Source of the DNA: an uncultured Candidatus Saccharibacteria bacterium
Lineage (GTDB): Bacteria > Patescibacteriota > Minisyncoccia > SW-4-49-11
Direction: 5' to 3'
Assembly (NCBI GenBank): GCA_964585065.1
Contig: CAZPCB010000002.1
Location: 1,006 to 65,005, forward strand
Length of the DNA stretch: 64,000 nucleotides
In this document: piece after piece, positions 1-64,000 of the stretch
Numbering within the stretch: position 1 is the stretch's first letter
Layout: each line of letters opens with the position of its first letter
The notes under the pieces: generated by a model
Seen by the model: the letters and a program-made list of their open reading frames with translations, nothing else
The model's database searches: none
Told to the model about the DNA's origin: nothing
Translations under genes and position numbers: made by a program

Positions 1-1
1 G

Positions 2-229
2 TCCCTAACTACAGAACAAAAAGACCTTGCCATACAACATCTCAAACATAATCTAGATACTCATAGTGATTGGATTGTAATCAATACCACTATGGAGACA
101 TTATTCACTTGGAGTAAATCTGACACCACATTAGCTGAATGGCTTATTCCAAGACTTAAAAAATTCCAACAAGATACTCATAAATCAATATCCGGAAGAG
201 CAACTAAATACCTTATAGCCTTATCTTGA
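2..229 (+). CDS. C-terminal fragment of a CDS entering from the left edge (frame 2, stop TGA at 227-229); helical/HEAT-like tail, function unassigned
   Basis: Open frame from position 2 to the stop at 227-229 (75 codons); no start within the window; not in the ORF track because it is truncated. Confidence 0.25.
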   Translation, partial: SLTTEQKDLAIQHLKHNLDTHSDWIVINTTMETLFTWSKSDTTLAEWLIPRLKKFQQDTHKSISGRATKYLIALS

Positions 230-278
230 CTATATCTCTCTTATTCGGTACAATATACAAGTACCTTTCAAATCTAAT

Positions 279-353
279 TCCGCGATAGCTCAGCGGTAGA
301 GCAGTCGGCTGTTAACCGATTGGTCGTAGGTTCGAATCCTACTCGCGGAGCCA
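279..353 (+). tRNA. tRNA-Asn (anticodon GTT)
   Basis: Cloverleaf by eye: acceptor TCCGCGA/TCGCGGA (7 bp), D-arm GCTC..GAGC, anticodon stem GTCGG/CCGAT with loop CTGTTAA (GTT), T-arm GTAGG-TTCGAAT-CCTAC, discriminator G plus encoded CCA. Confidence 0.9.
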
Positions 354-717
354 AACAAGATAAAACCAGGGTAATTCCTGGTTTTATCTTTGTTATTACT
401 TTTGTAGAGAGTAGGATGAGAACCTGGGGAAGGGGTCGGGAAACTACTGTTTCCCGTGGTGGAGGGATTGGAACCGAGGGGTTCCAAGGAGTGAATCCCA
501 TTCACGACTGGTTTGCAATCCTACTCGCGGAGCCAAACAAGATAAAACCAGGGTAATTCCTGGTTTTATCTTTGTTATTACTTTTGTAGAGAGTAGGATG
601 AGAACCTGGGGAAGGGGTCGGGAAACTACTGTTTCCCGTGGTGGAGGGATTGGAACCGAGGGGTTCCAAGGAGTGAATCCCATTCACGACTGGTTTGCAA
701 TCCTACTCGCGGAGCCA
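354..717. repeat. Two perfect tandem copies of a 182-bp unit (354-535, 536-717) immediately 3' of tRNA-Asn. Each unit ends with a copy of the tRNA 3' end (..ggtttgcaatcctactcgcggagcca) and contains four hairpins.
   Basis: The string actcgcggagcca recurs at 341, 523 and 705 (period 182). Hairpins: aaaaccagg/cctggtttt, gggaaac/gtttccc, ttggaacc/ggttccaa, gtgaat/attcac. Outer stem agtaggat/atcctact. Confidence 0.9.
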
Positions 718-788
718 AACTCTAAAAAATAGCTAAATTATAAAAACATGGTACAATATAATAGTATATATAATACTAAAAGAATAAT

Positions 789-1331
789 ATGAAAAAAATT
801 GTTAAAATAATTGCATTAATAATAGGTATTGGTGTTTCTTCAATTTTATTAATAGGATTTATATTTACTATAACTGAAGACCCACTAGAAAAAAGCGTAA
901 AAATTATTGTTAAATCTCTAAATGAAAAAGATAGAGTAACATTTGATCAATATGTAGATCTCAAACAACTATCAGACAATATATCAAGGTCTGCTACAGA
1001 AGAGACTGCCCCAGATAGTTTGTCAGAATATAGCAAGAGACCTGATGTAGATGATGGAGATATAAGCTTTTTAAAAGATTTAATTTCAGAATATACTTCT
1101 GGAAAGTATACCGAGGTAGTTGATCTGTACTTCCAAGGTCAAGGAGAGATTAACGGCCCCCTTAAGTTTCTACTAGATATTGATGGGAAAGCAATTCGTA
1201 CAAAAATTACAAAAACTGAGACGAATGGGACTCTAACATATATACCTCCTTCTGGTGTAAATGATACGGAAAAATCTTATATTTTTGAGAAAAGGGGGGA
1301 ATATTGGGTTTTAGTAAATGCAATTAAGTAG
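789..1331 (+). CDS. hypothetical protein with N-terminal transmembrane anchor
   Basis: 180-aa ORF with a hydrophobic N-terminus (IIALIIGIGVSSILLIGFIF); no recognisable domain. Confidence 0.5.
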   Translation: MKKIVKIIALIIGIGVSSILLIGFIFTITEDPLEKSVKIIVKSLNEKDRVTFDQYVDLKQLSDNISRSATEETAPDSLSEYSKRPDVDDGDISFLKDLISEYTSGKYTEVVDLYFQGQGEINGPLKFLLDIDGKAIRTKITKTETNGTLTYIPPSGVNDTEKSYIFEKRGEYWVLVNAIK

Positions 1332-1353
1332 TTATATTACAACTATAATTTCC

Positions 1354-1393
1354 CCCACTCAAAGGTTCGAACATCCTCTAGCTCCCGGAGCCA
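1354..1393. repeat. pseudo-tRNA 3'-end fragment (ccactcaaaggttcgaacatcctctagctcccggagcca), degenerate copy of the tRNA-Asn T-loop/acceptor 3' half
   Basis: Contains ggttcgaa (T-loop) and ..cggagcca; the same fragment recurs at 3996-4036. Confidence 0.6.
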
Positions 1394-1573
1394 AACAAGA
1401 TAAAGCCAGGGTAATTCCTGGTTTTGTTTTTGTTATTGACTTTGAGAAAGTAGGATGAGAACCTGGGGAAGGGGTCGGGAAACGGAAGTTTCCCGTGGCG
1501 GAAATACCAAAACCGAGGGGTTTTGGGGAGTGAATCCCATTCACGACTGGTTTGCAATCCTACTCGCGGAGCA
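1394..1573. repeat. third, diverged copy (~90% identity) of the 182-bp tRNA-linked unit, followed by the same downstream flank (aactccctttaaatagc) as the array at 718
   Basis: Alignment by eye to 354-535. Hairpin 2 changed from ttggaacc/ggttccaa to ccaaaacc/ggttttgg (four compensatory pair changes). Hairpin 1 loop changed tact to ggaa. Confidence 0.85.
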
Positions 1574-1611
1574 AACTCCCTTTAAATAGCTTATTTTAGC
1601 TATTTTTTGGT

Positions 1612-2460
1612 TTATTTTTTCAACCACTTATTAAAGAATTCTCTTTGTAATGTATTACTCTCTTTTATAACTTGACTCAATCCATGATCAGCTTCATTGA
1701 AATAATGAAAATCAACACTATTATGACCCGCTTCTATAAGTTTATTGAAAAATTTTACTGCAATACTAGGAATTACTTGGACATCTTGCCCTCCTTGAAT
1801 AATTTGTAATGGAATAGTTTTATCTATCTCTTCTACATTCTGATAGGGAGATTTAGCTTTTATTAGCTCCTCTGAATTTGTATCATACATATCTGAATGC
1901 CATTCTTTCAAACCCGGTCTACTTATATATTCGCTTGCAATATCTAACAGGGAGCTTTGTATACTAACACATCGTATCCAATTTAGAGATTTACGTAATA
2001 TGTTCAAACTCATTAAACCACCTCTACTCATTCCCCTCATTCCAATTCTCGTAGAGTCTACATAGTCCAAGCTATCTATTACTGGTTTTAGATTAATAAT
2101 ATCCTCTAAATCCATACCTGAAAGCTCATCTTTTCCCTCACTACCCCCATTACCAGAGTATTGTGACGCAATTACCACATAGCCCCAAGAGGCAATAATA
2201 CATATAACTCCGATAAGCTTTTTACCAGTTATAACACCAAACTCTTTTGAGCCACCTCTATTGTAGATAATACATGGATATACACCATCTGCTTTTGGTT
2301 TTACAATATATCCTTTGATTTGTCGTCCATCTGAATCATAAGTAAGGTCATATAAATCCAACATGTCTAATGTATTCCAAGTCAATTTTTGCGTATCTAA
2401 AGGGAGAGCCTGCAATGTCTCTTGAACGATAGAATTCCAATCTATAGGTAATAACTTCAT
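1612..2460 (-). CDS. alpha/beta hydrolase, S9 prolyl-oligopeptidase/dienelactone-hydrolase-like catalytic domain
   Basis: 282 aa; nucleophile elbow GMSRGG, C-terminal ..GGQDVQV..ADHG arrangement typical of S9/DLH-fold serine hydrolases. Confidence 0.6.
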   Translation of the reverse strand: MKLLPIDWNSIVQETLQALPLDTQKLTWNTLDMLDLYDLTYDSDGRQIKGYIVKPKADGVYPCIIYNRGGSKEFGVITGKKLIGVICIIASWGYVVIASQYSGNGGSEGKDELSGMDLEDIINLKPVIDSLDYVDSTRIGMRGMSRGGLMSLNILRKSLNWIRCVSIQSSLLDIASEYISRPGLKEWHSDMYDTNSEELIKAKSPYQNVEEIDKTIPLQIIQGGQDVQVIPSIAVKFFNKLIEAGHNSVDFHYFNEADHGLSQVIKESNTLQREFFNKWLKK

Positions 2461-2467
2461 GAGATTA

Positions 2468-3685
2468 TTATATATACTTTTGAGCTTCTATCCACTCCTC
2501 CTCGGATAAATTTCCTTTAATCACAAGAGATTTAATATGAGATGATAGGAATTGTTTTGCTAGAGATATAACTTCTTCATAAGATATTGCTCTGACTTGC
2601 TCATAGAAATCTTCTAAGGTAAGATGTATTCCGTCATCATAACGCAACTGAAATCCATAAAAAGACTGTATGTCATATATGCTACCATCTTGAGTTTTTT
2701 CATCACTTATATAAATAGTTTTATATCTTTCTATATCTTGTGGCGTTATCAAAGACTCCAGATTATTAATAGAGTTATAGATAATTTGCAATGACTCTAA
2801 TAGCTTCTCTTTATCTATTTTATATTGAATCTGTATGTCTATACTATTAGGATGTACATTTGAATATGAATCAATCCAATATACTAAACCATTCTTAATT
2901 CGTAGTTCTTGTAATAATACTGAAGTCCAAAAATTAGCTAAAGTTGTTCGTAGAATTGATACAGCCGTGCTAGTTCTAAGGTTTATCGTATTGGGGATAG
3001 CATACCCAAATAAAACTTCTAATGTGTTATCTGATGTTGGAAGCAATCTATTAGTAGATTTTACACTTTCTAAAGCTCCAAGAGATAAAAATGGCTCTAT
3101 AGAATTTACTTCTGAATCTAATATAATCTCATTTATATCTGGAGTAATAATTAATAAATGTGCTTGGTTCTTTGTATAATGCTTTTCTGCATAATAAATA
3201 TACTCCTCATATGTAATGCTATCTAAATCCCCAAATACATTATACGCTAAAGATGTGTTAGAGTACAAAGTATCAGTAAAAATTTTATAGATATTATTTT
3301 GATCATTAGCTTTTTCTTGAGCAATAATATTTTTTTCCTTTTCAAAAGCCTCTCGAGATACTGGTTCTTGATCAAAGTTGTTTAATAATAGTTGTAAAGA
3401 AGGTAAAAGATTATCTAACTCTTGGACATGATAGTAATAGGTTAAATATGCTGTTGTATAAGCATTAGCTCTAATTCCATACTCTTCTAAAGTTTTGGCC
3501 TTAGTATACTCATCATCTCCTCCTGCCCAAAGATGTTCAAAAAAATGAGATAAGCCTTGAGCATTAACATCATCAAGTGCATATCCTCGAGCAAACCAAA
3601 GAGATACAGAAGACATAATTTGTTGCCTATCTTCTATTACTGTAGTCTTAATCCCTTGATATATCCCATGTTTAATAGTGGGCAT
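2468..3685 (-). CDS. M16 family (pitrilysin/insulinase-like) zinc peptidase
   Basis: 405 aa; inverted zinc-binding motif HFFEH (HxxEH) near the N-terminus followed by a downstream Glu region; sits 7 bp from the hydrolase gene, likely an operon. Confidence 0.75.
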   Translation of the reverse strand: MPTIKHGIYQGIKTTVIEDRQQIMSSVSLWFARGYALDDVNAQGLSHFFEHLWAGGDDEYTKAKTLEEYGIRANAYTTAYLTYYYHVQELDNLLPSLQLLLNNFDQEPVSREAFEKEKNIIAQEKANDQNNIYKIFTDTLYSNTSLAYNVFGDLDSITYEEYIYYAEKHYTKNQAHLLIITPDINEIILDSEVNSIEPFLSLGALESVKSTNRLLPTSDNTLEVLFGYAIPNTINLRTSTAVSILRTTLANFWTSVLLQELRIKNGLVYWIDSYSNVHPNSIDIQIQYKIDKEKLLESLQIIYNSINNLESLITPQDIERYKTIYISDEKTQDGSIYDIQSFYGFQLRYDDGIHLTLEDFYEQVRAISYEEVISLAKQFLSSHIKSLVIKGNLSEEEWIEAQKYI

Positions 3686-3716
3686 AATAATGTTGTTTAA
3701 ACTATACTCAGTATAT

Positions 3717-3751
3717 ATAAAATAATGAGGGAAGGCAACTTGTACCTTCCC
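3717..3751 (-). terminator. intrinsic terminator-like hairpin (minus orientation GGGAAGG-N9-CCTTCCC followed by tcattatttt) between a GC-rich leader/small ORF and the M16 peptidase start
   Basis: Plus-strand gggaaggcaacttgtaccttccc at 3729-3751, with a T-run on the minus strand. Confidence 0.45.
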
Positions 3752-3788
3752 TGTTTGGAACTTGGAGCCTAGTAGCTACCGTTGAGGA

Positions 3789-3869
3789 CTACTTGCTGGG
3801 ACGAGGGGTGGGACGGCCAGAGCCATTCCCCCAACCTTGCGAACCGCCACCACCATTGCTATTGGCCAT
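3789..3869 (-). CDS. possible 26-aa Gly-rich small peptide (MANSNGGGGSQGWGNGSGRPTPRPSK) in a GC-rich patch; could instead be a structured leader RNA
   Basis: ATG at 3869, TAG at 3789-3791, GGAG 11 nt upstream; codon usage is GC-rich and unlike its surroundings; has its own promoter-like element and a downstream hairpin. Confidence 0.2.
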   Translation of the reverse strand: MANSNGGGGSQGWGNGSGRPTPRPSK

Positions 3870-3922
3870 TGAAATGAATCTCCGAAACGAAGGGGTAGAG
3901 AGACATTACTGTCTCAAAACCA

Positions 3923-3961
3923 AATCTATCACAAATATTAATATTTGTCAATAACTGTCAA
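3923..3961 (-). promoter_or_regulatory. sigma70-like promoter on the minus strand: TTGACAgttaTTGACA, then 17 bp, then TAGATT
   Basis: Reverse complement of 3923-3961; -35 at 3946-3951, -10 at 3923-3928; nearly the same architecture recurs at 63443-63481. Confidence 0.45.
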
Positions 3962-3995
3962 TTATATTAATTCTTCCTGAAAACCTCCTAGATTA

Positions 3996-4052
3996 CCCAC
4001 TCAAAGGTTCGAACATCGTCTAGCTCGCGGAGCCAACTCTCTTTAAATAGCT
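3996..4052. repeat. solo copy of the pseudo-tRNA-3' fragment joined directly to the downstream-flank motif (..cgcggagcca|actctctttaaatagc), i.e. an empty-site/attR-like junction
   Basis: Same fragment and flank as at 1354-1393/1574-1590, without the 182-bp unit between them. Confidence 0.6.
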
Positions 4053-4106
4053 TGATCGTAATATTCTCAATTAATGCTATACTACATGTATATTTAACTC
4101 TATTAT

Positions 4107-5654
4107 ATGAAAGTTAGTAGAAAAATCTTTTTCATAGCCCCAGGGATTATATTGTTATGTGTAGTGATATTAAGTGGGTATATAATAATGAATAGTAATA
4201 CTCAATCAGCTACCTCTCCTAATACACCACCCTACTTAACGGAAGTAAGGGATTATACATTACATAATACTATTTCATTTATAAAACCAATTGATTATAC
4301 AAAATACCAGAATAATCAGGAAGATCTAGATATTGCTATGCAAAAAACCTATCTCGAGGGAGGAATAACTTTTGATGAATTTTTAGAACTGAATAGTATG
4401 GTAAATTTAATAGATAATAATCTTAAAGATATAGAGGCAACTCTATATTACAACTCAGAAACTGTGCTATCTGGAGTTATTTTGAGCTCTAATAAAGAAG
4501 TTTTTTACACAAATGCACGCCAAAAACTACAAGAGTTGAATATTAATTCCCCAGATCTCACCTCTCTCAAAATCACTGAGATATATTTCCGGACCACCTC
4601 TCAAGATTCTAGAGCTTTAGAGTTGGCTTATTTATTCAATATCAACACTGATGTTGAATTTAATAAAAATCTTAAAATAAAACTAGATAATGCTATTAAC
4701 TCTAATAATTACTCCGATTTAGAAAATACAGGGTTAAATATATCTAACCCTTATAATACCGATAATTATGGACTCAAAAGATTAAAAAGGGAGAATGAAG
4801 AAAAGACTAAGAGATTAGCACAAATTGAGTCCTGTATACTTGATTTATATATTCAAGAAGCCGATTTAAAGATTAGATTAAATCAACCTACATGGAGCAC
4901 CAAAAAAGGCCAGTATACAGAAACTATATCTAATCTGAGTAATAAAATTGGATCAATAAACTCACAAGGAGAAAGGACTATAATAGGATGTGAACAATAT
5001 CATTTCCACAATATCCAAATCAGATTCACAAAACCACTCTCTATTAGTGATATTCAGGAGATTGAGAATACCTTACCATTAATTTATCCCAAAAAATATA
5101 TAGCGGAATTAGATCCAGACTATAGGACTAACACTACTAGTACAGAAATAGATATATTAAATGCTCAATTTGATAACTATGAACCTGAAGACTATACTTA
5201 TCGTGATATAGATTTAATAACCACCACATCTACTGAAACTTCACAGTTATTTGCTTTATTTAATCCTGGGAAAAATTGGAAAGATATGAAAAATAATTAT
5301 TATCAAAATCGCACATACTTAAATATCCCTAAAGATAGTGTCGAGAAATATAGAAATGACCAGGATACAATCTATTACTTTACTAACAACCCTCAGTATA
5401 CTAATTTAAGTACTCAGTATATTGATGGTGTTACTCTCTTTACCACAACCCTAGACGATCAATATCTATGCTTACAACAATTATTAACATCAGATAACCA
5501 CTCATCTTGTAGTGTATTCTCTTTAAATCAAAGCCAGAAAAAGCTCTTACAATCCTACATAAAATTGATTGAAATTACCCCTGTAGCACCACATACCCAC
5601 ACAGACTTATATAAATTTGAGGCAAGCCCAACTTCTTCTTTTTGGGTAAAGTAA
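4107..5654 (+). CDS. hypothetical membrane-anchored protein (N/T/Y-rich, low complexity)
   Basis: 515-aa ORF; N-terminal TM (IFFIAPGIILLCVVILSGYII); no recognisable domain. Confidence 0.5.
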   Translation: MKVSRKIFFIAPGIILLCVVILSGYIIMNSNTQSATSPNTPPYLTEVRDYTLHNTISFIKPIDYTKYQNNQEDLDIAMQKTYLEGGITFDEFLELNSMVNLIDNNLKDIEATLYYNSETVLSGVILSSNKEVFYTNARQKLQELNINSPDLTSLKITEIYFRTTSQDSRALELAYLFNINTDVEFNKNLKIKLDNAINSNNYSDLENTGLNISNPYNTDNYGLKRLKRENEEKTKRLAQIESCILDLYIQEADLKIRLNQPTWSTKKGQYTETISNLSNKIGSINSQGERTIIGCEQYHFHNIQIRFTKPLSISDIQEIENTLPLIYPKKYIAELDPDYRTNTTSTEIDILNAQFDNYEPEDYTYRDIDLITTTSTETSQLFALFNPGKNWKDMKNNYYQNRTYLNIPKDSVEKYRNDQDTIYYFTNNPQYTNLSTQYIDGVTLFTTTLDDQYLCLQQLLTSDNHSSCSVFSLNQSQKKLLQSYIKLIEITPVAPHTHTDLYKFEASPTSSFWVK

Positions 5655-5666
5655 TCTCAAGACTAG

Positions 5667-6011
5667 CTACCTCATTAAAAGCCAAATGTCTATTGAGGTA
5701 ATAATTATTGCAGTAATTATGGCAAGTGCGACTATACTAGATCCAATATCTTTAATTCTTTTGATATGAATATTCCACTTAGGTTCCATAAAATCACAAA
5801 TTAACTCTATGGTAGTATTAATCAATTCTAAAATAATAATTGAAATACCAAATAATATCGTTTGCTTTATTAATTCCCAACTTTCCAAAAAAACTTCTAG
5901 TCCAACCAATACCAGAGTAATAATAATTGTTTGTATGATTAGGTTATTATCTCTAGAGAAAGCATATGATAAGCCTTCAACCCATAATTGATATTTTTTA
6001 AGCAGTTTCAT
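5667..6011 (-). CDS. dgkA: diacylglycerol kinase / undecaprenol kinase (DgkA family)
   Basis: 114 aa, 3 TM; motifs ELINTTIE and KDIGSSIVALAIIT match DgkA (E..N.AIE and KD.GSAAV.). Confidence 0.65.
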   Translation of the reverse strand: MKLLKKYQLWVEGLSYAFSRDNNLIIQTIIITLVLVGLEVFLESWELIKQTILFGISIIILELINTTIELICDFMEPKWNIHIKRIKDIGSSIVALAIITAIIITSIDIWLLMR

Positions 6012-6321
6012 AGGGTAGATTATCTTTTACCCTATGAAGCATCCCGACAGCACTATTGATTACATAAAAACCTTGTTTTTCCATAAGTAAAGAAGCTATT
6101 TGAGAGCGTTCACCACTTTTACAGTAGATAATATAGGTTTTCGATGGATCTAATCTTTTTATTTCCTGAACAATATCAGACCTACTAATATCAAAATTTA
6201 CCGCTCCCACTATATGCCCTTGATTAAACTCCTCTAAAGTCCGAACATCAAGTAATATTTCATTCTCTGGTAAATTTTGAGATTTAGATTGAAACTCTTG
6301 GGTTGTAGATATTATATTCAT
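5998..6321 (-). CDS. rhodanese-like sulfurtransferase domain protein
   Basis: 107 aa; active-site loop CKSGERS (Cys-x-S-G-x-R); overlaps dgkA by 14 nt. Confidence 0.75.
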   Translation of the reverse strand: MNIISTTQEFQSKSQNLPENEILLDVRTLEEFNQGHIVGAVNFDISRSDIVQEIKRLDPSKTYIIYCKSGERSQIASLLMEKQGFYVINSAVGMLHRVKDNLPYETA

Positions 6322-6488
6322 GCTATTATAGTAAGCTATATATATACTTTACTACATATATCTATCCATTTCAATTTGTAATCACTTCTCTCTTTTCAAA
6401 TTTATATACTTGTTAGCCATATAATACTTTAGTAGAGAACGTGTATTCTACTATACTAAAATAAAAGTGGATTAAGCACTACTGTCTA

Positions 6489-6517
6489 CCAGTCAAACAT
6501 CGTCTAGCTCCCGAATC
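6489..6517. repeat. short fragment of the pseudo-tRNA-3' repeat (aaacatcgtctagctcccgaatcc)
   Basis: Similarity by eye to 4012-4036. Confidence 0.35.
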
Positions 6518-6573
6518 CTAGATGATGTGGGCAACGTATTAATACAAATCTAATTACCAAATTATTATATTTA

Positions 6574-7302
6574 TCATCTATTTATCCAGGCAAAAATTCT
6601 GTTCAATTCCGATACAATATCCCGATCTAATATTTTTCCATGAGCTATTATAATTCTTTTTGGATTTAAAACTTTAACCCGATCAATTGATTTTTTTAAT
6701 AATTGATGATTACCCCAAAACAATGTTCTCTGGTCTCTCGTTGTGCCTCCATTTGGATGCAAAGCCCCACCTATATATGCTAAAGCTCGGAAAAATGGAT
6801 TGATTTTCTTTGCTTCAAAATTCTCTATAATATCAGTTACAATCCAAGATTTGCTAGGAATATGAAAAAAAGTGTATTCAGTCATAAATCGATTACCAAA
6901 CATAGGTAGAATCTCTAAATCTGGGAAATAATCCCGATCTATGTCTTTTAATTCCCTATCCCATCGTATTGATTGCCCTGCTTGCTGACTTCGCTTTTGA
7001 ACTCCATCACTAGCAAAAGTAATAGCTTCTGGATAGGCTTTTTGAAAATCCTGTATATACCAATAGTGAATTTTATTTGGAGAGATTAAATACTTTACAT
7101 TTCCCAACTCATCTAATTCTTTTTTCAAAGAACTCGTTAAACTAATTGGAGAGTGGATAAAAAGGTCATTATTAGAAAATCTTATTACTACCATTCTCGT
7201 AGTAAATGGCATTCCATAAAAATATATTATAGGACCATCTACAATCCATAGATTTTCACTAATTAATTTTAACGTATGTATTGGTTGATACAAATTATCC
7301 AT
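6574..7302 (-). CDS. conserved hypothetical protein (possibly DUF4336-like/MBL-fold related)
   Basis: 242-aa ORF; the family assignment is memory-based and weak. Confidence 0.5.
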   Translation of the reverse strand: MDNLYQPIHTLKLISENLWIVDGPIIYFYGMPFTTRMVVIRFSNNDLFIHSPISLTSSLKKELDELGNVKYLISPNKIHYWYIQDFQKAYPEAITFASDGVQKRSQQAGQSIRWDRELKDIDRDYFPDLEILPMFGNRFMTEYTFFHIPSKSWIVTDIIENFEAKKINPFFRALAYIGGALHPNGGTTRDQRTLFWGNHQLLKKSIDRVKVLNPKRIIIAHGKILDRDIVSELNRIFAWINR

Positions 7303-7430
7303 ATTATTTTTATGATTCTATTGTAATTATACACATTTATATATATTTTATCTACTTATAAAATTTATCTCCTCTCAAAACCATAGTGAGCCCCCTCTAG
7401 GGTAATGAGTGCTCTCTAACACTCATTTTT

Positions 7431-7460
7431 ATTATTGATTTTGAGAGAGTAGGATGAGAA
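7431..7460. repeat. fragment of the 182-bp unit (ttattgattttgagagagtaggatgagaa, matching 1436-1465)
   Basis: Similarity by eye; lies just left of the GC-rich island. Confidence 0.4.
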
Positions 7461-7541
7461 AAACTTAAGAATAAAGAATCCCCCCACTTAGGTGAGAGGA
7501 TTGTTGGAATTAGAGTTTACTTATCTTTCGTAGAGATTAAC

Positions 7542-8450
7542 TCAGTGATTTGCCTTTGCTAATAAAGCCTGTTTACTAGGAATCCGTAGCTGATAAGCCC
7601 AACCAAGACGCTCCAGAAATCGTATGAAGTAGTAGGTAGGGTCTGGTAGTGTTACTATCTTGTCCCCCCGTACTGTAAAACCCTGTCTTGCTGAATATTC
7701 GAAGCCATGATGTAGATTATGCCAACCCTCGCCAAGAGTGATAATAGCCACCCAAGTGTTGTTACGACTACCATCGCGGGTAATGAATGGCTGATCACCT
7801 ACTAAGTGGGCCACAGAGTTTACCGTAGCAACACCGTGGAACAAAAGAGTAGTGCTCAGACAAAATGCAACCAACCATTCTATACCACCGATATGCCAGG
7901 AGATCCAAGCTAATGCCAAAGCTGGCACTATATGTAGTCTATCGATCAAACGTAATACAGGATCAGACTCTATATCAGCTGGTAGGGTACTAGGATGAAA
8001 TCCAGGTGAAAGTATCCAACCTATCTGAGCATGCCAAAAACCATGCAGTCGATTTCTATACATCAGAGGGCTATGAGGATCATCCAAGGTATCAACATGA
8101 CGATGATGGGCCTTGTGATGAGCCTTCCACCAACTTGGTCCCATCTGGCCTGCTGAGGCTGTTATTATGGATCCGATCCACCATACTAGTCTAGGAGCCT
8201 TATAGCTACCATGAGTTATCAAGCGATGGTAAATGGCAGTAATTCCAAGCATCCGTACTAGGTATAATACTGTAGCCCAGAGTATGGCGCATAAGCCAAG
8301 TCTCTCCCGAAACAACAGTAGACAGCCTAGATGTGCAACCAGTATGAATACCGGTCCCATACCATGCAAAAACCGAAGGAGATGGGATTGGGAAATAGAA
8401 TGGGAAGATACTGCTGTGGAACTGATAGATTTTGAATTAAACATCAGCAT
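7542..8450 (-). CDS. membrane acyl-lipid/acyl-CoA delta-9 fatty acid desaturase (DesC-like)
   Basis: Three His boxes: HRLITH, HHKAHHRH..DPHSP, GEGWHNLHHGFEYSARQG. GC-rich codons. The ORF-track start (8513) is a TTG; the ATG at 8450 is more likely. Confidence 0.8.
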   Translation of the reverse strand: MLMFNSKSISSTAVSSHSISQSHLLRFLHGMGPVFILVAHLGCLLLFRERLGLCAILWATVLYLVRMLGITAIYHRLITHGSYKAPRLVWWIGSIITASAGQMGPSWWKAHHKAHHRHVDTLDDPHSPLMYRNRLHGFWHAQIGWILSPGFHPSTLPADIESDPVLRLIDRLHIVPALALAWISWHIGGIEWLVAFCLSTTLLFHGVATVNSVAHLVGDQPFITRDGSRNNTWVAIITLGEGWHNLHHGFEYSARQGFTVRGDKIVTLPDPTYYFIRFLERLGWAYQLRIPSKQALLAKANH

Positions 8451-8612
8451 ATTCCAGCCCAAACTGGACCATAAGGACATAAACACCTTAGCATACTTAT
8501 TATGTTTAATCAATATACAGAAATATATCTATTCTAGGATATGACACTTCTATCCTTCAAAGAAAAATCCCTCCAGCTGAGCCAAAGGGATTGAGTTAGA
8601 TTGAATTGTAGA

Positions 8613-9314
8613 TCAGATGAGAGCTGAGGCAGCCAGCTTGGCGATTTCACGGGTGGAGAATCCGATAGAGACCAAAGACTCCTGATACGCGATAAGGAAA
8701 TCCTCAATGAGGTCTTCCCTGTCCATTTGGAGGACGGCCGCGTCACCGGCTACCTGATCAAGCATAATGCGTACCAAGGGGAGATTGTCCCGATTGGCCT
8801 GCTCGAGCTCCTCACGACTGGCTTCAAAATTGGCTTTGAGCCATTCTTGGCCATAATTGAGATGAGTGTATTCATCCTTGACTACTCCCTCGGTGATTTT
8901 CCGCGCAAACGGATCGGCAACAGGTATATAGATGTGATAAGCTGCAATTGCAAAGGCCTCGATGAGAATCGCTTGAATCAGCAAACAGGTGACTACCTTC
9001 CTCTCTGTAAAAGCTTTTTGAAAATTGCCATGTAGGGGCAAGAAAAACTTTTTAGCAAAAGGTATATCTGCTTGCACTCCCAAGTTGCGGGCACAGGCAG
9101 TGAAACCCTTCATATGCCTCAGCTCCATACCCGCAAGGCGGGTAAGCTCTTCAGCCTGATCGGGTAGCAAGCTACCAAGGGAAATGTAATTGTCATAAGC
9201 TTCTTGCTCACCTTCAATCACAATGGCATTAATCCTACTATAGGCATCTTTGTAAATGGCGCTGGTGAAGTCAGGAAGAGAGATTTGTTCTTGAGAAAGA
9301 GCAGTTGTGTTCAT
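8613..9314 (-). CDS. aldehyde-deformylating oxygenase (cyanobacterial-type alkane-forming ADO, ferritin-like di-iron)
   Basis: The strings [71 protein letters not shown].. are close to the Synechococcus orf1593 family as recalled. ATG at 9314; the track start at 9338 is a TTG. Confidence 0.8.
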
Positions 9315-9446
9315 AATGGGTATTGGATAAAAATCCAAGAGGTCATTTTTATTATACGCCGCTTATTTTGCTTTGTATATATACACGAAATCATTGACAA
9401 TACCCCCTCAACACCCTATTATATACGTACTTTCTTTCATATCCTC

Positions 9447-9752
9447 ATGAAGCCAATTACAAGGAGTTCCAGAATTTCACTGATTGTGGGAACATTGATT
9501 AGAAAAAGATATCGTTATTATCATATAGAGAAAAAAGAGGCCATATTGCGTGGAGTAATATATGCTATACCTGGTCAAGTTCTTCCTCACTGCAATGGAG
9601 ATTGGACTGAATTAGAGCTGGGTTTATATGAATATTTTAGAACAAAGGGACAGCCTGGATCATTTAATGAGGAAGAGATGCAGACTCTTACTCGAGAGTA
9701 TTTCTCATCATTGCAAGCAACTATAGAATATATCACCCCCAAGGAAGACTAA
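9447..9752 (+). CDS. possible small hypothetical protein in the divergent ADO/CFA-synthase intergenic region
   Basis: ATG-initiated portion (101 aa) of track ORF 9204-9752; the upstream part overlaps ADO and is likely spurious. Confidence 0.15.
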   Translation: MKPITRSSRISLIVGTLIRKRYRYYHIEKKEAILRGVIYAIPGQVLPHCNGDWTELELGLYEYFRTKGQPGSFNEEEMQTLTREYFSSLQATIEYITPKED

Positions 9753-9865
9753 TCTCTTCCTTTTTTCTTTGCATAATTTGCTATAAATCCTCTTGGATAC
9801 TTGACTTTTACCTCATTTCCTGTTAGTGTTTCAAAGCATACTCTTCGGGGTATCGTTCTTTCACA

Positions 9866-11071
9866 ATGGAGCATTTAACCATGTCTGCTCAGACACGTGT
9901 TGAGAGATTTTTTGATAAAGCAGGAGTTGACCAAACCTTTATTACTGCAACTTCTAAGTTTTATAAAGCTTTCGATGGACGGTTCACCCTTGGAATGGGT
10001 GAATCTTATATCAATGGCAGTTTTGCGATTGGTGATGAGAATCTCATCGAAATGTTTACCAGAATTTTTGGAAGCTTAAATGGATTCTTGCGGGGAGATG
10101 ATTATGCTGGGTTTAGCTCACTGGGATTTTATCGGCTGTATCAGCTGATGAATGCCACCCAAATGATCAATTGGCAACACATCCGTGCAAAGTATTTTGC
10201 GGATATTCACTATGAGCTACCTCATCAGCTTTTTGTCCAGATGCTTGGCCCCTCTCGGGCTTATAGCTCTGGTTATTGGCCAGAGGGGGTGGAGACTCTA
10301 GACCAGGCTCAGGATGCCAAGTTTGACTTGATTATCCGCAAGCTTGGTCTCAAAGCCGGTGAAACCGTACTCGACTTCGGTTGTGGGGCGGGTAGTTTTG
10401 GCAGATATGCAGGATCTCGCGGTATTCGAGTCGTAGGACTCAATATCTGCCAGGAACAACTCGCTTATGCTCGAGCTCACAATGACCAAGAAGTTCCTGC
10501 AATTTACCTTGATTTTAATTTGGTAACACAAAGTGTTGCTGAGTTACAATCAATTCTCAAACCCTATGGGATTGAGAATTTCGATGCTGTTACCTTTATT
10601 GGCTCGATTGAGCATGTGGGTTGGAAGAACTATGCTTCTCTCTATCGCAAGCTCTATCAGCTTCTGAATCCTACGGGACGGATTCTCTGCCATGTTATTG
10701 GATCCTATATTCCATTACCGGTGGCCGATCCCTATATCATGACCAAGATTTTCCCTGACTCGCAGCTTGCTGTGATCAGTGAAATGACCAAGGCAACTGA
10801 GAAGACTGGCTTCCAGCTAATGGATTGGCACAACCTGGAAACAGGTGTTCACTCCTATGCCAAGACACTGAGAGCTTGGCTTAACAACTTCCAAACCAAC
10901 TGGGAAACTATCAAGCCCTCTATGCCTCACAAAGATAAGGAAGCCTTTTACCGAGAATGGGTATTCTACCTAATGCTCTGTATTGGAGCCTTCGAGTCTG
11001 ACTTTGTCAATGTTGGGCACTATGTGTTCCGCAAGACTGCAGACACTCACCCATTCACTCCAGTCCGCTAA
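9866..11071 (+). CDS. cyclopropane-fatty-acyl-phospholipid synthase family SAM-dependent methyltransferase
   Basis: 401 aa; SAM motif VLDFGCGAGSF; CMAS-like length and C-terminal region; GC-rich. Confidence 0.7.
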   Translation: MEHLTMSAQTRVERFFDKAGVDQTFITATSKFYKAFDGRFTLGMGESYINGSFAIGDENLIEMFTRIFGSLNGFLRGDDYAGFSSLGFYRLYQLMNATQMINWQHIRAKYFADIHYELPHQLFVQMLGPSRAYSSGYWPEGVETLDQAQDAKFDLIIRKLGLKAGETVLDFGCGAGSFGRYAGSRGIRVVGLNICQEQLAYARAHNDQEVPAIYLDFNLVTQSVAELQSILKPYGIENFDAVTFIGSIEHVGWKNYASLYRKLYQLLNPTGRILCHVIGSYIPLPVADPYIMTKIFPDSQLAVISEMTKATEKTGFQLMDWHNLETGVHSYAKTLRAWLNNFQTNWETIKPSMPHKDKEAFYREWVFYLMLCIGAFESDFVNVGHYVFRKTADTHPFTPVR

Positions 11072-11086
11072 GCCCTGAATACTCAC

Positions 11087-11113
11087 CGAGGGAAGCCCAG
11101 CTTCCCTCTTTTT
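11087..11113 (+). terminator. rho-independent terminator (gagggaagc-cca-gcttccctc + T6)
   Basis: Hairpin plus T-run directly after the CFA-synthase-like stop. Confidence 0.6.
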
Positions 11114-11184
11114 TATTACTCTTGTTATTTTCCTAATAATATACTATGATAAAGCGGTTGTGAAACTAATAATATACTAAATAT

Positions 11185-11544
11185 ATGAAGAATTTAGGTA
11201 TAGAGATTGTTGGAGATTTAAAAGGTATTGATAAAGAATTTTTAACCCATATTAATAGTGATGAAATTCAGGCTGAGATTTCTCGGCTTATCTCTCATTA
11301 TGGATTTCATGAGCTTGGAAACTATTATCATTCTTTTGAGCCAGGACTCACAGCTGCTGTCGCTCTTGCCGAATCTCATGTAACCTTTCATACTTGGCCT
11401 GAATTTGGGTATGTAAGTTTGAATGTTTTTACCTGTAATTATACCAAAGATAATGATGATAATGCCAAAGCTTTATTTGATGATATCGCCTCCCTATTCC
11501 GAGCAGAGAATATAGATAAACAAATCATTTTACGTAATCATTAG
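11185..11544 (+). CDS. speH: S-adenosylmethionine decarboxylase proenzyme (small bacterial/archaeal SpeH type)
   Basis: 119 aa; ESHVTFHTWPEFGYVSLNVFTC matches the AdoMetDC processing-site region (ESH.S.HTWPE). Confidence 0.7.
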   Translation: MKNLGIEIVGDLKGIDKEFLTHINSDEIQAEISRLISHYGFHELGNYYHSFEPGLTAAVALAESHVTFHTWPEFGYVSLNVFTCNYTKDNDDNAKALFDDIASLFRAENIDKQIILRNH

Positions 11545-11550
11545 AAATAA

Positions 11551-11580
11551 AAAAGCCCCCGACAAATGCTGGGGGCTGAG
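11551..11580. terminator. bidirectional terminator hairpin (gccccc-N10-gggggc) between convergent speH and the 11598-11864 ORF
   Basis: aaaagcccccgacaaatgctgggggct. Confidence 0.55.
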
Positions 11581-11597
11581 TGGAAGGGCAAAAGCCC

Positions 11598-11864
11598 TTA
11601 TTTGTGTACCTGTGAAGGCATTGGAGGGTTGGGGTCGGTCGGATCCACACCCAACAGCGCCGGCACAGTTAGGGCTGCAAGGCCCACAACCAAAAGACCT
11701 AGCAACACCTTCTTGAAGGGTGAGCGACGATCCTGACGTGGACGAGGGGGCAGAGGGGGATCGAGCACAACTCGATCCCCTTTGAAGTTACCCCCTTTGA
11801 GAAAAGCAGGAAGCTGAGGTTCCACTTGGCCAACATTGAGAAAGGCGGGGAGTTCAGGTGCCAT
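11598..11864 (-). CDS. hypothetical Pro-rich protein with a C-terminal hydrophobic segment; GC-rich
   Basis: 88 aa, ATG start; composition (~58% GC) is foreign relative to its flanks. Confidence 0.3.
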   Translation of the reverse strand: MAPELPAFLNVGQVEPQLPAFLKGGNFKGDRVVLDPPLPPRPRQDRRSPFKKVLLGLLVVGLAALTVPALLGVDPTDPNPPMPSQVHK

Positions 11865-11986
11865 TGAATGAACAAAACAATGTAGTTCGAAAAAAATTAT
11901 ACCACAAAAACCCTATTTTGTCAATATATAATAACACTATTTTAGCATATGCTTGCGAATTTTACTGAAAAAGGTATACTATCTCT

Positions 11987-13138
11987 ATGAATATATTATC
12001 CTCTTTTCGCTATATTAAATCACTATTCTTTCCCCGTATAAGCCCATTGATTACGGTACATATTGATGAGGCAGCTTTATTACATAATTTGAGAGAGTAT
12101 AGACAAGCCTATCCCGATATACAATTTGCGCCTGTACTCAAAAGCAATGCTTATGGACATGGGCTTATTCCTATTGCTCATATATTGGACTCCCCCAATA
12201 TCCCCTTCCTGATTGTAGACTCTTATTATGAGGCTTTAACCCTGCGGCAAAACGCTATCAAATCCCCCATTCTCATTATTGGGTATATTTTGCCTGAAAT
12301 TATCAAAAAATCTCGCCTCAAAAATGTATATTTTACCGTGACAAGTTTGGCGCAATTACAAGGAATTAATGATAGTATTCGGCGTCCTATCTCTATACAT
12401 CTCAAAATCGATACTGGTATGCATAGGCAGGGTTTATTACCGACTGAAATTCATCAAGCTATTACTATTATTAAAAAGAATTCTTCACTACAATTACAAG
12501 GTATATGCTCTCATCTTGCTGATGCGGATAATAAGATAAGTACATATAATCAAGCTCAATTAGATCAATGGGAACAAAGTATTCCGTTTTTTAAAACCGC
12601 CTTTCCTAATCTCAAGTATTATCATATATCAGCAAGCGCTGGGCTTATACATACCGATAAGTCTCATCATAATCTTGCTCGATTAGGTTTGGGATTATAT
12701 GGAATTAGTATTATTGAGAATAATAAACTTTCCCTGAAGCCCGTTATCTCACTTACTTCTATCATTAGTGGGATAAAAGTTATCAAAAAAGGTGATACCG
12801 TTGGATATAATAATACCTTTATTGCCAAAAATGATATGTTAATCGCGACTATACCCGCTGGTTATGCTGAGGGAGTCGATCGTAGATTATCTAATATTGG
12901 GCAAGTGGAGATAGCGGAAATATTATGCCCAATCATTGGGCGAGTAAGTATGAATATTACTACTATTGATATTACTCATATGCCGAATATTCAAATTGGA
13001 GATATTGTGACTCTTATCAGCAATGATCATTCCTCCCCTATTTCTGTTAGTGCTATTGCTAAAATGTGCGATACTATTCCTTATGAAATTCTGATACATA
13101 TTCCTGGATATTTGCGCCGAGAGATCAAAAAAGCATAA
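11987..13138 (+). CDS. alr: alanine racemase
   Basis: 383 aa; PLP-lysine motif AVLKSNAYGHG. Confidence 0.85.
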   Translation: MNILSSFRYIKSLFFPRISPLITVHIDEAALLHNLREYRQAYPDIQFAPVLKSNAYGHGLIPIAHILDSPNIPFLIVDSYYEALTLRQNAIKSPILIIGYILPEIIKKSRLKNVYFTVTSLAQLQGINDSIRRPISIHLKIDTGMHRQGLLPTEIHQAITIIKKNSSLQLQGICSHLADADNKISTYNQAQLDQWEQSIPFFKTAFPNLKYYHISASAGLIHTDKSHHNLARLGLGLYGISIIENNKLSLKPVISLTSIISGIKVIKKGDTVGYNNTFIAKNDMLIATIPAGYAEGVDRRLSNIGQVEIAEILCPIIGRVSMNITTIDITHMPNIQIGDIVTLISNDHSSPISVSAIAKMCDTIPYEILIHIPGYLRREIKKA

Positions 13139-13252
13139 AACTATTTGAGTATATCGAGTTCTAACTCTTGTATTATCAATGGGTTTAGGAGATAACTTGG
13201 TTTTAGCTTAGAATTATGATAATTTATAAGGGTTGTACATTTATTTAAAAAC

Positions 13253-13432
13253 ATGGTGGATTTTGATCCTTTTGTCTTATTGGGGATTTTTTCTACAGAA
13301 GAGGCTGAGAAAGCAATCAATAGCTGGGATCAATTTGAACAGAGACCATCTACTAATCCTGGTTATGTAGAGATATACGTATGTCCAGAAGAAAAAGCTT
13401 GGAGAGAATCACAATGTTCATCCGATATTTAA
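13253..13432 (+). CDS. possible 59-aa small protein (just below the ORF-track cutoff), followed by a hairpin terminator
   Basis: ATG 13253, TAA 13430-13432; hairpin aaagctccatcattgatggagcttt at 13462-13487. Confidence 0.2.
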   Translation: MVDFDPFVLLGIFSTEEAEKAINSWDQFEQRPSTNPGYVEIYVCPEEKAWRESQCSSDI

Positions 13433-13572
13433 AAAATTTTATTGATATAAATTCCCCCAACCTAAAGCTCCATCATTGATGGAGCTTTTCCACATTTTTA
13501 GGGCAATAGACAATTTTATATAGAGTATAGTATACTTGTTATATATTATATATAATATAAACAAAAAAAAAT

Positions 13573-14457
13573 ATGGCTACAGTAAAACCTAAGAGTTTAT
13601 CCAATAATTTACCTATTGTTATCACATTGATTTTAGTTCCTATTTTCTTTATATTTAGTACATTTTTAATATTCATACTCGTTAATAGCCGCAATAGAAT
13701 TAGTGATCAAGATATTAAGGTAAGCTTATTAGAAATTAAAAGTTATACCAGTGAAAGTGCTGAATTCTCTTTACGTGTTGATGGAGATCAATCAAAAATT
13801 ATTGAAAAAGGTTTTGTATACGACACCAATCCAGAACCATCTCTTCAAACTAAAAGTACTACTACCACTCCTTTCACTGAAATATTTGGGGGAAGTTCAT
13901 ATATAGAAACTGATCAAAGTGTCATATTGTCAGGAGATGAGACAAAGACTACTGCTAATAATTTATATCGAGATGATACCTATTTTGTGAGAGCTTATGC
14001 AAGGACATCATCAGGATTTATTTATAGTAATGAATTGTCTTTTGTAGTTGGGAAGGATAAAGTAGCTACGAGTTATTATGAAAGCCCTTCTGCAGGCACA
14101 ACTCCACAAAGTAGAGATGCTAGGAGGCTGGCAGATGCAAATTCTATCTTAAATGCTATATTAACACTTAAAGACCAGAATCCTAAAGCAATTCCTTCAT
14201 ATCCTAAACTTTCTCCCACTCCACAAAATTTAAGAATTGGTGGGGAAACGCCATGTACATACTCCATTTTACAAAATGCTGAAACCTCATTAACCAACTC
14301 CCTTAAAAAAATTGGATATACCATCCCAGAAGACCCACAATCAAGATCTGTTGGCTGTTCCGATTATGGTATAGCTTTGGAATCAAATCAAACCATAACC
14401 ATAACAGCTCCAAATGCTGAGATTTCTGTCGTAAAGGTAAATTCAGCTAACAGATAG
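13573..14457 (+). CDS. membrane-anchored secreted protein with an FN3-like beta-sandwich segment
   Basis: N-terminal TM; segment YFVRAYARTSSGFIYSNELSF resembles an FN3 C-terminal strand pattern. Confidence 0.5.
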   Translation: MATVKPKSLSNNLPIVITLILVPIFFIFSTFLIFILVNSRNRISDQDIKVSLLEIKSYTSESAEFSLRVDGDQSKIIEKGFVYDTNPEPSLQTKSTTTTPFTEIFGGSSYIETDQSVILSGDETKTTANNLYRDDTYFVRAYARTSSGFIYSNELSFVVGKDKVATSYYESPSAGTTPQSRDARRLADANSILNAILTLKDQNPKAIPSYPKLSPTPQNLRIGGETPCTYSILQNAETSLTNSLKKIGYTIPEDPQSRSVGCSDYGIALESNQTITITAPNAEISVVKVNSANR

Positions 14458-14531
14458 TTATCCACATTGACATAACAATAAACTTACATTACTATTAAAT
14501 TAGTTCTTATAAAATAATAATATATAAATCT

Positions 14532-15017
14532 ATGTTTGAAGAATTTAGTCCACGATTTGAATCAACTTTCCGTACTATATTTATTCTTTGGGTAGTAGGT
14601 TGGGCTTTCATCAATGGATTTGATGTTTTGCGTCAATATGCTGAATTTGGATATTCATCAGGTGGTAGTGATACCGCTCTCATAACATGGTTCTTTAGGC
14701 TAATTACATCTGTTTTAGCTTTCACGCTTGGTATTGTTTTATTATTTTGGTCATCTAATGTACCAAATAGAATTAAAAGATTAAGACCAATTAGCAATAT
14801 CCCCCTATTTACTGGACTCACAGTATTATACTATTTGTTTCCAACGGTAGCTAAAATAATTATTGATACTGCTGCTGCAACCAATGAAACATTTTTAAGA
14901 ACATTTATATTTAATTCTGCTTGGTTATTCCCTAGTATTATTATATTGGTATTCCATTTATTATATTATCTAAATATTGGTAAATATAATGAGACTTTAG
15001 AGGAATCTCAAAAATAA
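14532..15017 (+). CDS. hypothetical integral membrane protein (about 4 TM)
   Basis: 161-aa ORF with hydrophobic segments. Confidence 0.5.
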   Translation: MFEEFSPRFESTFRTIFILWVVGWAFINGFDVLRQYAEFGYSSGGSDTALITWFFRLITSVLAFTLGIVLLFWSSNVPNRIKRLRPISNIPLFTGLTVLYYLFPTVAKIIIDTAAATNETFLRTFIFNSAWLFPSIIILVFHLLYYLNIGKYNETLEESQK

Positions 15018-15072
15018 TGCTATTTCCTCTACACTGTAATATTGTACTTACAAATAATTATATATAATCGAT

Positions 15073-15876
15073 ATGAGTAGCACTAATTCACGCAAATGGA
15101 AATTGATACTTGGTATTCCTGTAACTCTTATTTTGCTTTGGCTACTTGCATCATTATATTTGACAAGCCAATCTACTGTGCTGATTTTTAATAACAAAGT
15201 TAGTTGGGCTCCCGTACCTAATTTTGGATATAAACTTGAATTCCTAAAAGATAAAGAAAATCGCTCTATTTCTCTGTGGACATTTGACCAAAACAAACAA
15301 TCTGATAAAGTTATTTTATATCTTCATGGAAATTCAGGAAGAATCAATGATTTCTTTGCTGATTTAGTGCAATATGGAACTGTGGTATCCCCTGCTTATC
15401 CTGGATATCATGAATCAGAAGGATCCCCTGATACTGATGGAGTATATGAAGCAGCTTTACTTGCTTATGATAATTTGGTTACTACAAAAGGTATTGATCC
15501 AAAAAATATTATTATATTAGGTCATTCTATGGGAGGGTCTCCAGCAGTATATGTTGCGAGTGAGAGACCAGAAACTCGTAAATTAATATTAATTAATACT
15601 TTTAGTAGTATTCAGAGTATGTGTCAAAGACAATATTCTATTCTTTGTGGATTTACTGGAGATATTCTTCCTACTACAACTTATGCTCCTAAAGTCACTA
15701 TTCCAGTACGACAATTTGTGTATAGAGGAGATCTTAGTGTCCCACCTGCAGAAGGAGACAAATTATTTGAAAATTTCACGGGAGCTAATGACAAAAAGAA
15801 ATTTGATTTAAATAAAAATACTCATACCTATCCTAATCTTAATGAAGTATTCACCCTAGCCGAGGAAGCTAATTAA
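15073..15876 (+). CDS. alpha/beta hydrolase fold protein
   Basis: N-terminal TM, GHSMGG nucleophile elbow, HG oxyanion motif (LYLHGNSG). Confidence 0.7.
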   Translation: MSSTNSRKWKLILGIPVTLILLWLLASLYLTSQSTVLIFNNKVSWAPVPNFGYKLEFLKDKENRSISLWTFDQNKQSDKVILYLHGNSGRINDFFADLVQYGTVVSPAYPGYHESEGSPDTDGVYEAALLAYDNLVTTKGIDPKNIIILGHSMGGSPAVYVASERPETRKLILINTFSSIQSMCQRQYSILCGFTGDILPTTTYAPKVTIPVRQFVYRGDLSVPPAEGDKLFENFTGANDKKKFDLNKNTHTYPNLNEVFTLAEEAN

Positions 15877-16544
15877 GACAATATTTCTAATAATTTTTGT
15901 TCACTGAGTTTACGATATCCTCCTTCTGGGATATCGTTTAATTCTATATGCCCAATGCGTATTCTCAGTAAATCTAATACATTATACCTCAGAGCCCTCG
16001 CCATACGCCGTATTTGCCTATTTTTGCCCTCAGTTAGGGTTATCTTGATTGTATCATTGCTCATACGCTTGATTCGACAAGGTTTGGTATGATAACCGGT
16101 GTCAATTTTGACCCCTTCTCTTAATTTTTCAATATCAGCTTGAGAAATAGGGCGATTCAATGTCACTATATAATCTTTTTCCATTTGGACTTTGGGCTCT
16201 AGGAGTTTTTTGGTAATACGCCCATCATTGGTAAGTATAATAAGTCCTCGTGAATCTTTATCTAATCTCCCAACTGGGAACACATCATCTCCAAAATCTG
16301 TAATATCTTGTATAGATTTTTCTCCTTCTTGGGGGCTGTGGGATACGATTCCCACGGGCTTATGATAGGCATAATATTTGTATTGCTTCTCATAACCTAT
16401 TACTTCCACCTTATCCCCTTCTTTGATATCCATACCAAGTTCAGCGAGAATTCCATTGACGAAAACCTTTCCTTCTTGAATTAATCTATCTGCCTCACGC
16501 CGAGAACAAATATCTTGATCGGCTAAATACTTATTAATTCGCAT
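15873..16544 (-). CDS. rsuA: pseudouridine synthase, RsuA/RluB family (S4 domain + catalytic domain)
   Basis: MRINKYLA..SRREAD (S4 domain); GRLDKDSRGLIILTNDG catalytic motif. Confidence 0.8.
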   Translation of the reverse strand: MRINKYLADQDICSRREADRLIQEGKVFVNGILAELGMDIKEGDKVEVIGYEKQYKYYAYHKPVGIVSHSPQEGEKSIQDITDFGDDVFPVGRLDKDSRGLIILTNDGRITKKLLEPKVQMEKDYIVTLNRPISQADIEKLREGVKIDTGYHTKPCRIKRMSNDTIKITLTEGKNRQIRRMARALRYNVLDLLRIRIGHIELNDIPEGGYRKLSEQKLLEILS

Positions 16545-16640
16545 ATATACTCTTATTATATGCCCTATACTAACATGCTTTTGAAGTTTACGGAATAGTA
16601 TGATAGATTATATACAGTATTAAATAAATATATACACTAT

Positions 16641-17513
16641 ATGCAAATTGAGCCTGGAACTTCTCCAAAACATCGCTATGAATTAATAAAAGCTACGCTT
16701 CTGGTTATTGTTGGTGCTCTTATTGCTATTACGATAGTATATGGTGTCCCCTATTTCTCTCCTAAGGAAGTAGCCGATCCTATTGAGCCTGTTGTTTCAG
16801 TTCCTGAAGTAAAGCCAACTCCTGTTGTAGAGAATACGCCCGCCCCTACTCAAGAGCCTGCTCCTAAAGAAAAAGTTTATACTCAAGATGAACTTAATAC
16901 TATCTTTGAGATGGATAAGAAAAAAGCTGGGACTAAGCTCTTTTATTCCTCCAAATTAGGTGTTGGATTTACTTATGCTCCTCTAGATAAAAAAGATGAT
17001 CCTAGTGGAAATCTAACCCTTAATACAGTAAAAGAGGTAGAGAATAAAATTTATCTTACCGATGGGACAGAAAAAGCTAATTCGAATCCATCCACTTGGG
17101 GTGGTCATAGTTTAGAATTATTTACTAAAACCTCCACAGATAGTCTTGATCAAGCTATTACCAAAGAGTTCTTAAGTGGTGTAGATCCTAAAAATTGTTC
17201 TGTTGTGCTAAATGGAGAAGAATATAATCCAGCCCCTTCCACTATAGATGTTGCTTATTTCAAATACTTAATTGATCCTAAAGCTAGCAAATCTGACATC
17301 GAAAACAATGGTAAATGGGGATATAATCTATGTCCTAAAAAAGCTCAGTCATATATACAGTCTACAGGAGCAGAATTTTTTATCGGAGGGAAAGACAAGT
17401 CAAACACCACCTATGGATTCTTAAGACTAGGAAATGGAGCTCAAAGAGCTGATTCAGGAATTAAAGGAGACACTGAAGGGTCTTGGGTTAATACAATACG
17501 CTTCTTAAAATAA
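16641..17513 (+). CDS. membrane-anchored secreted hypothetical protein
   Basis: 290 aa with N-terminal TM and a Pro/Thr-rich linker. Confidence 0.5.
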   Translation: MQIEPGTSPKHRYELIKATLLVIVGALIAITIVYGVPYFSPKEVADPIEPVVSVPEVKPTPVVENTPAPTQEPAPKEKVYTQDELNTIFEMDKKKAGTKLFYSSKLGVGFTYAPLDKKDDPSGNLTLNTVKEVENKIYLTDGTEKANSNPSTWGGHSLELFTKTSTDSLDQAITKEFLSGVDPKNCSVVLNGEEYNPAPSTIDVAYFKYLIDPKASKSDIENNGKWGYNLCPKKAQSYIQSTGAEFFIGGKDKSNTTYGFLRLGNGAQRADSGIKGDTEGSWVNTIRFLK

Positions 17514-17529
17514 TATCCCTACACCTACA

Positions 17530-17560
17530 AAAACACCTTATCAAAAAGGTGTTTTTGTTT
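17530..17560. terminator. bidirectional terminator (aaaaacacctt-atcaaaa-aggtgttttt) between convergent genes
   Basis: Perfect 10-bp stem flanked by A/T runs. Confidence 0.6.
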
Positions 17561-17583
17561 TCTCTTTATACTGTTACCTATAC

Positions 17584-19374
17584 CTAACTTCTCCCTTCTT
17601 GATTTTGTATTAAATTAAGGGCGGAGTCAAAATTTTCGGCTGGAGTTAATATTCCCCCACTGATAAAGAATATTTGATCGGCTTTTTTAATAGTATTAAG
17701 TCTATGAGCGATAATAACTTTGGTAGTTGTATCTGGTAATTGAGATAATATGGATTGGAGATTTTGCTCTGTTACAGTATCTATATTGGCGGTAGCTTCA
17801 TCGAGAATAAGGAGTTCAGGTTCTCTCAAAAGCGTACGAATAAAGGAGATAATTTGTTTTTGACCAATACTAATACCATTATTCTCTATAATAGTCTCTA
17901 TACCATTGTCAAAAGTATCCATAAGCTCAGTCAAATTATGAGATTTGAGTTTGTCTAATAATTCCTCATCACTACTATTGAGTAATTCGCTATTACCATA
18001 TCTAAGATTGTCTCCAATTGTCCCGGTGAATAAGAATGGTTCTTGTAGTATAAATCCTATAATCTTAGTTCTGTCCTCTTCGGTATAAGTCCTGATATCT
18101 TTATTATATAATTTGACTAAGCCTTGTTGAGGATCATATAATCTTGCCATCAATGAGGCTGTGGTACTTTTACCTCCTCCCGTTGGACCTACAAGGGCAT
18201 AGGTTTTTCCTTTTTCTAAAATAAAACTCATATTATGAATAATCATATCTTCATCATAGCCAAAAGATATATCTTTGAATGCTAATAATTCATTTGATTT
18301 TTTTTCACTATTATCATTCGCTTCTTCTATAATCAGATTAGATTCAAGTGAGATAATTTCTCTTACTCGAGCCCAAGCTGCCAGAGCCGATTGAAGGCTT
18401 CCTACAATAGAACCTAATATTCTTAATGGCTCAAAGAATTTCTGAGCATAGGCGAGAAATCCAATTAATAATCCTATGGTGATTGATCCTGCTAAAATAA
18501 ATCGGATACCCACTATTAATAGAATTATTTGCGCTATATTAGCAGTAAAATTATATAATGGTGCTATACCATCATTTAATATATTAGCTTTTATTTTAGA
18601 CTTATATACTCGCTCACTAATATTGGTAAAATGTTCTTTAAAATAATCTTGTATTTGAAAGGCTACCAAAGCATTAAAATTGGTTAATCCTTCTTGTATT
18701 TCAGATGATAAGGACCCCTGATCTACCAGGCTTCCTTTATTAATTCCTTCAATATACGGGGTTGCAATTCGGGTAATGATAATAATACCAGTGGTAAGCA
18801 AAAGCACTATACTCGCTAATTGCCAATTAAGATATAGCATAATAGCTGCGATTCCAATCAAGGAGAAAAACAGTGAGGTGAATCGTAATATACCCTCAGA
18901 TAAAAATTGATTAATTTTATTGGTATCATTATTAATACGAGAAATCAAATCCCCCGCTTTATTACGATTAAAGAAATCAATAGGTAAACTTTGTAGAGAT
19001 GAGAATACTATTCCTCTGAGTCGAAATAATACTCTTTGGGAAACATATCCCATAATTCTTGCCTGTCCATAGGCTGCAATGGCTGATATGATAAATAATA
19101 ATACTAATCCCCCAGACATTATACCTAGAGTTTGTATATCTTTATTAGCAATTGGCCCATCTATAGCTCTGGTTATAATATAAGGTGTAGCAACACTGGT
19201 TCCAATATTGATGAGTACGGTAAATACAATGATAACTATATTCCAGCCCTCTCCTATGAAAAGGGGTTTAATGGTTCTCCAAGTATCTGCCAGTGTTGAT
19301 GGTATTTTGCTTTCAGTGGAATTGAGTAAATTATATTGGTTCGACATATTTATGTGGTTTGTTGACTTTGCCAA
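17584..19374 (-). CDS. ABC transporter, fused permease/ATP-binding (MsbA-like exporter half-transporter)
   Basis: 596 aa; 6 TM N-terminal domain; Walker A GPTGGGKST; LSGGQ-like signature. Confidence 0.85.
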   Translation of the reverse strand: MAKSTNHINMSNQYNLLNSTESKIPSTLADTWRTIKPLFIGEGWNIVIIVFTVLINIGTSVATPYIITRAIDGPIANKDIQTLGIMSGGLVLLFIISAIAAYGQARIMGYVSQRVLFRLRGIVFSSLQSLPIDFFNRNKAGDLISRINNDTNKINQFLSEGILRFTSLFFSLIGIAAIMLYLNWQLASIVLLLTTGIIIITRIATPYIEGINKGSLVDQGSLSSEIQEGLTNFNALVAFQIQDYFKEHFTNISERVYKSKIKANILNDGIAPLYNFTANIAQIILLIVGIRFILAGSITIGLLIGFLAYAQKFFEPLRILGSIVGSLQSALAAWARVREIISLESNLIIEEANDNSEKKSNELLAFKDISFGYDEDMIIHNMSFILEKGKTYALVGPTGGGKSTTASLMARLYDPQQGLVKLYNKDIRTYTEEDRTKIIGFILQEPFLFTGTIGDNLRYGNSELLNSSDEELLDKLKSHNLTELMDTFDNGIETIIENNGISIGQKQIISFIRTLLREPELLILDEATANIDTVTEQNLQSILSQLPDTTTKVIIAHRLNTIKKADQIFFISGGILTPAENFDSALNLIQNQEGRS

Positions 19375-21077
19375 ATTTGAGTGTATTCAATAGAGGACTT
19401 CAATAATTCTGTGTGAATACCTGTCGCCAGAAGCTCTCCTTCCATAATTACAATGATTTGATCATAATCTTGAATTGGTTCAATTTTTTGGGTAATAGAT
19501 ATGAGGGTAATATCTGGATAATTGGTAAACAATGAGCTAATAATTTCTTTTTCTGTCTTCATATCCACTCGGGCTGTAAAATCATCCAATAAGAGTATTT
19601 TTGGACTTCTTACAAGGGCGCGAGCTAGCATTATACGTTGTTTTTGTCCTCCTGAGAGATTGGTTCCACGCTCACTGATTTGCGTCGCAAGCTTATTAGG
19701 AAGATTCTCTATAATTTCAGAAACATTGGTAGTATTTAATGCCTTTTGTAGTTCTTCTTCTGATATACTCTGGTTAAATACAATATTATCAGTAAGCGAA
19801 GAATTAAACAAAATACTTTCTTGAAATACTAATCCCATGGTTTTAAATATATATTTAGGATCCCATTGATTAAGCGGAATATCATCTATTAAAATCTGTC
19901 CTCCACTTGGCTGAATAAGACCTGTGAGAAGAGATAATATGAGGCTTTTACCGGATCCTGTTGGTCCAATTATAGCATTTTTGGTTTGAGAATTAATCGC
20001 AAATGAAATATCTTTTAATAATGACTTTCCATCAATTTCATAACATACCTTATCAAACACAATATTTCCTTTTACTTCTTGGCGGATTAAGGTTGACTCA
20101 TCAATAGCTGGGGCTTCAGGAGCTTGTAATACCTCTTGTATACGAGATAATGATACAAGTCCGCGAGATATAAAGCTACTTACAAATCCCAGTATAAAAA
20201 TTGGAGTAATCAAAAGATTAAAATAGGAAATAAAGGCACTAAATTCTCCTAAAGTTAAATCCTCTACCATTACCTGCCTCCCTCCAAACCAAATAATAGA
20301 TATAATAGCAAAATTTGAAACTAAATTAATAGCAGGAATAAGGCTTGCAAACAAATTGGTGATTTTAAATCCAATATCACGCCCTTTTGTATTTACCTCT
20401 TCAAATTTACTATTTTCATAACTTTGAGCATTTAATACTCGAATTAACATAGCCCCGAGAACACTTTCATTAATAACTTTATTAATATTACCGAGAATTT
20501 CCTGCGCCGCACGGAATAATGAGGAGATATTCTTAAAAATAAAAACAAATACTCCAATAATAAGTGGTAGTGAGAGTATTGCAATAAAGGCTAATTTTAC
20601 ATTAATACTAAATAGTAAGATAACACTTCCAATCAATATAATAATAGCTGAGAATACACTAGCAAATCCCTGGGAAATAATATCTTTAACCTGCTCAGTA
20701 TCTGATGTAATATTGGTGAATAAATCAGAAGATTCACGCTTATTTACAAAACTAATTGGTTGAGATACTATTTTTCGAATTAAATCTGCTCGTAAATCTT
20801 TAGCTACTCTCTCTGAGACATATACACTAATTATGATTTGTAGGAGAGTAAGAATTAATACCCCGACAGCAATTCCCGCCAAAAGCCATAAATCTCCGGT
20901 AATATTATAATTAGCTCCATTTTTACTAAAATTATCAATACTAGCTCCTAATATACGTGGAATTAGAAGAGTAGCCCCATTAGATAAAAATAAGAATATA
21001 ATTAATACTATTGTCCAACCTATATATGGCTTGAGAAAAGTAAAATCAATTTTTGGCTTTTGGGGAGCTTGTTTCAT
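19350..21077 (-). CDS. ABC transporter, fused permease/ATP-binding (heterodimer partner)
   Basis: 575 aa; GPTGSGKS Walker A; LSGGQKQR signature; 25-nt overlap with the downstream gene suggests translational coupling. Confidence 0.85.
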   Translation of the reverse strand: MKQAPQKPKIDFTFLKPYIGWTIVLIIFLFLSNGATLLIPRILGASIDNFSKNGANYNITGDLWLLAGIAVGVLILTLLQIIISVYVSERVAKDLRADLIRKIVSQPISFVNKRESSDLFTNITSDTEQVKDIISQGFASVFSAIIILIGSVILLFSINVKLAFIAILSLPLIIGVFVFIFKNISSLFRAAQEILGNINKVINESVLGAMLIRVLNAQSYENSKFEEVNTKGRDIGFKITNLFASLIPAINLVSNFAIISIIWFGGRQVMVEDLTLGEFSAFISYFNLLITPIFILGFVSSFISRGLVSLSRIQEVLQAPEAPAIDESTLIRQEVKGNIVFDKVCYEIDGKSLLKDISFAINSQTKNAIIGPTGSGKSLILSLLTGLIQPSGGQILIDDIPLNQWDPKYIFKTMGLVFQESILFNSSLTDNIVFNQSISEEELQKALNTTNVSEIIENLPNKLATQISERGTNLSGGQKQRIMLARALVRSPKILLLDDFTARVDMKTEKEIISSLFTNYPDITLISITQKIEPIQDYDQIIVIMEGELLATGIHTELLKSSIEYTQIWQSQQTT

Positions 21078-21115
21078 CTATTTAGTATACGCCTATTGTG
21101 GTTAAAAATCAAAAA

Positions 21116-22771
21116 CTAACTTCTATCAATAAATTCTTCTCTTGAGCTGGCATCTGGTTTTGTAATAGTATTAGGGATAAGAGCTGATAATAATGGTTCA
21201 CTTTCAGCCCCTATACGTGCTAGTTCATAGGCTAAATAGCGATAATTAATATGTCCTCCTGGTCGCACTCGAAGTTGTGTCATATAGCTGATTTCTTTTG
21301 GAGAGGCATGAAAAATACTGATAAAAATATGTCCAAAGGGTAATAATTGCGTCCAGAGATATTGAGGAAACCATGTATATTCACGAGTAAGTGCAACAAA
21401 GTCCTGCAATTTGACATAATACCCTTGTAAATCCTTCTCAAATTCCTCGCGAATAGAGGTGAATACAGGGTTATCAGTGAGATATAATGGTAAGGTATAG
21501 CCATTATATAATGATGCCTCATAATTCTCAGTGCTAAGAGTTGGAATATATCGTCCCCATGCACGATGACGATTCAAATCTCTAAGCTCGGAATTAGAGC
21601 TCATCAGTACAAAGCTATGAGTATTTACCCGAAACAAATTACCCATTTGCTTATGATGATTAAAGTCTTTGAATAGTATTTGAGATATAGTTTTTTCCTG
21701 CTCTTCTGTGAGTGTTTCAGTCCAATCTAGTACTGATTTAACACTTGCATTTGGATATAGGGTAAGAATATTCTGAAAGAGAATTTTAATCCCTGCACTT
21801 AAATTAATATCTAATAATTCAACATTGAGATTATGATAGCCAATAGTTTCTGATATCTCTAAATATTGCTCTATTTTTAATTCCTCATTAAGATATGTTT
21901 TAAGTTCACTAAGATTATTGCGTGTAATGGTATCTGCCTGAGTATGACGAATTAAATCAGGAGCTTCTGCAGTATAGTTAATTTCCTTTGCATAGGCTTC
22001 ATCTGGCGCAAATAATACTTCTAATTGCTCAGCTAAATATACTAATTCTTGTTCTGCAGAGGCTTTAAACACAGAGATTAATCGAGCCCATTCCCGAGCT
22101 GAGGTAATATAGGCAAGAGAAGTTTTATTCATAAGCCCTGAGGGGAGAAAATATCGGGTAGAGTCAAATACCCGAGCTGTAAGAGCTCCCGTCTCTGATT
22201 TATTATTCTCATCAATACCATAGCCTTTAATATAGGTACTGGTTAATTCAGCCTGCCAATATTTATATTTATCAAGAGCATATTGTTGTAAATCTAAGAG
22301 AGATTCATTCACCTTATCATAATTCTCTGCATCAGAATTAATACCGAGACTATTGAGTCCAAGTGGTTTACTATTCCCAAAATCTTGATATCGAGTTGAG
22401 CGCTGTTGCCCACCTCCTACACTGGTTTCATTAAAGAAAATTGTAGAATAATGATCGGGAATTTGCTCAATATAGGCAAATAGTTGAGCCATATCAGCTA
22501 CTGAAGAATGGCCATAATTACGAAATATATTGGCTAATTTTTCATTGGCATTACTTCCTGCAGCTTGAATTTCTTGGAATAATTCCTCTGCAGATAATGC
22601 TGAGCGAGAAAATCTTGCTCCAGCAAAAGCCATAATAGAGGCTGTTTGCTTACCCGCATTCGGAAGAGCGGTTCTGACAGTGTATCCTGTGCGAGTATCA
22701 GTCACTGAGACAATAACTAAATCGGTTTTATCTGGGTCTGAGACCGTGAATGTAAAATGCTCATATGCCAT
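21116..22771 (-). CDS. large conserved hypothetical protein (weak ThyX-like RHR..RY motif; unassigned)
   Basis: About 551 aa from the ATG at 22771; the RHRAWGRY segment is reminiscent of flavin-dependent thymidylate synthase but not diagnostic; immediately downstream of dcd. Confidence 0.5.
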   Translation of the reverse strand: MAYEHFTFTVSDPDKTDLVIVSVTDTRTGYTVRTALPNAGKQTASIMAFAGARFSRSALSAEELFQEIQAAGSNANEKLANIFRNYGHSSVADMAQLFAYIEQIPDHYSTIFFNETSVGGGQQRSTRYQDFGNSKPLGLNSLGINSDAENYDKVNESLLDLQQYALDKYKYWQAELTSTYIKGYGIDENNKSETGALTARVFDSTRYFLPSGLMNKTSLAYITSAREWARLISVFKASAEQELVYLAEQLEVLFAPDEAYAKEINYTAEAPDLIRHTQADTITRNNLSELKTYLNEELKIEQYLEISETIGYHNLNVELLDINLSAGIKILFQNILTLYPNASVKSVLDWTETLTEEQEKTISQILFKDFNHHKQMGNLFRVNTHSFVLMSSNSELRDLNRHRAWGRYIPTLSTENYEASLYNGYTLPLYLTDNPVFTSIREEFEKDLQGYYVKLQDFVALTREYTWFPQYLWTQLLPFGHIFISIFHASPKEISYMTQLRVRPGGHINYRYLAYELARIGAESEPLLSALIPNTITKPDASSREEFIDRS

Positions 22772-22772
22772 A

Positions 22773-23351
22773 TTATTCTTCTTTATTTTCAAAATTTTTA
22801 TGCATATCACTTGCTTGTACTCCTCTTGAGTCATAATATTTACTTCCTAGAGAGGCTGATCCATAAGAATTTTGGGCAGGAGTTTTGAGTTCATAAAAAG
22901 CAATTTGGGCTATTTTCATTTCTGGATAAAGCCGAATTGGTACGGTATTAGTATTTACAAATTCAAGGGTGGCATTGAGTTTATTCCCAGGATCAATAAA
23001 TCCAGCTGTGGTATGTACAATTAATCCGTATCGAGCTAGAGAGCTTTTTCCCATAATTTGACAGGCATATTTTTCATTGCATCCAAAATAATCTTTGGTT
23101 ACACCCAATACAAATTGACCTGGATGTATTACAAAATATTCATCCTTATCGGTTAATATAACTTTTTCCATAAATTCATGAACTGATTGCTTGGGGTCAA
23201 TATATTCAAATTTGTGACTATTAAAAATCATAAATTCATATCCGAGTAAAACATCATAACTAGCCGGCTGAAGACGAGCCTCATCAAAATCATTAATGAT
23301 AATATCTCCTAATTCGATTCCCTTCTTTATATCGACATCGGATAATTGCAT
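22773..23351 (-). CDS. dcd: dCTP deaminase
   Basis: 192 aa; N-terminal MQLSD..I..G..ARLQPASYDVLLG typical of Dcd. Confidence 0.8.
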   Translation of the reverse strand: MQLSDVDIKKGIELGDIIINDFDEARLQPASYDVLLGYEFMIFNSHKFEYIDPKQSVHEFMEKVILTDKDEYFVIHPGQFVLGVTKDYFGCNEKYACQIMGKSSLARYGLIVHTTAGFIDPGNKLNATLEFVNTNTVPIRLYPEMKIAQIAFYELKTPAQNSYGSASLGSKYYDSRGVQASDMHKNFENKEE

Positions 23352-23362
23352 AATGAAATAAA

Positions 23363-24292
23363 TTAAACTTTTAGATACCGATTAATAGCGATAAGACTAC
23401 TTCCAACCCCAAGAGCTATTCCAACAGCTAATTGAACCCCAATAATCATAAAGGCCTTACCAAGAACATAGCTACTTGGTGATTGAGCTCCATCTACAAA
23501 GGCAGTAATTGGTCCTGAGATAGCAAGAACTACAATAAACAGAATGAGGAAACTGATAAAGGTTCCAAATATACCGAATAATATACCCTCTACAAAAAAC
23601 GGACCTTTAATTTGAGAGTCACTAGCCCCAACCAAACGCATAATTTCAATTTCTTGACGATATGAATACAGTGTCAATCGAATAGTATTATAGGTAATTA
23701 ATACTGCAATGGTAGCAAGCACTACAATCACACTAATTCCTACATTACGGGTAACACTAATGATTTTATTTAATTTATCAATAATTTCTTTTGAGGTTGA
23801 TTTTTGGAAATCAGTTTCTTCAATAACAGTCTCCTTATATTGAGATTCTAGGAGATTATTATTAATTTTCTCATAAAATTTACTATCCTCGGCTTGTATT
23901 ACCAAGGTTACCGGAAGAGGATTAGTGTCTAACACCTGTAATGATTGTAAAATAGAAGGATTGTCCTTATAGGTTTCTTTGAACTTATCTAAAGCTTCTT
24001 CTTTGGTTACCAAATCAATTTCTCTTACCCCCTCAATACCTTTTACATAATTTTGGAACTCATCTATTTGAGTTTGTTCTATACCATCTTTTAGGTATAT
24101 ACTTATATTTACTTTATTTTGCACACTAGTCAAAGCATCACTACTAATTTGATTAATTACCATAAAAAATCCCAGCCCAAATAGAGTGAGCACCATAATA
24201 CTGGTAGTAGCAATAGAGAGGAATAGATTACGTCCAAAATTTTGAAATCCGTATGTAATGCTGCGTATGATATTAGTAAAGAGTGAGTCCAT
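23363..24292 (-). CDS. ftsX: cell-division ABC transporter permease FtsX
   Basis: 309 aa; N-terminal TM, periplasmic domain, 3 C-terminal TM; follows ftsE. Confidence 0.8.
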   Translation of the reverse strand: MDSLFTNIIRSITYGFQNFGRNLFLSIATTSIMVLTLFGLGFFMVINQISSDALTSVQNKVNISIYLKDGIEQTQIDEFQNYVKGIEGVREIDLVTKEEALDKFKETYKDNPSILQSLQVLDTNPLPVTLVIQAEDSKFYEKINNNLLESQYKETVIEETDFQKSTSKEIIDKLNKIISVTRNVGISVIVVLATIAVLITYNTIRLTLYSYRQEIEIMRLVGASDSQIKGPFFVEGILFGIFGTFISFLILFIVVLAISGPITAFVDGAQSPSSYVLGKAFMIIGVQLAVGIALGVGSSLIAINRYLKV

Positions 24293-24307
24293 AAATTTTA
24301 TATTGAT

Positions 24308-24994
24308 TTAGATAATATATTTTCCGTCTAGGCTATCACGAATAATTTTACCTTTATCGAGGCTAATAACACGTTTATTAATACTATTTACCACTTCTTT
24401 ATTATGTGTCGCAAAAATAATAGTAGTTTTCAATTGTTCATTAATTTTGAGTAGTAAATTCACAATATCCCAACTATTAAATACATCAAGATTTCCTGTT
24501 GGTTCATCAGCCAATAATACTGCTGGCTCATTGATAAGAGCTCGGGCAATAGCTATTCTTTGCCTTTCCCCCCCCGATAATTGATTTGGGAATTTATTAG
24601 CCTTAGCTCCCATACCCACAATATTCAAAAATCGTGGGACTTTACGGGCAATTTCATTACTATCTTTGCCCAATATTTCCATTGCAAAAGCAATATTTTC
24701 AAAAGCTGTTTTCTGAGCTAATAGCTTAAAGTCTTGAAAAATAATTCCTAAAGCTCTTCTATGTTGAGGTAAATCGCTATATATCAAATCATTAACTCGC
24801 GTCTTCCCTAAATACACCTCACCCTTATCTGGTTTCTGTTCTCCCGTAATTAGCTTCATCAAAGTAGATTTTCCCGCACCACTTTGCCCAACAAGAACTA
24901 CAAATTCTCCATCCTCTATTTTGAGATTAATATTTTCAATTGCAAAGGAGTCCTCCTCCCCATATGTTTTAGTTACATTTTTGAATAAAATCAT
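24308..24994 (-). CDS. ftsE: cell-division ATP-binding protein FtsE
   Basis: 228 aa; GQSGAGKST, LSGGERQR, LLADEPTGNLD. Confidence 0.85.
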   Translation of the reverse strand: MILFKNVTKTYGEEDSFAIENINLKIEDGEFVVLVGQSGAGKSTLMKLITGEQKPDKGEVYLGKTRVNDLIYSDLPQHRRALGIIFQDFKLLAQKTAFENIAFAMEILGKDSNEIARKVPRFLNIVGMGAKANKFPNQLSGGERQRIAIARALINEPAVLLADEPTGNLDVFNSWDIVNLLLKINEQLKTTIIFATHNKEVVNSINKRVISLDKGKIIRDSLDGKYII

Positions 24995-25009
24995 AGAACT
25001 TATTAATAT

Positions 25010-26083
25010 TTATTTAGATATCAGTACCGATGTAATAATTTCTTCTAAATTTCCTGCCAAAACACCATCTACATCTGTTGTTTCAAATCCACTACGCTGA
25101 TCTTTTACTAATTTATAGGGGTTCAGCACATAGGACCGAATATGATTCCCCCATGAAATAGACATATCTTCCGTATGGTCAGCTTGCTCTTGTTTTCTCT
25201 CAGCTTGTTTTAATTCCCATAATTTAGCTTTGAGTATACTCATTGCTAATGCTTTATTTTGCAATTGAGAGCGTTCCGTTTGAATTGCCACTACAATATT
25301 AGTCGGTATATGCGTTATTCGAACAGCCGAGTCAGTCGTATTAACACTTTGTCCCCCAGCTCCTTGAGATCGATATACATCAATCTTGAGGTCGCTTGGA
25401 TTAATAACAATATCATGAGAATGTATATCTTCCATTTCTGGCAAGGCTTGCACCATCACAAATGAGGTATGCCTAAGCCCCGCTGCATTGAATGGTGATA
25501 TTCTCACCAGACGATGAACACCTCGCTCTTGGCGAAAAATCCCATATGCATATTGACCTTTTATTTGTAGCAAGGAGCGTTTGATTCCGGCCTCTTGGCC
25601 TTGTATATATTCTATCACATTCACCTCAAAATTTCGAGACTTTGCATAGGAGATATACATTTTTGTTATCATTTCAGCAAAATCTTGAGCATCCACCCCT
25701 CCCGCTCCCGCTTGTATAAAGACTAATACATTCCCCGCATCATATTCAGAGTTAAAAAATAAACTTCTCCAATATTCATTAACAAGATTATTAAGAGCTT
25801 GTAATTCCTCTTCATAATCCAAATCCCCCTCAGATAGTATTTGCTCTATAAATTCTAACTGCTCAGGGATATTTTTGATATCTTGTATCTTTTTTTGAGT
25901 ATGAGACAAGTATTTGAGAATATTCTGAGCCTCATCTGGATTGTCCCATAATTGAGGGCTTTCTGATTTTTGCGTATATTCCTGTAAGTCTTCTTGTAGG
26001 TTATCAAGCTGTATTCCTAGTTCAACTTGCTTCCACTTCTCTTTTATTTCACCTAAAAGATTATAGGCTCGCTCCTGAGTCAT
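25010..26083 (-). CDS. prfB: peptide chain release factor 2
   Basis: GGQ motif (GAGGQSVNT) and the RF2-specific SPF tripeptide (RISPFNAAG); a single uninterrupted ORF, no programmed frameshift. Confidence 0.9.
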   Translation of the reverse strand: MTQERAYNLLGEIKEKWKQVELGIQLDNLQEDLQEYTQKSESPQLWDNPDEAQNILKYLSHTQKKIQDIKNIPEQLEFIEQILSEGDLDYEEELQALNNLVNEYWRSLFFNSEYDAGNVLVFIQAGAGGVDAQDFAEMITKMYISYAKSRNFEVNVIEYIQGQEAGIKRSLLQIKGQYAYGIFRQERGVHRLVRISPFNAAGLRHTSFVMVQALPEMEDIHSHDIVINPSDLKIDVYRSQGAGGQSVNTTDSAVRITHIPTNIVVAIQTERSQLQNKALAMSILKAKLWELKQAERKQEQADHTEDMSISWGNHIRSYVLNPYKLVKDQRSGFETTDVDGVLAGNLEEIITSVLISK

Positions 26084-26087
26084 TATA

Positions 26088-26324
26088 TTATTTCTTTAAT
26101 GTACTGGAAAGATGGGGAATTACTCTACGAGCAAGATGAGCATCAGCATTGTACATATTTATTTCAATATTACGACGATATCGAGTTAAACTCTCCTCAG
26201 TAACAGGCTTATATTTTCCTCCCATAATACCATAAATAGCATCATGAACTACTTTTTCATCTGGATGACCTCTATGTATACCTGCACTTTTAGTAACCTC
26301 TTTGGCATAATCTTCTGCAATCAT
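26088..26324 (-). CDS. hypothetical small protein
   Basis: 78-aa ORF in the operon between ychF and prfB. Confidence 0.4.
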   Translation of the reverse strand: MIAEDYAKEVTKSAGIHRGHPDEKVVHDAIYGIMGGKYKPVTEESLTRYRRNIEINMYNADAHLARRVIPHLSSTLKK

Positions 26325-26329
26325 ATAAT

Positions 26330-26629
26330 TTATGTTAATTCTTCTTCAATTGCTTTAGCGAGTATTTCTATATCTTTTTCTGAGATAATATCTTTTTTAT
26401 TCTCAAGTAAATGAACCTTTATCTCGTTCCACTCTTCTAGAGATACCAGATCTCTATCCTTACCATAGCGATCAAAAGCATCATCAAATACGGCTTTAAT
26501 ATATTCTTTTTTCTGATCGCTAGTAGCTCCAGATGAGAGAAACCCACCCCCACTAAAATAGGCTCTTTTTATTATTTCCTCAAATCGATATTTAGATAAA
26601 TACATATATTTATACCTTATATATCTCAA
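26330..26629 (-). CDS. hypothetical small protein
   Basis: 99-aa ORF. Confidence 0.4.
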   Translation of the reverse strand: MRYIRYKYMYLSKYRFEEIIKRAYFSGGGFLSSGATSDQKKEYIKAVFDDAFDRYGKDRDLVSLEEWNEIKVHLLENKKDIISEKDIEILAKAIEEELT

Positions 26630-26656
26630 TTATATCACAAAGTCCCTTTATTTCAA

Positions 26657-27727
26657 TTATACATTGAATTTAAAATGACATATATCCCCATCCTGGATTA
26701 TATAGGATTTCCCCTCTTGCCTGAGTTTACCTTGTTGCCTGGTACCAGACTCACCCCCACAATCAATAAAGTCCTGATAGGATATAATATCTGCCATAAT
26801 AAAACCTCTTTCAATATCTGAGTGAATTACTCCACCAGCCTGAGGAGCTAAAGTTCCTCGCTCTACAGTCCAAGCTCGAGTTTCTTGTGGTCCCGTAGTC
26901 AAAAATGATATTAAGTTAAGTAAATCATATCCCGCTCGAATCAGTATATCAAGTCCACTTATATCTCGACCAAGCATATTGAGATATTCTTTTTGCTCTT
27001 CCTCTTCCATTAAACTAATTTCTGATTCAATTTTAATAGATAATGGGATAATAGATTTACCTAAGTTATTTACTAAATCATCATCTAGGGTATATGTCTC
27101 ATCTGTATTTACTACATAAAGCATTGGCTTAGCGGTAAGAAAACTATATGACTTGATAGCGAATAATTCTTCTACCTCTAGCCCAGCATCTCGAATAGCA
27201 GTTCCTGATTCAATTAGGGGCAGAATTTTTTGTAATATTGGCAATACTTCCAGGGATAAAGCATCTTTTGACTTAGCTTTTTTCTCTACTTGTGGGAGAG
27301 CCTTGGTAATCTGGTCTAAATCAGCCAATAATAGTTCGGTATTAATTATATCAGCGTCCTCCAAAGGATGTATTCTATTCTCTACATGCGTAATGTCATC
27401 ATTATGAAAACTTCTAATAACATGACAAATAGCGTCTACTGATCGGATATTTGCTAAAAAGGCATTCCCAAGCCCCTCACCCTTAGAAGCCCCTCTTACC
27501 AGCCCCGCAATATCAATAAATTCTATAGTAGTGGGTAAAACCTTGAGAGATTTAGAAATATCAGCTAAAGCCTGAAGGCGACTATCTGGAACAGGAACTG
27601 TACCAATATTAGGTTCTATAGTACAAAAAGGATAATTCTCGGCTGAGACTTGTTTTTTAGTTAAGGTTTGGAATAAGGTCGATTTCCCTACATTAGGGAG
27701 CCCCACTATTCCAATAGATAAAGACAT
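26657..27727 (-). CDS. ychF: ribosome-binding ATPase YchF (Obg family GTPase with TGS domain)
   Basis: GIVGLPNVGKSTLF P-loop; C-terminal TGS-like segment. Confidence 0.9.
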   Translation of the reverse strand: MSLSIGIVGLPNVGKSTLFQTLTKKQVSAENYPFCTIEPNIGTVPVPDSRLQALADISKSLKVLPTTIEFIDIAGLVRGASKGEGLGNAFLANIRSVDAICHVIRSFHNDDITHVENRIHPLEDADIINTELLLADLDQITKALPQVEKKAKSKDALSLEVLPILQKILPLIESGTAIRDAGLEVEELFAIKSYSFLTAKPMLYVVNTDETYTLDDDLVNNLGKSIIPLSIKIESEISLMEEEEQKEYLNMLGRDISGLDILIRAGYDLLNLISFLTTGPQETRAWTVERGTLAPQAGGVIHSDIERGFIMADIISYQDFIDCGGESGTRQQGKLRQEGKSYIIQDGDICHFKFNV

Positions 27728-27830
27728 AGTTATAATTATTAACTCTTATATAGCCCCCAGTATACTATATATTCAGCTTTTTTACTAGAGATATGATACA
27801 ATAAAAGCATTCCTCTGCACCTTATTAATC

Positions 27831-28202
27831 ATGTCTCAATCCTGGTTCCTTTTTCAGCCTCAACAAACTACTCTTTCCCATAATCCCAAGAATATCATCA
27901 GAGAACATCTCTTGATTTTTAGCCGTAGGAATTTAGAAGATCCAGTAACTGAAGAGGTGTTAAGTCTTCTTGAGGAACTTCATCAGAATGTTTTAAAGCC
28001 TATGCATATAGGAAAATATACCCTTCATTCCTTACCATTGAATGAGAGTGAATTTCATCTAGTCCTTGGCCAACTCAGGCGCATCAATGAATTGTTCACA
28101 CTTCATTATGATGAGTTAGGTACGCTGACAGGAAGACAAGAAAGGCATTATGCAGTTATTCAGAGATATCTTGATCTGATAATATCGCACAATTCTCATT
28201 AG
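27831..28202 (+). CDS. hypothetical protein
   Basis: 123-aa ORF followed by a terminator. Confidence 0.4.
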   Translation: MSQSWFLFQPQQTTLSHNPKNIIREHLLIFSRRNLEDPVTEEVLSLLEELHQNVLKPMHIGKYTLHSLPLNESEFHLVLGQLRRINELFTLHYDELGTLTGRQERHYAVIQRYLDLIISHNSH

Positions 28203-28207
28203 CAACC

Positions 28208-28236
28208 CTCCCCATACTTGGAGGGTTTTTTCTTTA
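28208..28236 (+). terminator. rho-independent terminator (ccctcc-N9-ggaggg + T-run)
   Basis: caaccctccccatacttggagggtttttt. Confidence 0.6.
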
Positions 28237-28353
28237 CTATTGCTAAATATCCAATTTTATGCTATAATAACAACAAACTTCGCAAGTTCTTTCAACTTCA
28301 CAATGTCTGAGTATCTACAGACAAATGTCCATTTATTAGTATTGTATAGAATA

Positions 28354-28749
28354 ATGTTATACGAAATCACCTATATCCTAAAGCCTGAGCTTACTAATGA
28401 GGAGCAAATTGCTATCAATTCCGTAGTATCAGAGCAGATCAAATCCCTTGAGGGAAAGCCCAATGAGACCGAGAGAACATTTTCAGCCGAAAGAGGTGGT
28501 ACCGATGAAAATAATCTTCGAAAATTCGCTTATCCAATTAAGCATTATAGACAAGGTTATTATTACACAACTACTTTTGAATTAGACCCCAGCAAACTCA
28601 GTACTCTTGAGAGCTCTTTGTCTCGAGAAGCTGCTATACTACGATTCTTAATCGTAAAAGATTTTCTTAAATTAAGCGAAATCCCCGTAGAAGCTATTGC
28701 TGAGAAAGCAAAAGAAGAAACTCCTACCGAAGCTCCTAAAGTTGAATAA
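28354..28749 (+). CDS. rpsF: 30S ribosomal protein S6
   Basis: The sequence from MLYEITYILKPEL onward matches the S6 pattern (M..YE..., KFAYPI ~ RLAYPI). The track start at 28240 is probably too far upstream. Confidence 0.75.
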   Translation: MLYEITYILKPELTNEEQIAINSVVSEQIKSLEGKPNETERTFSAERGGTDENNLRKFAYPIKHYRQGYYYTTTFELDPSKLSTLESSLSREAAILRFLIVKDFLKLSEIPVEAIAEKAKEETPTEAPKVE

Positions 28750-28768
28750 ACATTAATATAATTACTGT

Positions 28769-29245
28769 ATGTATTTAAATAAAGTCTATCTTATTGGAAA
28801 TCTTACTCAAGATCCTGAGTTCAAAGCTTTACCAAATGGATCATCTGTATCAAGTTTTAGCCTCGCCACCAATCGCACATGGGTTGATAAGCAAGGACAA
28901 AAGCAAGAAACAGCTGAATATCACAATGTAGTAGCTTATGGAAAGCAGGCTGATACTATTAGCCAATATCTCAGAAAAGGTTCTCTCATCCTTGTAGAAG
29001 GACGATTACAAACCCGATCTTGGGAAGCTCAAGATGGACAAAAAAAATATCGCACAGAAATTATCATTGAGTCATTTCAATTTGGACCAAAAGGATCATC
29101 AGGAGCAGGAGCTGCTTCAAGTCCAGCATCTAGGTCAAGCGCTCCTAAGCCTGCCGCTTCAAAACCAGTCGCTAACATTCAGGAAGAACTTCCTACTGTC
29201 AACCTAGATGAGGATGAAATCGACTTAGAAGAAATTCCATTTTAA
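28769..29245 (+). CDS. ssb: single-stranded DNA-binding protein
   Basis: OB-fold N-terminus (NKV.LIGNL..DPE), acidic C-terminal tail [12 protein letters not shown]. Confidence 0.85.
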
Positions 29246-29259
29246 TTAATTTACCACGT

Positions 29260-29484
29260 ATGAGAACGAACAATAAGAAGAAAGTCCCTAAGGTATGCTA
29301 TTTTAGCACTAATAATGTTGCAATAGACTATAAGGATGCAGTTACCTTGAAGATGTTTTTAACTCCTCAAGCTAAAATCGTAGCCTCACGCCGAACAGGA
29401 ACTCGAGCAAATCATCAGAGAAATCTATCTAAGGCTATGAAAAGAGCTCGATTTTTATCAATTATCCCTTATGTAACAAGATAA
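29260..29484 (+). CDS. rpsR: 30S ribosomal protein S18
   Basis: 74 aa; conserved S18 core; rpsF-ssb-rpsR gene order. Confidence 0.8.
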
Positions 29485-29488
29485 ATCT

Positions 29489-29758
29489 ATGCCTATTACA
29501 CAATCAGCTATCAAAGCACATCGACAATCTCTTAAAAAGAATGCCGAGAATACCATTGTAAAGAAAAGACTAAAAGCTTCTGTAAAGGAGTTTATAGGAT
29601 ATCTTTCAACTGATATTACAAAAGCCAAGGAATTCATCCCTAATGTCTATAAAGCAATTGATAAGACTGCTAAGCGAGGAATCTTAAAAAAGAACTCTGC
29701 AGCCCGTAAAAAATCACGTCTTATGACCAAGCTTAATCAAGCATTAACTGAGAAATAG
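29489..29758 (+). CDS. rpsT: 30S ribosomal protein S20
   Basis: 89 aa; basic helical protein with N-terminal ..SAIKAHRQS.. Confidence 0.7.
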   Translation: MPITQSAIKAHRQSLKKNAENTIVKKRLKASVKEFIGYLSTDITKAKEFIPNVYKAIDKTAKRGILKKNSAARKKSRLMTKLNQALTEK

Positions 29759-29802
29759 ACACAATATATTTACTAGTATATATATTGTTGTGTGCTAAAC
29801 TA

Positions 29803-29831
29803 AAAAGCCCCTGATTTAAAGGGGTTTTTTA
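29803..29831. terminator. bidirectional terminator (aaaaagcccctgatttaaaggggtttttt)
   Basis: Stem gcccct/aggggt with A/T runs on both sides, between convergent rpsT and 29833-30948. Confidence 0.65.
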
Positions 29832-29832
29832 G

Positions 29833-30948
29833 TTATCTGTTAGCAGGTATTGGACTACCTATAGAATACTGTTTTATTAATCTATCTGGTATGGTTATTA
29901 CAAGGTCCGGTCTAAATGCATAAGAAGTTAATATGTCTAGACTATTTACAGGTCTTATGATATTTCCTTCAAAAACATATATTTGTGAAGAGTTTTGAGA
30001 CTTGACAAGAGTATATAATGCAGGAACCCTTGTATTTTTACCTATATTACTAGAGTTATTAGTTGGGATATTGTTCATATCAAAAGTACTAGCAGGCTTT
30101 ACTTGCCCCCAAGAAAGTCCTAGGCTCTCAAAAATTTCTGGGCTATATATTGGTACTTTTTTATTATTTTCAGTTACCCATACTGTACCCTCTCCTGATA
30201 TCAAAACACCATCTCGAATAGTAACATCTCCTTTTTCACTTGGATTATATACAGGTGCTACAGGAAGAGATAAATCTACCGTTTCATTCCACTTAAACCT
30301 CGATTCAAATACTAAAGGAGATGGTATGTATCTTCTCTTATCATCCTCAACTAAATACATTTTACCTCCTCCTGTTTTAATCACCACTCCATCTGGATAA
30401 TTAGATGTAATAGTTACGAGTTCTCCTAGTGGATGAAGATTGAGTTCAGCATCAGATACAGCTTTAATATTACTCCACTTAAAGCCTAATCTGAGAAAAG
30501 CAGCTGGAGAAGCTATAGGCCTTCTAAGTCCATTTGAGATAATATAAACTGTACCTTTATTAGACAATAAAGACCCATCTCTAAATTTTAATTGCTCTCC
30601 ATCAGGAATAGAAGCTATATCCTCTCTAGAAGTTACAATTAAACTATTCCAGTTTAATCCTCTAGATTCTACTATAGCTGGGGACTCTATTGGTCTTTTT
30701 TTAAAATTATCTAGATAATAAACTTTTGGATTAGTGTTTGATTTAATTAGATTTCCGTTAGGAAAAGCCTTACCTGCTATTTCATTATATTCTGCAATAT
30801 CTACTAAATTTTCAGGGTCTGCACAGCCAGGTACATCATCAGCTCTAAATATTGTACAGGTTGCAGTGACTGCCTCACCATAAGGTACAAAAACAAAAAA
30901 TATCCCGATAAATATTGAGCTTAATAATAATTCTTTCTTTAATTTCAT
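29833..30948 (-). CDS. secreted protein with four internal ~50-aa repeats
   Basis: Signal peptide/TM (LLLSSIFIGIFFVFVPYGEA); repeated motif G.(V/M)Y....(N/D)..RPI.SP..F.S.G..W..V occurs four times. Confidence 0.5.
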   Translation of the reverse strand: MKLKKELLLSSIFIGIFFVFVPYGEAVTATCTIFRADDVPGCADPENLVDIAEYNEIAGKAFPNGNLIKSNTNPKVYYLDNFKKRPIESPAIVESRGLNWNSLIVTSREDIASIPDGEQLKFRDGSLLSNKGTVYIISNGLRRPIASPAAFLRLGFKWSNIKAVSDAELNLHPLGELVTITSNYPDGVVIKTGGGKMYLVEDDKRRYIPSPLVFESRFKWNETVDLSLPVAPVYNPSEKGDVTIRDGVLISGEGTVWVTENNKKVPIYSPEIFESLGLSWGQVKPASTFDMNNIPTNNSSNIGKNTRVPALYTLVKSQNSSQIYVFEGNIIRPVNSLDILTSYAFRPDLVITIPDRLIKQYSIGSPIPANR

Positions 30949-30981
30949 ATTATTGTATTATATTTTATATACTTATATTAT

Positions 30982-30993
30982 CCCCCCCCCCCC
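30982..30993. repeat. homopolymeric C12 tract (G12 on the coding strand) 34 bp upstream of the 29833-30948 start
   Basis: tta-tcccccccccccc-gattttg; unique in this AT-rich window. Confidence 0.9.
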
Positions 30994-31049
30994 GATTTTG
31001 TATAGACTAGTTATCCACAATTTAAATAGTTGTTATAATATAATCCTAG

Positions 31050-32072
31050 CTACATATTCATTTGTAGGACAATCGATTTCAATTTTTCATAAGAATCCTT
31101 ACCTTCAAATTTAATTTCATAGTCTCCTTGTATTAGATTTAAATATATTTTTTTGAGGTCTTTAGAGTTCCAAGACTGAATATTCTGAGCAGTTATTTTG
31201 AGTATATAGGGATGACCTTTTACATAATCGATATATTGTTTTTGGCTTTCCTGAGACATTTTGATAATAAGTGCTGTCTTGATTTGGGATAATAATAATC
31301 CATATACTTTTATCCCTTCTATACCTTGTTTTTGAAGAAAGTTTAATGTTGCAATATATGTGCCATAATTCCTTGCATATATTGATTCAGCTAAAGAAAA
31401 TATACTATATGATTGCTCTTGTGGGAGTATTACTTTGAGCATTTCAACCGTAATAGGCTTATTTTCATAGTAGTTATATAATGTATTTAAGAGCAATTCT
31501 ATTGCATATAAATCTATTTGAAAGGCATTGGCTTTTGATTTTGACCTATTATCTGATTTTTCTTGAGCTAATGTATACTGCGCTTTTTGATAAGAAATAA
31601 GATATATAATACCATCTCTTTTGATATCTATACCCTGCTCTACACTCATTTGATGAATATAAGCTATTACTTTTTGCTCTGATAAAAAAGTATATTCTGT
31701 GTTTTTTGCTTTTACTTGATCTAGAGTTTTTGTTAGTGGATGGGTTTTGAGTATACTTACTGTATCATAAAATAATACAATAATATCTGCATTATCTTTG
31801 AGTATGGATAAACTTTTTTTGATTGTGGTATATAATGCTTTAGGCAGGGAAGCTAATCCTCGAATAATAAGTAATCTTTTTTCAGTAAATAAAGAACTCG
31901 TATTGAGACTTTGTTTTAATCGAGACAATACCATTTCCGGAGTTTCTGGTAATACAATTTCAGTAAAATCAAAGACTTCTTGTTTTGCCTGTTTCTGAAT
32001 TCCTAATTCTTGTATAGAATAAAGTTTTTCTCTTGAACGATACGTATCTGGTCCAGAAATTGATATAATCAC
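31050..32072 (-). CDS. holA: DNA polymerase III delta subunit (HolA-like)
   Basis: 340 aa; SSLFTEKRLLIIRG motif typical of delta; C-terminal helical domain. Confidence 0.55.
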   Translation of the reverse strand: MIISISGPDTYRSREKLYSIQELGIQKQAKQEVFDFTEIVLPETPEMVLSRLKQSLNTSSLFTEKRLLIIRGLASLPKALYTTIKKSLSILKDNADIIVLFYDTVSILKTHPLTKTLDQVKAKNTEYTFLSEQKVIAYIHQMSVEQGIDIKRDGIIYLISYQKAQYTLAQEKSDNRSKSKANAFQIDLYAIELLLNTLYNYYENKPITVEMLKVILPQEQSYSIFSLAESIYARNYGTYIATLNFLQKQGIEGIKVYGLLLSQIKTALIIKMSQESQKQYIDYVKGHPYILKITAQNIQSWNSKDLKKIYLNLIQGDYEIKFEGKDSYEKLKSIVLQMNM

Positions 32073-32091
32073 GATTGTCGCAAGCTAATCA

Positions 32092-33228
32092 CTAATTAAG
32101 CTCCCATTTCAAACTTTGATTTGGTTCGAGAACTTGAATAAAAGTTGATCCCGGAACAAGTGCAATTTCTTCCCCTGCTTCATTATAGAATCTCAAAGTT
32201 CCTTTGAAGCCATCTTTTTTCCAAGTGATAGTCTTTTCTTGACCATTTTGATATATTTTCCCCTCTCCTTTACCATAAAGACTAACCTCATTATATTGTC
32301 CCTCAATTTGTCGAGACTCTGCTCTGATAACAACAATATTTTTAGGGGTAATATCTGCATTATTATTCCCTCTATCAGTATCTTTTTGTCCAGCCCAATA
32401 TCGAGTATAACTATTAGTATCTTTATTATATTGCCAACGAGTTGCGAATACTCCTCCAAACCCTACATATAAAGTTCCATTTTTTGCATTTGCTTTTTCA
32501 GAGTCAATATTTTGATTACTTTGAAAATTATATCCCTCAAAGTCAGTAGTAAGAGAATAACCTCGAGATTTTGCTAAATCTAGAACTTTTGGCAAGGAAG
32601 CAAATCCATTATGAGGAGCTGGGGCTGTGCTTTTACGGAAAAATGGTCCGCTTGATGACATCGCATCAATATCTGATATTTTTCCTAAATCTTCACCAGA
32701 ATATCTCTTCCCGGTTTTGAGCTCATCAAGAGCAAAATGTGATCCTCCCCAATGCACATAAATAGCATCCCAACCTCTAACCAAACTAATATAATCATGT
32801 CTAGCACTGCGAATTGAACCAACTTCTTGTGGTAAATTACATACAAAAACCCCCATTAATCTTGTTACACTACCAGTTATTACAGGCATTTCTACCACAA
32901 TATCTGCCTGACTAAGACCAGATAATGGCCTTGCTACAGCGTCTCCCGCCATCATTACAGCCACAGGTCTTTGTTTATAATTATCACATTGAATACCACT
33001 CAGTGGACTAGCATTGGTAATTTTCTCTTCACTTGACTTTAATATATTCCCAGCCTCATCAGTTTTTACGTCTTGTGTACTCGTAACTGTATCTGAAGAA
33101 ATATCTGGATTTCTTGTAAAGGCATATGCTCCCAAACTAATACCTCCAATTATAATAGTGAGGAATCCATAGACAATATATTTTTGTTTGGTAGTTAATG
33201 TATTCCAACGCTTAAGAAAAGTTTTCAT
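32092..33228 (-). CDS. DUF3048 (YerB-like) family membrane-anchored protein
   Basis: N-terminal TM; RPVAVMMAGD..ARPLSGLSQADIVVEMP resembles the DUF3048 N-terminal domain signature. Confidence 0.45.
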   Translation of the reverse strand: MKTFLKRWNTLTTKQKYIVYGFLTIIIGGISLGAYAFTRNPDISSDTVTSTQDVKTDEAGNILKSSEEKITNASPLSGIQCDNYKQRPVAVMMAGDAVARPLSGLSQADIVVEMPVITGSVTRLMGVFVCNLPQEVGSIRSARHDYISLVRGWDAIYVHWGGSHFALDELKTGKRYSGEDLGKISDIDAMSSSGPFFRKSTAPAPHNGFASLPKVLDLAKSRGYSLTTDFEGYNFQSNQNIDSEKANAKNGTLYVGFGGVFATRWQYNKDTNSYTRYWAGQKDTDRGNNNADITPKNIVVIRAESRQIEGQYNEVSLYGKGEGKIYQNGQEKTITWKKDGFKGTLRFYNEAGEEIALVPGSTFIQVLEPNQSLKWELN

Positions 33229-33229
33229 A

Positions 33230-33610
33230 TTATTGTAATAATTGATTAATCTTTGCTACTATTTCAGTGGGGGAATAATGTGCTTTAATAACATAATCGA
33301 TTGCACCCAATTTTAAAGCTTTGGTAATATAGTTTTGTTCATTAAGATTACTCATTATTACAATTTTAGAATTAATAGTATCTGGCTTTTTTTTCTTATA
33401 TTCTTCTAATACTTCAAAGCCCGTCTTGATCGGAAGCATAATATCCAAAAGAACAATGTCATATTCTTGAGTTAATAATTTTTTCAGCCCCTCTTCACCA
33501 TTTGAAGCCTCGGTTACCTGATATTTAGAATCACGTAATTTGATACCAACTAATTCTCGGAGAAAGATATCATCTTCTATGAGTAATACTGTTTTTTTAT
33601 TTTCTGCCAT
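33230..33610 (-). CDS. stand-alone response-regulator receiver (CheY-like) domain protein
   Basis: 126 aa; VLLIEDD, DIVLLDIMLP, K near the C-terminus; no output domain. Confidence 0.75.
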   Translation of the reverse strand: MAENKKTVLLIEDDIFLRELVGIKLRDSKYQVTEASNGEEGLKKLLTQEYDIVLLDIMLPIKTGFEVLEEYKKKKPDTINSKIVIMSNLNEQNYITKALKLGAIDYVIKAHYSPTEIVAKINQLLQ

Positions 33611-33715
33611 ATTGAGTATATTCTAAGTTAACTTTATTATATCATATATATTTCATTTGGTGAATATATTTTTATGAGCATTGCTATCATAATATTTAAT
33701 GCTATACTAATAGGT

Positions 33716-35749
33716 ATGAAGTTTAAAATTTCCTCACATTATGAGCCGAAAGGTGATCAACCTCAAGCTATCGACAAATTAAGTCGAGGGCTAGCTGAAG
33801 GGCGAGCACATCAAACCTTGCTAGGAGTAACGGGTTCAGGAAAAACCTTTACTATGGCTCATTTGATTGAAAAAAATCAAAAACCAACTTTAATTATTTC
33901 TCATAATAAAACTCTCGCGGCTCAATTATACCAGGAGTTTCGTGATTTTTTTCCGGAGAACAATGTTCATTACTTTGTATCCTATTATGATTATTATCAA
34001 CCTGAAAGTTATCTTCCCTCTTCTGACACCTATATTGAAAAGGAGTCTATGACCAATGATCAGGTAGAGCGCTTACGGCATGCAGCTACGCAAAGCCTAT
34101 TATCTAATCCTGATACTATTATTATTTCCTCCGTATCTTGTATTTATGGTATTGGGTCACCTGAAGATTATGGAAATTTATCGGTAATTATTGAGATAGG
34201 CCAAAAAATTCAAAGAGATGATTTTATTCGCTCTTTAATTAGTATTCAATATAGCCGTAATGATATTGATTTTAAACCAGGATGTTTTCGTATTAAAGGA
34301 GATGTGGTAGAAATTCATGAGCCCGGGGAAAAGCGTTTAGTTAAAATTAGTTTTTGGGGAGATACTATTGAAACCATTTCTTATAATGAATATCAGGACA
34401 GTATTCTAGAACAACTCCCAGCAAAATATCTCGATAGCTATAGAATATTCCCCGCTACTCATTGGATTTCAACCCGAGCTAAAGTAGATAATATGATTCC
34501 TCTTATTAAGGAAGAGATGGCTATAAGAGTAGATTTTTTTAAAAAGCACAATAAATTAGTAGAGGCTCAGCGTATCGAAGAGAGGGTTAACTATGATGCA
34601 GAAATGTTATCTGAAGTCGGTTTCACTAAAGGAATTGAGAATTATTCTCGCTATTTAACTGGTAGGGCCCCCGGAGAACCGCCTTATACCCTTATTGATT
34701 ATTTTCTTGAATCAGATAGTGAATTTCTTACCCTTGTTGATGAATCTCATATTACCCTACCTCAAATTAGAGGTATGCATAATGGTGATGCTGCTCGCAA
34801 AAAAAACCTGATTGATTTTGGGTTTAGATTACCTTCTGCGGCGGACAATAGGCCTTTAAAATTTTATGAATTTGAGGCTAAAATACCTCGTATTGTGTAT
34901 GTGTCAGCAACTCCTGGAGAATATGAGCTTGCTCATTCTACTAATGATATTGTGCATTCTATTATTGAGTTACAACAATATAAAGAAAGTCCCGATGGTA
35001 TTGCAGAACAAATTATTCGCCCTACCGGACTTTTAGAACCCATTATTGAAATTAGGCCTACAGATAATCAAATTCAAGATATTATTACAGAAATCGGTAC
35101 CATTATTACTAAAGATGAGAGAGTATTAATATTAACTCTTACGAAAAGAATGGCTGAAGATATCACCGACTATCTCAAAGAACGTGGTATTAAAACTGAA
35201 TATTTGCATTCTGATATTGATACCCTAGATAGGCCTGAAATTCTTACCAAATTACGCCAAGGGGAATTTGATGTTTTAGTTGGTATTAATTTACTCCGAG
35301 AAGGACTGGATTTACCAGAGGTATCATTAGTTGCCATTCTGGATGCCGATAAAGAAGGCTTTTTACGTAATGAAACCTCTCTTATTCAAACTATTGGAAG
35401 AGCCGCTCGACATCAAAATGGTAAAGTTATTCTATATGCTAATAAAAGAACCAAATCTATTGAGAGAGCTATTGCTGAGACAAATCGCCGTCGAGATATT
35501 CAAGAAGCTTATAATACCGAGCATGGTATTACTCCACAGGGTATTAAAAAAGATATTCGCTCTAGTATTATAAAAGATAAGAAAAAAGAGCTATTAGAAC
35601 AAAAAATTTCTTCTCTGGATATCTCTGAACGAGAATTTATTATAGAAGAATTAACAAAGCAAATGAATATAGCAGCTCAAGCATTAGATTTTGAAAAGGC
35701 AAAAGATTTACGAGATGAAATTGCCTTAATTAAAGATTTACAGGAATAA
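33716..35749 (+). CDS. uvrB: excinuclease ABC subunit B
   Basis: The sequence from the ATG at 33716 (MKFKISSHYEPKGDQPQAI) matches the UvrB N-terminus; GVTGSGKTFT Walker A; C-terminal UVR domain (DFEKAKDLRDEI). Confidence 0.95.
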   Translation: MKFKISSHYEPKGDQPQAIDKLSRGLAEGRAHQTLLGVTGSGKTFTMAHLIEKNQKPTLIISHNKTLAAQLYQEFRDFFPENNVHYFVSYYDYYQPESYLPSSDTYIEKESMTNDQVERLRHAATQSLLSNPDTIIISSVSCIYGIGSPEDYGNLSVIIEIGQKIQRDDFIRSLISIQYSRNDIDFKPGCFRIKGDVVEIHEPGEKRLVKISFWGDTIETISYNEYQDSILEQLPAKYLDSYRIFPATHWISTRAKVDNMIPLIKEEMAIRVDFFKKHNKLVEAQRIEERVNYDAEMLSEVGFTKGIENYSRYLTGRAPGEPPYTLIDYFLESDSEFLTLVDESHITLPQIRGMHNGDAARKKNLIDFGFRLPSAADNRPLKFYEFEAKIPRIVYVSATPGEYELAHSTNDIVHSIIELQQYKESPDGIAEQIIRPTGLLEPIIEIRPTDNQIQDIITEIGTIITKDERVLILTLTKRMAEDITDYLKERGIKTEYLHSDIDTLDRPEILTKLRQGEFDVLVGINLLREGLDLPEVSLVAILDADKEGFLRNETSLIQTIGRAARHQNGKVILYANKRTKSIERAIAETNRRRDIQEAYNTEHGITPQGIKKDIRSSIIKDKKKELLEQKISSLDISEREFIIEELTKQMNIAAQALDFEKAKDLRDEIALIKDLQE

Positions 35750-36880
35750 ACTTAATATTCCAAAACTAAATATCACAATCATACTAATACCAACCCATTT
35801 TAAATGTCCCAGGCTATAAGCTGGACTTATTTTACTGGTAACTTTTGATCGCCAAAACATTAATACAATTAGTATAGATATTATACTAATTCCTATTCCT
35901 CCCGCATAGCGAATAATAGTATCAAACTCAGCCCAATCTAAGGTAAGTATAGCAATAGGTGGTATTACTGTAATAATGGTAGCTGTTAGTCTTGATATAT
36001 TACCAAAAGAAATATAAGAATCTATTAAAGCAATTCCCATAGTAATAAATGAGGTTATCATGGCTAAAAGTGCAAACACAGTAATAATACCGAGTACCTG
36101 TGGTCCCATTTTTTCTCCAAGAGCTATAGTGGCAACTTTTGTAATATCTGATCCCGCCACACCTATTACCAAAGTAACAAATATACTATACACTAAAACT
36201 GGTATTAATACCCCGAGCTGTATGACTGACTTCATTTGAATAGTTTGTTTTCCTAATATTTTTTTGACCTGTGGGATAGTAATTAGCCCAAAATAAGAAA
36301 ATAGTATTATCCCATATGGAGCAATAGTATCTGTAAATGAAGTCATTGGTTGAATAGAAAATTGAGACCAATCAATACTCTGAGTATATAGAGCTTTTAA
36401 CCATATAGTAATAACAATAAGAACCATACCTATACCAAATACTAATTCCCATTTACTCACTATTTTTAAACTCTTTACAATTAAATAACTTCCAATACTA
36501 AAGAAAACAATTGACCAAGCAAAAGAATTTGCTGGAATAATAGCATTCACTATGTCTCCTGCAGCTCTGATATAGGCTGTCATAGCTCCATATATTACAA
36601 TCATAGTTGCTGTCAGAGATAATAAATACCCTTTTTTTCCAAGATATTTTTTGATCAGTTCGGGTATTTGTAAAAATCCCTTTGTTCTTAAACTCACCTC
36701 TCCAAGCATCAAATGTAGTATCATCATCACCACTCCTAATATCACCAAATATAATATCCCCGTCCAATACCCTGCATAATAAATAGTATATGGAATAGCA
36801 AGGGTTCCAGCACCAATAATAGTACCCGATAATATTGCTACAGCTCTAATAAACTGATATTGTTTTATATTTTTTGTCAT
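35738..36880 (-). CDS. amino-acid permease-like transporter (about 11 TM)
   Basis: 380 aa, polytopic; N-terminal G.GTLAIPY pattern as in HAAAP/amino-acid permeases. Confidence 0.45.
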   Translation of the reverse strand: MTKNIKQYQFIRAVAILSGTIIGAGTLAIPYTIYYAGYWTGILYLVILGVVMMILHLMLGEVSLRTKGFLQIPELIKKYLGKKGYLLSLTATMIVIYGAMTAYIRAAGDIVNAIIPANSFAWSIVFFSIGSYLIVKSLKIVSKWELVFGIGMVLIVITIWLKALYTQSIDWSQFSIQPMTSFTDTIAPYGIILFSYFGLITIPQVKKILGKQTIQMKSVIQLGVLIPVLVYSIFVTLVIGVAGSDITKVATIALGEKMGPQVLGIITVFALLAMITSFITMGIALIDSYISFGNISRLTATIITVIPPIAILTLDWAEFDTIIRYAGGIGISIISILIVLMFWRSKVTSKISPAYSLGHLKWVGISMIVIFSFGILSLFL

Positions 36881-36913
36881 TGTATTTTGTTTATCTGTTT
36901 TTAGTATAACATA

Positions 36914-37582
36914 TCAATCTAAATAGCAATATATGACTAAATTAGGATGGCCCACAATATATTGTAAAGGAAATTCTTTAGGTATATGATTTTGATTAAG
37001 AGAATTAATCAGATAATTATGTTTGTATTCTCCTTTTAATAATACAATTATGAACTCCGAATTAAATATATATTCAGGGCTAAGACTTAATCTCTCCTGA
37101 GTTATATAATTATCAGGAGCATCCGTTATCAGAGCTTTATTATTGGATATATTATCCCAATATTCTCCTCCTGCAAAAAGTGATGCAAAATGTCCGTCTA
37201 ATCCCATACCTAATATTGTTACTCCCAATTGAGTGGGTAATTGCTGTTCTAATTTAATTAATGATTGCTCAATAGTATCCCGATATTGAAATCGTATAAT
37301 ATTGTGTGGATTTATTGTTTGAAAACTTTTTTGTATACTTTTCCAATTTGATTCATCTGTGTTCTCCGGTACATATCTTTCATCTACCTCCACAAGATTT
37401 ACTTTATCCCATTGAATAACTTGTTGAGCTAAAGCTTCATAAATGGGAAATGGAGTAGTGCCTCCTGATACTGCTAAAGAGGTTATTTGATGTTCTTGAA
37501 TACCAATGCTGAGATTTTCTTGAATCCAATTAACACTTGCTTCAATCCATTCTTTTTCACTCGTAAATGTTTGTATATCCAT
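36914..37582 (-). CDS. pgl: 6-phosphogluconolactonase / NagB-fold sugar-phosphate isomerase family
   Basis: LAVSGGTTP and GMGLDGHFASLF motifs; start taken at MDIQTF (ATG at 37582) rather than the track start. Confidence 0.6.
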   Translation of the reverse strand: MDIQTFTSEKEWIEASVNWIQENLSIGIQEHQITSLAVSGGTTPFPIYEALAQQVIQWDKVNLVEVDERYVPENTDESNWKSIQKSFQTINPHNIIRFQYRDTIEQSLIKLEQQLPTQLGVTILGMGLDGHFASLFAGGEYWDNISNNKALITDAPDNYITQERLSLSPEYIFNSEFIIVLLKGEYKHNYLINSLNQNHIPKEFPLQYIVGHPNLVIYCYLD

Positions 37583-37654
37583 ATATATCAGTATAGCATA
37601 AGACCCATAAACTCTATTATATGATATACTATATATACTAAGAAAATTTCCTCT

Positions 37655-40600
37655 ATGCAAGAATTTGTCCATCTTAATACTCGCTCTCATTACAGCATAC
37701 TTGAGGCCATAGGTTCTATTGATGACATTATCGCAAGGGCTCAGTTATTAAAATTTGATACCGTAACCCTTGCCGATAAGGATAATATGTTTGGGGCTAT
37801 TGAGTTTTATGAAAAAGCAAAAAAAGCTAATATAAAACCAATATTAGGAATATGTCTATCTGTTGGAAGCTTTGATGCAGGAGATAATAAAAGCTATTCC
37901 TTAACCCTACTTGCTAAATCCTATGCTGGATATATGAATTTGATTGAGCTTGCCTCTCTGGTTCGACTTAATACTCATAAATATGTTTCTTTTGAGGAAT
38001 TATCCCAATATTCTGATGATATTATTTGTCTTACTGGTAATTATACTGGGGAAATCGCCTCTTATCTTATTCATACTCCTTCCAAAGTTTCAGCTTGGGT
38101 AAAATCCTATAAAGATATTTTTAAAGAAAACCTTTATTTTGAAGTTTTACCACTTATCAATACCCCTGACCAATTAAAAGCAAATACCCTATTAACTGAG
38201 CTTGGGGTATCTGCTCAAATTCCTCTTGTTCTGACAGCTCAAAGTATGTATCTCACTTCTGAGCAAAAAACAGCTCACGATATTATGCTTGCCATTAAGT
38301 ATAAAACAAATATTCAAAATCCTGATCGTATTAGCTTTGCTTATGAAGATTATTCTCTCAAATCAGCTGAGGAAATGTATACTTTAGCTCAAGGACTCAA
38401 TATTCCAGAAGAGGCTATTCTTAATACCAGAATTATTGCTGATACTTGTAATGTAGAAATACCTCTCTATCAAATACAGCTACCTGCCTTTGAGGTGCCC
38501 ATACTTGAATCAGGAGAGAAATTATCAAATGAAAATTATCTTCGACACCTTTGTGAGGATGGAATACTAAAGCGTTATCCGGGAAAAGATCAAAAACCTA
38601 TACGAGAACGCCTCGAATATGAGTTTGATGTTATAAAAACTGCTGGATATATTGACTATTTTCTCATTGTATCTGATTTTATTAATTGGGCTAAAAGTAA
38701 TAACATATTGGTAGGACCGGGGAGAGGTTCTGCAGCTGGAAGTTTGGTTGCTTATTTACTTGCTATAACCGATCTTGACCCTCTCGAATATCAGCTTTTG
38801 TTTGAGCGATTCTTGAACCCTGCTCGTGTTTCTATGCCTGATATTGATATTGATTTTCAGGACAATAAGAGAGAATTAGTATTACAATATGTAGCTCAAA
38901 AATATGGTCAGGATCATGTGGCTCAAATTTGTACTTTTGGAACTATGGCAGCTAAAGCCGCGATTCGAGATACAGGGAGGGCTCTCGGGTATTCTTATGG
39001 GCTATGTGATTCTATTGCAAAGCTTATCGAACAAAAAACTATTGCTAAATCTATAGTCAATTCTCGAGAACTCAAAGCTCGCTATGAGCAAGAAGAAAAG
39101 GTAACAACTCTTATTGATGCTGCTCAAGAATTAGAAGGGTCGGTGAGGCATACTTCCACACATGCTTGTGCTGTAGTGATATCTCCCAAAAAACTCACCT
39201 CTTATACTCCCCTACAAATTTCTGAATCTGGAGGAAAAACATCTATTACTACTCAATACGAAATGCATGCTATTGAAGATTTAGGACTTCTTAAAATGGA
39301 TTTTTTGGGATTATCTAACCTCTCAACTATTGAGTCTACTCTTGAGTTAATACAATCTCAGACAGGAACTATTATTGATATCAATAATCTTCCCATCAAA
39401 GATGCGTTAACCTATAAATTATTCCAAAAAGGACAAACCACTGGGGTATTCCAATTCGAATCTCAGGGAATGAAAAAAGCTCTTATTGGATTAAAACCAT
39501 CAGACTTTAATGATCTTATTGCTATGGTTTCCCTGTATAGACCGGGTCCTATGGAGCTTATACCAACTTATATAGCTCGTAAACATGGTAAGGAGGAGGT
39601 TTCTTATTTACACCCTAATCTGGAGCCTATTTTGAAACCAACTTATGGAATTATGATTTACCAAGAGCAGCTGATGCAAGCCTCACAAGCGGTGGCAGGA
39701 TTTTCGCTACCAGAAGCCGATACCTTGCGTAAAGCTGTGGGAAAAAAGATTAAAGAGTTAATGGATGAGCAGAAAACGAATATTATTGAAGGTACTGTTA
39801 AACAAGGTATAGAGAGACAAGTTGGGGAAAAATTATGGGAATTAATTGAGCCTTTTGGAGATTATGGATTCAATAAATCGCATGCCGCTTGTTATGCTTT
39901 TATCGCCTATCAGACAGCCTATCTCAAAGCACATTATCCTCTACAATTTATGGTAGCTCTCCTCAATAGTGATGCCAAAGATATGACGCGTATTGCTATT
40001 GATATTACAGAATCTCGACAATTAGGGCTCAAGATTCAAGCCCCTCATGTAAATAATAGCAAAGCTCAATTTTCTGGCATTGATTCTACAATTTTCTATG
40101 GTCTTGCGAGTATCAAGAATATGAGTTCCCATTTAGCAGAATATATTGAGCAAGAGCGAATAGATAATGGCCCATTTAGCTCTTTAGAAGATTTTTTCAA
40201 AAGAATACCAGCAAAAGAATTAAATAAGAAAAATTTAGAAGCCTTAATCAAAGGGGGAGCTTTAGATGAATTAGAGAAAAGACATATACTTATCACAAAT
40301 ATCGATACTATTAGTTTATATATCAAAAAACTTTCTGATATCAATACCATAGTCCCAACCAATTCTTTATTTGGAAATACTGCCCCTACTGCACCTGTAT
40401 TAGATTTAGTAGATAGCCCGATTTCTCCAACAGAACAATTAAATCAAATTTTGGAATTAGAAAATCATTATCTTGGCTTATGGATTTCAGCTCATCCAAT
40501 CGATGAGTATAAAACAATTATAGAAGATTTAGCATTTCCAAGTATAAAAGAGCTCAAAGAATCTAAAAGAAAAACGGGGATGATTTTAGCTGGTATCATC

Positions 40601-41173
40601 AAAGAAAATAAAATTATTATGACGAAAAGTGGCTCCAAAATGGCATTTATAACACTAGAAGATTATAATGATAGCATTGAGGCTATTATATTCCCAAGTA
40701 TTTATGGACCTATATCTGATGCTATTGTCCCTGGTAAAGGTTTTGCTCTCAAAGGAAAGCGCCAAGATAAAGATGGAAGTTCTCAGTTTATTGTATCAGA
40801 GGTCAAATCTCTCTCTGATACTGATATAAATACTTGGATTACCACAAAAGAAAAGAAAGATAATGGTAATTCGGTTGAGGATATTGGAGCTAGTATACCC
40901 GAGCCTGATGAGAGTATACCAAATACTATCCCCACAACTCCTGAAGGACAGGAAATTGTAGGTGTTAATATTATTATCCCCCCACATACCTCTAAAGATT
41001 CCTTGGAAAAAGTAAGAGATATATTAAATCGAGAGCCTCGAGGTAATTGTCCGGTATATCTAGTTGCTAATTATAATAGCCCAAATGTACAAATCAAATC
41101 CACTAATTTTGCAATTCAGTATTCCGAGGAACTTATATCCAGAATAAAATATATTCTCAATAATCCGGAATAA
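37655..41173 (+). CDS. dnaE: DNA polymerase III alpha subunit
   Basis: 1172 aa; PHP N-terminus (FVHLNTRSHYSILEA), PDIDIDF, palm/fingers region, OB-fold near the C-terminus. Confidence 0.95.
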   Translation: MQEFVHLNTRSHYSILEAIGSIDDIIARAQLLKFDTVTLADKDNMFGAIEFYEKAKKANIKPILGICLSVGSFDAGDNKSYSLTLLAKSYAGYMNLIELASLVRLNTHKYVSFEELSQYSDDIICLTGNYTGEIASYLIHTPSKVSAWVKSYKDIFKENLYFEVLPLINTPDQLKANTLLTELGVSAQIPLVLTAQSMYLTSEQKTAHDIMLAIKYKTNIQNPDRISFAYEDYSLKSAEEMYTLAQGLNIPEEAILNTRIIADTCNVEIPLYQIQLPAFEVPILESGEKLSNENYLRHLCEDGILKRYPGKDQKPIRERLEYEFDVIKTAGYIDYFLIVSDFINWAKSNNILVGPGRGSAAGSLVAYLLAITDLDPLEYQLLFERFLNPARVSMPDIDIDFQDNKRELVLQYVAQKYGQDHVAQICTFGTMAAKAAIRDTGRALGYSYGLCDSIAKLIEQKTIAKSIVNSRELKARYEQEEKVTTLIDAAQELEGSVRHTSTHACAVVISPKKLTSYTPLQISESGGKTSITTQYEMHAIEDLGLLKMDFLGLSNLSTIESTLELIQSQTGTIIDINNLPIKDALTYKLFQKGQTTGVFQFESQGMKKALIGLKPSDFNDLIAMVSLYRPGPMELIPTYIARKHGKEEVSYLHPNLEPILKPTYGIMIYQEQLMQASQAVAGFSLPEADTLRKAVGKKIKELMDEQKTNIIEGTVKQGIERQVGEKLWELIEPFGDYGFNKSHAACYAFIAYQTAYLKAHYPLQFMVALLNSDAKDMTRIAIDITESRQLGLKIQAPHVNNSKAQFSGIDSTIFYGLASIKNMSSHLAEYIEQERIDNGPFSSLEDFFKRIPAKELNKKNLEALIKGGALDELEKRHILITNIDTISLYIKKLSDINTIVPTNSLFGNTAPTAPVLDLVDSPISPTEQLNQILELENHYLGLWISAHPIDEYKTIIEDLAFPSIKELKESKRKTGMILAGIIKENKIIMTKSGSKMAFITLEDYNDSIEAIIFPSIYGPISDAIVPGKGFALKGKRQDKDGSSQFIVSEVKSLSDTDINTWITTKEKKDNGNSVEDIGASIPEPDESIPNTIPTTPEGQEIVGVNIIIPPHTSKDSLEKVRDILNREPRGNCPVYLVANYNSPNVQIKSTNFAIQYSEELISRIKYILNNPE

Positions 41174-41707
41174 CTACTCCTCCAGCTGAGCTTTACCAGC
41201 TTTTAGGTCCTTATATTTTCCTTCCCTGAGAAAAATTAGAAAGTTTTTATCCCATAACAATATACTATATGGTAATATTATGGCGGTAAGAAAAATTACG
41301 AGAAGAAAACTAAATGTAATAAAAAAATATAAGCCTATATAATAAGCTATGTCAGCCCCTTGTTGAATTGCTTGTTCAATATTTATAGGTTCTTGTAATG
41401 GCCAATTATTTGAAGTGTTATTTACTAAAAACGCAATACTTAAAAGCCCAATAACTCCTATTGCTATTATAGTGTTCAATGTGATTTCATTTACTTTTGT
41501 ATAAATATTTAGTTCTTCTTGAGTAAACTTTTTTGAATTAATAAATAACCTTACTTTTTGGAAAGCAGGGTTTTGTTTCTTTAGTTTACGTACAATAATA
41601 ATATAGAAAGAGGTGATAAGTAATATCCCTATACCTAAATTGATATTGAATATATTGTCTAATCCATAACCCAATACCTCTGGTAAGAATAATAAAGCTG
41701 ATGACAA
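41174..41707 (-). CDS. hypothetical integral membrane protein
   Basis: 177 aa with 4 hydrophobic segments. Confidence 0.4.
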   Translation of the reverse strand: MSSALLFLPEVLGYGLDNIFNINLGIGILLITSFYIIIVRKLKKQNPAFQKVRLFINSKKFTQEELNIYTKVNEITLNTIIAIGVIGLLSIAFLVNNTSNNWPLQEPINIEQAIQQGADIAYYIGLYFFITFSFLLVIFLTAIILPYSILLWDKNFLIFLREGKYKDLKAGKAQLEE

Positions 41708-41863
41708 CAGTCCTATGTATAGGATAACACTATAAAATCTACGATAATTAAGATCGTATATAATAGCATTAATAATAGTAGTATTAATTATTTGATATTA
41801 GTCTATGTATTTTAATAATACCTCTTTTTCAGATTTTATCAAATATCTGTAATTGTGGATAAA

Positions 41864-42496
41864 TCACTCCTCAATAAACGGAAATATTTTGATATCATTA
41901 ATTGATGATGTGTGTAAATTTAACGTTTTGTATAGGGGGAAGAATATGTTTTTTACATATGTGTCTTTACTCCCGAGTAATCCAATAGATATATGTCTTC
42001 TAATCAAAATGAGAGACCATAAAGCTTGATCCCAATAACAGTACAGATTTATCAATTTTATCTCTTTTTTTTGTAACTTTGCTTGTAAATATTCTGGGAA
42101 CAACCTATTCCGTGAAATATTACTTTGAATAAATACAATTTTTTTCAAAGAAGGGGGTAATGTGTGATTGGTAAGATAGTTTAATAACAAAGAACTTCCT
42201 GCTGAATGACAAACTATTATTTCTGGTTTTGTTAACTCCAACTCTTTTTGCAATCTATGATATACTTTTTGATTCTCCGTCTTTAACATTTCAATATCAT
42301 ATTGTTTTATACTTGTTTTTACATTAATAGTTTCCCAAAAATTCAATTTACGAGACATTTCCCAACGAAACACTTTAGCCTCCCCCGCCTCAATTAAATC
42401 ATCAAAAGCTCCAAAGCCAGCATTTTCTCCTTCTGCTGATTTAAAAAAAGAATATTGTAAACCAATACCATATCCATGTATAAGTAAATATTTCAT
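41864..42496 (-). CDS. putative alpha/beta hydrolase (esterase-like)
   Basis: N-terminal LLIHGYG; nucleophile elbow CHSAGS. Confidence 0.4.
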   Translation of the reverse strand: MKYLLIHGYGIGLQYSFFKSAEGENAGFGAFDDLIEAGEAKVFRWEMSRKLNFWETINVKTSIKQYDIEMLKTENQKVYHRLQKELELTKPEIIVCHSAGSSLLLNYLTNHTLPPSLKKIVFIQSNISRNRLFPEYLQAKLQKKEIKLINLYCYWDQALWSLILIRRHISIGLLGSKDTYVKNIFFPLYKTLNLHTSSINDIKIFPFIEE

Positions 42497-42641
42497 ATAT
42501 CTATATTATACATTTTTGAAAGCTATTATGCTATACTATATATACTTCTGTATTATTTTCATGGATTCAAATCTCCCAAACAACCTAGAAGCTCCTATTT
42601 GGAAACTTCTACTGCAAGACTTCAATGCACTGTACTCAGAC

Positions 42642-42787
42642 CAACAAATTCCTCCAGAAGTACTGAGAGATCATCCTGTACTTCGCCACCCTAACCCAAC
42701 TCCCCTTACACAAGCAACAAACTCCTCCAGAAGTGCTGAGAAATCATCCTGTACTTCACCACCCTAACCCAACTCCCCTTACAGATT
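42642..42787. repeat. two tandem copies of a 73-bp direct repeat (about 93% identical), GC-richer than the surroundings, upstream of 42867
   Basis: caacaaattcctccagaagtactgagagatcatcctgtacttcgccaccctaacccaactccccttaca versus the next 73 bp. Confidence 0.85.
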
Positions 42788-42866
42788 AGTAGGTGGGAGT
42801 TTTTCTTGTTTTGCAAAAAATGTATATTTAGTCTATAATACTTAAGTCTAAAAATAACTGTTATTT

Positions 42867-43922
42867 GTGTTGGGCCAAGCCCTATTATTTCCCTTATATA
42901 TGTCTAGAATATCTTCTCTTGGCACACTTCTTAGTTTGCCTACCCAAATTATATCTTCAAAGGATTCTGTTGAGAATTCTTGTGAGAATTATCGTACTAT
43001 TGAATGGGGAAAATATTCTCGGTCCTATCATAATCTTTTATCCGCTCAATTTACCGCGCTTTTATCTAATCATAGAGGATTTAGTTATATAAATAACTCT
43101 ATTTATCATAATAATTCTAAAAACTCTCTTAACTTAGAGAATTTAGTACAGCAAAGTCTCATTCATCGTCCTAAAATTATATGGCTTCCTTGTATGGACG
43201 AGAGAATACAATATCTCACAGCCTCTCATCATGCTTTATCTCTTGGAATGCCGGGATGTGAATGTCTTATGACTTATACAAATAAAGCCAAAATGATAGA
43301 TGATATTATTGATATTTGCAAAAATAGTCCAAGCATACAAGAAATTATTACTACCTCTCATTCTGACTGTGGAGCTGTTGATTATGCGATAAAAAAATAT
43401 GATAAGGCCCATATAGTAAGTCGTATTACTCATAAATTAAAAAAGAGAGCGGCTCTCATTGATAAAGAGGGAGAAAAATATGCCCTCCATTTTACTCACT
43501 TATTAGAAAATGCTCTCCAAGAAAATAATCTCAATATTTCCGTAAGAACTCATCATTTTCAACAACAAGAATTACATTCCCAAAATCTACATAATGCCTT
43601 TGGGGCAATTATTAATTTCAACCCTCTTCTTAATAGTGCTGAATTAGAGGAAAATCTAGAATTACCGATGTTTAATATTTATGCTGGTGGCCAAAAGCCG
43701 ACACAAATACTCAAAAATATTGAGTTAGCTTTACGTATATCTGCAGGGGAGAATGGATTCGGTAATATCTATTTCAATAAAGAGAATCCTTTCATCTTAT
43801 TCTTCACCCTTAATCAAAACCAATCCCCCGATTCAATCAAATTCACTCAATCTATTATCAAAAAATTACAAGAAAAAGACCTCCCACTTGAAGTTGTGTA
43901 CACTATATTAGAGACAGCCTAA
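42867..43922 (+). CDS. hypothetical protein with a divergent beta-carbonic-anhydrase-like zinc-site arrangement
   Basis: C-x-D-x-R (LPCMDER), then 56 residues, then H-x-x-C-G (SHSDCGA, compare GHSxCGA in beta-CA); the intervening RNAGN-type motif is not seen, so the assignment is tentative. Confidence 0.3.
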   Translation: MLGQALLFPLYMSRISSLGTLLSLPTQIISSKDSVENSCENYRTIEWGKYSRSYHNLLSAQFTALLSNHRGFSYINNSIYHNNSKNSLNLENLVQQSLIHRPKIIWLPCMDERIQYLTASHHALSLGMPGCECLMTYTNKAKMIDDIIDICKNSPSIQEIITTSHSDCGAVDYAIKKYDKAHIVSRITHKLKKRAALIDKEGEKYALHFTHLLENALQENNLNISVRTHHFQQQELHSQNLHNAFGAIINFNPLLNSAELEENLELPMFNIYAGGQKPTQILKNIELALRISAGENGFGNIYFNKENPFILFFTLNQNQSPDSIKFTQSIIKKLQEKDLPLEVVYTILETA

Positions 43923-43929
43923 TTTTTAT

Positions 43930-45822
43930 TTGACGATATTCTTTAGAATTGTTAATCTAACATATATACATCAAAAAAAATATACTATGTTTAGATCACG
44001 CAAATCTCTGTTTATCTTTTTAGGATTTGCTATTATATTAAGTTTTGCTATAGGATACAGTATTCCAAATAATTTTATTCAATCACCACAAATAAATCCT
44101 TCAGATACCATTCCCACAGAATCTTTTTCTGAGCAAAATCTTCATTATTCCTATCTTAATGATAAAAACTATTTTGAAGAAGCCTTTCAAAATTTACCTC
44201 AACCGACAAATTCCAAGAGTGAGGATATAAAAGGTCTTATTATACCTCATCATCTGGTCGCAAAAAAACTTATTGCTAATGCCTTTAATCAAGTTACATC
44301 TGATAAACCTCTTACAGTATTTCTTATTAGTCCTAATCACTTTAATACTGGTCGAGGGCAAATCATCACATCTCAATATGACTGGAGTACTCCCTATGGT
44401 ATTATTGAGCCCAATACTCAAATAATTGATAAGCTGATTGAAATTAATACTACTATAAAAATAGATGAATCTCCATTTACTAATGAACATGGAATATCAA
44501 ATGAAGTTTCTTTTATCAAAAAAACTCTTCCTCAGGCTCAAATTGTCCCCCTTATTATTAAAGATACAATATCACAGAATCAAATTAATACTTTTGTTGA
44601 TAATTTAACTCAAAATCTTCCAGAAAATTATCTTTTCGTTGCTTCCCTAGACTTTTGTCATAATAAAGGAGTTACCATATGTAATCAAAATGATAAAAAA
44701 AGTCTTTCTATTCTCTCCAAATTTGACTATAAAGACACTAAAAGTGTTGATGTAGACTCTCCAGCAGGATTACAAATACTATTACAAAGTCTCAATAAAC
44801 TTGGCTATTCTCAATTTAATCTTCTAGAAAATACTAATTCTGTAAATATTATAGGAGAAGCACCTAATGATGAAATGGTCAGTTATATTACAGGATATAT
44901 CACCAAAAAATCTGAGAGCAAAAAAGTAGATATATTATCTTTTGGGGATATGATGCTTGATAGATATATGCGTAATGCCATTAATTCTAGAGGTTTTGAT
45001 GCTATTTTTGAGAATATGAGAAGTATTATTAAGGATAAAAATATTATTTTAGTTAATTTAGAAGGAAGTTTCACCTCCTTTACCCCAAAACCCCTTAATC
45101 CTAATAATGTACAATTTACTTTTGACCCTGCCATTGTACCTAAATTAAAAGACTTGGGATTTACTCATTTTGGACTTGCTAATAATCATTCTCTTGATTT
45201 TGGATTGGCTGGGCTTAATCAAAACAAAGATTTTCTCAGTAAATCAGGTATAGACTATTTTGGAGAACCCAATAATAAAGATGCTATTTCCTTTATTCAA
45301 TCAGTTAATGATATGAATATTGGACTTATTGGATATCATGAATTTAATAATCCTGATACCAGTTCTGTAATACAAGAAATCAAATCTCTCAAGGATAAAA
45401 CTGATTTTATTATAGTATATCCACATTGGGGTATTGAATATCAAACTCAATTCTCTAGAGGGCAGCAAGTTAAGGCTTATCAATTTATTGATGCGGGGGC
45501 AGATGCCGTAATTGGAGCTCATCCACATGTTATACAACCAATAGAAATATATCAAAATAAACCTATATTCTACTCCTTAGGAAATTTTATATTTGACCAA
45601 ACATTTTCAAAAAACACCCAACAAGGATTAGCTCTTAATATTACCCTACAAGATAATAGTGCTACTTATACACTAATCCCTCTTGAGTCTCGTAACTTAA
45701 TTCCTTATATTGCAGAGGATAATTCTCGTAAAACAACACTCTCAAATCTTGCTGAGAATTCATCTGTTTCAGAAGATATAAAATCTCAGTTAGAATTGGG
45801 GATAATTAATTTGAATCGATAA
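43930..45822 (+). CDS. fusion protein: N-terminal Memo-like (AmmeMemoRadiSam system protein B-type) domain + C-terminal CapA/PgsA metallophosphatase-fold domain
   Basis: The N-terminal half has IIPHH...FLISPNH...TNEHGISNEVSFI (Memo/LigB-like). The C-terminal half has FGDMMLDR..NLE..LANNHSLDFG..IVYPHWGIEY..GADAVIGAHPHVIQPIE..YSLGNFIF, the canonical CapA pattern. Confidence 0.6.
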   Translation: MTIFFRIVNLTYIHQKKYTMFRSRKSLFIFLGFAIILSFAIGYSIPNNFIQSPQINPSDTIPTESFSEQNLHYSYLNDKNYFEEAFQNLPQPTNSKSEDIKGLIIPHHLVAKKLIANAFNQVTSDKPLTVFLISPNHFNTGRGQIITSQYDWSTPYGIIEPNTQIIDKLIEINTTIKIDESPFTNEHGISNEVSFIKKTLPQAQIVPLIIKDTISQNQINTFVDNLTQNLPENYLFVASLDFCHNKGVTICNQNDKKSLSILSKFDYKDTKSVDVDSPAGLQILLQSLNKLGYSQFNLLENTNSVNIIGEAPNDEMVSYITGYITKKSESKKVDILSFGDMMLDRYMRNAINSRGFDAIFENMRSIIKDKNIILVNLEGSFTSFTPKPLNPNNVQFTFDPAIVPKLKDLGFTHFGLANNHSLDFGLAGLNQNKDFLSKSGIDYFGEPNNKDAISFIQSVNDMNIGLIGYHEFNNPDTSSVIQEIKSLKDKTDFIIVYPHWGIEYQTQFSRGQQVKAYQFIDAGADAVIGAHPHVIQPIEIYQNKPIFYSLGNFIFDQTFSKNTQQGLALNITLQDNSATYTLIPLESRNLIPYIAEDNSRKTTLSNLAENSSVSEDIKSQLELGIINLNR

Positions 45823-45868
45823 AATACTGTGTTACTATTAGTATATAATTAATATAAAAACCTATTTT

Positions 45869-47653
45869 ATGGCTGATAATATTGACCCTATCAATACATC
45901 CACAACTCCTGAACCTACCCAAACTCCAATAACTCCACCCGTACAAAATCCTAAAAAAAATTCAAAGAAAACACTTCTTATTATTCTATTTGCTCTTCTC
46001 CTACTCGGAGCCGCTGGAGCAAGTGGATATTTTTTGTCTCAAAAAATAAATCCTTCTAGTCCTACAAATACCACTCCAGCAGAAACAACTAATACCACTA
46101 CAGAGCCAACACCGACTCCAGAACCAGTAACACCTTTTATATCTTGGATAGAGCCTCAAAAAATAGCTTCTCTAGGATTATTTGATACAAAAAAAGATGA
46201 AAATGGAGATGGATTGTCTGAGAGTGATATTAATTATTATAAAGTTGGTACTATTAATAAAGATACCTATCAAGGAGCTGAGATTATACTCGTAAGAAGA
46301 GCTCCTTTTAATCTAATTCCTTTTTCCTCCTATCGTTTTATAAAGAACAAAGATAATATAATATTTCTCCCTTCCTATTCCGATGAAAGGTTTGAAGAAG
46401 ATAAATTAATAAATAGTAAATTCACTGAAGATAAAAGTTTCGTAATATCAGATCTTGATTTTCCAAAAACTATTATAGGAGATTCTCCTCGAAAAGTATT
46501 AACCAAGACTATAGAAGGAGATGGTATAAAATATATTCCTTTTGATAAAACTAATTTAACCAAAGCATTTACTGATACTAAGCTTGGAGACGTATATATT
46601 TCAAAAGATAATACCCCCTCTGTCAATGATACTTTAGCTTTTAGTCAAAATGGAGAAGAAGGTTTAAATAAATTATTTAATAAAAATGGATTTTATATTA
46701 AATCTCCGGATGGTGGAACTGTAATTTATAATCTCGATATTGATTTTATCAAAGGTAAAAGCACTCCTGAAATCACGTATCTTGATGGGAAGAAGAATAC
46801 AAAAGAATTCCTCTCTACTGATATTGGTGGCTGTGGTAGTACTAATTTTATATCTGTAGTTAATGATATTAATGTTTCAACTGATCTTGAGAAAATTGGA
46901 ATAAATTCCAAAGGAGATGATATATATAAGCTCAAAGACCCTAATAATGCTCTCTTGAAAGACTTTTATGATAATAATTATTTCCCCGAAGGTAAAAAAA
47001 TAGCCTATAAAGATTTTGTAGCAAAAAACCCTCTTATTTTCTGGGTTGATCCCTTTAATCGTGTAATTAAGTTTACTGATGTTACCTATATTCCTGCCGC
47101 TGAATGTGGAAAGCCTGTGATTTATTTATATCCAAAAGAGACAACTAAAGTAAATGTACAGGTTGAGCCACAAGGAGGATTTACCTATACCGATCCGGTA
47201 TATCCTGAAGGTGGGTGGAATGTACTTGCAACTCCTCAAGGTAAATTGACATATCTTCTTGATAATAAGCCTTATCCTTATCTCTTCTGGGAAGGTCGTG
47301 GAGGTTTATATGAAAAGCCCAAGAAAGGTTTTGTCGTAAAAAAAGCAGAAGTATATTCTTTCTTACAACAAAAATTAGCTGAGTTAGGACTTAATACACA
47401 AGAAGCGGCAGATTTCCTAGAATTCTGGTATCCTCGTATGCAAGCAAAGCCTTATTACTTCATTAGTTTCCTTGGTAATCAGGTTATGGATAAACTCGCT
47501 CCTCTTAATATAACTCCAAAGCCCGATACGGTAATTCGTGTACTTATGGATTATACTCCTCTTGATCAACCTATTGAAGTAGAAGGATTTAAAATTAAAA
47601 CTCCTGAGCGAAAAGGCTTCACCGTCGTAGAATGGGGTGGAGTAATCCAATAG
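45869..47653 (+). CDS. membrane-anchored secreted hypothetical protein (Pro/Thr-rich linker after the TM)
   Basis: 594-aa ORF; TM at ~35-55; no recognisable domain. Confidence 0.5.
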   Translation: MADNIDPINTSTTPEPTQTPITPPVQNPKKNSKKTLLIILFALLLLGAAGASGYFLSQKINPSSPTNTTPAETTNTTTEPTPTPEPVTPFISWIEPQKIASLGLFDTKKDENGDGLSESDINYYKVGTINKDTYQGAEIILVRRAPFNLIPFSSYRFIKNKDNIIFLPSYSDERFEEDKLINSKFTEDKSFVISDLDFPKTIIGDSPRKVLTKTIEGDGIKYIPFDKTNLTKAFTDTKLGDVYISKDNTPSVNDTLAFSQNGEEGLNKLFNKNGFYIKSPDGGTVIYNLDIDFIKGKSTPEITYLDGKKNTKEFLSTDIGGCGSTNFISVVNDINVSTDLEKIGINSKGDDIYKLKDPNNALLKDFYDNNYFPEGKKIAYKDFVAKNPLIFWVDPFNRVIKFTDVTYIPAAECGKPVIYLYPKETTKVNVQVEPQGGFTYTDPVYPEGGWNVLATPQGKLTYLLDNKPYPYLFWEGRGGLYEKPKKGFVVKKAEVYSFLQQKLAELGLNTQEAADFLEFWYPRMQAKPYYFISFLGNQVMDKLAPLNITPKPDTVIRVLMDYTPLDQPIEVEGFKIKTPERKGFTVVEWGGVIQ

Positions 47654-47681
47654 AATAGTCTTAATCCCTTCTTATTGAACT

Positions 47682-47758
47682 ATATCCCTTAGACCTATTA
47701 GGCTAAGGGATATAATTTTATCTTAAAGTATAGAAAAAAGCCCGAGCTGAGTAGCACG
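47682..47758. terminator. two hairpins between convergent genes: a perfect 12-bp palindrome tatatcccttag..ctaagggatata, then gcccg-N12-cgggc
   Basis: Seen directly in the sequence; a bidirectional terminator is likely. Confidence 0.5.
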
Positions 47759-47781
47759 GGCGGGTTTAGTAGAGATGTCAA

Positions 47782-48051
47782 TCAATCCTTGAGATAGGGA
47801 CGAGATGTTTGGTAACGAGGATTGATGATATTTTCACCCTTCACACTGTAAGGGAGTTTATCTGTATCATTTGTATCAATGAGCTCATAGGACTCATCAG
47901 GGTTGATTTCTCTCGTTTGAGAATCAAATCTAAATGTAAGAGTTTTGTTTTTTTTCTTATCAAAATATTCTCCTAAAAAAATATAAACTAGTCTCTTTGA
48001 TGCTCGTGTGGTGGTTGTCATGTGATAAATTGAAAACACCTTAAACACCAT
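47782..48051 (-). CDS. hypothetical small protein
   Basis: 89-aa ORF. Confidence 0.35.
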   Translation of the reverse strand: MVFKVFSIYHMTTTTRASKRLVYIFLGEYFDKKKNKTLTFRFDSQTREINPDESYELIDTNDTDKLPYSVKGENIINPRYQTSRPYLKD

Positions 48052-48118
48052 ACTATATTTTCACTTCTTTGTAAAGATAATATACTCTGATATACTATAT
48101 ATAATAATTATTACTCTT

Positions 48119-48394
48119 ATGTCTAATATCAATCTAAAAGAGTCTTTATCTGAATTAAACTCTAATTGGATATTATCCGAAAATCAAGATTTATTATCTC
48201 GTCGTTTTGAACTTAATACTTTTGCAGAAGCTTTAGATTTAGTAAATAAAATTGGAAAACTTGCTGAAGAGCAAGGACATCATCCAGATATTAATCTTGG
48301 TTGGGGTTATGTAGAAATTTATCTTAGTACTCATGATATTGGGGGAATTTCTGAGAAAGATATAGTCTTAGCTAAAGCCATTGATAATTTATAG
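48119..48394 (+). CDS. pterin-4-alpha-carbinolamine dehydratase (PCD/DCoH)
   Basis: EEQGHHPDI and STHDIGGISEKD motifs. Confidence 0.8.
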   Translation: MSNINLKESLSELNSNWILSENQDLLSRRFELNTFAEALDLVNKIGKLAEEQGHHPDINLGWGYVEIYLSTHDIGGISEKDIVLAKAIDNL

Positions 48395-48398
48395 GTAT

Positions 48399-49610
48399 TT
48401 AATTCATTTCACAAGCAATACCATCTTCATCTCTGTCCCGACTAAGTCGATAATTAGGGTCATTTTTAGGGAAATTACCCAGTCCCTTTTCATTTAATGT
48501 ATCACAACTTCCAGGAATATATTCACTAGCTGACTTAGTACTTTGTTTTTTTTCAGTTATAGGTTCTATATTTGGTGGTGTGGGTATGCTTGGTTTTTGG
48601 GGTTTATTTATTTGAGCTTGTAACCTTTCAGCTACAGCCTTACTTGTATCACCATTACAGGTGTTTGGTGACCATAAGCCTTTATTATTATCTCTAGACT
48701 CTTTTTGATATTGATTAAATTCTTCCAGTTTTGGATGAGGAAATTTAGTATAAGAATTAGCATATCCCTGTTTTACCATCTCCGCATTATAGAATAGTCC
48801 ATCTTTACGATATACATAGGCGAGAGTTCTCCCATATTTATCTATGCGATTAGCTGGATCAAATTCCAAATACACTTCTTGATTATCTAGTAGCTCTTTT
48901 GCCTTATTACTCGCTTCCTCACCGTAGCATTGCACAGGTTTACGAGGATCTTTCGTTTCTGGAGTATCTATACCAATTAATCGTATTGTTCCTAAATCAT
49001 TTACTTTTATTGTATCTCCATCCACCACTGCAGTAACGGTAAATAATTTAGTATCTTGGGTATTATTATCATTTCCTAGAATTAATTTATTAACTTCTAT
49101 TGTCTTATTTATATCTTGAGCCTCTTTATCATCCCCTGTATCATAATCAGGATTAGCAATAATATTCAGGTTTGGAGAATTTTTTTCTTCTGAAGAAGTA
49201 GTGTTATCTATTGATACCGTTTTAGTACTATTAATAGTATTAAATGGAATAATACTATTAGAATAGGCAATTGCAGCAATACTAAATAAAACATAAATAC
49301 TAATAAATAGTATACTTATTGATAATAATCTCCTTAATTTTGGCCTATCTTTATTTTTCTTTTTTATATACGGTATATTACGAATACCCCATATCCATAA
49401 AGGAAGTACAATTAAGCATATTAATAAGGATATATAGGGTATAAAGAATGAAGTTATAAGTATAATACTACTAATAACAATAATCTTATGTTTACGCCAT
49501 AAGATAGCTATTAGCTGTTGTAGTTCCGATCCCATCGATTCATTTTGAACTAATTTTTCCTGCTGCTTTTCTTCTTTTTCTATCATACAGTTATATATTT
49601 CTTTATTCAT
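48399..49610 (-). CDS. membrane-anchored thermonuclease (SNase-like) with a C-terminal Excalibur Ca-binding motif
   Basis: VVDGDTIKV..IRLIGIDTPE..YGR..AYVY (SNase fold); C-terminal DRDEDGIACE; N-terminal TMs. Confidence 0.8.
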   Translation of the reverse strand: MNKEIYNCMIEKEEKQQEKLVQNESMGSELQQLIAILWRKHKIIVISSIILITSFFIPYISLLICLIVLPLWIWGIRNIPYIKKKNKDRPKLRRLLSISILFISIYVLFSIAAIAYSNSIIPFNTINSTKTVSIDNTTSSEEKNSPNLNIIANPDYDTGDDKEAQDINKTIEVNKLILGNDNNTQDTKLFTVTAVVDGDTIKVNDLGTIRLIGIDTPETKDPRKPVQCYGEEASNKAKELLDNQEVYLEFDPANRIDKYGRTLAYVYRKDGLFYNAEMVKQGYANSYTKFPHPKLEEFNQYQKESRDNNKGLWSPNTCNGDTSKAVAERLQAQINKPQKPSIPTPPNIEPITEKKQSTKSASEYIPGSCDTLNEKGLGNFPKNDPNYRLSRDRDEDGIACEMN

Positions 49611-49787
49611 TGTATCATATATATAATATTAGAGTAGATAATTTGTTATATATAAGCCAAAATATAGTATTTTTATTGACAAATTTACCTATTTATTATA
49701 TACTATTTTTGAATCTAAAATCATTAGACAAGGTTGATTTTGAATCAAGACATTAGTCTGTTTATTCCGTTTTGAAGTTCGAATTCC

Positions 49788-50924
49788 TTGTATTTAGTTA
49801 AGAATCCTATTAGTACGTCTGTTTTTCAATTATCCAAAAACCAGGTGACACGATTCATAAAAAATGCCACAAGGCATAGCCAAGATAAAATAAGTTGGAT
49901 TATTCTTACCCTCGTAGTAGGATTAGTCGTATTCAGTAATATAGCCTATGCAGGAAAGCTTCCTCTTGGGTCAACTCTTCTTGCTAATAATAATTTAGGA
50001 GGTCCCCTTGATGCATCTCTTGGATCTGTTGGTGTTCTTCAAGGAAATGGAATTCTTGGACTTCCAAGTGATGAAGAGTCTAATACTGATATTCCTGTTG
50101 TTGATACTAATATTATCAATGGTCTTAATGCACCTGAAGGATATACAAAGGAGGCCTCTACTCCTGTAGTTAGAGAATATGTGGTGCAGCAAGGTGATAC
50201 TATTGATAGTATTGCACAAAAATTTGGTATTTCATCCGAAACTGTCGCTATTGCAAATGATATTAAAGACTTAAAACAAAATCCTGCTATTAATACTAAT
50301 TTAGATATTCTTCCAGAAAATGGTGTTGAGGTTGAATTAAAAGAGGGACAATCTTTAGCTGATTTAGCTTCAAGGTATAATGTTTCTGAGCAAACTATAC
50401 GAGATTATAATAATATTGGAGATAATTTAGCTCTTGGAACTACCATTATTATCCCAAATGCAGTTGTTCCTAATGAGGAAAAGCCTTTCCCTACGGCTGA
50501 GCCTGTACAACCCAAGAAAGTTGCTACAAAAAAGTCAATTCCTGCTACCAATGTACAATCAGCTAATCTTCCTAGTAATGATGGGTATTTTGCATTCCCT
50601 ACAACAGGAAATAATTACGGAAGAATTCACTCAAATAATGGTGTAGATATTAGTAATTCTTGTGGTACACCTATTTATGCTTCTGCTGAAGGAGTTATAA
50701 CTACATCTCAAGATGGATGGAATGGTGGATATGGAAATTATATTAAAATCACTCATCCTAATGGAGTTGTAACTCTTTATGGCCATCTTAGCAGTAGAGC
50801 TTTACAAACTGGTGCTTCTGTAACCAAGGGTCAATATCTTGGAGCTATGGGAACTACTGGTAATTCAAGTGGATGTCATCTTCATTTTGAAGTAAGAGGA
50901 GGACGAAATCCTTTAGCTCGATAA
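49788..50924 (+). CDS. LysM-domain M23 family metallopeptidase
   Basis: Two LysM repeats (YVVQQGDTIDSIAQKFGIS; ..LADLASRYNVSEQTIRDYN) and a C-terminal M23 domain (H..G.D, GGYGNYIKI.H, HLHFE). Confidence 0.85.
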   Translation: MYLVKNPISTSVFQLSKNQVTRFIKNATRHSQDKISWIILTLVVGLVVFSNIAYAGKLPLGSTLLANNNLGGPLDASLGSVGVLQGNGILGLPSDEESNTDIPVVDTNIINGLNAPEGYTKEASTPVVREYVVQQGDTIDSIAQKFGISSETVAIANDIKDLKQNPAINTNLDILPENGVEVELKEGQSLADLASRYNVSEQTIRDYNNIGDNLALGTTIIIPNAVVPNEEKPFPTAEPVQPKKVATKKSIPATNVQSANLPSNDGYFAFPTTGNNYGRIHSNNGVDISNSCGTPIYASAEGVITTSQDGWNGGYGNYIKITHPNGVVTLYGHLSSRALQTGASVTKGQYLGAMGTTGNSSGCHLHFEVRGGRNPLAR

Positions 50925-50990
50925 TTTTTATTCCCCTATACAAATAGTACTATTAGGAATATACTGAACGTATATATTAACATTACTATT

Positions 50991-51347
50991 ATGAGTGAAG
51001 AAAAGAAGACCTCTAAAAAAGTAACCATAGTCCCAACTGATAGACAAAAAAATATTGCCGCTATTAGCTATATATTCTTTATTATTGGATATTTTACCGT
51101 AGAAAAAGACTCTCCTTTTGTGAAATTTCATATGAAACAATCTCTCACTTTATTAATTTTTGCTGCTGCTATTAGTTTTACTCTAAGTATTTTTGGGATT
51201 ATACCTATATTAGGTTGGTTAATTGCTTTTTTGGGTGGTATTCTTTCTCTTATTTTATTTGTTATTGGAATTATTAATGCCTTATCTGGAGAAGAAAAAG
51301 AGCTTCCTCTTATTGGTAAATATACTGAAAATTTATTCAGTTTTTAA
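50991..51347 (+). CDS. small multi-TM membrane protein (DUF4870-like)
   Basis: 118 aa; FVKFHMKQSL motif and 3 TMs. Confidence 0.4.
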   Translation: MSEEKKTSKKVTIVPTDRQKNIAAISYIFFIIGYFTVEKDSPFVKFHMKQSLTLLIFAAAISFTLSIFGIIPILGWLIAFLGGILSLILFVIGIINALSGEEKELPLIGKYTENLFSF

Positions 51348-52867
51348 GCTACTTTTTCGCGATATTGTAAGGCTTCTGCAATATGAGTTATTTGAATATT
51401 CTCTGAATGAGCGATATCCGCAATGGTGCGGGATAATTTGAGAATTCTATTATAGGCTCTGGCGGATAAATTCATTTTCGTGACAGCTTGGGTTAGAAGA
51501 TGTTGTGAGGCTTTATCTAATATACAAATTTCTTGAATTTGTTTTATATTCATTTCACTATTGGTTTTAATTCCCATATGTTGAAATCGTTCTTTTTGTA
51601 TTGCACGAGCTTTTTCTACTCTATTACGAATTGACTCTGATGATTCTTCTAATACTTCTGAAGGCTTAATTAATTCTTCAGTTTTGACTTTTTCTACCTG
51701 AATAATCATATCTATTCTGTCGAGTAATGGCCCGGATATTTTTTGCTGATAGCGTACAATTTGAGCTTGAGAACAAATACATTCTCTATCATTATCAGTA
51801 AGATAGCCACAAGGGCAAGGATTTTGGCTAGCAATAAGCATAAAGTCAGCAGGAAAGGTTAGAGATCCCTGTGCTCTGGATATTGTCACTATTCTATCTT
51901 CTAATGGTTGCCGTAAACTTTCTAATACTAATCGAGGAAACTCCGGAAATTCATCCATATAGAGCACTCCGCGATGAGCGAGACTAATTTCACCTGGTTT
52001 AGGAAAACTCCCGCCTCCGATTAAAGAAATGGACGATGCGGTATGATGTGGTGCTCGAAAGGGTCTACTAATTATGAGTGGGTTATCTGAACTCAGATTT
52101 CCTGCAATACTATATAATTGAGAAACTTCTAATACTTCTTCCCTATCCATTATCGGTAATATGGTGGGTATGGTTCGAGATAATAATGTTTTACCAGCCC
52201 CTGGAGGTCCTGTCATTAATATATTATGCGCTCCCGCGGCTGCGATTTCTAAAGCTCTTTTGGCGAGCTTTTGTCCTCGTATATAAGACATATCTATATC
52301 AGATATATGAGGTTTGGGTATAAAATGATAGGGAGGAGTAGCTTGAATTTGTGTATGTACTTTATTATCAAAATGATCAATTAATTCCTGTATATGACTA
52401 ATGGCTAAAATGGTTATGCCCTCTACAAGAGAAGCTTCTTTGGCATTATCTGCTGGTATAATAATAAAGGGTATATGTTGTTGTTTGGCATATATTGCAA
52501 TTGGTAATATACCTTGTACACCTCGTATTGATCCATCTAATCCCATTTCTCCAAGAATAATATATTCTTTTTCTGGAAATTGAATAAGTTCTAAAGCTTT
52601 TAAGATAGCTACCGCCATTGGTAAATCATAGGCTGTTCCAATTTTCTTTACTTCAGCTGGAGCTAAATTAAGTACAAATCGTTTTTGGGGTAAAACAATG
52701 CCACTATTTTTAAGCCCTAAGCGCATACGCTCTTTAGCTTCATTGATAGCAGTATCGGGTAATCCAACTATTGTAATACCTGGTAATCCCTGAGTCATAT
52801 CAACTTCAATCTCTATTCTTTGCCCATTTAGTCCTAGAGTTGCTGCTGATTGTACTCGGGATAACAT
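51344..52867 (-). CDS. comM: Mg-chelatase-like AAA+ protein YifB/ComM
   Basis: 507 aa; N-terminal ChlI-like subdomain, Walker A GPPGAGKT, C-terminal domain. Confidence 0.85.
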   Translation of the reverse strand: MLSRVQSAATLGLNGQRIEIEVDMTQGLPGITIVGLPDTAINEAKERMRLGLKNSGIVLPQKRFVLNLAPAEVKKIGTAYDLPMAVAILKALELIQFPEKEYIILGEMGLDGSIRGVQGILPIAIYAKQQHIPFIIIPADNAKEASLVEGITILAISHIQELIDHFDNKVHTQIQATPPYHFIPKPHISDIDMSYIRGQKLAKRALEIAAAGAHNILMTGPPGAGKTLLSRTIPTILPIMDREEVLEVSQLYSIAGNLSSDNPLIISRPFRAPHHTASSISLIGGGSFPKPGEISLAHRGVLYMDEFPEFPRLVLESLRQPLEDRIVTISRAQGSLTFPADFMLIASQNPCPCGYLTDNDRECICSQAQIVRYQQKISGPLLDRIDMIIQVEKVKTEELIKPSEVLEESSESIRNRVEKARAIQKERFQHMGIKTNSEMNIKQIQEICILDKASQHLLTQAVTKMNLSARAYNRILKLSRTIADIAHSENIQITHIAEALQYREKVA

Positions 52868-52871
52868 ATAT

Positions 52872-53981
52872 TTAATCTCGAATTGGCATTATAAGATAAA
52901 AGAAATCTGGAATATCAGGACTTTTGAGAATAACAGGAGAATCCGTATCATTAAGGTTGAATTGTATTGGCTTATCTTGGAATAATTGTATACCGTCCAA
53001 AAGATAATTATAATTAAAGGCTACAGCCAAATTAATTTCACCCGTACTATGTATAGGTAATTTAGTGGTATTAGCTCCAACTTGAGAATCTGAAGAACTA
53101 ATGCTCAAAGTACTATCATCTTGAATAGTTAATTTGACATCATGAACCGTATTCTGAGAGAATACTGAAGCTAATTTTATAGCCTGTACTAATTCCTGAC
53201 TATCTATATCAAATAATGTATTGAATTTTTGAGGAATAAGTCCTTCATATTGAGGAAAATTCCCTTCAATTAATTTTGATACTATTTCTACCGTATCAGC
53301 AATAATATGTATTTGAGAAGCTCCAAATTGTAATGTCACTTCTACTTCTTCTAGGGCGTCCAATACTCGAATAATTTCTGCTACTGTTTTACTTGGAATA
53401 ATAAGAGAAAAATTTTCTTCAGCAGGACTTGATAAAGTAATTCTCTTTTCACTAAGTCGAAATCCATCAGTTCCAACAAAAATTAATTGCTGATCTTTTT
53501 TTGCAATATATACTCCGGAAATTTCTGGGCGAAAATCATTTTTAGGTAAAGCACCATATACTGTCTTGAGAGCTTGCTTCAATTCTATACTTCCTACCAC
53601 TAATTGCTTATTTGCTTCTATTTGGGGAAGTTGTGGGAATTCATCTGCAATAATACCTTTGAATTCAGCAGTAATATCTTTTCCTTGTTCTATAGTAAGT
53701 TTATCATCTACAACCGTTAAATCTAATTTATCTTGTGGTAAATTTCGAATATAGGCAAGTAAAGTATCTTGAGGAATACAAATAGCCCCTTCAGCTTCTT
53801 CTTTTCCTCTAATATGTACCCGTATTCCAATTTCTAAATTGGTGGAGCTAATTGTGAGTGATCCTTTATCTCCTTGTAATAAAAAGGTTTGTAAAACTGG
53901 TAATGTTGTAGCTCGTGAAGAACTTTGCCGAGCTATACTCAGTCCCTTTAAAAGATTTTCTTGCAAACAGGTGAATTTCAT
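52872..53981 (-). CDS. dnaN: DNA polymerase III beta sliding clamp
   Basis: 369 aa, three-domain architecture, N-terminal MKF.C....L; immediately downstream of dnaA. Confidence 0.85.
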   Translation of the reverse strand: MKFTCLQENLLKGLSIARQSSSRATTLPVLQTFLLQGDKGSLTISSTNLEIGIRVHIRGKEEAEGAICIPQDTLLAYIRNLPQDKLDLTVVDDKLTIEQGKDITAEFKGIIADEFPQLPQIEANKQLVVGSIELKQALKTVYGALPKNDFRPEISGVYIAKKDQQLIFVGTDGFRLSEKRITLSSPAEENFSLIIPSKTVAEIIRVLDALEEVEVTLQFGASQIHIIADTVEIVSKLIEGNFPQYEGLIPQKFNTLFDIDSQELVQAIKLASVFSQNTVHDVKLTIQDDSTLSISSSDSQVGANTTKLPIHSTGEINLAVAFNYNYLLDGIQLFQDKPIQFNLNDTDSPVILKSPDIPDFFYLIMPIRD

Positions 53982-54331
53982 ATCTTCTCTATCTTACTCT
54001 ATTTCTATATATGTATTATACCTTGAATAATTCCTTTTTTCTAGTTTATTTGTTTTCTTGTCCTTTATTTATATAAAGTATAATAGTAGATAGTAGTATG
54101 TGTGGAAAAGCTGAAAACTGGTTTTTGACCGCATAAATACTGTGTGTCAAGTGGGGATATCATTTGGGATAAGTCTCTTATAACTTTGGGGATAAAACAG
54201 AGTGGGAAAAATCTCTGTGGATTAAGTCCTATTTATACACAATAGTATTCACAGAAATCTAGTGATTTTATATAAGTTATACACAACTTATTAACAATAG
54301 TTAAGGAATTACAAAGGAGGTTTTTTCTGTA
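53982..54331. promoter_or_regulatory. AT-rich dnaA-dnaN intergenic region with a cluster of DnaA-box-like 9-mers (each one mismatch from TTATCCACA/TGTGGATAA): candidate oriC segment
   Basis: tgtggaaaa (54099), tggggataa (54186), tgtggatta (54217), ttatacaca (54233 and 54267). Confidence 0.5.
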
Positions 54332-55774
54332 TTATGAAGATGCGGGATTTTCCTCATTATATAATTTATTTTTTAATAACGTAATATCTTGCTCAAGACT
54401 GTAATTGGTTACAATATCCTTTTTTACCTTATTCCAAGCATGCATAACTGTGCTATGATCTTTACCCCCTAATAATTCTCCAATATTAGGAAAAGTAAGC
54501 TTTAATTCTTCTCGAATTAAGTACATCGCAATTTGCCTTGGTATTGCGATATCTTTTTTACGGCTTTTAGACAATAAATCTTCTTTGGTAATATGAAAAT
54601 GTTCAGCCACGGTATCGAGAATCATATCAGTGTTCACAATACGTTGAGAATGAATTTGTCCCCCTTCAATTAACTTATCTACTAATTCAGGAGTAACTTT
54701 GGCTCCTAGAAGTTGTACTCGTCCAATAATTTTATTTAGAGCCCCCTCTAATTCACGCACATTGCTTCGTATGCGCTCAGCAATGACATAAATAATATCA
54801 TCATCAAGATGAAAATTCTTTTGAATACATTTACTTTTAAGAATAGCTACACGAGTTTCAAATTCTGGAATAGCTACATCCACAATCATACCTCCTTCAA
54901 ATCGAGACTTTAATCTATCATTTAAAGTCTTTATAGCACTTGGTGGTCTATCACTTGTGAATACAATTTGCTTATTATGAGCATAAAGTTCATTAAAGGT
55001 ATTAAAAACCTCATATTGAGTAGCCTCTTTACCCCCAATAAATTGAATATCGTCAATAATCAAGAGATCAACAGCTCTATGCCGAGCTTTAAAATCTTCC
55101 ATACGTCCATTTTTGAGAGAATTCATTAAATCTGAGATGAATACATCTGAGGTAACATACAGGATATTCTTATTCTTTTTATTGAGACTATTCGCAATAG
55201 CTTGAATAAGATGAGTTTTCCCTAATCCCACACCTCCATAAATAAATAAGGGATTATAACGAGTTCCAGGCTCATTTGCAACTGATTGAGCAGCAGCATG
55301 GGCAAGTTCATTGGATGATCCCACAATAAAATTTTCAAAAGTATAATTCTCTTTTAAGAGAGCAGTTCCACTGGGCTTAGCAGGGATAATAGTAGGCTCA
55401 GCATATTGATAATTGGGATCCGTATTCTCATTATTCTGCTTTTCCTCTATTTTAGACTTTTTCTCCTTTAATTCTTTATCTTTGAGGTTAATAACAGATT
55501 GAATAGCTTTAGGAGATTGTTTTTGGGTATTTTGAACTACATATTTTACCCGTTTTATAGAACCGGTAATCTTTTGAATGGAGTTTAGAATAGTAACATT
55601 AAATTTATTCTCAAGCCAATCCCGTGTAAAGGCGCTTGGTACGCAAATTACAATTTCTTTATCATCCATACTTATGGGATAAGTATTTTTGATCCACGTA
55701 TTAAACTGAGGTTTACTGATATTGAGTTCTATCTCACCTAATACTGAGTTCCAAACTCTTTGTTTCTCGTCCAT
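54332..55774 (-). CDS. dnaA: chromosomal replication initiator DnaA
   Basis: 480 aa; AAA+ GGVGLGKTHL; C-terminal DNA-binding domain. Confidence 0.95.
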   Translation of the reverse strand: MDEKQRVWNSVLGEIELNISKPQFNTWIKNTYPISMDDKEIVICVPSAFTRDWLENKFNVTILNSIQKITGSIKRVKYVVQNTQKQSPKAIQSVINLKDKELKEKKSKIEEKQNNENTDPNYQYAEPTIIPAKPSGTALLKENYTFENFIVGSSNELAHAAAQSVANEPGTRYNPLFIYGGVGLGKTHLIQAIANSLNKKNKNILYVTSDVFISDLMNSLKNGRMEDFKARHRAVDLLIIDDIQFIGGKEATQYEVFNTFNELYAHNKQIVFTSDRPPSAIKTLNDRLKSRFEGGMIVDVAIPEFETRVAILKSKCIQKNFHLDDDIIYVIAERIRSNVRELEGALNKIIGRVQLLGAKVTPELVDKLIEGGQIHSQRIVNTDMILDTVAEHFHITKEDLLSKSRKKDIAIPRQIAMYLIREELKLTFPNIGELLGGKDHSTVMHAWNKVKKDIVTNYSLEQDITLLKNKLYNEENPASS

Positions 55775-55997
55775 TGCAATCGTCTAAATTGATGATGTTG
55801 ATAATCTGTGGATAAGTTGATTTTATTATACGCTATTGCAGGATTTTTGCAAAGATATCCCCATTAAAGATTGAGTATAAGCTATAATTCACTTTGAATT
55901 CACTTTCAAAAATAACCCTCCCTCAACAATACGGTATTATATCTTGACTTTCTCTTAATAATAAGCTATAATATGCAACAAGTCTATCGTTATATAT
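55775..55997. promoter_or_regulatory. dnaA/rpmH divergent region: one perfect DnaA box and a consensus sigma70 promoter for rpmH
   Basis: TGTGGATAA at 55807-55815; TTGACT at 55944-55949, 17-bp spacer, TATAAT at 55967-55972. Confidence 0.55.
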
Positions 55998-56132
55998 ATG
56001 ATCAAAGGAGCAGCAAGTAAGAATCGTAAAAGAAATCGCCGACATGGTTTTTTGTCTCGTATGGCAACAAAGTCGGGACGAGCTTTAATTAATCGACGCC
56101 GAGCAAGAGGACGAGCAAAATTATCCGTCTAA
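55998..56132 (+). CDS. rpmH: 50S ribosomal protein L34
   Basis: 44 aa, [44 protein letters not shown]; below the ORF-track cutoff, found by eye. Confidence 0.85.
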
Positions 56133-56154
56133 TTTACTTTATATAAAAAACACA

Positions 56155-56475
56155 ATGGAGCGGCTGCATGAATCATCAGATATAGCCTCTATATTTGCTG
56201 AGATTAAGCCTCAATATCTTGATATATTTCAGATATATACTCGCCCGAGTGACAAAGATATTACTCGATTGGGTATTATTATTTCAAAAAAACATATACC
56301 ACTTGCTGTCAACCGCAATAGATTCAAAAGACAAGTCCGAGAATTATTTCGCAAGCAAATTGATACAAAAACTAGACATTATGATATACTTGTACTAGTG
56401 CGCAATCGTCCAAAACAAGAGAACAAAACTCAAGTATTTGAGCAATTAACTCAATATATTAATACCTTAATCTAA
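56155..56475 (+). CDS. rnpA: ribonuclease P protein component
   Basis: RLGIIISKKHIPLAVNRNRFKRQVRELFR (RnpA RNR motif); classic rpmH-rnpA-yidC synteny. Confidence 0.8.
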   Translation: MERLHESSDIASIFAEIKPQYLDIFQIYTRPSDKDITRLGIIISKKHIPLAVNRNRFKRQVRELFRKQIDTKTRHYDILVLVRNRPKQENKTQVFEQLTQYINTLI

Positions 56476-56484
56476 ACAATCTGT

Positions 56485-57243
56485 ATGGGATGGCTATTCA
56501 ATGAATTATTATATCGACCATTATTCAACTCAATGGTATTCTTCTATGATATTATACCAGGAGCTAATCTTGGTTTAGCAATTATACTTACCACCCTTAT
56601 TGTGCGAGTATTAATGATACCTTTGTATAGGGCTAGTATAAAAAGTCAGCGAGAAATTACTATTATACAACCTATAATTAAGGAAATACAGACTAAGTAT
56701 AAAGATGATAAGCAAAAGCTTTCTGAGGAGTTAATGAAAGCCTATAAAGAGCATAATGTTAATCCATTTGCGGGAATAGTATTATTATTAGTACAACTCC
56801 CTATACTTATTGCTATTTATCAGGTATCTCTCAATTTATTCAAGCCTGAAACCTATCCTGCGCTTTATTCTTTTGTAACTTTGCCAGAGAATGGGTTTAA
56901 CAATATGTCATTCTTTTCTTTAAATATAGCTGAGCCAAACAATATTATACTCGCCTTACTAGTTGGAATTTCACAGTATTATCAGATTCGACTTATTATG
57001 AAGAGAACTCAACCAAAAAAAGTTGAAGATAAGAAAAAGAAAAAATCAGATAAGCCAGAAGCACCAGATTTTGCAACTATTCTCAATAAACAAATGTTAT
57101 TCTTAATGCCAATACTAGTCACAGTATTTGCTTATACATTACCAGCATCTATGAGTTTGTATTGGATTACTACAACCGTATTCACTATAGTACAAGAGTT
57201 TTTCCTTATCAGACAAGTTGATAAAGCAGAGGGGGTAAAATAA
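56485..57243 (+). CDS. yidC: membrane protein insertase YidC (short Oxa1-like form)
   Basis: 252 aa, 5 TM, basic C-terminal tail; follows rnpA. Confidence 0.8.
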   Translation: MGWLFNELLYRPLFNSMVFFYDIIPGANLGLAIILTTLIVRVLMIPLYRASIKSQREITIIQPIIKEIQTKYKDDKQKLSEELMKAYKEHNVNPFAGIVLLLVQLPILIAIYQVSLNLFKPETYPALYSFVTLPENGFNNMSFFSLNIAEPNNIILALLVGISQYYQIRLIMKRTQPKKVEDKKKKKSDKPEAPDFATILNKQMLFLMPILVTVFAYTLPASMSLYWITTTVFTIVQEFFLIRQVDKAEGVK

Positions 57244-57252
57244 TACTCATCT

Positions 57253-58683
57253 ATGACATTAAATAAGAAATTAGCCCTGAATAGTATTATCCAAATTTTA
57301 GGTAAATTTGTGATGATAGTAGTTGGGTTTATTTCTATACGTATACTCACCACCACATTGGGAGTAGAAGGATTTGGAGCTTATATTACTATTACTAGTT
57401 ATCTCATTATCGCGAGCGTAATCGCTGAATATGGATTTAATGCCTTACTCACCACCGAAATCGCCGGTAAAAATGAGGAAGAAGCAGGACATATTGTAAA
57501 TAATCTATTCACTGCCCGCCTGTTAATGGCAATATCCATAATTGGTATATTTGCCTCTTTGGCTGTATGGCTTATCCCATCCTATTCTACAGAGGTGAAA
57601 TGGCTAGTTGCTCTTGGGGCTATAGGAACAATAGGATCATCATTATCTCAGGTTTTGGTAGGAGTATTTCAGACCAAATTACGCACAGATAAAATCACTA
57701 TAGGAGATTTTATTGCCCGAATCACATTAACTGTAGGAGTTATTCTTCTTGCCCTACTTGGTACGGTGAATTTATTCTGGGTAATGGTAGTATATAGCAT
57801 AGCAGGAATTGCTCAGGCTATTTTTGTCATATCCGCCACTTATAAATATTATCCTCTCAAACTCACTATCGATTGGCCTTATTGGAAATATATATTCAAA
57901 AAAGCCTTTCCCCTCTTTATTATTATTACCTTTAATCTCATCTATTATCGAATAGATGTCATTATGTTATCCATAATGAAAGATCAAAGCGCAGTGGGAT
58001 TATATGGAGCTGCTTACAAAATCCTTGAAGTTTTAATTGCTCTACCTGGAATGTTTATGGGATTATTATTACCCCTATTTGCAAAATATTATAAACAAGA
58101 CCGAGAGAGATTCAAACATGTATTCCAGCAAGCTTTTAATATCCTACTCACTATCGCAATACCATTAACCGTAGGAGGAATACTATTATCTGGTAAAATA
58201 CTGGAACTTATTGCAGGAGCAGAATTCCTCCCTGCTACCGCTACATTACAAATCTTATTTGTAGGAATAGGGTTTATATTTATGGGGAATCTTATGGGGC
58301 ATATCTTAATAGGAGCTGAGTTTCAGAATAAAAGTATGTATATTGCTATTATTGGGGCATTCTTTAATGTAGGGCTTAATCTCTATCTTATACCCCGATA
58401 CTCCTATTTTGGAGCTGCAGCAGCAACCGCTATAACAGAGGGATTGGTCCTTATTAGCTATATTTATCTGGTTAGGCGATATGTAAAATGGTTCCCACGC
58501 TTCCAATGGATACATATACTGACACTTGTCGCCACTGCAATAATGGGAATAGTATTATATGTAATACATGATTGGAATATATTTCTTCAATCGGTGATAG
58601 CGGTATTAGTATTTGGGCTTACTCTTCTTCCCCTTGGAATTAATCGACTAAAACAGTATTATGCCATCAATATTCAAGAATAA
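57253..58683 (+). CDS. MOP-superfamily polysaccharide/lipid-linked-oligosaccharide flippase (Wzx/MurJ-like)
   Basis: 476 aa, ~14 TM; N-terminal ..LNSIIQILGKF.. Confidence 0.6.
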   Translation: MTLNKKLALNSIIQILGKFVMIVVGFISIRILTTTLGVEGFGAYITITSYLIIASVIAEYGFNALLTTEIAGKNEEEAGHIVNNLFTARLLMAISIIGIFASLAVWLIPSYSTEVKWLVALGAIGTIGSSLSQVLVGVFQTKLRTDKITIGDFIARITLTVGVILLALLGTVNLFWVMVVYSIAGIAQAIFVISATYKYYPLKLTIDWPYWKYIFKKAFPLFIIITFNLIYYRIDVIMLSIMKDQSAVGLYGAAYKILEVLIALPGMFMGLLLPLFAKYYKQDRERFKHVFQQAFNILLTIAIPLTVGGILLSGKILELIAGAEFLPATATLQILFVGIGFIFMGNLMGHILIGAEFQNKSMYIAIIGAFFNVGLNLYLIPRYSYFGAAAATAITEGLVLISYIYLVRRYVKWFPRFQWIHILTLVATAIMGIVLYVIHDWNIFLQSVIAVLVFGLTLLPLGINRLKQYYAINIQE

Positions 58684-59452
58684 AACCATATCATTCATTA
58701 TAGTCTCATATAAGACGAAACATTATCTAGAAGATTGTATCAAAGCTATTATCTCATCTACCACAGGAGATTATGAGATAATAGTAGTCGAGAATAATTC
58801 AAGAGAGAATTTAGATAGCCTCCAAGACTTATCCACAGAAAGAATACATATTGTGTATTCAGATAAAAATGCTGGATTTGGAGCCGGAGTAAATATAGGA
58901 GCCACTAAAGCTACAGGTTACTGGCTATGCTTTATTAATCCCGACACCAGAATACAAGGAGATATCCACACTTTATCCACAATGAGTGAAAATACGGGGA
59001 TAATTGGACTGGCTCTTGTGGATAACAATAATCATATACAAGATTATCAGTATGGAGCTTTCCCCACACCACAAAGTATAATCACCAATACTGCTAAAAA
59101 GACTTGGCAAATGCCCACAGATCAGACGATTTCTACCGATTGGGTAAGTGGAGGGTCACTATGTATAGAGACTGCTTTATTCCGCGAACTTGGAGGTTTT
59201 GATGAGCAATTCTTTATGTATTATGAAGATATAGATTTATGCCAGCGAGCTAAACAAATAGACAGAGACATAGAATGGACACAACAAATAACTGTCTGGC
59301 ATCAAGAAGGTGGATCTGAGAGTAATATCAAGAGAACCAAGGAGAGATATTATACTGCCCAGAGAAAATATATCGCAAAATGGTATAGTGATTATTGGAA
59401 TCTCCTCCTAATGCCAATACATTTGGGATTATTAATCAGAGGAAAGTTTTAA
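58661..59452 (+). CDS. family 2 glycosyltransferase
   Basis: FIIVSYKT..YEIIVVENNS, DxD region (YYEDIDL); overlaps the flippase gene by 23 nt. Confidence 0.75.
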   Translation: MPSIFKNKTISFIIVSYKTKHYLEDCIKAIISSTTGDYEIIVVENNSRENLDSLQDLSTERIHIVYSDKNAGFGAGVNIGATKATGYWLCFINPDTRIQGDIHTLSTMSENTGIIGLALVDNNNHIQDYQYGAFPTPQSIITNTAKKTWQMPTDQTISTDWVSGGSLCIETALFRELGGFDEQFFMYYEDIDLCQRAKQIDRDIEWTQQITVWHQEGGSESNIKRTKERYYTAQRKYIAKWYSDYWNLLLMPIHLGLLIRGKF

Positions 59453-59510
59453 AACTTAGATTTTAAAGGTATAATATAGCAAGTAGTCGTAATAATGTAT
59501 AAATCTGGGT

Positions 59511-60377
59511 ATGAATTTAGAAGATAATGTAAATAAACATAATAATTATGTCATTAACCCCCTAACTAATGAGGAGTTAAATGGTTTTTTAGATGATAAA
59601 TCAAGAGATATTATTAAATATTTTATTGTTAAGTCATTATTTTCTCAGCCTGAACCAAAATTAGATCAAAATCAAATCCCCATACAGATACCTAAAGAAC
59701 ATGTTGAACAATGGTTTACACAAGCTCTCAATGTTCACTCTGTTGGTGCTGGTTCATACCCTATTGATATATATAACTTGGAACAAAAATGGGGTGCAGA
59801 TATTAAGATGTTAAATATTAAAGTAGATAAATTTGGAAATATTACAAATAGTAGTAGTGGTGAAGCTTCTCTAGGTCAAAAATTTACAGGACCAGGCATT
59901 GATCTAGATACTTGGTTTGCTCAAAAAGAATATAAAAAAATTAAAGATAGTTGGGTTAATCTATACAATGAGAAATATAACTCAATTAAAGATAAATATG
60001 AAATTAATAAAATCTATTACTTTTTTATACTAAGACCAGGTACTCAGGTAGAGGGGGCAGATTTCTATTTTACAGGAGCTATTATTGATTTAGATAATCT
60101 TCATAAGATTGAAGTTAATAAGAAAAAAACAACGAGTAAATCTGTATTTCTAAATCATTTTATCGATAATGATTATGGGAACATAAAGATTTATAAAGCA
60201 AAGAAAAGACTTGAGCTGAGACTAAATCCAAAGAAATGGATAGAAAATGGATTTTCTCTTAAAATATCTACTTCATTTCAAAATAAACCTATTAATCTAA
60301 GAGACGACTATACAGATAGTTATCTAGATGATCGTATAGATCAATTAAAAAATGTCACTATTAACTTTATAGAATAA
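59511..60377 (+). CDS. hypothetical protein; candidate partner (restriction endonuclease?) of the convergent LexA-methyltransferase
   Basis: 288-aa ORF ending 6 bp from the methyltransferase stop codon; no recognisable motif, so the assignment is positional only. Confidence 0.25.
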   Translation: MNLEDNVNKHNNYVINPLTNEELNGFLDDKSRDIIKYFIVKSLFSQPEPKLDQNQIPIQIPKEHVEQWFTQALNVHSVGAGSYPIDIYNLEQKWGADIKMLNIKVDKFGNITNSSSGEASLGQKFTGPGIDLDTWFAQKEYKKIKDSWVNLYNEKYNSIKDKYEINKIYYFFILRPGTQVEGADFYFTGAIIDLDNLHKIEVNKKKTTSKSVFLNHFIDNDYGNIKIYKAKKRLELRLNPKKWIENGFSLKISTSFQNKPINLRDDYTDSYLDDRIDQLKNVTINFIE

Positions 60378-60383
60378 CTAAAT

Positions 60384-61952
60384 CTATTTCATTGCTTTCA
60401 TCATTTGTTTAGCAACAGCTTCAATAACGGGTACACTAACTGAATTCCCCGCTTGTTTATATAATGCAGAATCTGAAATATTTGGCAAAACATAATTCTT
60501 AGGAAATCCTTGAATTCTAAAGCACTCCAAAGGGGTTAACTTTCTAATACCTTTAGAATCCTTAATTATAGGTACATTATGTCCACCCATACCCATATTT
60601 GCAGTTAGTGTTGGACAAACCCCACTTTTATTTTCTCTAACATATTGTCTACGCCACTGGTAAACCTTTCCTTCTTCAACTACAAAATCTTTAAGTCTCT
60701 CAAATAGAGGTTTATTATTGTAATAATATTTTTCAGGAACATCTTTTTCCAGAAGATTAATAATATTTGTGGTTAGCTTTACTGGAGTAGGAAATTCAAA
60801 CTTATCAAAATAATATTTATTTTTAAAGCCTACAATATAAATCCGCTCTCTATTTTGTGGAATATTCCCATACTCCATGGTATTTAGAACCTTAGACCTT
60901 ACATAATAACCTAGTGATCTAAGAGTTTCCTCAATTACTTTGAATGTATTTCCCCCATCATGACTTTTTAGATTTTTAACATTTTCAAGCATAAATCCTT
61001 CTGGTTTTCTAGCTTCAATAATTTTTGCTATATCAAAAAATAAGTTACCTCTATTTTTGGGATCATCAAAACCTTTTCTATAGCCAGCAATTGAAAATGC
61101 CTGACAAGGAAATCCCCCTAAAATAAAGTCAAATTTGGGTAAATCATCTATTCCAACCTTTCGAATATCTTCTACAACAAGTTTAGATTTTTTAAAGTTT
61201 ACATCATAGGTATCTTTACATTTCGCATCAAAATCATTTGCAAATACCGTTTCAAATCCAGCATTTTCAAAACCAAGACGAATCCCCCCTACTCCAGCAA
61301 AAAGATCAATAGTCCTAAATCTAGGTATATTTTTTTGAATTTCTGGATGTATAGATTGATTAACAATATTGCTAATTACTTGAACTACAACACCTCTCAC
61401 CTCAACTTCTTTTCTATAAAATGGTAAAAGGTTTTGATTTCTAGGCTCAAGTCTAAACCTATCTTTTTCCCGATAGATTTTTTTTAGTGTGGCTTCATTA
61501 TCATCTATGATAGCAACCACAGTCTGCCCATTTTCTGCAACAGACTGCTTTTTAATAATAACAATATCACCATCAAAAATACCCTCATCAACCATACTAT
61601 CACCAGCTACTTTTAAAGCATAATAACCTTCAGAGGATCTAATACTAGGATTTACAATTGAAACCGTATTATCAATATTTTCTATTGCTTCGATAGGGCT
61701 TCCTGCAGCGATAATCCCAATAATAGGTATCTCTAGTATAGATTTTACATTTATTTGTGGAGACAAGGTTCTTGCTGAGTTTGAGAGATAACCTTTTAAT
61801 TTTAAGGTATTAATATGCTCATGAACTGTCGATACAGCCTTAAGATTTAAGTGTTTACGAATCTCTTCTATGGTAGGAGCTACACCAACCTCATTGATAT
61901 ATGAAGTTATGAAATCAAATACCTCTTTTTGTTTTTTTGTTAGTGTTGACAT
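60384..61952 (-). CDS. fusion protein: complete LexA-like repressor (wHTH + S24 autopeptidase) fused to a C5-cytosine DNA methyltransferase
   Basis: Residues 1-~195 carry LexA features: an N-terminal HTH, an AAG cleavage site (GIIAAGSP), Ser (GDSM) and Lys (ATLKK). Residues ~205-522 carry methyltransferase motifs I DLFAGVGG, IV GGFPCQAFS, VI ENV, VIII QNRERIYIVG, X GNSV. It is a single stop-free frame with an ATG start. Confidence 0.75.
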   Translation of the reverse strand: MSTLTKKQKEVFDFITSYINEVGVAPTIEEIRKHLNLKAVSTVHEHINTLKLKGYLSNSARTLSPQINVKSILEIPIIGIIAAGSPIEAIENIDNTVSIVNPSIRSSEGYYALKVAGDSMVDEGIFDGDIVIIKKQSVAENGQTVVAIIDDNEATLKKIYREKDRFRLEPRNQNLLPFYRKEVEVRGVVVQVISNIVNQSIHPEIQKNIPRFRTIDLFAGVGGIRLGFENAGFETVFANDFDAKCKDTYDVNFKKSKLVVEDIRKVGIDDLPKFDFILGGFPCQAFSIAGYRKGFDDPKNRGNLFFDIAKIIEARKPEGFMLENVKNLKSHDGGNTFKVIEETLRSLGYYVRSKVLNTMEYGNIPQNRERIYIVGFKNKYYFDKFEFPTPVKLTTNIINLLEKDVPEKYYYNNKPLFERLKDFVVEEGKVYQWRRQYVRENKSGVCPTLTANMGMGGHNVPIIKDSKGIRKLTPLECFRIQGFPKNYVLPNISDSALYKQAGNSVSVPVIEAVAKQMMKAMK

Positions 61953-62033
61953 ATTGACAATATTATTTATTTTCGCTACAATTATATTATATCCGAAAAA
62001 TAACCGAAATGTAAAGCTTAGTTATCCACAATT

Positions 62034-62222
62034 ATGGACAGAGATAAAAAAATTAAATATTGGATAGATAGATTAATAATAAAAAATGCTGGAGTGCATT
62101 TATTTATATTCATTACGATATGTGCAATTCCATTAGCAGGATTTGAGATATTATTGAATGGTTATTATCAATTAGCATTTGTATCAACTGTAATTATAGA
62201 AGCATTAAATCCGACAAAATAG
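62034..62222 (+). CDS. possible small membrane protein
   Basis: 62-aa ORF with one hydrophobic segment. Confidence 0.25.
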   Translation: MDRDKKIKYWIDRLIIKNAGVHLFIFITICAIPLAGFEILLNGYYQLAFVSTVIIEALNPTK

Positions 62223-62266
62223 AGTAGTTAATAAGGCCTAATCAATAGAAGAGACAATCGAGTAGT

Positions 62267-62509
62267 ATGACAAAAGATGAGGTGATACGTAAATTAAAGA
62301 ATAAAATAGCTGAACTTCAATTAGAGCCCGATACATTGATTGAAAGCACAACTGATAATACCGATATATTATCTTTGGTAGATAAATATAATCTTATGGT
62401 ACATATGATGAATAAAGCTGTTGATACTCAATTGGAATATATCCCTTATGAGCCTACTATACAGGAAATAGATGATATAATAGCTAGAAATAATACTCTG
62501 AGTAATTAG
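62267..62509 (+). CDS. hypothetical small protein
   Basis: 80-aa ORF. Confidence 0.35.
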   Translation: MTKDEVIRKLKNKIAELQLEPDTLIESTTDNTDILSLVDKYNLMVHMMNKAVDTQLEYIPYEPTIQEIDDIIARNNTLSN

Positions 62510-63042
62510 AGCTTTAAAAACTTTTGTATAAAAATATAATCTCTCATAATATTAAAAGCAGTATTATAAAATTTCACTTCTCCACGCAATAGCTGGGCTT
62601 TTTGTTCTTCAAAAAGCTGTATTACTTTATCTAAAGGTAAAACAAGAGTATAAAGTCCATTTTTTGACTCACTATCTGTTAATTGAGGCTTATCTTTGTC
62701 TCCAATTATATGAGCTGTATAGCAGTAATTGATATTATGTCTATTATCTCGAGTACGATAATCATCTACTACTCCTATTTCTTTACCAATCTCAACAGTA
62801 TAGCCAGTTTCTTCTCTACATTCTCGAATAATACCGTCAATAATTGATTCATTTTTCTCTATTCCACCACCAGGGAGAATAAAGAAAGAGTTTATTGTGT
62901 TTCCAATTAATACAATTTCATGAGAATTGTTTAATATAATAGCTTTCCCTGTAATACGATCTTTAAAAGTCTGATTTTCATTCACAGATGGTTGTTTATC
63001 AGGGAAAATATCTTTTTCTGTAAATGTTTTTAGATGTTCCAT
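62506..63042 (-). CDS. NUDIX hydrolase
   Basis: Nudix box GGGIEKNESIIDGIIRECREETGY. Confidence 0.85.
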   Translation of the reverse strand: MEHLKTFTEKDIFPDKQPSVNENQTFKDRITGKAIILNNSHEIVLIGNTINSFFILPGGGIEKNESIIDGIIRECREETGYTVEIGKEIGVVDDYRTRDNRHNINYCYTAHIIGDKDKPQLTDSESKNGLYTLVLPLDKVIQLFEEQKAQLLRGEVKFYNTAFNIMRDYIFIQKFLKL

Positions 63043-63103
63043 AAGGTTGAAAATAATTATTTGTATAATAACATAGGATTAAGAATAGAACTATTTATCA
63101 AAC

Positions 63104-63130
63104 AAAAAAGCCCCGCGATGTACGGGGCTG
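63104..63130 (-). terminator. rho-independent terminator in minus orientation (agccccg-tacatcg-cggggct + T6)
   Basis: Plus strand aaaaaagccccgcgatgtacggggct; terminates the GC-rich minus-strand mini-locus above it. Confidence 0.65.
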
Positions 63131-63222
63131 GGTGTGTGAGGTGAGGATTTGGAGGGATTAGCCGTCTTCCTCTGGATCTTCATCAAAGAAGGTATCTCTC
63201 AATACGGGATTTGTCCTCCCTA

Positions 63223-63414
63223 TCATCTCCAGGATAACTCCAACATAATGGGAGTTGTCATCTGTATGAGATGGGGGGGGATGGTGTCTCCTTCTACCCA
63301 TAAGGGGTCAGTGACCTCTACAACTTCTCCTGGTGTGGGAGTTGTGTAGAGATAGGCTGATCCACCCCAGAGAGCTTTTCGGCTCTCCGAAAAGTAACCA
63401 TGAAAAGGTGTCAT
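63223..63414 (-). CDS. small GC-rich ORF (~63 aa from the ATG) containing a C8 homopolymer
   Basis: The track ORF 63223-63429 starts at a TTG; ATG at 63414. About 50% GC versus ~30% in the flanks. Coding-strand C8 at 63273-63280. Confidence 0.3.
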   Translation of the reverse strand: MTPFHGYFSESRKALWGGSAYLYTTPTPGEVVEVTDPLWVEGDTIPPHLIQMTTPIMLELSWR

Positions 63415-63442
63415 TGTAGTTGTGAACAATCAAAACAGTAAT

Positions 63443-63481
63443 ACCCTAACATATTTTTTGGTGTTTGTCAATAACTATCAA
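63443..63481 (-). promoter_or_regulatory. promoter-like element on the minus strand: TTGATAgttaTTGACA, then 17 bp, then TAGGGT; same architecture as 3923-3961
   Basis: Plus-strand ttgtcaataactatcaa at 63465-63481. Confidence 0.35.
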
Positions 63482-63510
63482 CAAACACAATGGTGATATA
63501 GCGTAATATA

Positions 63511-63834
63511 TTATTCTCCTCCTTCAGATTCTCCTTCGCCTCCTCCAATAGTAAAGGTAGAGATAATTTGTTCTCGAACTGCAGAGATATTAGCTTGAAT
63601 AATTTCGGAAATAATATTCTGGGATTCTTGTTTTCCTTGCTCTATTCCTTCTTGTGCAATTTGTTCTCCTTCTTCAATAATAGGAGCAGATATATTAGCG
63701 ACAGGTTCAGAAAGATTGGCAATATTGGGCTTAATAAGGGTATTAAATGCTATAGCTCCTCCAACAAATCCTATAATAAGAAATATTCCAAGACCTATAA
63801 GGGTAAATAGTATGAATTTAGGTATTTTAGACAT
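63511..63834 (-). CDS. small membrane-anchored protein with an acidic C-terminal tail
   Basis: From the ATG at 63834 (MSKIPKFILFTLIGLGIFLIIGF...GGGEGESEGGE). Confidence 0.4.
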   Translation of the reverse strand: MSKIPKFILFTLIGLGIFLIIGFVGGAIAFNTLIKPNIANLSEPVANISAPIIEEGEQIAQEGIEQGKQESQNIISEIIQANISAVREQIISTFTIGGGEGESEGGE

Positions 63835-64000
63835 ATTGAAATAATTAATTATGTTCATATAGTATAGCATAATTATAGAATAGAAAACACTTACATATAG
63901 CACAATTCTGGACAAAAGAGTATAATGAATCTATATAATCTGAATATATGATAGGATATTGGATATTAATAGCTAGCGTTATCACAGGGCAAATTACCCG

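Follow-up and report, generated by a model that had tools for sequence, protein, structure and literature searches.

A small gene upstream of an M16 peptidase gene in Paceibacteria probably encodes a glycine-rich accessory microprotein

Most characterised bacterial microproteins are hydrophobic membrane peptides. Short peptides are also found together with M16 peptidases in RiPP systems, where PqqA is paired with PqqF/PqqL and subtilosin with AlbE/AlbF. The substrates of M16 enzymes and S9 oligopeptidases are short unstructured peptides, and some RiPP pathways employ M16 proteins. Attenuators of the trpL/hisL type combine a short open reading frame (ORF) rich in one amino acid with an intrinsic terminator and an operon. 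The plant and arthropod glycine-rich cationic antimicrobial peptides, such as shepherins and acanthoscurrins, are eukaryotic and are secreted via signal peptides. Finally, KGG-repeat stress proteins are represented by the N-terminus MANHRGGSGNF...

We compared these systems with a locus on the minus strand of a 64-kb stretch of Paceibacteria DNA (hereafter the window, meaning the whole stretch analysed). Like stand-alone bacterial small ORF genes, this locus would give a monocistronic transcript of ~200 nt, has fewer than 50 codons, is missed by gene callers and reveals its coding signal only by comparison. In contrast to known small ORF proteins, its product has no sequence relative in Pfam, NCBIfam, PHROGs or protein collections, and its composition is extreme, with 31-50% Gly across the family and neither acidic nor aliphatic residues.

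The original prediction had placed a minus-strand promoter, TTGACA-17-TAGATT, at the head of this locus, with a second TTGACA 4 bp upstream, and our promoter scan recovered both elements; the other predicted elements likewise lie where they had been placed. The sigma-70-type promoter (3923-3961, minus strand) consists of TTGACA at 3951-3946, a 17-nt spacer and TGATAGATT at 3931-3923, in which the -10 hexamer TAGATT (3928-3923) is preceded by TG at 3931-3930, forming an extended -10. The second TTGACA lies at 3961-3956, 4 nt upstream of the first -35. Promoter-like sites in this kilobase do not exceed those in shuffles (7 found, 4.6 +/- 2.0 expected) and open frames are cheap in G-rich DNA, so that the window alone proves little; it is the comparison with relatives that makes the promoter, the ORF and the terminator more than chance. 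In the 10 loci compared, the -35 and -10 hexamers show little or no change and lie a fixed 17 nt apart, whereas the spacer sequence varies. The promoter footprint holds also in L123 and L124 despite their diverged flanks.

Transcription is predicted to start near 3916. The stem-loop GAGAC-AGTAAT-GTCTC (3900-3915, minus strand), which begins ~8 nt past the -10, would consequently form the 5' terminus of the mRNA. It is kept in all loci and is part of the minimum free energy (MFE) fold in nearly all variants; in L123 and L124 it reads GAGATG..CATCTC, a compensatory change from C:G to U:A. Stabilisation or protection of the mRNA may be its role. The GGAG that had been noted upstream of the ORF is present at 3880-3883 (minus strand), 10 nt from the ATG, and is kept in most variants. 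Its reading as a ribosome-binding site fared less well, because SD-like motifs are almost unused in this genome (an SD-like tetramer precedes just 1 of 44 long ORFs in the window), which leaves the translation signal of the small ORF without independent support. The anti-SD motif is missing from about half of Parcubacteria (PMC9297842).

At the other end of the gene, the 3' UTR CCTCAAC.GTAGC.ACTAGGCTCCAAGTT.CAAAC (3753-3788, minus strand) is ~85-90% identical across loci, and conservation covers the stop codon together with the 8 nt behind it. Consensus folding (alifold) of this segment yields only a weak 4-bp helix, with one compensatory pair and a negligible covariation term (-0.16 kcal/mol). 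The UTR runs into an intrinsic terminator (3718-3752, minus strand), with a 10-bp stem AGGGAAGGTAC-AAG-TTGCCTTCCCT at 3752-3728 and a T-rich run at 3727-3718, as expected from the hairpin and T-run predicted just before the M16 gene. The terminator scan returned 2 sites where 0.4 were expected. The stem is kept in all loci, and 9 of 10 variants form it in their MFE fold; the same hairpin also precedes M16 in loci that carry no peptide gene (L004, L116-L119). Thus, promoter and terminator are both conserved among relatives, in agreement with the proposed self-contained mini-gene.

Downstream lie the two peptidase genes in the predicted order. The first (2468-3685, minus strand) encodes an M16B zinc peptidase with the HxxEH motif HFFEH and matches to Pfam Peptidase_M16 and M16_C; it scores far below the NCBIfam cut-offs of every specific subfamily, and it is listed here as a neighbour of the peptide gene, any functional link with the peptide being putative. 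The second, 7 nt further on (1612-2460, minus strand), encodes an S9-type serine hydrolase (Pfam Peptidase_S9) and is likewise listed here as a neighbour only. In the scan, M16 has a promoter-like site of its own, TTGCCT-17-TATACT (3710-3738, minus strand), whose -35 lies inside the descending arm of the terminator. This arrangement, TTGCCT or TTGCTT followed after 17 nt by TATACT or TATAAT, occurs at every M16 locus, those without the peptide gene and the divergent L123 and L124 included.

Between promoter and terminator, the GC-rich patch predicted at ~58% has a GC content of 0.57-0.60 over 3750-3899, against 0.34 in the whole window, and is the strongest GC island of the window, tRNA-linked repeats aside. 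It contains the small ORF (3869-3789, minus strand), which runs from ATG to TAG and specifies the 26-aa peptide MANSNGGGGSQGWGNGSGRPTPRPSK. Openness by itself counts for little here, since most other frames of the GC-rich segment are stop-free too; none of those is open in every variant. The small ORF is open between an alignable ATGGC.. start and ..GGCAAGTAR end in all 11-12 peptide-bearing loci (the window, L121, L001, L003 with two copies, L005/L076, L007, L008, L120, L123 and L124). Six lengths occur (24, 26, 29, 32, 33 and 36 codons), all differing in frame by multiples of 3, and TAA, TAG and TGA replace one another as stop codon. L003 carries two complete ORFs in tandem.

The substitutions follow the same pattern. 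Codon position 3 accounts for 37 of 47 variable sites (p = 2.3e-10, pooled over four groups), with shares of 8/11 in group A and 4/5 in group B. Across close pairs, synonymous and non-synonymous codon changes stand at 18:1 (L007 against L124), 12:2 (L007 against L123), 8:1, 7:2 and 6:3, the last for the window and its closest variant L121 (MANNNGGGGSQGWGNGSSRPRPGK), which also differ by one 6-nt in-frame indel. One antisense frame shares the third-position periodicity and is excluded only by its stops, in 4 variants. The frame is kept from start to stop across relatives and substitutions concentrate at third positions. Together with the in-frame indels and the tandem paralogue, this indicates that the 26-aa ORF is very probably translated, as had been proposed from the window, and the comparison points to purifying selection at the amino-acid level. 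The codon usage of the ORF is highly unusual: its GC3 is 0.38-0.59, whereas most neighbouring genes lie at 0.18-0.25 (the fatty-acid desaturase gene has 0.38), and 41% of its Gly codons are GGC, against 6%. This could reflect a further constraint at the RNA or DNA level beside coding.

The 26-aa peptide is 31% Gly, has no acidic or aliphatic residues, carries a net charge of +3 and is presumably disordered. Its relatives fall into sequence types (MAAQTGGTK.., MAKNTGGGTK.., MAN[SN]NGGGGSQGW.., ..GGGTGQGTGGGGTGGGGWGGGSGTRGK and MGNNNRHGNPGSG...), each of which is maintained by purifying selection. Shuffling has placed different types within the same conserved flanks; the types are also present or absent between strains and were once duplicated in tandem. 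No Pfam, NCBIfam or PHROGs family matched the peptides at E <= 10 (for Pfam, 7 variants were searched), an exact look-up of 8 peptides in a collection of 15 billion proteins found none of them, and a protein search with an over-extended 52-aa version of the ORF matched only itself. A metagenome scan with the promoter pattern gave 107 stretches, with one true match among those examined, L076, which has the L005 sequence. A crude filter for other Gly-rich small ORFs in the 64-kb window found none, and a literature search for Gly-rich precursors associated with M16, or for small Gly-rich CPR proteins, found nothing. As far as could be searched, the sequences thus delineate an unannotated peptide family that appears confined to one clade of Paceibacteria (CPR).

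Two groups of known proteins resemble the peptide in composition. The KGG-repeat proteins YciG, YmdF and GsiB are likewise small, hydrophilic and Gly-rich, and their N-terminal flavour comes near to MANSNGGGGSQG.. and MGNNNRHGNPGSG..; in contrast to the peptide, they are about twice as long and have many acidic residues, and Pfam KGG (PF10685) did not match 7 peptide variants at E <= 10. Shepherins and acanthoscurrins resemble it in being ~25-40 aa long, positively charged overall and Gly-rich, with His, Trp, Arg or Lys scattered in between. However, they are unrelated in sequence and no export route is evident here. This likeness is a lead only.

The genomic setting of the gene is a variable one. 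Directly upstream of the peptide promoter lies a pseudo-tRNA-3'-end motif, CCCACTCAAAGGTTCGAAC..TCGCGGAGCCA (3991-4040, plus strand), which has AGGTTCGAA and TCGCGGAGCCA in common with the tRNA-Asn gene at 279-353. There are just two copies of the motif in the window and the second is at 1354-1394, so that the two bracket the S9-M16-peptide block. The motif is kept upstream of the peptide promoter in L001, L003, L005, L007, L008, L120 and L121. L001 and L005/L076 have a copy of the terminator hairpin at either end of a variable segment, the cargo of which includes a Ricin-B lectin protein. The peptide gene lies at the margin of a variable island adjoining tRNA-Asn, with surface-type proteins among the cargo. 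An integrase-borne mobile-element origin is without support: no recombinase was found among the ORFs inside the L001 and L005 variable segments or near the locus in the window. The viral contigs searched gave zero matches for the pseudo-tRNA motif and for the hairpin.

This context resembles the tyrT-tyrV-rttR-tpr locus of E. coli, in which a tRNA gene is likewise followed by ~180-bp tandem units, each ending in the last 19 nt of the tRNA and each with a GC-rich part that starts with the 5' strand of the T-stem plus ATGAGAA. A tiny basic ORF (tpr) is annotated in the E. coli locus. The gene for the Gly-rich peptide is found beyond the units, on the other strand; the likeness concerns the genomic context, not the peptide. 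The neighbouring tRNA-linked 182-bp units scored 18.8 bits with Rfam RtT (RF00391), against a gathering score of 45, and the covariance model R1 built from the Paceibacteria units, when searched against the rttR region of E. coli (E <= 10), had no match. The two loci have the same architecture, but the reciprocal search with covariance models does not support homology of the 182-bp units to E. coli RtT.

Taking gene structure, conservation and coding signature together, we infer that the gene is transcribed and translated, and we consider it probable that it is a monocistronic gene for a free, unmodified and soluble accessory microprotein, with its own promoter and terminator, in Paceibacteria. 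Our model suggests that the near-consensus sigma-70 promoter with its extended -10 drives a transcript of ~190-200 nt, in which the 5' stem-loop would come first, followed by an AU-rich initiation region from which the 26-aa peptide would be translated. The strong intrinsic terminator would end this transcript, and the M16-S9 operon would start at its own promoter, the -35 of which lies inside that terminator. The peptide itself would act as a free, unmodified, soluble microprotein that varies between strains.

The peptidase neighbours had suggested another reading, in which the layout is that of a RiPP or bacteriocin maturation system and the adjacent M16 and S9 enzymes mature the peptide, either as a precursor or as a bacteriocin or signal peptide free of modifications. 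Homologous peptides do occur beside M16 elsewhere, in ~12 related Paceibacteria contigs, and in all 11-12 peptide-bearing loci M16 is the next gene downstream of the peptide gene, even in L123 and L124, where the intergenic DNA has diverged. This adjacency is biased, because all these loci were retrieved through M16 or one promoter pattern. The allelic types, the tandem paralogue and the presence/absence polymorphism also resemble bacteriocin or pheromone loci, and the preference of M16 and S9 enzymes for short unstructured peptides, like the use of M16 in RiPP pathways, would fit maturation. M16-type RiPP systems similarly have a short peptide gene adjoining an M16-family peptidase gene; unlike them, the locus lacks tailoring enzymes, be they radical-SAM, YcaO, Lan or others, and also an exporter. 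The original prediction had itself remarked on the lack of an adjacent modifying enzyme, and among the called neighbours within ~6 kb, listed for the window and two relatives, we found no modifying enzyme, exporter, transporter or immunity gene. Besides M16 and S9, the neighbours in the window are an uncharacterised 515-aa membrane-anchored protein, a DAG kinase, a rhodanese, DUF4336, a fatty-acid desaturase and a second uncharacterised protein of 180 aa; the relatives show different neighbours, none of them a tailoring enzyme. The peptide itself shows no recognisable leader/core split and lacks a double-glycine leader, a Cys- or Ser-rich core and a hydrophobic face.

Nor is the peptide-M16 linkage obligatory, a further difference from the RiPP systems. 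Five loci (L004 and L116-L119) have an M16 homologue but no peptide gene. M16 is followed not by S9 but by tRNA-Asn in L003 and L004, and by NUDIX in L118-L120; L003 and L120 are thus peptide-bearing loci without S9. The M16 gene is a mosaic, with an N-terminal 110 aa that is 82-94% identical among loci and a remainder that occurs as alleles just 46-49% identical. In the allele matrix, allele I occurs together with types C and A of the peptide, and allele III with types A and B or with no peptide. One allele thus goes with several types and one type with several alleles, and we rejected co-variation of peptide and M16. The peptide-peptidase link is consequently weak, and maturation by the adjacent enzymes is unlikely. 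If the peptide is related to its neighbours at all, we speculate that the likeliest relation is that of a short unstructured substrate turned over by M16B-type peptidases rather than that of a RiPP precursor. We also regard as quite improbable that it serves episymbiotic CPR bacteria as a multi-allelic and recombining effector or self/non-self signal, which would be released and then trimmed or destroyed by M16B and S9 in the course of maturation or immunity.

A second possibility raised for the patch was that of a cis-regulatory leader, either a leader peptide or a riboswitch-like element, that controls terminator read-through into M16-S9; in one version it would sense the supply of Gly-tRNA. 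As in trpL/hisL attenuators, a short ORF rich in a single amino acid is followed by a terminator upstream of an operon, and the strong promoter, the runs of Gly codons, the codons rare for this genome and the conserved stop codon with its following 8 nt could all be read in this way. The structural searches argue against it. Rfam had no match over the patch at the gathering threshold for the whole window or in six related loci, and a search of 3600-4150 at E <= 10 gave a single chance-level RsaOG match on the opposite strand. Consensus folding of the 5' and 3' UTRs found no conserved structure besides the 5' hairpin and the terminator, and when the full transcripts of 10 variants were folded, the region between these two elements had no structure in common. 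We looked in the variant folds for a competing antiterminator helix and found none that is conserved, in contrast to the alternative hairpin of the attenuators. The stop codon lies ~40 nt from the terminator stem, out of reach of a ribosome acting on it. Moreover, the amino-acid sequence, beyond the codon content, is conserved within types (18:1), the ORF is duplicated as two complete frames in L003, and in ORF-less loci it is dispensable while M16 keeps the hairpin and its own promoter-like site. We therefore judge this leader function very improbable.

Equally little probability falls to the proposal that the transcript is a non-coding small RNA and its open frame a by-product of G-rich sequence, for which the stop-free other frames, the GC3 far above the genome norm and the rarity of SD use could be cited, since conservation is lowest in the transcript body, where the variants have no fold in common (single-sequence fold of the window patch, z = -1.8), and since the substitutions at position 3, the in-frame indels and the kept start and stop speak for coding.

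The accessory microprotein gene thus remains our preferred explanation. CPR genomes are tiny and most of their small genes escape annotation; here, a conserved and probably highly expressed microprotein family was recovered from raw sequence by comparison, and a tempting RiPP annotation was removed as unsupported. If the improbable effector or signal reading were true, the peptide types would behave like pherotypes or bacteriocin types at a tRNA-Asn-linked island edge. Without any action of this kind, the locus would simply be another unannotated small gene; if the peptide does have a role between cells or towards the host, it would rank among the very few candidate effectors for CPR.

On the minus strand, the promoter, ORF, GGAG, terminator, two peptidase genes and GC-rich patch of the original prediction are all present. 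Two TTGACA hexamers (3961-3956 and 3951-3946, separated by gtta) precede a 17-nt spacer and TAGATT (3928-3923), where a TGA before TAGATT makes an extended -10. A 5' hairpin, GAGAC-AGTAAT-GTCTC (3915-3900), and the GGAG (3883-3880) come before the peptide ORF (3869..3789), whose product is MANSNGGGGSQGWGNGSGRPTPRPSK, and the unit ends in a 10-bp terminator stem (3752-3728) followed by a T-rich run. The M16 gene (3685..2468; HFFEH, Pfam Peptidase_M16 and M16_C) and the S9-type hydrolase gene (2460..1612) lie downstream, and GC reaches 0.57-0.60 over 3750-3899 vs a window mean of 0.34. Promoter-like sites showed no excess over shuffles in one kilobase around the peptide gene (7 vs 4.6 +/- 2.0), and most alternative frames of the G-rich segment are likewise stop-free, none of them being open in every variant. 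Seen in the window alone, the locus is not compelling.

Related loci, designated here by L numbers, were retrieved with the M16 protein: 5 GTDB loci, each with a Paceibacteria, Paceibacterota or uncultured CPR label, and 18 database proteins, whose contigs were fetched. The search for homologous peptides beside M16 genes was productive, as relatives carry a small ORF at the equivalent position 5' of M16. L121 encodes MANNNGGGGSQGWGNGSSRPRPGK; L001 encodes MAAQTGGTKTGGGTGKGSGHGGGSGTRGK, from which the L120 peptide differs by one residue; and L003 has two copies in tandem, the first of the L001 type and the second MGNNNRHGNPGSGTKGTGGGGPAPTRPGGGGK. L005 and L076 share MAKNTGGGTKSNSGGRPSQNTGGSGGTNGTRGK, which L008 repeats except for one Ser to Thr change, while L007 encodes MTTQMGTNTGGGTGQGTGGGGTGGGGWGGGSGTRGK and L123 and L124 encode (MLTQ)MG[PT]NQGGGTGQGTGGGGTGGGGWGGGSGTRGK; the L122 contig covers the ..RGK-stop end only. 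The peptide ORF is missing from L004 and L116-L119, where msrB-msrA is divergent upstream and the spacer is just 146 nt, and L002 has no Gly-rich ORF within the 170 nt available, UTR remnants being kept. Sliding identity revealed reassortment of peptide cores and their flanks among loci: the spacer of the window recurs in L003 and L008, the window 5' hairpin in L008 and L121, and the window peptide type in L121 only.

The pattern of variation indicates that the ORF is very probably translated. The distance between the alignable ATGGC.. and ..GGCAAGTAR ends is always a multiple of 3, across six different lengths. Codon position 3 holds 8/11 variable sites in the L001/L120 group with the first L003 copy, 4/5 in L005/L008 and 19/22 in L007/L123/L124, which, pooled, amounts to 37 of 47 (binomial p = 2.3e-10). 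Compared with L121, the window has 6 synonymous and 3 non-synonymous codon differences and one in-frame indel of 6 nt. L007 and L124 differ by 18 synonymous changes and 1 non-synonymous change despite diverged flanking DNA; each peptide type is therefore under purifying selection. The stop codon exchanges among TAA, TAG and TGA. One antisense frame has equal periodicity because it shares the wobble positions; it contains stops in L001, both L003 copies and L123, whereas the sense frame is unbroken in all variants.

The predicted promoter and terminator of the mini-gene are also kept across relatives. In a 10-locus alignment, the -35 (TTGACA; TTGATA in L123) and the -10 (TAGATT or TAATAT) are fixed 17 nt apart, and the spacer sequence between them is free to vary. 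The 5' hairpin stands at a constant distance from the promoter, with a compensatory C:G to U:A exchange in L123/L124. The terminator stem, too, is conserved, and the minimum-energy fold includes it in 9/10 variants; interior folds vary between variants. Gene architecture, conservation, the coding signature, independence from the presence of M16 and the lack of membership in RNA or protein families are established by these comparisons. In our model, the promoter would fire to give an RNA of ~190-230 nt, which the 5' hairpin may stabilise, the terminator would be efficient, and the peptide would be made as a disordered, soluble chain. The GGAG is weak evidence of a ribosome-binding site: SD-like tetramers (GGAG, GAGG, AGGA) lie within 22 nt upstream of just 1/44 window ORFs of at least 150 aa, below the random background of 13%. 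This scarcity is consistent with the anti-SD loss reported for many Parcubacteria, in which a survey found the anti-SD motif in just 48% (PMC9297842).

All variants have 24-36 aa and 31-50% Gly, are rich in Thr, Ser, Asn and Gln, contain few Lys, Arg, His, Trp or Pro (Lys always being last), and have no Asp/Glu and hardly any aliphatic residues. Cys is missing, bar one substitution in L120. Neither a signal peptide nor a double-glycine leader was found, and the peptides have no match in NCBIfam, Pfam or PHROGs. They are missing from the protein collection, the only entry for them there being an over-extended 52-aa call of L124, without relatives. They resemble the Gly-rich cationic antimicrobial peptides of eukaryotes in composition only. 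The codons are strikingly atypical: GC3 is 0.38-0.59 vs 0.18-0.25 in most neighbours (0.38 in the fatty-acid desaturase gene), GGC accounts for 41% of Gly codons vs 6%, and ACC, AAG and TCG reach 55% vs 25%, 70% vs 22% and 33% vs 2%, respectively. The bias could stem from high expression, from GC-biased gene conversion at a hot spot of recombination, or from a hidden constraint at the nucleic-acid level.

Next to the peptide gene, M16 appears to have signals of its own. A TTGCCT lies within the descending arm of the terminator, followed 17 nt on by TATACT (3738-3710), and this pair and the whole hairpin are kept in every M16 locus, including the 5 peptide-less ones and the divergent L123/L124. 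Thus, M16 is most simply read as transcribed independently of the peptide gene, without which it also occurs. S9 follows M16 in the window, L001, L005, L007, L008 and L121; instead of S9, tRNA-Asn follows in L003 and L004 and a NUDIX gene in L118-L120. M16 is a mosaic, with 82-94% identity in the N-terminal 110 aa across all loci and alleles just 46-49% identical over the remaining 295 aa (window and L001; L002 alone; all others). Since the DNA identity of the S9 gene to that of the window is back at ~90% in L007 and L008, this pattern indicates recombination breakpoints inside M16. Peptide type does not track M16 allele: allele I is common to the window and L001, yet their peptide types differ, and allele III is found with peptide types A and B and without a peptide.

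Our best guess, a speculative one, is that the peptide is a free, unmodified accessory microprotein, whose gene would work like any stand-alone bacterial sORF gene. Adjacency to M16 is genuine in all peptide-bearing loci, all of which were retrieved through M16; nothing else links the genes. The most plausible functional link, speculative and in our judgement unlikely, is that the peptide is a substrate turned over by the peptidases, because M16B and S9 could degrade a short unstructured chain. RiPP or bacteriocin-type maturation, proposed originally from the peptidase neighbourhood, is more doubtful still: the called neighbours in the window and in relatives with listed neighbourhoods include no tailoring enzyme or exporter, NCBIfam assigns neither peptidase to a RiPP-specific subfamily, and the lack of allele tracking and the peptide-less M16 loci also speak against it. 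The other original suggestion, a riboswitch- or attenuator-like leader of the peptidase operon, is not supported, as an Rfam search of the leader gave no match in the window or relatives, no conserved internal structure or antiterminator was found, L003 has a tandem pair of complete ORFs, and the stop codon lies ~40 nt before the terminator stem. Comparison with KGG-repeat stress proteins, RiPP loci, riboswitches and leader-peptide attenuators gave no support for membership in any of them.

The peptide locus lies within a variable region beside tRNA-Asn (279-353). On the plus strand 3' of this tRNA are two identical 182-bp units (354-717) and a third, diverged one (1394-1572), each made up of a terminator hairpin and a structured, GC-rich element of ~135 nt whose end consists of the tRNA's last 19-22 nt. 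The element has a 9-bp closing stem (GAGTAGGAT..ATCCTACTC) and internal hairpins; this fold is retained by the copies of 6 related loci, and one of the hairpins has 4 compensatory pairs. The 178-bp repeats of E. coli tyrT-rttR-tpr have the same architecture, including the (T-stem)+ATGAGAA start. The Rfam RtT score of the units is 18.8 bits, below threshold, and a covariance model built from them did not match the E. coli units. The units may represent a so far undescribed RNA element linked to tRNA in CPR bacteria. The window tRNA-Asn is intact; in L001 (8594-8892, minus strand) and L076 (8335-8563, minus strand) a group I intron (Rfam Intron_gpI, 85-87 bits) splits the gene after ~position 34.

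A pseudo-tRNA-3'-end motif (CCCCCACTCAAAGGTTCGAAC..TCGCGGAGCCA), including the palindrome GTTCGAAC and usually followed by a terminator, has just 2 copies in the 64-kb window (1354-1394 and 3991-4040, plus strand), flanking the S9-M16-peptide block. It lies 5' of the peptide promoter in every relative and has multiple copies in L005/L076, L007, L008 and L002, forming direct repeats 1.5-3 kb apart near tRNA-Asn that bound cassette-like blocks with differing genes. The motif may be an att-like relic or a recombination site; no integrase was found near it or inside the L001 and L005 variable segments, and viral contigs gave no match. Within the variable region, the block is flanked by membrane-anchored proteins of 515 aa (4107-5654, plus strand) and 180 aa (789-1331, plus strand), with no Pfam or NCBIfam match. 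Elsewhere in the window, ~7540-11900 is elevated in GC, which reaches 0.5 or more in many 80-nt windows. This stretch encodes the fatty-acid desaturase and, as seen on the source contig, an aldehyde decarbonylase-family gene (PF11266), DUF4336 and rhodanese, a lipid-related set unusual for a CPR genome.

The terminator hairpin GGGAGGCACAAGTTGCCTTCCCTC, also the M16 -35 region, occurs twice in L001 (436, 3942) and in L005 (2022, 3942; L076 657, 2577). The left copy has the msrB-side flank of peptide-less loci, with the pseudo-tRNA-3' motif immediately after it; the second copy is the terminator of the peptide gene. Between the two copies the DNA varies, encoding a 529-aa Ricin-B lectin protein in L001 and unknown proteins in L005. 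From this duplication around differing DNA, we infer that, compared with the msrB-hairpin-M16 arrangement, there is a variable insertion whose right-hand end, the peptide gene, is constant. The hairpin, with 10-nt arms and a 3-5-nt centre, resembles a candidate recombinase core site, and the lectin protein stands at the place corresponding to the membrane-anchored proteins of the window.

The peptide locus is a genuine feature, an unannotated small protein gene. The evidence that it is coding is clean, and its allelic types, its place at an island edge and its odd codon usage are curious.

Follow-up and report, generated by a model that had tools for sequence, protein, structure and literature searches.

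A putative composite accessory lipid-modification locus in a freshwater Parcubacteria/Minisyncoccia clade

The window analysed here is a stretch of 64,000 nucleotides that encodes DnaA, DnaN, DnaE, UvrB, RF and YchF. From 7.5 to 11.1 kb the GC content lies 3–4 SD above the rest of the 64 kb. Windows of 400 nt outside this region have a mean GC content of 0.333 (sd 0.037). Between 7501 and 11601, windows attain 0.44–0.495, and this interval contains 24 of the 30 windows highest in GC in the whole 64 kb. Three genes are found in the region: a delta-9-type (DesC-like) membrane fatty-acid desaturase (PF00487, E = 2e-18), an aldehyde-deformylating oxygenase (ADO; PF11266, E = 5e-117) and a CFA-synthase-like SAM methyltransferase (CMAS-like; PF02353, E = 9e-53). 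Compared with a background GC3 of 0.225 ± 0.043 (51 ORFs), the desaturase (GC 0.450, GC3 0.380), the ADO (GC 0.476, GC3 0.500) and the CMAS-like gene (GC 0.451, GC3 0.450) have z-scores of 3.6, 6.4 and 5.2, respectively. The jump in composition described in an earlier note on this DNA is real. The three gene identities given there hold as well, the ADO also by TIGR04059. The GC content of 47–50% applies to the peaks and is slightly too high for whole genes (0.450–0.476). A dip to 0.365 at 9200–9800 separates the ADO from the CMAS-like gene, so the GC-rich block is discontinuous. A fourth GC-rich patch, absent from the earlier note, lies at 11400–11900. Each of the three genes is followed by its own terminator and the ADO has a near-consensus promoter (terminator and promoter scan). 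The three genes are organised as monocistronic units.

The desaturase (312 aa) is encoded on the minus strand at 7542–8480. Its three histidine boxes (HRLITH, HHxxHHRH and GEGWHNLHH) are intact and identical to those of the picocyanobacterial DesC-type (delta-9) acyl-lipid/acyl-CoA desaturases, among which it is nested in the tree. No NCBIfam equivalog attains its cutoff for this protein. Homologues of Cyanobium, Vulcanococcus and Synechococcus are 65–73% identical. A cyanobacterial copy with 79% identity (P0183) lies on a contig with 65% GC in the neighbourhood glnN-desC-RRM and is the sister of the CPR desaturases. These form one clade with 100% bootstrap and share an N-terminal extension of ~35 residues that is specific to CPR, which argues for a single acquisition. 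The GC3 of 0.38 contrasts with 0.82–0.86 in the donors.

Leader, coding sequence and terminator of the desaturase form a cassette (7474–8537, minus strand) that recurs as one unit in a second CPR lineage, there at another position in the genome (85.7% identity over 1,064 nt to positions 1358–2419 of locus L097). The terminator hairpin (AATCCTCTCAC..GTGGGGGGATT, 7477–7502, minus strand) is conserved in L097 and L098. In L097 the cassette adjoins an esterase-like gene, 90% identical to that of L005. No terminal inverted repeats and no target-site duplication were seen at the cassette ends. Among the loci compared, only the species of the window and L097 have the desaturase, the latter at another place in its genome.

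The ADO is encoded on the minus strand at 8613–9314 (233 aa from a conserved ATG; a longer ORF with a TTG start extends to 9338). It is a full equivalog of the enzyme of the cyanobacterial AAR/ADO pathway (TIGR04059 and TIGR04058; 2OC5, 4QUW and 6JZU), scoring 395.6 bits for TIGR04059 (cutoff 222.65). Comparison with 2OC5 shows all di-iron motifs (EGEQEA, MELRH, LIEAF and KDEYTH) to be intact. The protein is 85–86% identical to the Cyanobium/Synechococcus enzymes and falls inside the picocyanobacterial radiation in a tree with S. elongatus as outgroup. Of 155 sites that are invariant among picocyanobacteria, it differs at 5, and each CPR ADO retains 147–150 of them.

Unlike its cyanobacterial counterparts, the ADO is found in a non-photosynthetic CPR bacterium. 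It has no adjoining aar, accA or SDR gene (the arrangement of cyanobacterial locus L096), and GC3 has fallen to 0.49–0.65 in CPR lineages. It is preceded by a CPR-specific promoter and leader (9315–9381, minus strand; conserved in the window, L003, L008 and L011). The promoter, TATACA-17-TATAAT, is located at 9379–9351, and a perfect palindrome, TTGGAT-TTTT-ATCCAA, lies immediately ahead of the ATG at 9338–9323. This upstream region is unrelated to that of L096, and its pattern matches all eight ADO-bearing CPR sequences (the window, L001–L004, L008, L011 and L012) and none of 91 other loci. The terminator hairpin (8566–8592, minus strand) is kept in all ADO-bearing CPR lineages. Outside the species of the window, ADO occurs only in L003/4, L008 and L011/12. 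A tblastn search with a verified AAR (TIGR04058, 611 bits) gave no match in the window or in L001–L012. Both ado and aar have been reported from cyanobacteria only, and never apart (PMC4094844, PMC3903477); we found no literature report of an ADO outside cyanobacteria.

The CMAS-like methyltransferase (401 aa) is encoded on the plus strand at 9866–11071, followed by a terminator at 11088–11108 (plus strand). The stretch upstream of the gene (9733–9865, plus strand) is conserved in L003 (79% identity over 140 nt). The protein has both domains of E. coli CFA synthase and aligns to residues 47–373 of 6BQC (E = 7e-38). It shares with that enzyme the SAM-binding motif VLDFGCGAG and the Glu, His, Ile and Tyr of the bicarbonate site. 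The Cys of this site, on the other hand, is replaced by Ser, the score for the PRK11705 equivalog (221.7) is below the cutoff of 400, and identity to homologues beyond the host clade, in scattered phyla, is at most 36%. The possible product is cyclopropane, methyl-branched or other. Close relatives (59–100% identity) are present only in the host's CPR clade, to which this family of ~30 sequences is confined, and homologue searches found no cyanobacterial relatives. The gene belongs to a CMAS-SAMdc-Alr block that all examined members of the clade possess (recorded in L003–L012 and L099), even those lacking ADO or desaturase. Its GC3 is 0.34–0.46 across every lineage. The adjacent S-adenosylmethionine decarboxylase gene (SAMdc; PF02675, 11185–11544, plus strand, GC3 0.23) is syntenic in all relatives. 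It is judged to be host-like in composition and to lie outside any foreign segment.

The host is read as an AT-rich CPR bacterium of the Parcubacteria/Minisyncoccia type because two related proteins bear the source labels Candidatus Parcubacteria and Minisyncoccia. This agrees with the AT-rich recipient proposed earlier. An episymbiotic life on cyanobacteria, which the earlier note raised as a condition, would be conjecture. The sharp change of composition at gene boundaries could also arise from an assembly chimera or contamination, with cyanobacterial reads fused to a CPR contig. However, a strain assembly from an unrelated run (L001, 98.7% identity) spans both junctions, and the layout recurs in diverged relatives assembled by JGI, ENA and Logan. 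Thus, mis-assembly at both junctions is excluded and the junctions are genuine. Furthermore, the GC3 of the genes (0.38–0.50) is far below that of true cyanobacterial copies (0.74–0.86), and the AT-rich flanking promoters and terminators are kept within the CPR clade. The probability of a chimera is negligible.

The transferred genes have a GC3 of 0.38–0.65 in CPR compared with 0.74–0.86 in the donors. Synonymous third-position changes run mainly from GC to AT (ADO 58:18, desaturase 108:9), and most of them occur in one lineage only. CPR copies differ by 17–26% in protein sequence among themselves. Under a simple amelioration model, residence per lineage corresponds to a host dS of ~0.07–0.3 for the ADO and ~0.5 for the desaturase. 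Since GC3 has decayed with a GC-to-AT bias, the two transfers are apparently old, and the description of the acquisition as recent does not hold. Among CPR copies dN/dS is 0.08–0.13 for ADO, 0.08–0.30 for CMAS and 0.24 for the desaturase. Judged by sequence, all three genes are evidently under purifying selection with intact catalytic motifs.

On phylogenetic grounds, the ADO derives from Cyanobium/Synechococcus-type picocyanobacteria and the desaturase from picocyanobacteria. Of the cyanobacterial source proposed for all three genes, this part stands (ADO 85–86% and nested, desaturase 79% and in a sister clade). The CMAS-like gene has to be taken out, its best matches in the protein search being host-lineage relatives. 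The preferred reading, with a probability of roughly 0.62, is a composite accessory lipid-modification locus assembled in at least three separate events and used for lipid remodelling. The CMAS-like two-domain methyltransferase would be a clade-wide resident of the CMAS-SAMdc-Alr block, compositionally foreign and non-cyanobacterial. The ADO would stem from one capture, without the partner gene aar, from a picocyanobacterium of the Cyanobium/Synechococcus type. It would then have acquired a promoter, a leader and a terminator of CPR type, and would later have diverged and drifted towards AT independently in several lineages. The DesC-like delta-9-type desaturase would stem from a single capture from the same donor group, with a longer residence in AT-rich genomes than the ADO. 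As a single-gene cassette of 1.06 kb it probably moves from one CPR genome or site to another, and in the window lineage it inserted between DUF4336 and ADO.

The earlier note took the locus for a single island in which the three genes had moved as one recent block from a cyanobacterium. The genes do adjoin one another, all are GC-rich, and both ADO and desaturase are of picocyanobacterial type. The CMAS-like gene, however, occurs in relatives with neither ADO nor desaturase, L003, L008 and L011 carry ADO without desaturase, and the desaturase cassette is a separate unit with a known second site. In cyanobacteria the ADO gene sits with aar-accA and the desaturase elsewhere next to glnN. Additionally, amelioration is strong and unequal across the three genes. 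One common transfer is therefore very unlikely. For the ADO itself, several independent acquisitions or repeated recombinational replacement of the coding region by donor DNA have to be weighed against a single capture. The protein tree is star-like and unresolved, with no CPR clade (8% support). Each CPR ADO is nearer to Cyanobium-type sequences (83–86%) than to its CPR siblings (74–82%), and a search for derived residues common to the CPR ADOs gave none. Their pairwise dS (1.1 to >2) is 2–4 times as high as in host core genes, and the amelioration model would predict less (~0.3–0.9). Alleles of CMAS and SAMdc at the locus are clearly shuffled among lineages. On the other hand, the CPR-specific promoter, leader and terminator are always the same and are absent from L096, which argues for one acquisition. 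In every case the ADO is located upstream of the CMAS block, with its orientation away from that block. Furthermore, 32 GC-to-AT third-position changes are common to three or four copies, compared with ~20 expected if the copies were independent. Repeated acquisition of the ADO is thus unlikely, though less so than transfer of all three genes at once.

Under the composite reading, the locus most likely serves the O2-dependent remodelling of acyl chains in lipids that the host scavenges from other cells. Saturated chains bound in lipids would receive a cis double bond from the desaturase, the methyltransferase would act on cis-unsaturated chains to give cyclopropane or methyl-branched ones, and the ADO would convert long-chain fatty aldehydes to membrane-soluble alkanes and formate. 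ADO and desaturase are O2-dependent di-iron enzymes needing a ferredoxin-type electron donor, which fits oxic lake water with picocyanobacteria. Neither fatty-acid synthesis nor beta-oxidation was found in freshwater CPR (PMC9166423), so acyl-ACP is presumably lacking. This, together with the missing AAR beside ADO in any CPR locus (76% of cyanobacteria have the two genes side by side; PMC4094844), would also suit an ADO retained for a role other than alkane formation. Fatty or lipid-peroxidation aldehydes from neighbouring oxygenic phototrophs, for example, might be detoxified without a dedicated acyl-ACP reductase. The strong constraint on the ADO (dN/dS ~0.1) indicates that it is used for something. 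The retention of conserved sites, however, gives no sign of a change of substrate or partner, and the AAR search covered part of the genome. As the analysis spanned 64 kb of the host genome, an AAR, a different aldehyde source, ferredoxin/FNR or genes of lipid synthesis may be encoded in the remainder. Such a role is possible, albeit somewhat doubtful.

Foreign metabolic genes in reduced genomes are known from freshwater CPR, as haem-copper oxidase operons and rhodopsins (PMC9166423), and schizorhodopsin is an earlier example of genes exchanged by Minisyncoccota and cyanobacteria (bioRxiv 10.1101/2025.10.15.682728). Neither of these reports mentions ADO, desaturases or CFA-synthase-like genes. 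The locus differs from these cases in its cargo, which is directed at lipid and hydrocarbon chemistry and would have come from one donor group in separate transfers, each time as a single-gene cassette.

A fragment of a dispersed host repeat (7426–7460, plus strand) sits 14 nt outside the desaturase cassette. It is 91% identical to 1427–1461 and belongs to a family that includes 182-nt tandem units behind tRNA-Asn, in line with the tRNA-linked repeat noted before at the left edge. The 20-mer core of the repeat has four copies in the window (0.03 expected) and is also present in the relative L010. Between ADO and CMAS lies a candidate small ORF (orf101, 9447–9752, plus strand) that is called as a gene in L001 and L002. 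It has host-like composition (GC3 0.29), no homologues were found and there is no Pfam or NCBIfam match. It is unrelated to the ORFs at the same position in L003, L008 and L011. The fourth GC-rich patch corresponds to a hypervariable spacer from SAMdc to Alr (11545–11986) that contains orf88 (11598–11864, minus strand; GC 0.558, GC3 z = 6.3). Profile searches gave no family matches for the spacer or orf88. The spacer edges are conserved and the core has a column identity of ~38%. Minus-strand ORFs in the spacers of relatives are 22–50% identical to that of the window, and an indel is present even in comparison with the same-species locus L001.

The region at 7.5–11.1 kb reaches a GC content of 0.44–0.495 in 400-nt windows, against a mean of 0.333 (sd 0.037) elsewhere. 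If all windows of the 64 kb are ranked by GC content, 24 of the top 30 fall within 7501–11601. The background GC3 is 0.225 ± 0.043, calculated from 51 of 55 ORFs with four outliers left out. The only GC3 outliers are the genes of the aldehyde-deformylating oxygenase (ADO; 8613–9314, minus strand; GC3 0.50, z = 6.4 relative to this background), the CMAS-like SAM methyltransferase (9866–11071, plus strand; GC3 0.45, z = 5.2) and the desaturase (7542–8480, minus strand; GC3 0.38, z = 3.6), together with orf88 (11598–11864, minus strand; z = 6.3), a small ORF overlooked in the earlier note. That note had described the three genes as one recent cyanobacterial island. The sharp compositional anomaly is borne out by the windowed GC and the GC3 z-scores, and matches to PF00487, PF11266/TIGR04059 and PF02353 confirm the three gene identities. 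The repeat fragment noted at the left edge is also present (7426–7460, 91% identical to 1427–1461) and is akin to the 182-nt units that follow tRNA-Asn. A composition deviating from that of the host, which is one criterion for genomic islands, is found in all three genes (z of 3.6–6.4). The GC content drops to 0.365 between the ADO and CMAS-like genes (9200–9800), so the block is discontinuous.

A chimeric assembly, against which the earlier note had cautioned, is excluded because locus L001, obtained from an unrelated run of the same species, is 98.7% identical over 7001–11730 with both junctions included, and because diverged relatives show the arrangement as well. Locus L002 matches the window at 100% identity over 10.5 kb. 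Exact copies of the island proteins are present in two Logan assemblies and in an NCBI contig of 234 kb. Since DnaA, DnaN, DnaE, UvrB, a release factor, YchF, S6, SSB, FtsEX and YidC are encoded in the window, its source is a cellular bacterium of ~34% GC. Two source labels of related proteins place this host, probably, in the CPR: the flanking DUF4336 protein belongs to a 90%-identity cluster of which one member is labelled 'Candidatus Parcubacteria bacterium', and one member of the CMAS-like family is labelled 'Minisyncoccia bacterium' (Minisyncoccia is a class in the phylum Minisyncoccota, Patescibacteria/CPR). The dnaA-dnaN pair at 52872–55774 (minus strand) suggests that the origin of chromosomal replication is close to the window.

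Twelve related loci with GC contents of 0.33–0.36 were compared. The order CMAS-SAMdc-(GC-rich spacer)-Alr is present in all of them, SAMdc being the S-adenosylmethionine decarboxylase gene (11185–11544, plus strand in the window). Upstream of CMAS the loci differ. A rhodanese gene is located directly upstream of CMAS in L005–L007, L009, L010 and L099, and ADO and desaturase are absent there. L003 and L004 have the order DUF4336-ADO-orf238-CMAS, and L008 and L011/L012 have ADO-fasciclin-sortase-CMAS. Only in the window's species is the desaturase gene found between DUF4336 and ADO. The small orf101 has no homology to the ORFs at the same position in relatives. Every clade locus examined contains CMAS; only some contain ADO, and still fewer the desaturase, which occupies two different sites. 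Because the related loci differ in gene content, the 'island' is a composite, and a block transfer of three genes, as originally proposed, is contradicted by their separate presence and absence among relatives. A cyanobacterial origin holds for ADO and desaturase (trees and identities) and not for the CMAS-like gene, for which no cyanobacterial relatives are found among the matches listed. In the close relative L100 (2744–4934; Alr 89.5%, PsiS 96%) both DUF4336 and the CMAS-like gene (residues 172–367) are reduced to fragments, and ADO and desaturase are absent; the locus can therefore erode. Some lineages are losing the accessory lipid genes. Integrase or transposase domains were not found in the ORFs between 4.1 and 13.1 kb, the sole tRNA is 7 kb from the GC-rich region, and direct repeats or target-site duplications bracketing either the region or the desaturase cassette were not detected.

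The desaturase matches PF00487 with 67.5 bits (threshold 29.7), and no NCBIfam equivalog scores above its cutoff. Its histidine boxes HRLITH, HHKAHHRH and GEGWHNLHH are identical to those of cyanobacterial homologues. Delta-9 action on lipid-bound acyl chains is predicted from the GEGWHNxHH box and from homologues annotated as stearoyl-CoA / acyl-CoA desaturase. The CPR relatives are 96% and 83% identical; the next proteins, P0183 (79%) and P0189 (71%), are from contigs of 65–67% GC with a glnN-desaturase-RRM neighbourhood, and the named Cyanobium, Vulcanococcus and Synechococcus desaturases share 65–70% identity. In the tree, the desaturases from CPR group together (100% bootstrap), with P0183 as sister (69%). 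The gene is a separate cassette of its own, comprising a 57 nt leader, the coding sequence and a terminator. Positions 7474–8537 of the window are 85.7% identical over 1,064 nt to 1358–2419 of L097, a locus from another CPR lineage, where the desaturase gene is at a different genomic site, next to an esterase-like gene with 90% identity to that of L005. An N-terminal extension of ~35 residues is present in both of these desaturases and absent from the cyanobacterial homologues. Terminal inverted repeats, target duplications, an integrase or a nearby tRNA were not found for the cassette, and a host repeat fragment is located 14 nt outside of it. The dN/dS of the desaturase is 0.24. The desaturase cluster also includes fragments of 155–200 aa in other relatives.

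The ADO matches TIGR04059 with 395.6 bits (cutoff 222.65) and PF11266 with 389.8 bits (cutoff 28). Its di-iron motifs EGEQEA, MELRH, LIEAF and KDEYTH align with those of 2OC5, correspond to the di-iron ligand pattern E, ExxH, E, ExxH of the ferritin-like fold, and are intact in all four CPR copies. The closest named relatives are from Cyanobium, Synechococcus and Vulcanococcus (85–86% identity). In a tree rooted with the S. elongatus enzyme (confirmed to be identical to PDB 4QUW_A), all CPR ADOs are inside the picocyanobacterial radiation. The tree is star-like: the CPR copies are 83–86% identical to Cyanobium and 74–82% to their siblings, and a search for derived residues common to the CPR ADOs found none. 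The dN/dS among CPR copies is 0.08–0.13, and the window ADO keeps 150 of the 155 sites that are conserved in picocyanobacteria. Relaxed constraint at these conserved, possibly AAR-docking sites was considered and rejected, as only 5–8 of 155 are changed per copy and all changes are lineage-specific. A phage donor or vector for ADO or desaturase has no support; no relatives are found in viral contigs, and the best phage match is 32% identical (in an Acinetobacter phage).

The flanks of the CPR ADO genes have no resemblance to cyanobacterial flanks. About 70 nt 5' of the start codon are conserved in the window, L003, L008 and L011. This leader contains a TATACA-17-TATAAT promoter and, directly 5' of the ATG, the perfect palindrome TTGGAT-TTTT-ATCCAA (9323–9338), which is conserved in all ADO-bearing CPR lineages and could be an operator or a hairpin occluding the ribosome-binding site. 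A terminator hairpin 3' of ADO is likewise conserved among CPR loci. A DNA pattern derived from the leader matches each of the eight CPR sequences with ADO and is absent from 91 other loci. The same pattern has no match in the metagenome collection and, given that it matches every ADO-bearing CPR locus examined, the collection does not contain these contigs; a follow-up protein scan recovered only three clade members. The cyanobacterial AAR/ADO pathway includes an acyl-ACP reductase (AAR), whereas a tblastn search with a verified AAR gave no match in L001–L012 or anywhere in the 64-kb window. The query was taken from L096, a contig that encodes a Synechococcus CS-1325-type ADO (P0098), was used as cyanobacterial comparison locus and has the gene order ADO-AAR-accA-SDR-folE (AAR confirmed by TIGR04058, 611 bits). 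The CPR-specific flanks and the lack of a detectable AAR in these loci indicate that ADO was captured without its partner aar and re-equipped with CPR signals.

The acquisition had been called recent, which is contradicted by the decay of GC3, by the private nature of the GC-to-AT changes and by an age before the lineage split. Donor-type GC3 is 0.74 for ADO and 0.82–0.86 for the desaturase, compared with 0.49–0.65 (wherever ADO is present in CPR loci) and 0.37–0.38 in the CPR copies. Third-position changes were counted in same-amino-acid codons only, with a cyanobacterial copy as reference. The ratios of GC-to-AT to AT-to-GC changes are 58:18, 38:26, 44:18 and 42:19 for the four CPR ADOs and 108:9 and 103:9 for the two CPR desaturases, and most changes are private to single lineages. 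In an amelioration model with two rates and an equilibrium GC3 of 0.225, the residence per lineage in units of host synonymous divergence is ~0.07–0.3 for ADO and ~0.5 for the desaturase. This is of the same order as the host dS between ADO-bearing genomes (0.15–0.76). The genes were acquired before the divergence of lineages that today show 1–13% difference in their core proteins. The locus is thus a clean example of one acquired gene that ameliorates independently in sister lineages.

Residence of this length, together with lineage-private change, accounts for the star-like ADO tree, for the higher identity of each CPR ADO to Cyanobium than to its siblings and for the lack of shared derived residues. 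On the basis of the conserved CPR-specific flanks, a single capture of ADO is the main reading. Repeated capture or allele exchange is a minority possibility, which is retained because the ADO dS of 1.1 to >2 is not fully explained by the amelioration model.

The CMAS-like protein matches PF02353 with 179.8 bits (threshold 27) and contains the SAM-binding motif VLDFGCGAGS. For NF008686 (PRK11705) its score is 221.7 bits with a cutoff of 400, nor does it reach the cutoff of any other CFA or mycolic-acid equivalog. Its alignment to E. coli CFA synthase (6BQC, E = 7e-38) spans the two domains of that enzyme, whose bicarbonate-site residues are C139, E239, H266, I268 and Y317. Glu, His, Ile and Tyr are kept, and Cys is replaced by Ser (YSSGYW instead of YSCAYW). 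The family comprises about 30 proteins with 59–100% identity, and every context examined is a CPR-type locus. Beyond the family, the matches listed reach at most 36% identity (Desulfobacterales, Gammaproteobacteria, Nitrospira, other CPR, archaea and others). The gene is compositionally foreign in every lineage (GC3 0.34–0.46), with a dN/dS of 0.08–0.30. The CMAS alleles of L003 and L010 are 80% identical, yet the Alr proteins of the same pair only 63%; the SAMdc alleles of L003 and L009 are 96% identical, compared with 76% between window and L003; and genomes with 96–99% identical PsiS differ by 25–40% in CMAS. With CMAS and SAMdc alleles discordant with host genes, the locus resembles a hot spot of recombination whose allelic lineages are deep.

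Each of the three genes has its own predicted terminator and they therefore form three monocistronic units. ADO would convert fatty aldehydes to alkanes and formate with a reducing system and O2. Both ADO and the desaturase depend on O2 and on an electron donor of the ferredoxin type, for which no gene was detected in the 64 kb. Genes of the type II fatty-acid synthesis that supplies acyl-ACP to the cyanobacterial pathway (fab, acc or acp) were not seen among the window ORFs scanned. The cis-unsaturated products of desaturases are the natural substrate class of CFA-synthase-type enzymes. All three enzymes would act on pre-formed acyl chains or the aldehydes thereof: scavenged lipids would be desaturated, the double bond methylenated or methylated, and long-chain aldehydes turned into membrane-soluble alkanes. 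Tailoring of scavenged lipids by the clade along these lines is the most economical interpretation. Neither fatty-acid synthesis nor beta-oxidation was found in a survey of freshwater CPR, in which the formation of membranes was described as enigmatic (PMC9166423). A serious alternative is that ADO detoxifies aldehydes from neighbouring phototrophs. The strong purifying selection on ADO in several CPR lineages, with AAR not nearby, raises the question of the aldehyde and electron source. As desaturase, CFA-synthase-like methyltransferase and ADO modify ready-made acyl chains, the locus offers a concrete handle on membrane tailoring in CPR.

Orthologues of ado and aar have been reported in cyanobacteria only; according to the same study neither is kept without the other in any genome, and the two are adjacent in 76% of 181 genomes (PMC4094844). 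The ADO step has been described as unique to cyanobacteria (PMC3903477). Minisyncoccota and cyanobacteria are inferred to have exchanged a rhodopsin family, with the comment that a symbiotic link between them is not known (bioRxiv 10.1101/2025.10.15.682728). A full-text literature search found no paper linking ADO, desaturases or CFA synthases with CPR. The enzyme families and horizontal gene transfer into CPR are already known; new is that one locus combines an orphan ADO, under constraint and outside Cyanobacteria, with two captures made separately from one donor group and a CFA-synthase-like gene private to the clade. The two captures suggest a long-standing tie, ecological or physical, to freshwater picocyanobacteria, and episymbiosis on these is plausible. 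A wider proposal is that a freshwater clade of Parcubacteria lacking fatty-acid synthesis repeatedly took O2-dependent lipid and hydrocarbon enzymes from the picocyanobacteria on which it would live, and that it uses the orphan ADO, the desaturase and the private CFA-synthase-like enzyme to make its own membrane from host-derived lipids and aldehydes. This is tentative, with a probability of roughly one in four. If true, it would be the first ADO to work outside Cyanobacteria, uncoupled from acyl-ACP reductase; the genes would serve as a genetic marker for a symbiosis of CPR with picocyanobacteria and would explain in part how CPR modify membranes beyond their own synthesis.

Between SAMdc and Alr, a hypervariable spacer (11545–11986, GC 0.56) is present in every clade member. 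Its edges are conserved, its core has ~38% column identity, and an indel is present even within the window's species. Minus-strand ORFs of the spacer are poorly conserved, each with one hydrophobic stretch, and neither orf88 nor the spacer has family or Rfam matches. The spacer may encode a small membrane protein that evolves fast, or else be what is left of a foreign gene acquired earlier. Near the same locus in relatives, a SOUL haem-binding-like gene with a GC3 of 0.38–0.42 (L003 4980–5696, L009 563–1255, L010 1916–2608) and a NAMPT gene with a GC3 of 0.33 (L003 3296–4714) may also be foreign because of their raised composition.

At the left end of the window, a 182-nt unit is present in two perfect tandem copies (335–516 and 517–698), beginning within the 3' end of tRNA-Asn (279–353). 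A third copy at 1374–1555 is 68% identical, and the 20-mer core is also found at 7441 and in the relative L010. Possible explanations for the unit are an att-like duplication that an integrative element left behind, a MITE-like repeat and an artefact of assembly. Dispersed intergenic repeats (1354–1394, 3996–4036 and 6480–6520; 1563–1592 and 4024–4053) are up to 95% identical and contain GC-rich motifs such as CTCGCGGAGCCAA.

Further ORFs encode a probably secreted staphylococcal-nuclease + Excalibur protein and a ComM-like Mg-chelatase family protein (48399–49610 and 51344–52867, respectively, minus strand). They suggest a possible route for scavenging and uptake of foreign DNA, which bears on how the cyanobacterial genes entered. 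Two fusions were observed in addition: a 630-aa ORF (43930–45822, plus strand) joins Memo-like and PGA_cap (capsule synthesis) domains, and a 522-aa ORF (60384–61952, minus strand) unusually combines LexA DNA-binding, S24 peptidase and C-5 cytosine DNA methyltransferase domains.

What the first reader, a model, noticed from the sequence alone, without database searches (positions are those of the whole stretch)
8613..9314. Orphan aldehyde-deformylating oxygenase without its acyl-ACP reductase partner
In cyanobacteria ADO is almost invariably adjacent to acyl-ACP reductase (AAR), which supplies the fatty aldehyde. Here ADO is instead co-directional with a delta-9 desaturase and divergent from a CFA-synthase-like methyltransferase, and no AAR-like reductase is in the window. 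Either aldehyde comes from another source, or the gene has been repurposed. Its flanks (a desaturase that introduces a double bond, and a CFA-synthase-like enzyme that methylates or cyclopropanates one) suggest a module acting on the same acyl chain.
Basis: partly seen in the sequence, partly recalled or inferred. Interest (0 to 1): 0.6.

Follow-up and report, generated by a model that had tools for sequence, protein, structure and literature searches.

The report
Cyanobacterial alkane enzyme in ultra-small bacterium
The alkane-forming enzyme ADO, described in the literature as unique to cyanobacteria, sits here intact and without its usual partner in the genome of a tiny non-photosynthetic Patescibacteria/CPR bacterium that took it, and a lipid desaturase, from freshwater picocyanobacteria, which may be its hosts.

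Summary
Window 8613-9314(-) encodes a full-length ADO with all six di-iron ligands. A Δ9-type desaturase lies downstream, a CFA-synthase-like methyltransferase lies divergent from it, and no AAR is in the window.

The premise is wrong: this is not a cyanobacterial genome. The background is 30-37% GC with dnaA, dnaN, dnaE and uvrB. Its UvrB is about 90% identical to proteins NCBI names Parcubacteria/Paceibacterota (Patescibacteria/CPR).

ADO and the desaturase form a 44-50% GC island. Their nearest relatives are Cyanobium-type picocyanobacteria (86% and about 70% identity), where AAR always directly follows ADO.

Syntenic relatives lack the island, or carry ADO alone. The methyltransferase plus AdoMet-decarboxylase pair is native and older, so the "three-gene module" is not supported.

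A second CPR clade holds a separately derived solitary ADO at another locus. Its third-position GC lies between donor and host, and long-term dN/dS is about 0.07, which argues for a real, selected gene rather than a chimera.

Best reading: a captured, stand-alone ADO (plus a DesC-like desaturase) that tailors scavenged lipids. The aldehyde source and the electron donor are unknown. No paper linking ADO with CPR was found.

The parts
8613..9314 (-). Aldehyde-deformylating oxygenase (ADO), 233 aa. Xenolog from Cyanobium-type picocyanobacteria.
   Evidence: PF11266 389.8 bits. TIGR04059 equivalog 395.6 bits against a 222.65 cut-off. Gapless alignment to PDB 2OC5. Ligands E36, E64, H67, E119, E148, H151 intact. 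GC 0.476 and GC3 0.50 against host GC3 0.22-0.29. Nearest relative L005, 86% identity.
7542..8480 (-). Δ9-type (DesC-like) membrane fatty-acid desaturase, 312 aa. A second picocyanobacterial xenolog, acquired later than ADO.
   Evidence: PF00487. His boxes at residues 85, 122 and 254 plus hydrophobic segments. 96% identical to the sister CPR genome, then about 70% to proteins named acyl-CoA desaturase of Vulcanococcus, Cyanobium or Synechococcus. Absent next to ADO in L098. GC 0.45.
7400..9400 (.). Foreign-composition segment (44-50% GC) holding the desaturase and ADO, inside a 30-37% GC chromosome.
   Evidence: Composition profiles. Missing from the syntenic site in L084-L088. No flanking repeats, integrase or tRNA.
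9351..9379 (-). Promoter-like site upstream of ADO (TATACA-17-TATAAT). It favours the ATG at 9314 as the start codon.
   Evidence: Consensus scan, 10/12 matches. A consensus match only.
8566..8592 (-). Terminator-like hairpin directly after the ADO stop codon.
   Evidence: 12-bp stem followed by a T-run.
8531..8560 (-). Promoter-like site between ADO and the desaturase.
   Evidence: Consensus scan, 9/12 matches. Weak.
7477..7502 (-). Terminator-like hairpin after the desaturase.
   Evidence: 11-bp stem.
9447..9752 (+). orf101, a small ORF of unknown function with host-like composition. Fasciclin and sortase genes occupy this position in relatives.
   Evidence: Called as a gene in independent assemblies L089 and L090. 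No Pfam or NCBIfam hit. GC3 0.29. Replaced by fasciclin and sortase genes in L091, L097 and L098.
9866..11071 (+). CFA-synthase-like (CMAS family) two-domain methyltransferase. A native neighbour that predates the insertion; not part of the island.
   Evidence: PF02353 179.8 bits. Aligns to both domains of E. coli CFAS 6BQC. Below NCBIfam equivalog cut-offs (221.7 against 400). Conserved at the same locus in relatives lacking ADO and the desaturase.
11185..11544 (+). Small AdoMet decarboxylase-like gene, a constant partner of the methyltransferase.
   Evidence: PF02675 69.6 bits. Follows the methyltransferase in every relative examined. 98% identical to L091, dN/dS 0.02.
6574..7302 (-). DUF4336 gene, native composition. 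It marks the left border of the island.
   Evidence: PF14234. GC3 0.22. Present elsewhere in the L085 and L086 contigs.

Best explanation
Shown:
- The window is a chromosome segment of a low-GC Parcubacteria/Paceibacteria-type Patescibacterium (CPR).
- A plasticity zone between its rhodanese gene and a native CFA-synthase-like/AdoMet_dc pair received an ADO gene from a Cyanobium-type picocyanobacterium.
- Later, only in the window-plus-L091 lineage, a DesC-like Δ9 desaturase of the same donor group was added next to it.
- AAR, which directly follows ADO in the donors, was not retained.
- ADO is catalytically intact, partly shifted to host composition, has its own AT-rich promoter-like and terminator-like signals, and is under purifying selection.
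- A second CPR clade carries a separately derived solitary ADO at another locus.

Inferred mechanism:
- The enzyme still carries out the canonical reaction: long-chain fatty aldehyde + O2 + 4 e- gives a Cn-1 alkane or alkene plus formate at the di-iron site.
- It works as a stand-alone enzyme on aldehydes that the cell does not make through AAR/acyl-ACP.
- The most likely aldehyde source is material scavenged from, or derived from lipids of, a picocyanobacterial partner.
- Electrons would come from a generic host ferredoxin- or flavodoxin-type donor.
- Together with the desaturase (and possibly the native methyltransferase), ADO gives a cell that probably cannot build its own fatty acids a way to adjust membrane fluidity and packing in cold, oxic lake water.

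Rough confidence by layer: HGT-derived, selected, AAR-less ADO in a CPR genome about 0.9; canonical aldehyde-to-alkane chemistry about 0.6; partner-derived aldehyde and a membrane role about 0.35.
For: Identity of ADO:
- establish the family match.
- One search shows the six ligands and 105/106 invariant columns kept in the window. L091, L037, L047 and L098 deviate at only 1-3 invariant columns.
- One search shows the AAR/ferredoxin-face acidic residues (Np E197, E201, D202) kept as in the respective donor clades.

Host:
- dnaA, dnaN, dnaE, uvrB, prfB, ftsEX and yidC are present.
- UvrB is 99% identical to that of the L091 contig and about 90% identical to proteins named Candidatus Parcubacteria or Paceibacterota.
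- NCBI names a homologous ADO 'aldehyde oxygenase (deformylating) [Minisyncoccia bacterium]'.

Foreign origin:
- ADO GC is 0.48 against flanks of 0.34.
- GC3 is 0.50, against a donor mean of 0.79 and host 0.22-0.29.
- The nearest ADOs are all picocyanobacterial, with AAR starting within about 160 bp (47-184) downstream in 73/78 loci.
- The nearest named desaturases are Vulcanococcus, Cyanobium and Synechococcus.

Insertion history:
- Syntenic relatives lack the island (L084-L088).
- Some have ADO only (L098; ADO fragment in L097).
- One has ADO plus the desaturase (L091).

Not an artefact:
- The same junctions appear in independent assemblies: L001-L003, L089, L090, and for the sister genome L091, L092 and a JGI contig.

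Independent acquisitions:
- CPR ADOs are never monophyletic in 200 NJ bootstraps, while window+L091 group in 100%.
- The loci differ: beside the methyltransferase here, beside an SNase-Excalibur nuclease in the other clade.
- The helix-7 signature differs: I-E against M-A.

Selection:
- Window against L098: dN 0.108, dS 1.63, ω 0.07. Window against L091: ω 0.19-0.31.

No AAR:
- None in the window or in any low-GC locus, about 250 kb in total.

Chemistry and physiology background:
- Δado cyanobacteria are impaired mainly at low temperature, and their hydrocarbons are proposed to tune membrane fluidity.
Against: - No aldehyde-forming enzyme and no ferredoxin- or rubredoxin-type motif was found in the window or in any fetched CPR locus. 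Neither substrate supply nor electron supply is demonstrated.
- Only 64 kb of a contig of about 234 kb was visible, so an AAR or another reductase elsewhere is not excluded.
- ADO is the fastest-evolving protein of the neighbourhood between the two sister genomes (dN 0.08, ω 0.31 full length). That could mean relaxed constraint or a functional shift.
- A physical association with picocyanobacteria is inferred only from donor identity.
- The tree is neighbour-joining on 212 columns. Window+L091+L098 are not recovered as a clade without L005 (4%; with L005 36%), so the number of events at the window locus is uncertain.
- Host taxonomy rests on names that depositors gave to homologues, not on a marker-gene phylogeny.
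Confidence: 0.55

Rival explanations
1. One reading: a cyanobacterial genome in which ADO has been separated from AAR, and AAR sits elsewhere in the same genome.
For: ADO is 76-86% identical to picocyanobacterial ADOs. The rest of the genome could not be inspected.
Against: The background is 30-37% GC with GC3 0.22-0.29, against 0.53-0.74 for every cyanobacterial locus. UvrB's named relatives are Parcubacteria/Paceibacterota at about 90%, with no cyanobacterial names among the top 120. No photosynthesis or other cyanobacterial genes appear in the 64 kb. Syntenic relatives lack ADO.
Confidence: 0.02
2. Assembly or binning chimera: a picocyanobacterial fragment wrongly joined into a CPR contig.
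For: Cyanobium and this CPR lineage appear to co-occur, to judge from the lake and reservoir isolate names of donor-clade MAGs. There is an abrupt GC step at about 7.4 kb.
Against: The same junctions occur in at least 5 independently assembled contigs from different runs, and in a sister species from NCBI, JGI and Logan. ADO GC3 of 0.50 is below the range of the 78 cyanobacterial ADOs (0.55-0.96, mean 0.79). No cyanobacterial sequence is closer than 86%. AAR, which starts 47-184 bp downstream in donors, is missing and a host-like terminator and AT-rich spacer follow instead.
Confidence: 0.02
3. Complete alkane pathway after all: the CPR genome encodes AAR or another fatty-aldehyde-forming reductase (FAR/ACR, CAR) at a distant locus, so ADO makes alkanes from endogenous or salvaged acyl thioesters.
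For: Only part of the genome was seen. Generic reductases exist in relatives, e.g. NAD_binding_10 genes near the locus in L084 and L085. ADO keeps the acidic AAR-docking residues.
Against: AAR is absent from all low-GC loci, about 250 kb. In at least two independent captures from donors where AAR lies 47-184 bp downstream, AAR was not kept beside ADO. The docking face also binds ferredoxin, so its conservation is uninformative. By general knowledge, not tested here, CPR bacteria usually lack fatty-acid synthesis and ACP.
Confidence: 0.15
4. Repurposed ADO: kept for aldehyde detoxification (lipid-peroxidation or partner-derived aldehydes), for oxygen consumption, or for a shifted substrate, with alkane being irrelevant.
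For: There is no cis aldehyde supply. The lineage carries oxidative-stress genes nearby (AhpC in L091; MsrA/B in L084 and L085). dN between sister genomes is elevated. By recalled literature, ADO accepts C4-C18 aldehydes and can yield alcohols and n-1 aldehydes.
Against: 105/106 invariant columns are kept, and no changes at ligands or at the conserved channel-lining helices were detected. Long-term ω of 0.07 is like that of cyanobacterial ADOs, 0.02-0.08. By recalled literature, ADO turnover is very slow, which makes it a poor detoxifier or oxygen sink.
Confidence: 0.2
5. Functionless passenger: recently acquired DNA drifting towards loss.
For: It lies in a hypervariable zone whose content differs between close relatives. 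ω of 0.31 between sister genomes is the highest bar the short rhodanese and orf515 genes, whose dS is only about 0.02-0.03.
Against: ORFs are intact in every lineage seen. The gene is retained across divergence where dS exceeds 1.6, with ω 0.07. Composition is partly shifted to host values, implying long residence. Two or more independent captures of the same gene have been kept.
Confidence: 0.05

Closest known systems
Cyanobacterial AAR/ADO (FAAR/ADO) alkane pathway (Schirmer et al. 2010, recalled; Coates et al. 2014, PMC3903477; Arai review, PMC9743570)
   Same: The protein is an ADO by every sequence criterion: equivalog-level HMM score, gapless alignment to solved ADOs, and di-iron ligands present. 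It nests within picocyanobacterial ADOs.
   Different: There is no AAR next to it or anywhere in the DNA examined, whereas AAR follows ADO in 73/78 donor loci. The host is a non-photosynthetic CPR bacterium, although ADO is described as 'unique to cyanobacteria'. There are no thylakoids, the membrane for which hydrocarbons are thought to matter.
Picocyanobacterial DesC-type Δ9 acyl-lipid/acyl-CoA desaturases
   Same: About 70% identity to Vulcanococcus, Cyanobium and Synechococcus enzymes. Three His boxes and membrane segments.
   Different: Encoded in a CPR genome directly downstream of ADO. In none of 78 picocyanobacterial loci does a homologue lie within 10 kb of ADO. It carries an N-terminal Ser-rich extension.
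E. coli cyclopropane fatty acid synthase (PDB 6BQC) and the mycolic-acid CMAS family
   Same: The window's methyltransferase aligns over both the N-terminal and catalytic domains of 6BQC and matches PF02353.
   Different: Only 133.9 bits to 6BQC and below all NCBIfam equivalog cut-offs. It belongs to a tight CPR-specific family (32 proteins at 59-100% identity, the next best at 36%) that is always paired with a small AdoMet decarboxylase. It is native and not co-acquired with ADO.
Host-to-episymbiont gene capture in Patescibacteria (e.g. PMC12455944, title and abstract only; Saccharibacteria-Actinobacteria cases, recalled) and cyanophage capture of host lipid desaturases (recalled, not verified here)
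   Same: A reduced-genome dependent organism holds metabolic genes whose nearest relatives belong to one specific donor group. Composition is intermediate between donor and recipient.
   Different: The donor group (picocyanobacteria) has not, to my knowledge, been reported as a CPR host. The captured gene is half of a two-enzyme pathway. No ADO was found in IMG/VR, GenBank phages or PLSDB plasmids, so no vector is evident.

Membership tests
Aldehyde-deformylating oxygenase (TIGR04059 / PF11266) | Sequence scores above the curated family thresholds over the full length | tested here: met
   TIGR04059 equivalog 395.6 bits against 222.65. PF11266 389.8 bits against 28, model positions 1-218 of 218.
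Aldehyde-deformylating oxygenase (TIGR04059 / PF11266) | Two E-x(n)-E-x-x-H motifs supplying the six di-iron ligands (S. elongatus E32, E60, H63, E115, E144, H147; numbering recalled) | tested here: met
   Window E36, E64, H67, E119, E148, H151. The same holds in L091, L037 and L047 and in all 78 cyanobacterial sequences. Motif regex.
Aldehyde-deformylating oxygenase (TIGR04059 / PF11266) | Same fold and length as solved ADOs | tested here: met
   Gapless alignment of residues 12-233 to 2OC5 residues 22-243. No structure prediction was run because identity is high (>70%, read by eye from the alignment; not computed).
Aldehyde-deformylating oxygenase (TIGR04059 / PF11266) | Converts Cn fatty aldehyde to Cn-1 alk(a/e)ne plus formate with O2 and a reducing system | not testable with these tools
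   Needs enzyme assay or GC-MS of expressing cells.
Cyanobacterial FAAR/ADO alkane pathway (two-gene system) | AAR encoded with ADO (adjacent in picocyanobacteria) | tested here: not met
   AAR follows ADO in 73/78 donor loci. There is none in the window, or in L037, L047, L084-L100 or L104-L107. The rest of the genome was not visible.
Cyanobacterial FAAR/ADO alkane pathway (two-gene system) | Cyanobacterial host | tested here: not met
   Low-GC genome. UvrB relatives are named Parcubacteria/Paceibacterota. A homologous ADO is named Minisyncoccia.
Membrane Δ9 fatty-acid desaturase (PF00487, DesC-like) | Pfam match, three histidine boxes and membrane-spanning segments | tested here: met
   PF00487 67.5 bits. 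HRLITH at 85, HKAHH at 122, HNLHH at 254, plus hydrophobic stretches.
Membrane Δ9 fatty-acid desaturase (PF00487, DesC-like) | Δ9 regiospecificity on acyl-lipid or acyl-CoA | not testable with these tools
   Only names that sources gave to homologues are available ('stearoyl-CoA Δ9 desaturase', 'acyl-CoA desaturase').
Cyclopropane fatty acid synthase | Equivalog-level similarity to characterised CFA synthases | tested here: not met
   NF008686 221.7 bits against a 400 cut-off; the other CFA models are also below cut-off.
Cyclopropane fatty acid synthase | Two-domain architecture and catalytic or bicarbonate-site residues | tested here: inconclusive
   Aligns to both domains of 6BQC. The E...H...Y positions appear conserved in the printed alignment, while the Cys of 'SCAYW' is Ser here. 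Residue roles are recalled and were not verified.
Horizontally acquired genomic island | Deviant composition, nesting inside a foreign clade, and absence from the syntenic site of relatives | tested here: met
   (composition). (phylogeny). (synteny).
Horizontally acquired genomic island | Mobility hallmarks: integrase or transposase, flanking direct repeats, tRNA target | tested here: not met
   None in 5.5-12.5 kb. The only tRNA is at 279-353.
Patescibacteria (CPR; NCBI Minisyncoccota) host genome | Vertically inherited markers group with the phylum | tested here: inconclusive
   UvrB's nearest named homologues are Parcubacteria/Paceibacterota (about 90%) and Saccharimonadales (56%). No rRNA or ribosomal-protein phylogeny was possible from the window.

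The most novel reading that the evidence does not exclude
Freshwater Parcubacteria-type CPR bacteria have captured the cyanobacteria-specific alkane enzyme ADO from Cyanobium-type picocyanobacteria at least twice, and a DesC desaturase once. They keep ADO under purifying selection without AAR. If so, these ultra-small bacteria live attached to, or feed on, picocyanobacteria. They would use ADO on partner-derived aldehydes or lipids to make hydrocarbons for their own membrane. That would be the first ADO-based hydrocarbon capacity outside cyanobacteria, and a genetic pointer to a previously unrecognised CPR-picocyanobacterium association.
Probability: 0.35. Interest if true: 0.85.

Novelty: new variant of a known kind. 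Interest (0 to 1): 0.68.

Why it matters
**Taxonomic range.** ADO is described in the literature as a cyanobacterial signature enzyme (PMC3903477), and hydrocarbon production as strictly conserved in cyanobacteria (PMC8661006). Finding it intact, selected and repeatedly captured in CPR genomes breaks that restriction.

**A natural test of ADO without AAR.** These genomes are a natural experiment on what ADO is good for without AAR and without thylakoids.

**A lead on CPR hosts.** Hosts of environmental Parcubacteria are almost entirely unknown. Two or more independent gene captures from one donor group give a concrete hypothesis, picocyanobacteria as partners, testable by FISH, co-sorting or proximity ligation.

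**A caution for surveys.** ADO hits in metagenomes cannot be assumed to be cyanobacterial.

Tried and rejected
1. **Donor-side linkage.** I looked for the desaturase, methyltransferase and orf101 within ±10 kb of ADO in 78 picocyanobacterial loci and found none. The genes were not transferred as a block from one donor locus.

2. **Phage or plasmid vector.** There is no ADO in IMG/VR, GenBank phages or PLSDB plasmids. The desaturase has only a 32% hit in an Acinetobacter phage.

3. **Mobile-element signatures.** Repeats and tRNA scans around the island gave only short chance-level repeats. The two AATCC...GGATT hairpins are not a dispersed repeat: 4 matches against 2.2 expected.

4. **Decay of the AAR-docking face.** The test was uninformative. 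E197 and D202 are invariant, and E201 is E or A already among donors that have AAR.

5. **Ferredoxin or rubredoxin motifs.** None in the window or in CPR loci. This is not conclusive for the genome.

6. **Literature.** No paper in the library links ADO or aldehyde decarbonylase with Patescibacteria, CPR or Parcubacteria. The Phycocordibacter paper mentions neither alkanes nor desaturases.

7. **The window's own NCBI record.** Only Logan copies could be fetched. A 234,058-bp NCBI contig carrying the same proteins is indicated.

8. **Single origin at the window locus.** NJ bootstraps give poor support for a clade of window+L091+L098 (4% alone, 36% with L005). A single insertion is suggested by the shared locus and the shared upstream reading 'LDFYP', but it is not proven.
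Full report
**1. The observation**

The ORF at 8613-9314(-) is an aldehyde-deformylating oxygenase (ADO).
- It covers Pfam PF11266 end to end (389.8 bits).
- It passes the NCBIfam equivalog TIGR04059 (395.6 bits, cut-off 222.65).
- It aligns without a gap to the Prochlorococcus ADO structure 2OC5.

Downstream on the same strand lies a 312-aa membrane desaturase at 7542-8480. It matches PF00487 and has His boxes at residues 85, 122 and 254. Upstream and divergent lie a 101-aa ORF and a CMAS/CFA-synthase-like methyltransferase at 9866-11071 (PF02353), followed by a small AdoMet decarboxylase.

tblastn with the AAR of Synechococcus WH7803 finds nothing in the window.

**2. The genome is not cyanobacterial**

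- The window averages 34% GC (30-37% in most 2-kb windows), but 7.4-9.4 kb is 44-50% GC.
- The rest of the window carries ordinary bacterial housekeeping genes: dnaA, dnaN, rnpA, yidC, dnaE, uvrB, prfB, ftsEX, ssb, rpsF and ychF. There is nothing photosynthetic.
- UvrB is 99% identical to a protein on a sister contig and about 90% identical to proteins that NCBI names Candidatus Parcubacteria or Paceibacterota. The best Saccharimonadales hit is 56%.
- A homologous low-GC ADO is deposited as 'aldehyde oxygenase (deformylating) [Minisyncoccia bacterium]'. Minisyncoccia belongs to Minisyncoccota, i.e. Patescibacteria/CPR.
- The taxonomic call rests on depositors' names for close homologues. No rRNA or ribosomal-protein tree was possible.

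**3. Where ADO and the desaturase came from**

A scan of one genome per GTDB species returned 80 loci.
- 78 are picocyanobacteria of 53-74% GC (several mislabelled MAGs included). Their ADOs are 75-85% identical to the window's over the tblastn match; the nearest, L005, is 86% over the 212 trimmed columns.
- In 73 of these, AAR starts within about 160 bp (47-184) downstream of ADO. The other five contigs end just after ADO.
- The remaining two loci, L037 (Minisyncoccia MAG) and L047 (MAG labelled Saccharibacteria), are 34% GC contigs with a solitary 47-53% GC ADO and no AAR.

The window's desaturase is 96% identical to one in a sister CPR genome. The next best hits, at about 70%, are proteins named acyl-CoA desaturase of Vulcanococcus, Cyanobium and Synechococcus.

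Third-position GC tells the same story. Cyanobacterial ADOs average 0.79. The window has 0.50, L037 0.47, L047 0.63 and L098 0.57. Host genes have 0.22-0.29. The genes are foreign but have been resident long enough to drift part of the way towards host composition.

**4. History of the locus**

The methyltransferase has a tight family: 32 proteins at 59-100% identity, then a drop to 36%. Fetching their contigs gave a series of syntenic genomes.

| Loci | Content between rhodanese and the methyltransferase |
|---|---|
| L084-L088 | Nothing; rhodanese directly faces methyltransferase-AdoMet_dc-Ala racemase |
| L098, and the contig end of L097 | ADO, then fasciclin and sortase; no desaturase |
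| L091 (GCA_044341565.1, sister genome) | DUF4336, desaturase, ADO, fasciclin, sortase |
| Window | Same as L091, but orf101 replaces fasciclin and sortase |

Three conclusions follow.
- (a) The methyltransferase/AdoMet_dc pair is native and older than the insertion.
- (b) ADO came first and the desaturase was added later.
- (c) The interval is a plasticity zone.

No integrase, tRNA or flanking repeat marks the island. ADO and the desaturase each have a promoter-like site and a terminator-like hairpin of their own.

**5. Not an artefact, and not a one-off**

The same junctions appear in contigs assembled independently from several sequencing runs (L001-L003, L089, L090). They also appear in the sister species from three sources.

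A codon-biased DNA pattern search of JGI/ENA metagenomes gave seven hits. Three were cyanobacterial; both that extend past ADO carry an adjacent AAR. Four were low-GC contigs without AAR.

In that second group (L037, L047/L099/L100, L105, L106), ADO always lies tail-to-tail with a secreted SNase-Excalibur nuclease. The window's homologue of that nuclease, at 48399-49610, has no ADO beside it.

In 200 NJ bootstraps the window and L091 ADOs group in 100%, and all CPR ADOs together never group. The two groups also carry different donor-clade signatures on helix 7, I-E against M-A. At least two independent captures are therefore likely. Whether L037 and L047, or the window and L098, each represent one event is unresolved.

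**6. Is the enzyme functional?**

- All six di-iron ligands are present in every CPR copy aligned for this check (window, L091, L037, L047).
- The window differs at 1 of 106 columns that are invariant in cyanobacterial ADOs (K66R, a residue that S. elongatus also has).
- The acidic residues that dock AAR and lie in the region that also binds ferredoxin (PMC9743570) are as in the donors.
- Between the window and L098, dN is 0.108 and dS 1.63 (ω 0.07). That is comparable with cyanobacterial pairs, 0.02-0.08.
- Between the two sister genomes ω is 0.19-0.31, and ADO has the highest dN of the neighbourhood. This points to somewhat relaxed or shifting constraint recently, but still purifying selection.

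**7. How it probably works**

Shown: an intact ADO and an intact Δ9-type desaturase, each with its own promoter- and terminator-like signals, in a CPR genome without a cis AAR.

Inferred:
- ADO performs its usual O2- and electron-dependent deformylation of long-chain aldehydes to Cn-1 hydrocarbons and formate (mechanism reviewed in PMC9743570).
- AAR, 47-184 bp away in the donors, was not kept beside ADO at either insertion locus, i.e. after at least two independent captures. By general knowledge, not tested here, CPR bacteria usually cannot make acyl-ACP. AAR would then be useless to them, and the aldehyde must come from elsewhere.
- The most economical source is the organism that also supplied the genes. 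This lineage repeatedly took up picocyanobacterial DNA, which fits physical association or feeding on picocyanobacteria.
- In cyanobacteria, loss of ADO impairs growth mainly at low temperature, and hydrocarbons are proposed to tune local membrane fluidity (PMC8661006).
- A cell that must live on scavenged lipids in cold, oxic lake water would gain from a desaturase and a hydrocarbon-forming enzyme. The native CFA-synthase-like enzyme could further modify the double bonds.

Neither an aldehyde source nor a ferredoxin was found in the DNA available. This part remains hypothesis.

**8. Rivals**

- A cyanobacterial host, or a chimeric assembly, is contradicted by composition, synteny and independent assemblies.
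- A distant AAR or other reductase cannot be excluded without the whole genome (about 0.15).
- A repurposed role in aldehyde detoxification or oxygen handling is possible (about 0.2).
- A decaying passenger gene is unlikely given the selection data.

**9. Comparison with what is known, and novelty**

The protein is a member of the ADO family, with all testable sequence features met. The system is not the cyanobacterial AAR/ADO pathway, because AAR adjacency and a cyanobacterial host both fail.

Coates et al. state that the ADO step 'is unique to cyanobacteria'. Full-text searches found no paper that links ADO with Patescibacteria, CPR or Parcubacteria. No phage or plasmid copy was found. NCBI's pipeline has already labelled such genes in Minisyncoccia MAGs, so the sequences are public but apparently undiscussed.

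I rate this a new variant of a known kind: a known enzyme in a new, partner-less, non-photosynthetic setting, with a clear evolutionary signal.

**10. Verdict**

Interest 0.68.

Noticed in passing
window 60384-61952 (-): A single 522-aa ORF fuses a LexA DNA-binding domain, an S24 self-cleaving peptidase and a C5 cytosine DNA methyltransferase. This is an unusual architecture: an SOS-type repressor joined to a methylase.
   Followed up: no
window 9866-11864; L084-L088, L091, L097, L098: The CFA-synthase-like methyltransferase, a 119-aa AdoMet decarboxylase and a small Pro-rich/TM ORF on the opposite strand (GC 0.52) form a conserved trio in all relatives, whether or not ADO is present. The methyltransferase family is tight and CPR-specific (next homologue 36%) and is itself GC-enriched (0.40-0.45 against 0.33-0.35), hinting at an older acquisition.
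   Followed up: partly
L037 1711-3453; L047 9962-11761; L105 1289-2839; L099, L100, L106: In a second CPR clade ADO is always tail-to-tail with a secreted SNase-Excalibur nuclease. It lies near TraC/TraG-like ATPases and a type III restriction-modification system. The nuclease may relate to DNA scavenging or uptake.
   Followed up: partly
window 48399-49610 (-) and 63511-63915 (-): Homologues of the two genes that flank ADO in L047 (the SNase-Excalibur nuclease, 52-60% identical; and a small TM protein, judged similar by eye from the translations, with no tblastn hit at E<=1e-8) are present in the window but far from ADO. This shows the two ADO insertions are at different loci.
   Followed up: yes
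window 43930-45822 (+): A fusion of a Memo-like domain with a PGA_cap (capsule synthesis, metallophosphatase-like) domain in one 630-aa protein.
   Followed up: no
window ~55775-56155: dnaA and dnaN on the minus strand diverge from rnpA and yidC on the plus strand. This is a probable replication origin region.
   Followed up: no
window 21116-23351 (-): A 572-aa protein with only a weak ThyX (Thy1) match sits next to a dCTP deaminase-like gene. This is an unusually long ThyX-like protein.
   Followed up: no
L005, L009, L024, L035, L043, L066 (GTDB genome contigs): Several high-GC contigs that carry ADO-AAR (L043's contig ends just after ADO) belong to MAGs labelled Acidovorax, Chitinophaga, Mesorhizobium or Klebsiella in their record titles. 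By composition and gene content they are picocyanobacterial, so the organism names appear wrong.
   Followed up: partly
window 4107-6321 versus 8613-9314 and 11987-13138; compared with L091: Divergence between the two sister genomes is mosaic. dS is 0.02-0.03 for orf515 and rhodanese, but 0.26 for ADO and 0.45 for Ala racemase and AdoMet_dc, while UvrB is 99% identical. This suggests recombination within the population around this locus.
   Followed up: no
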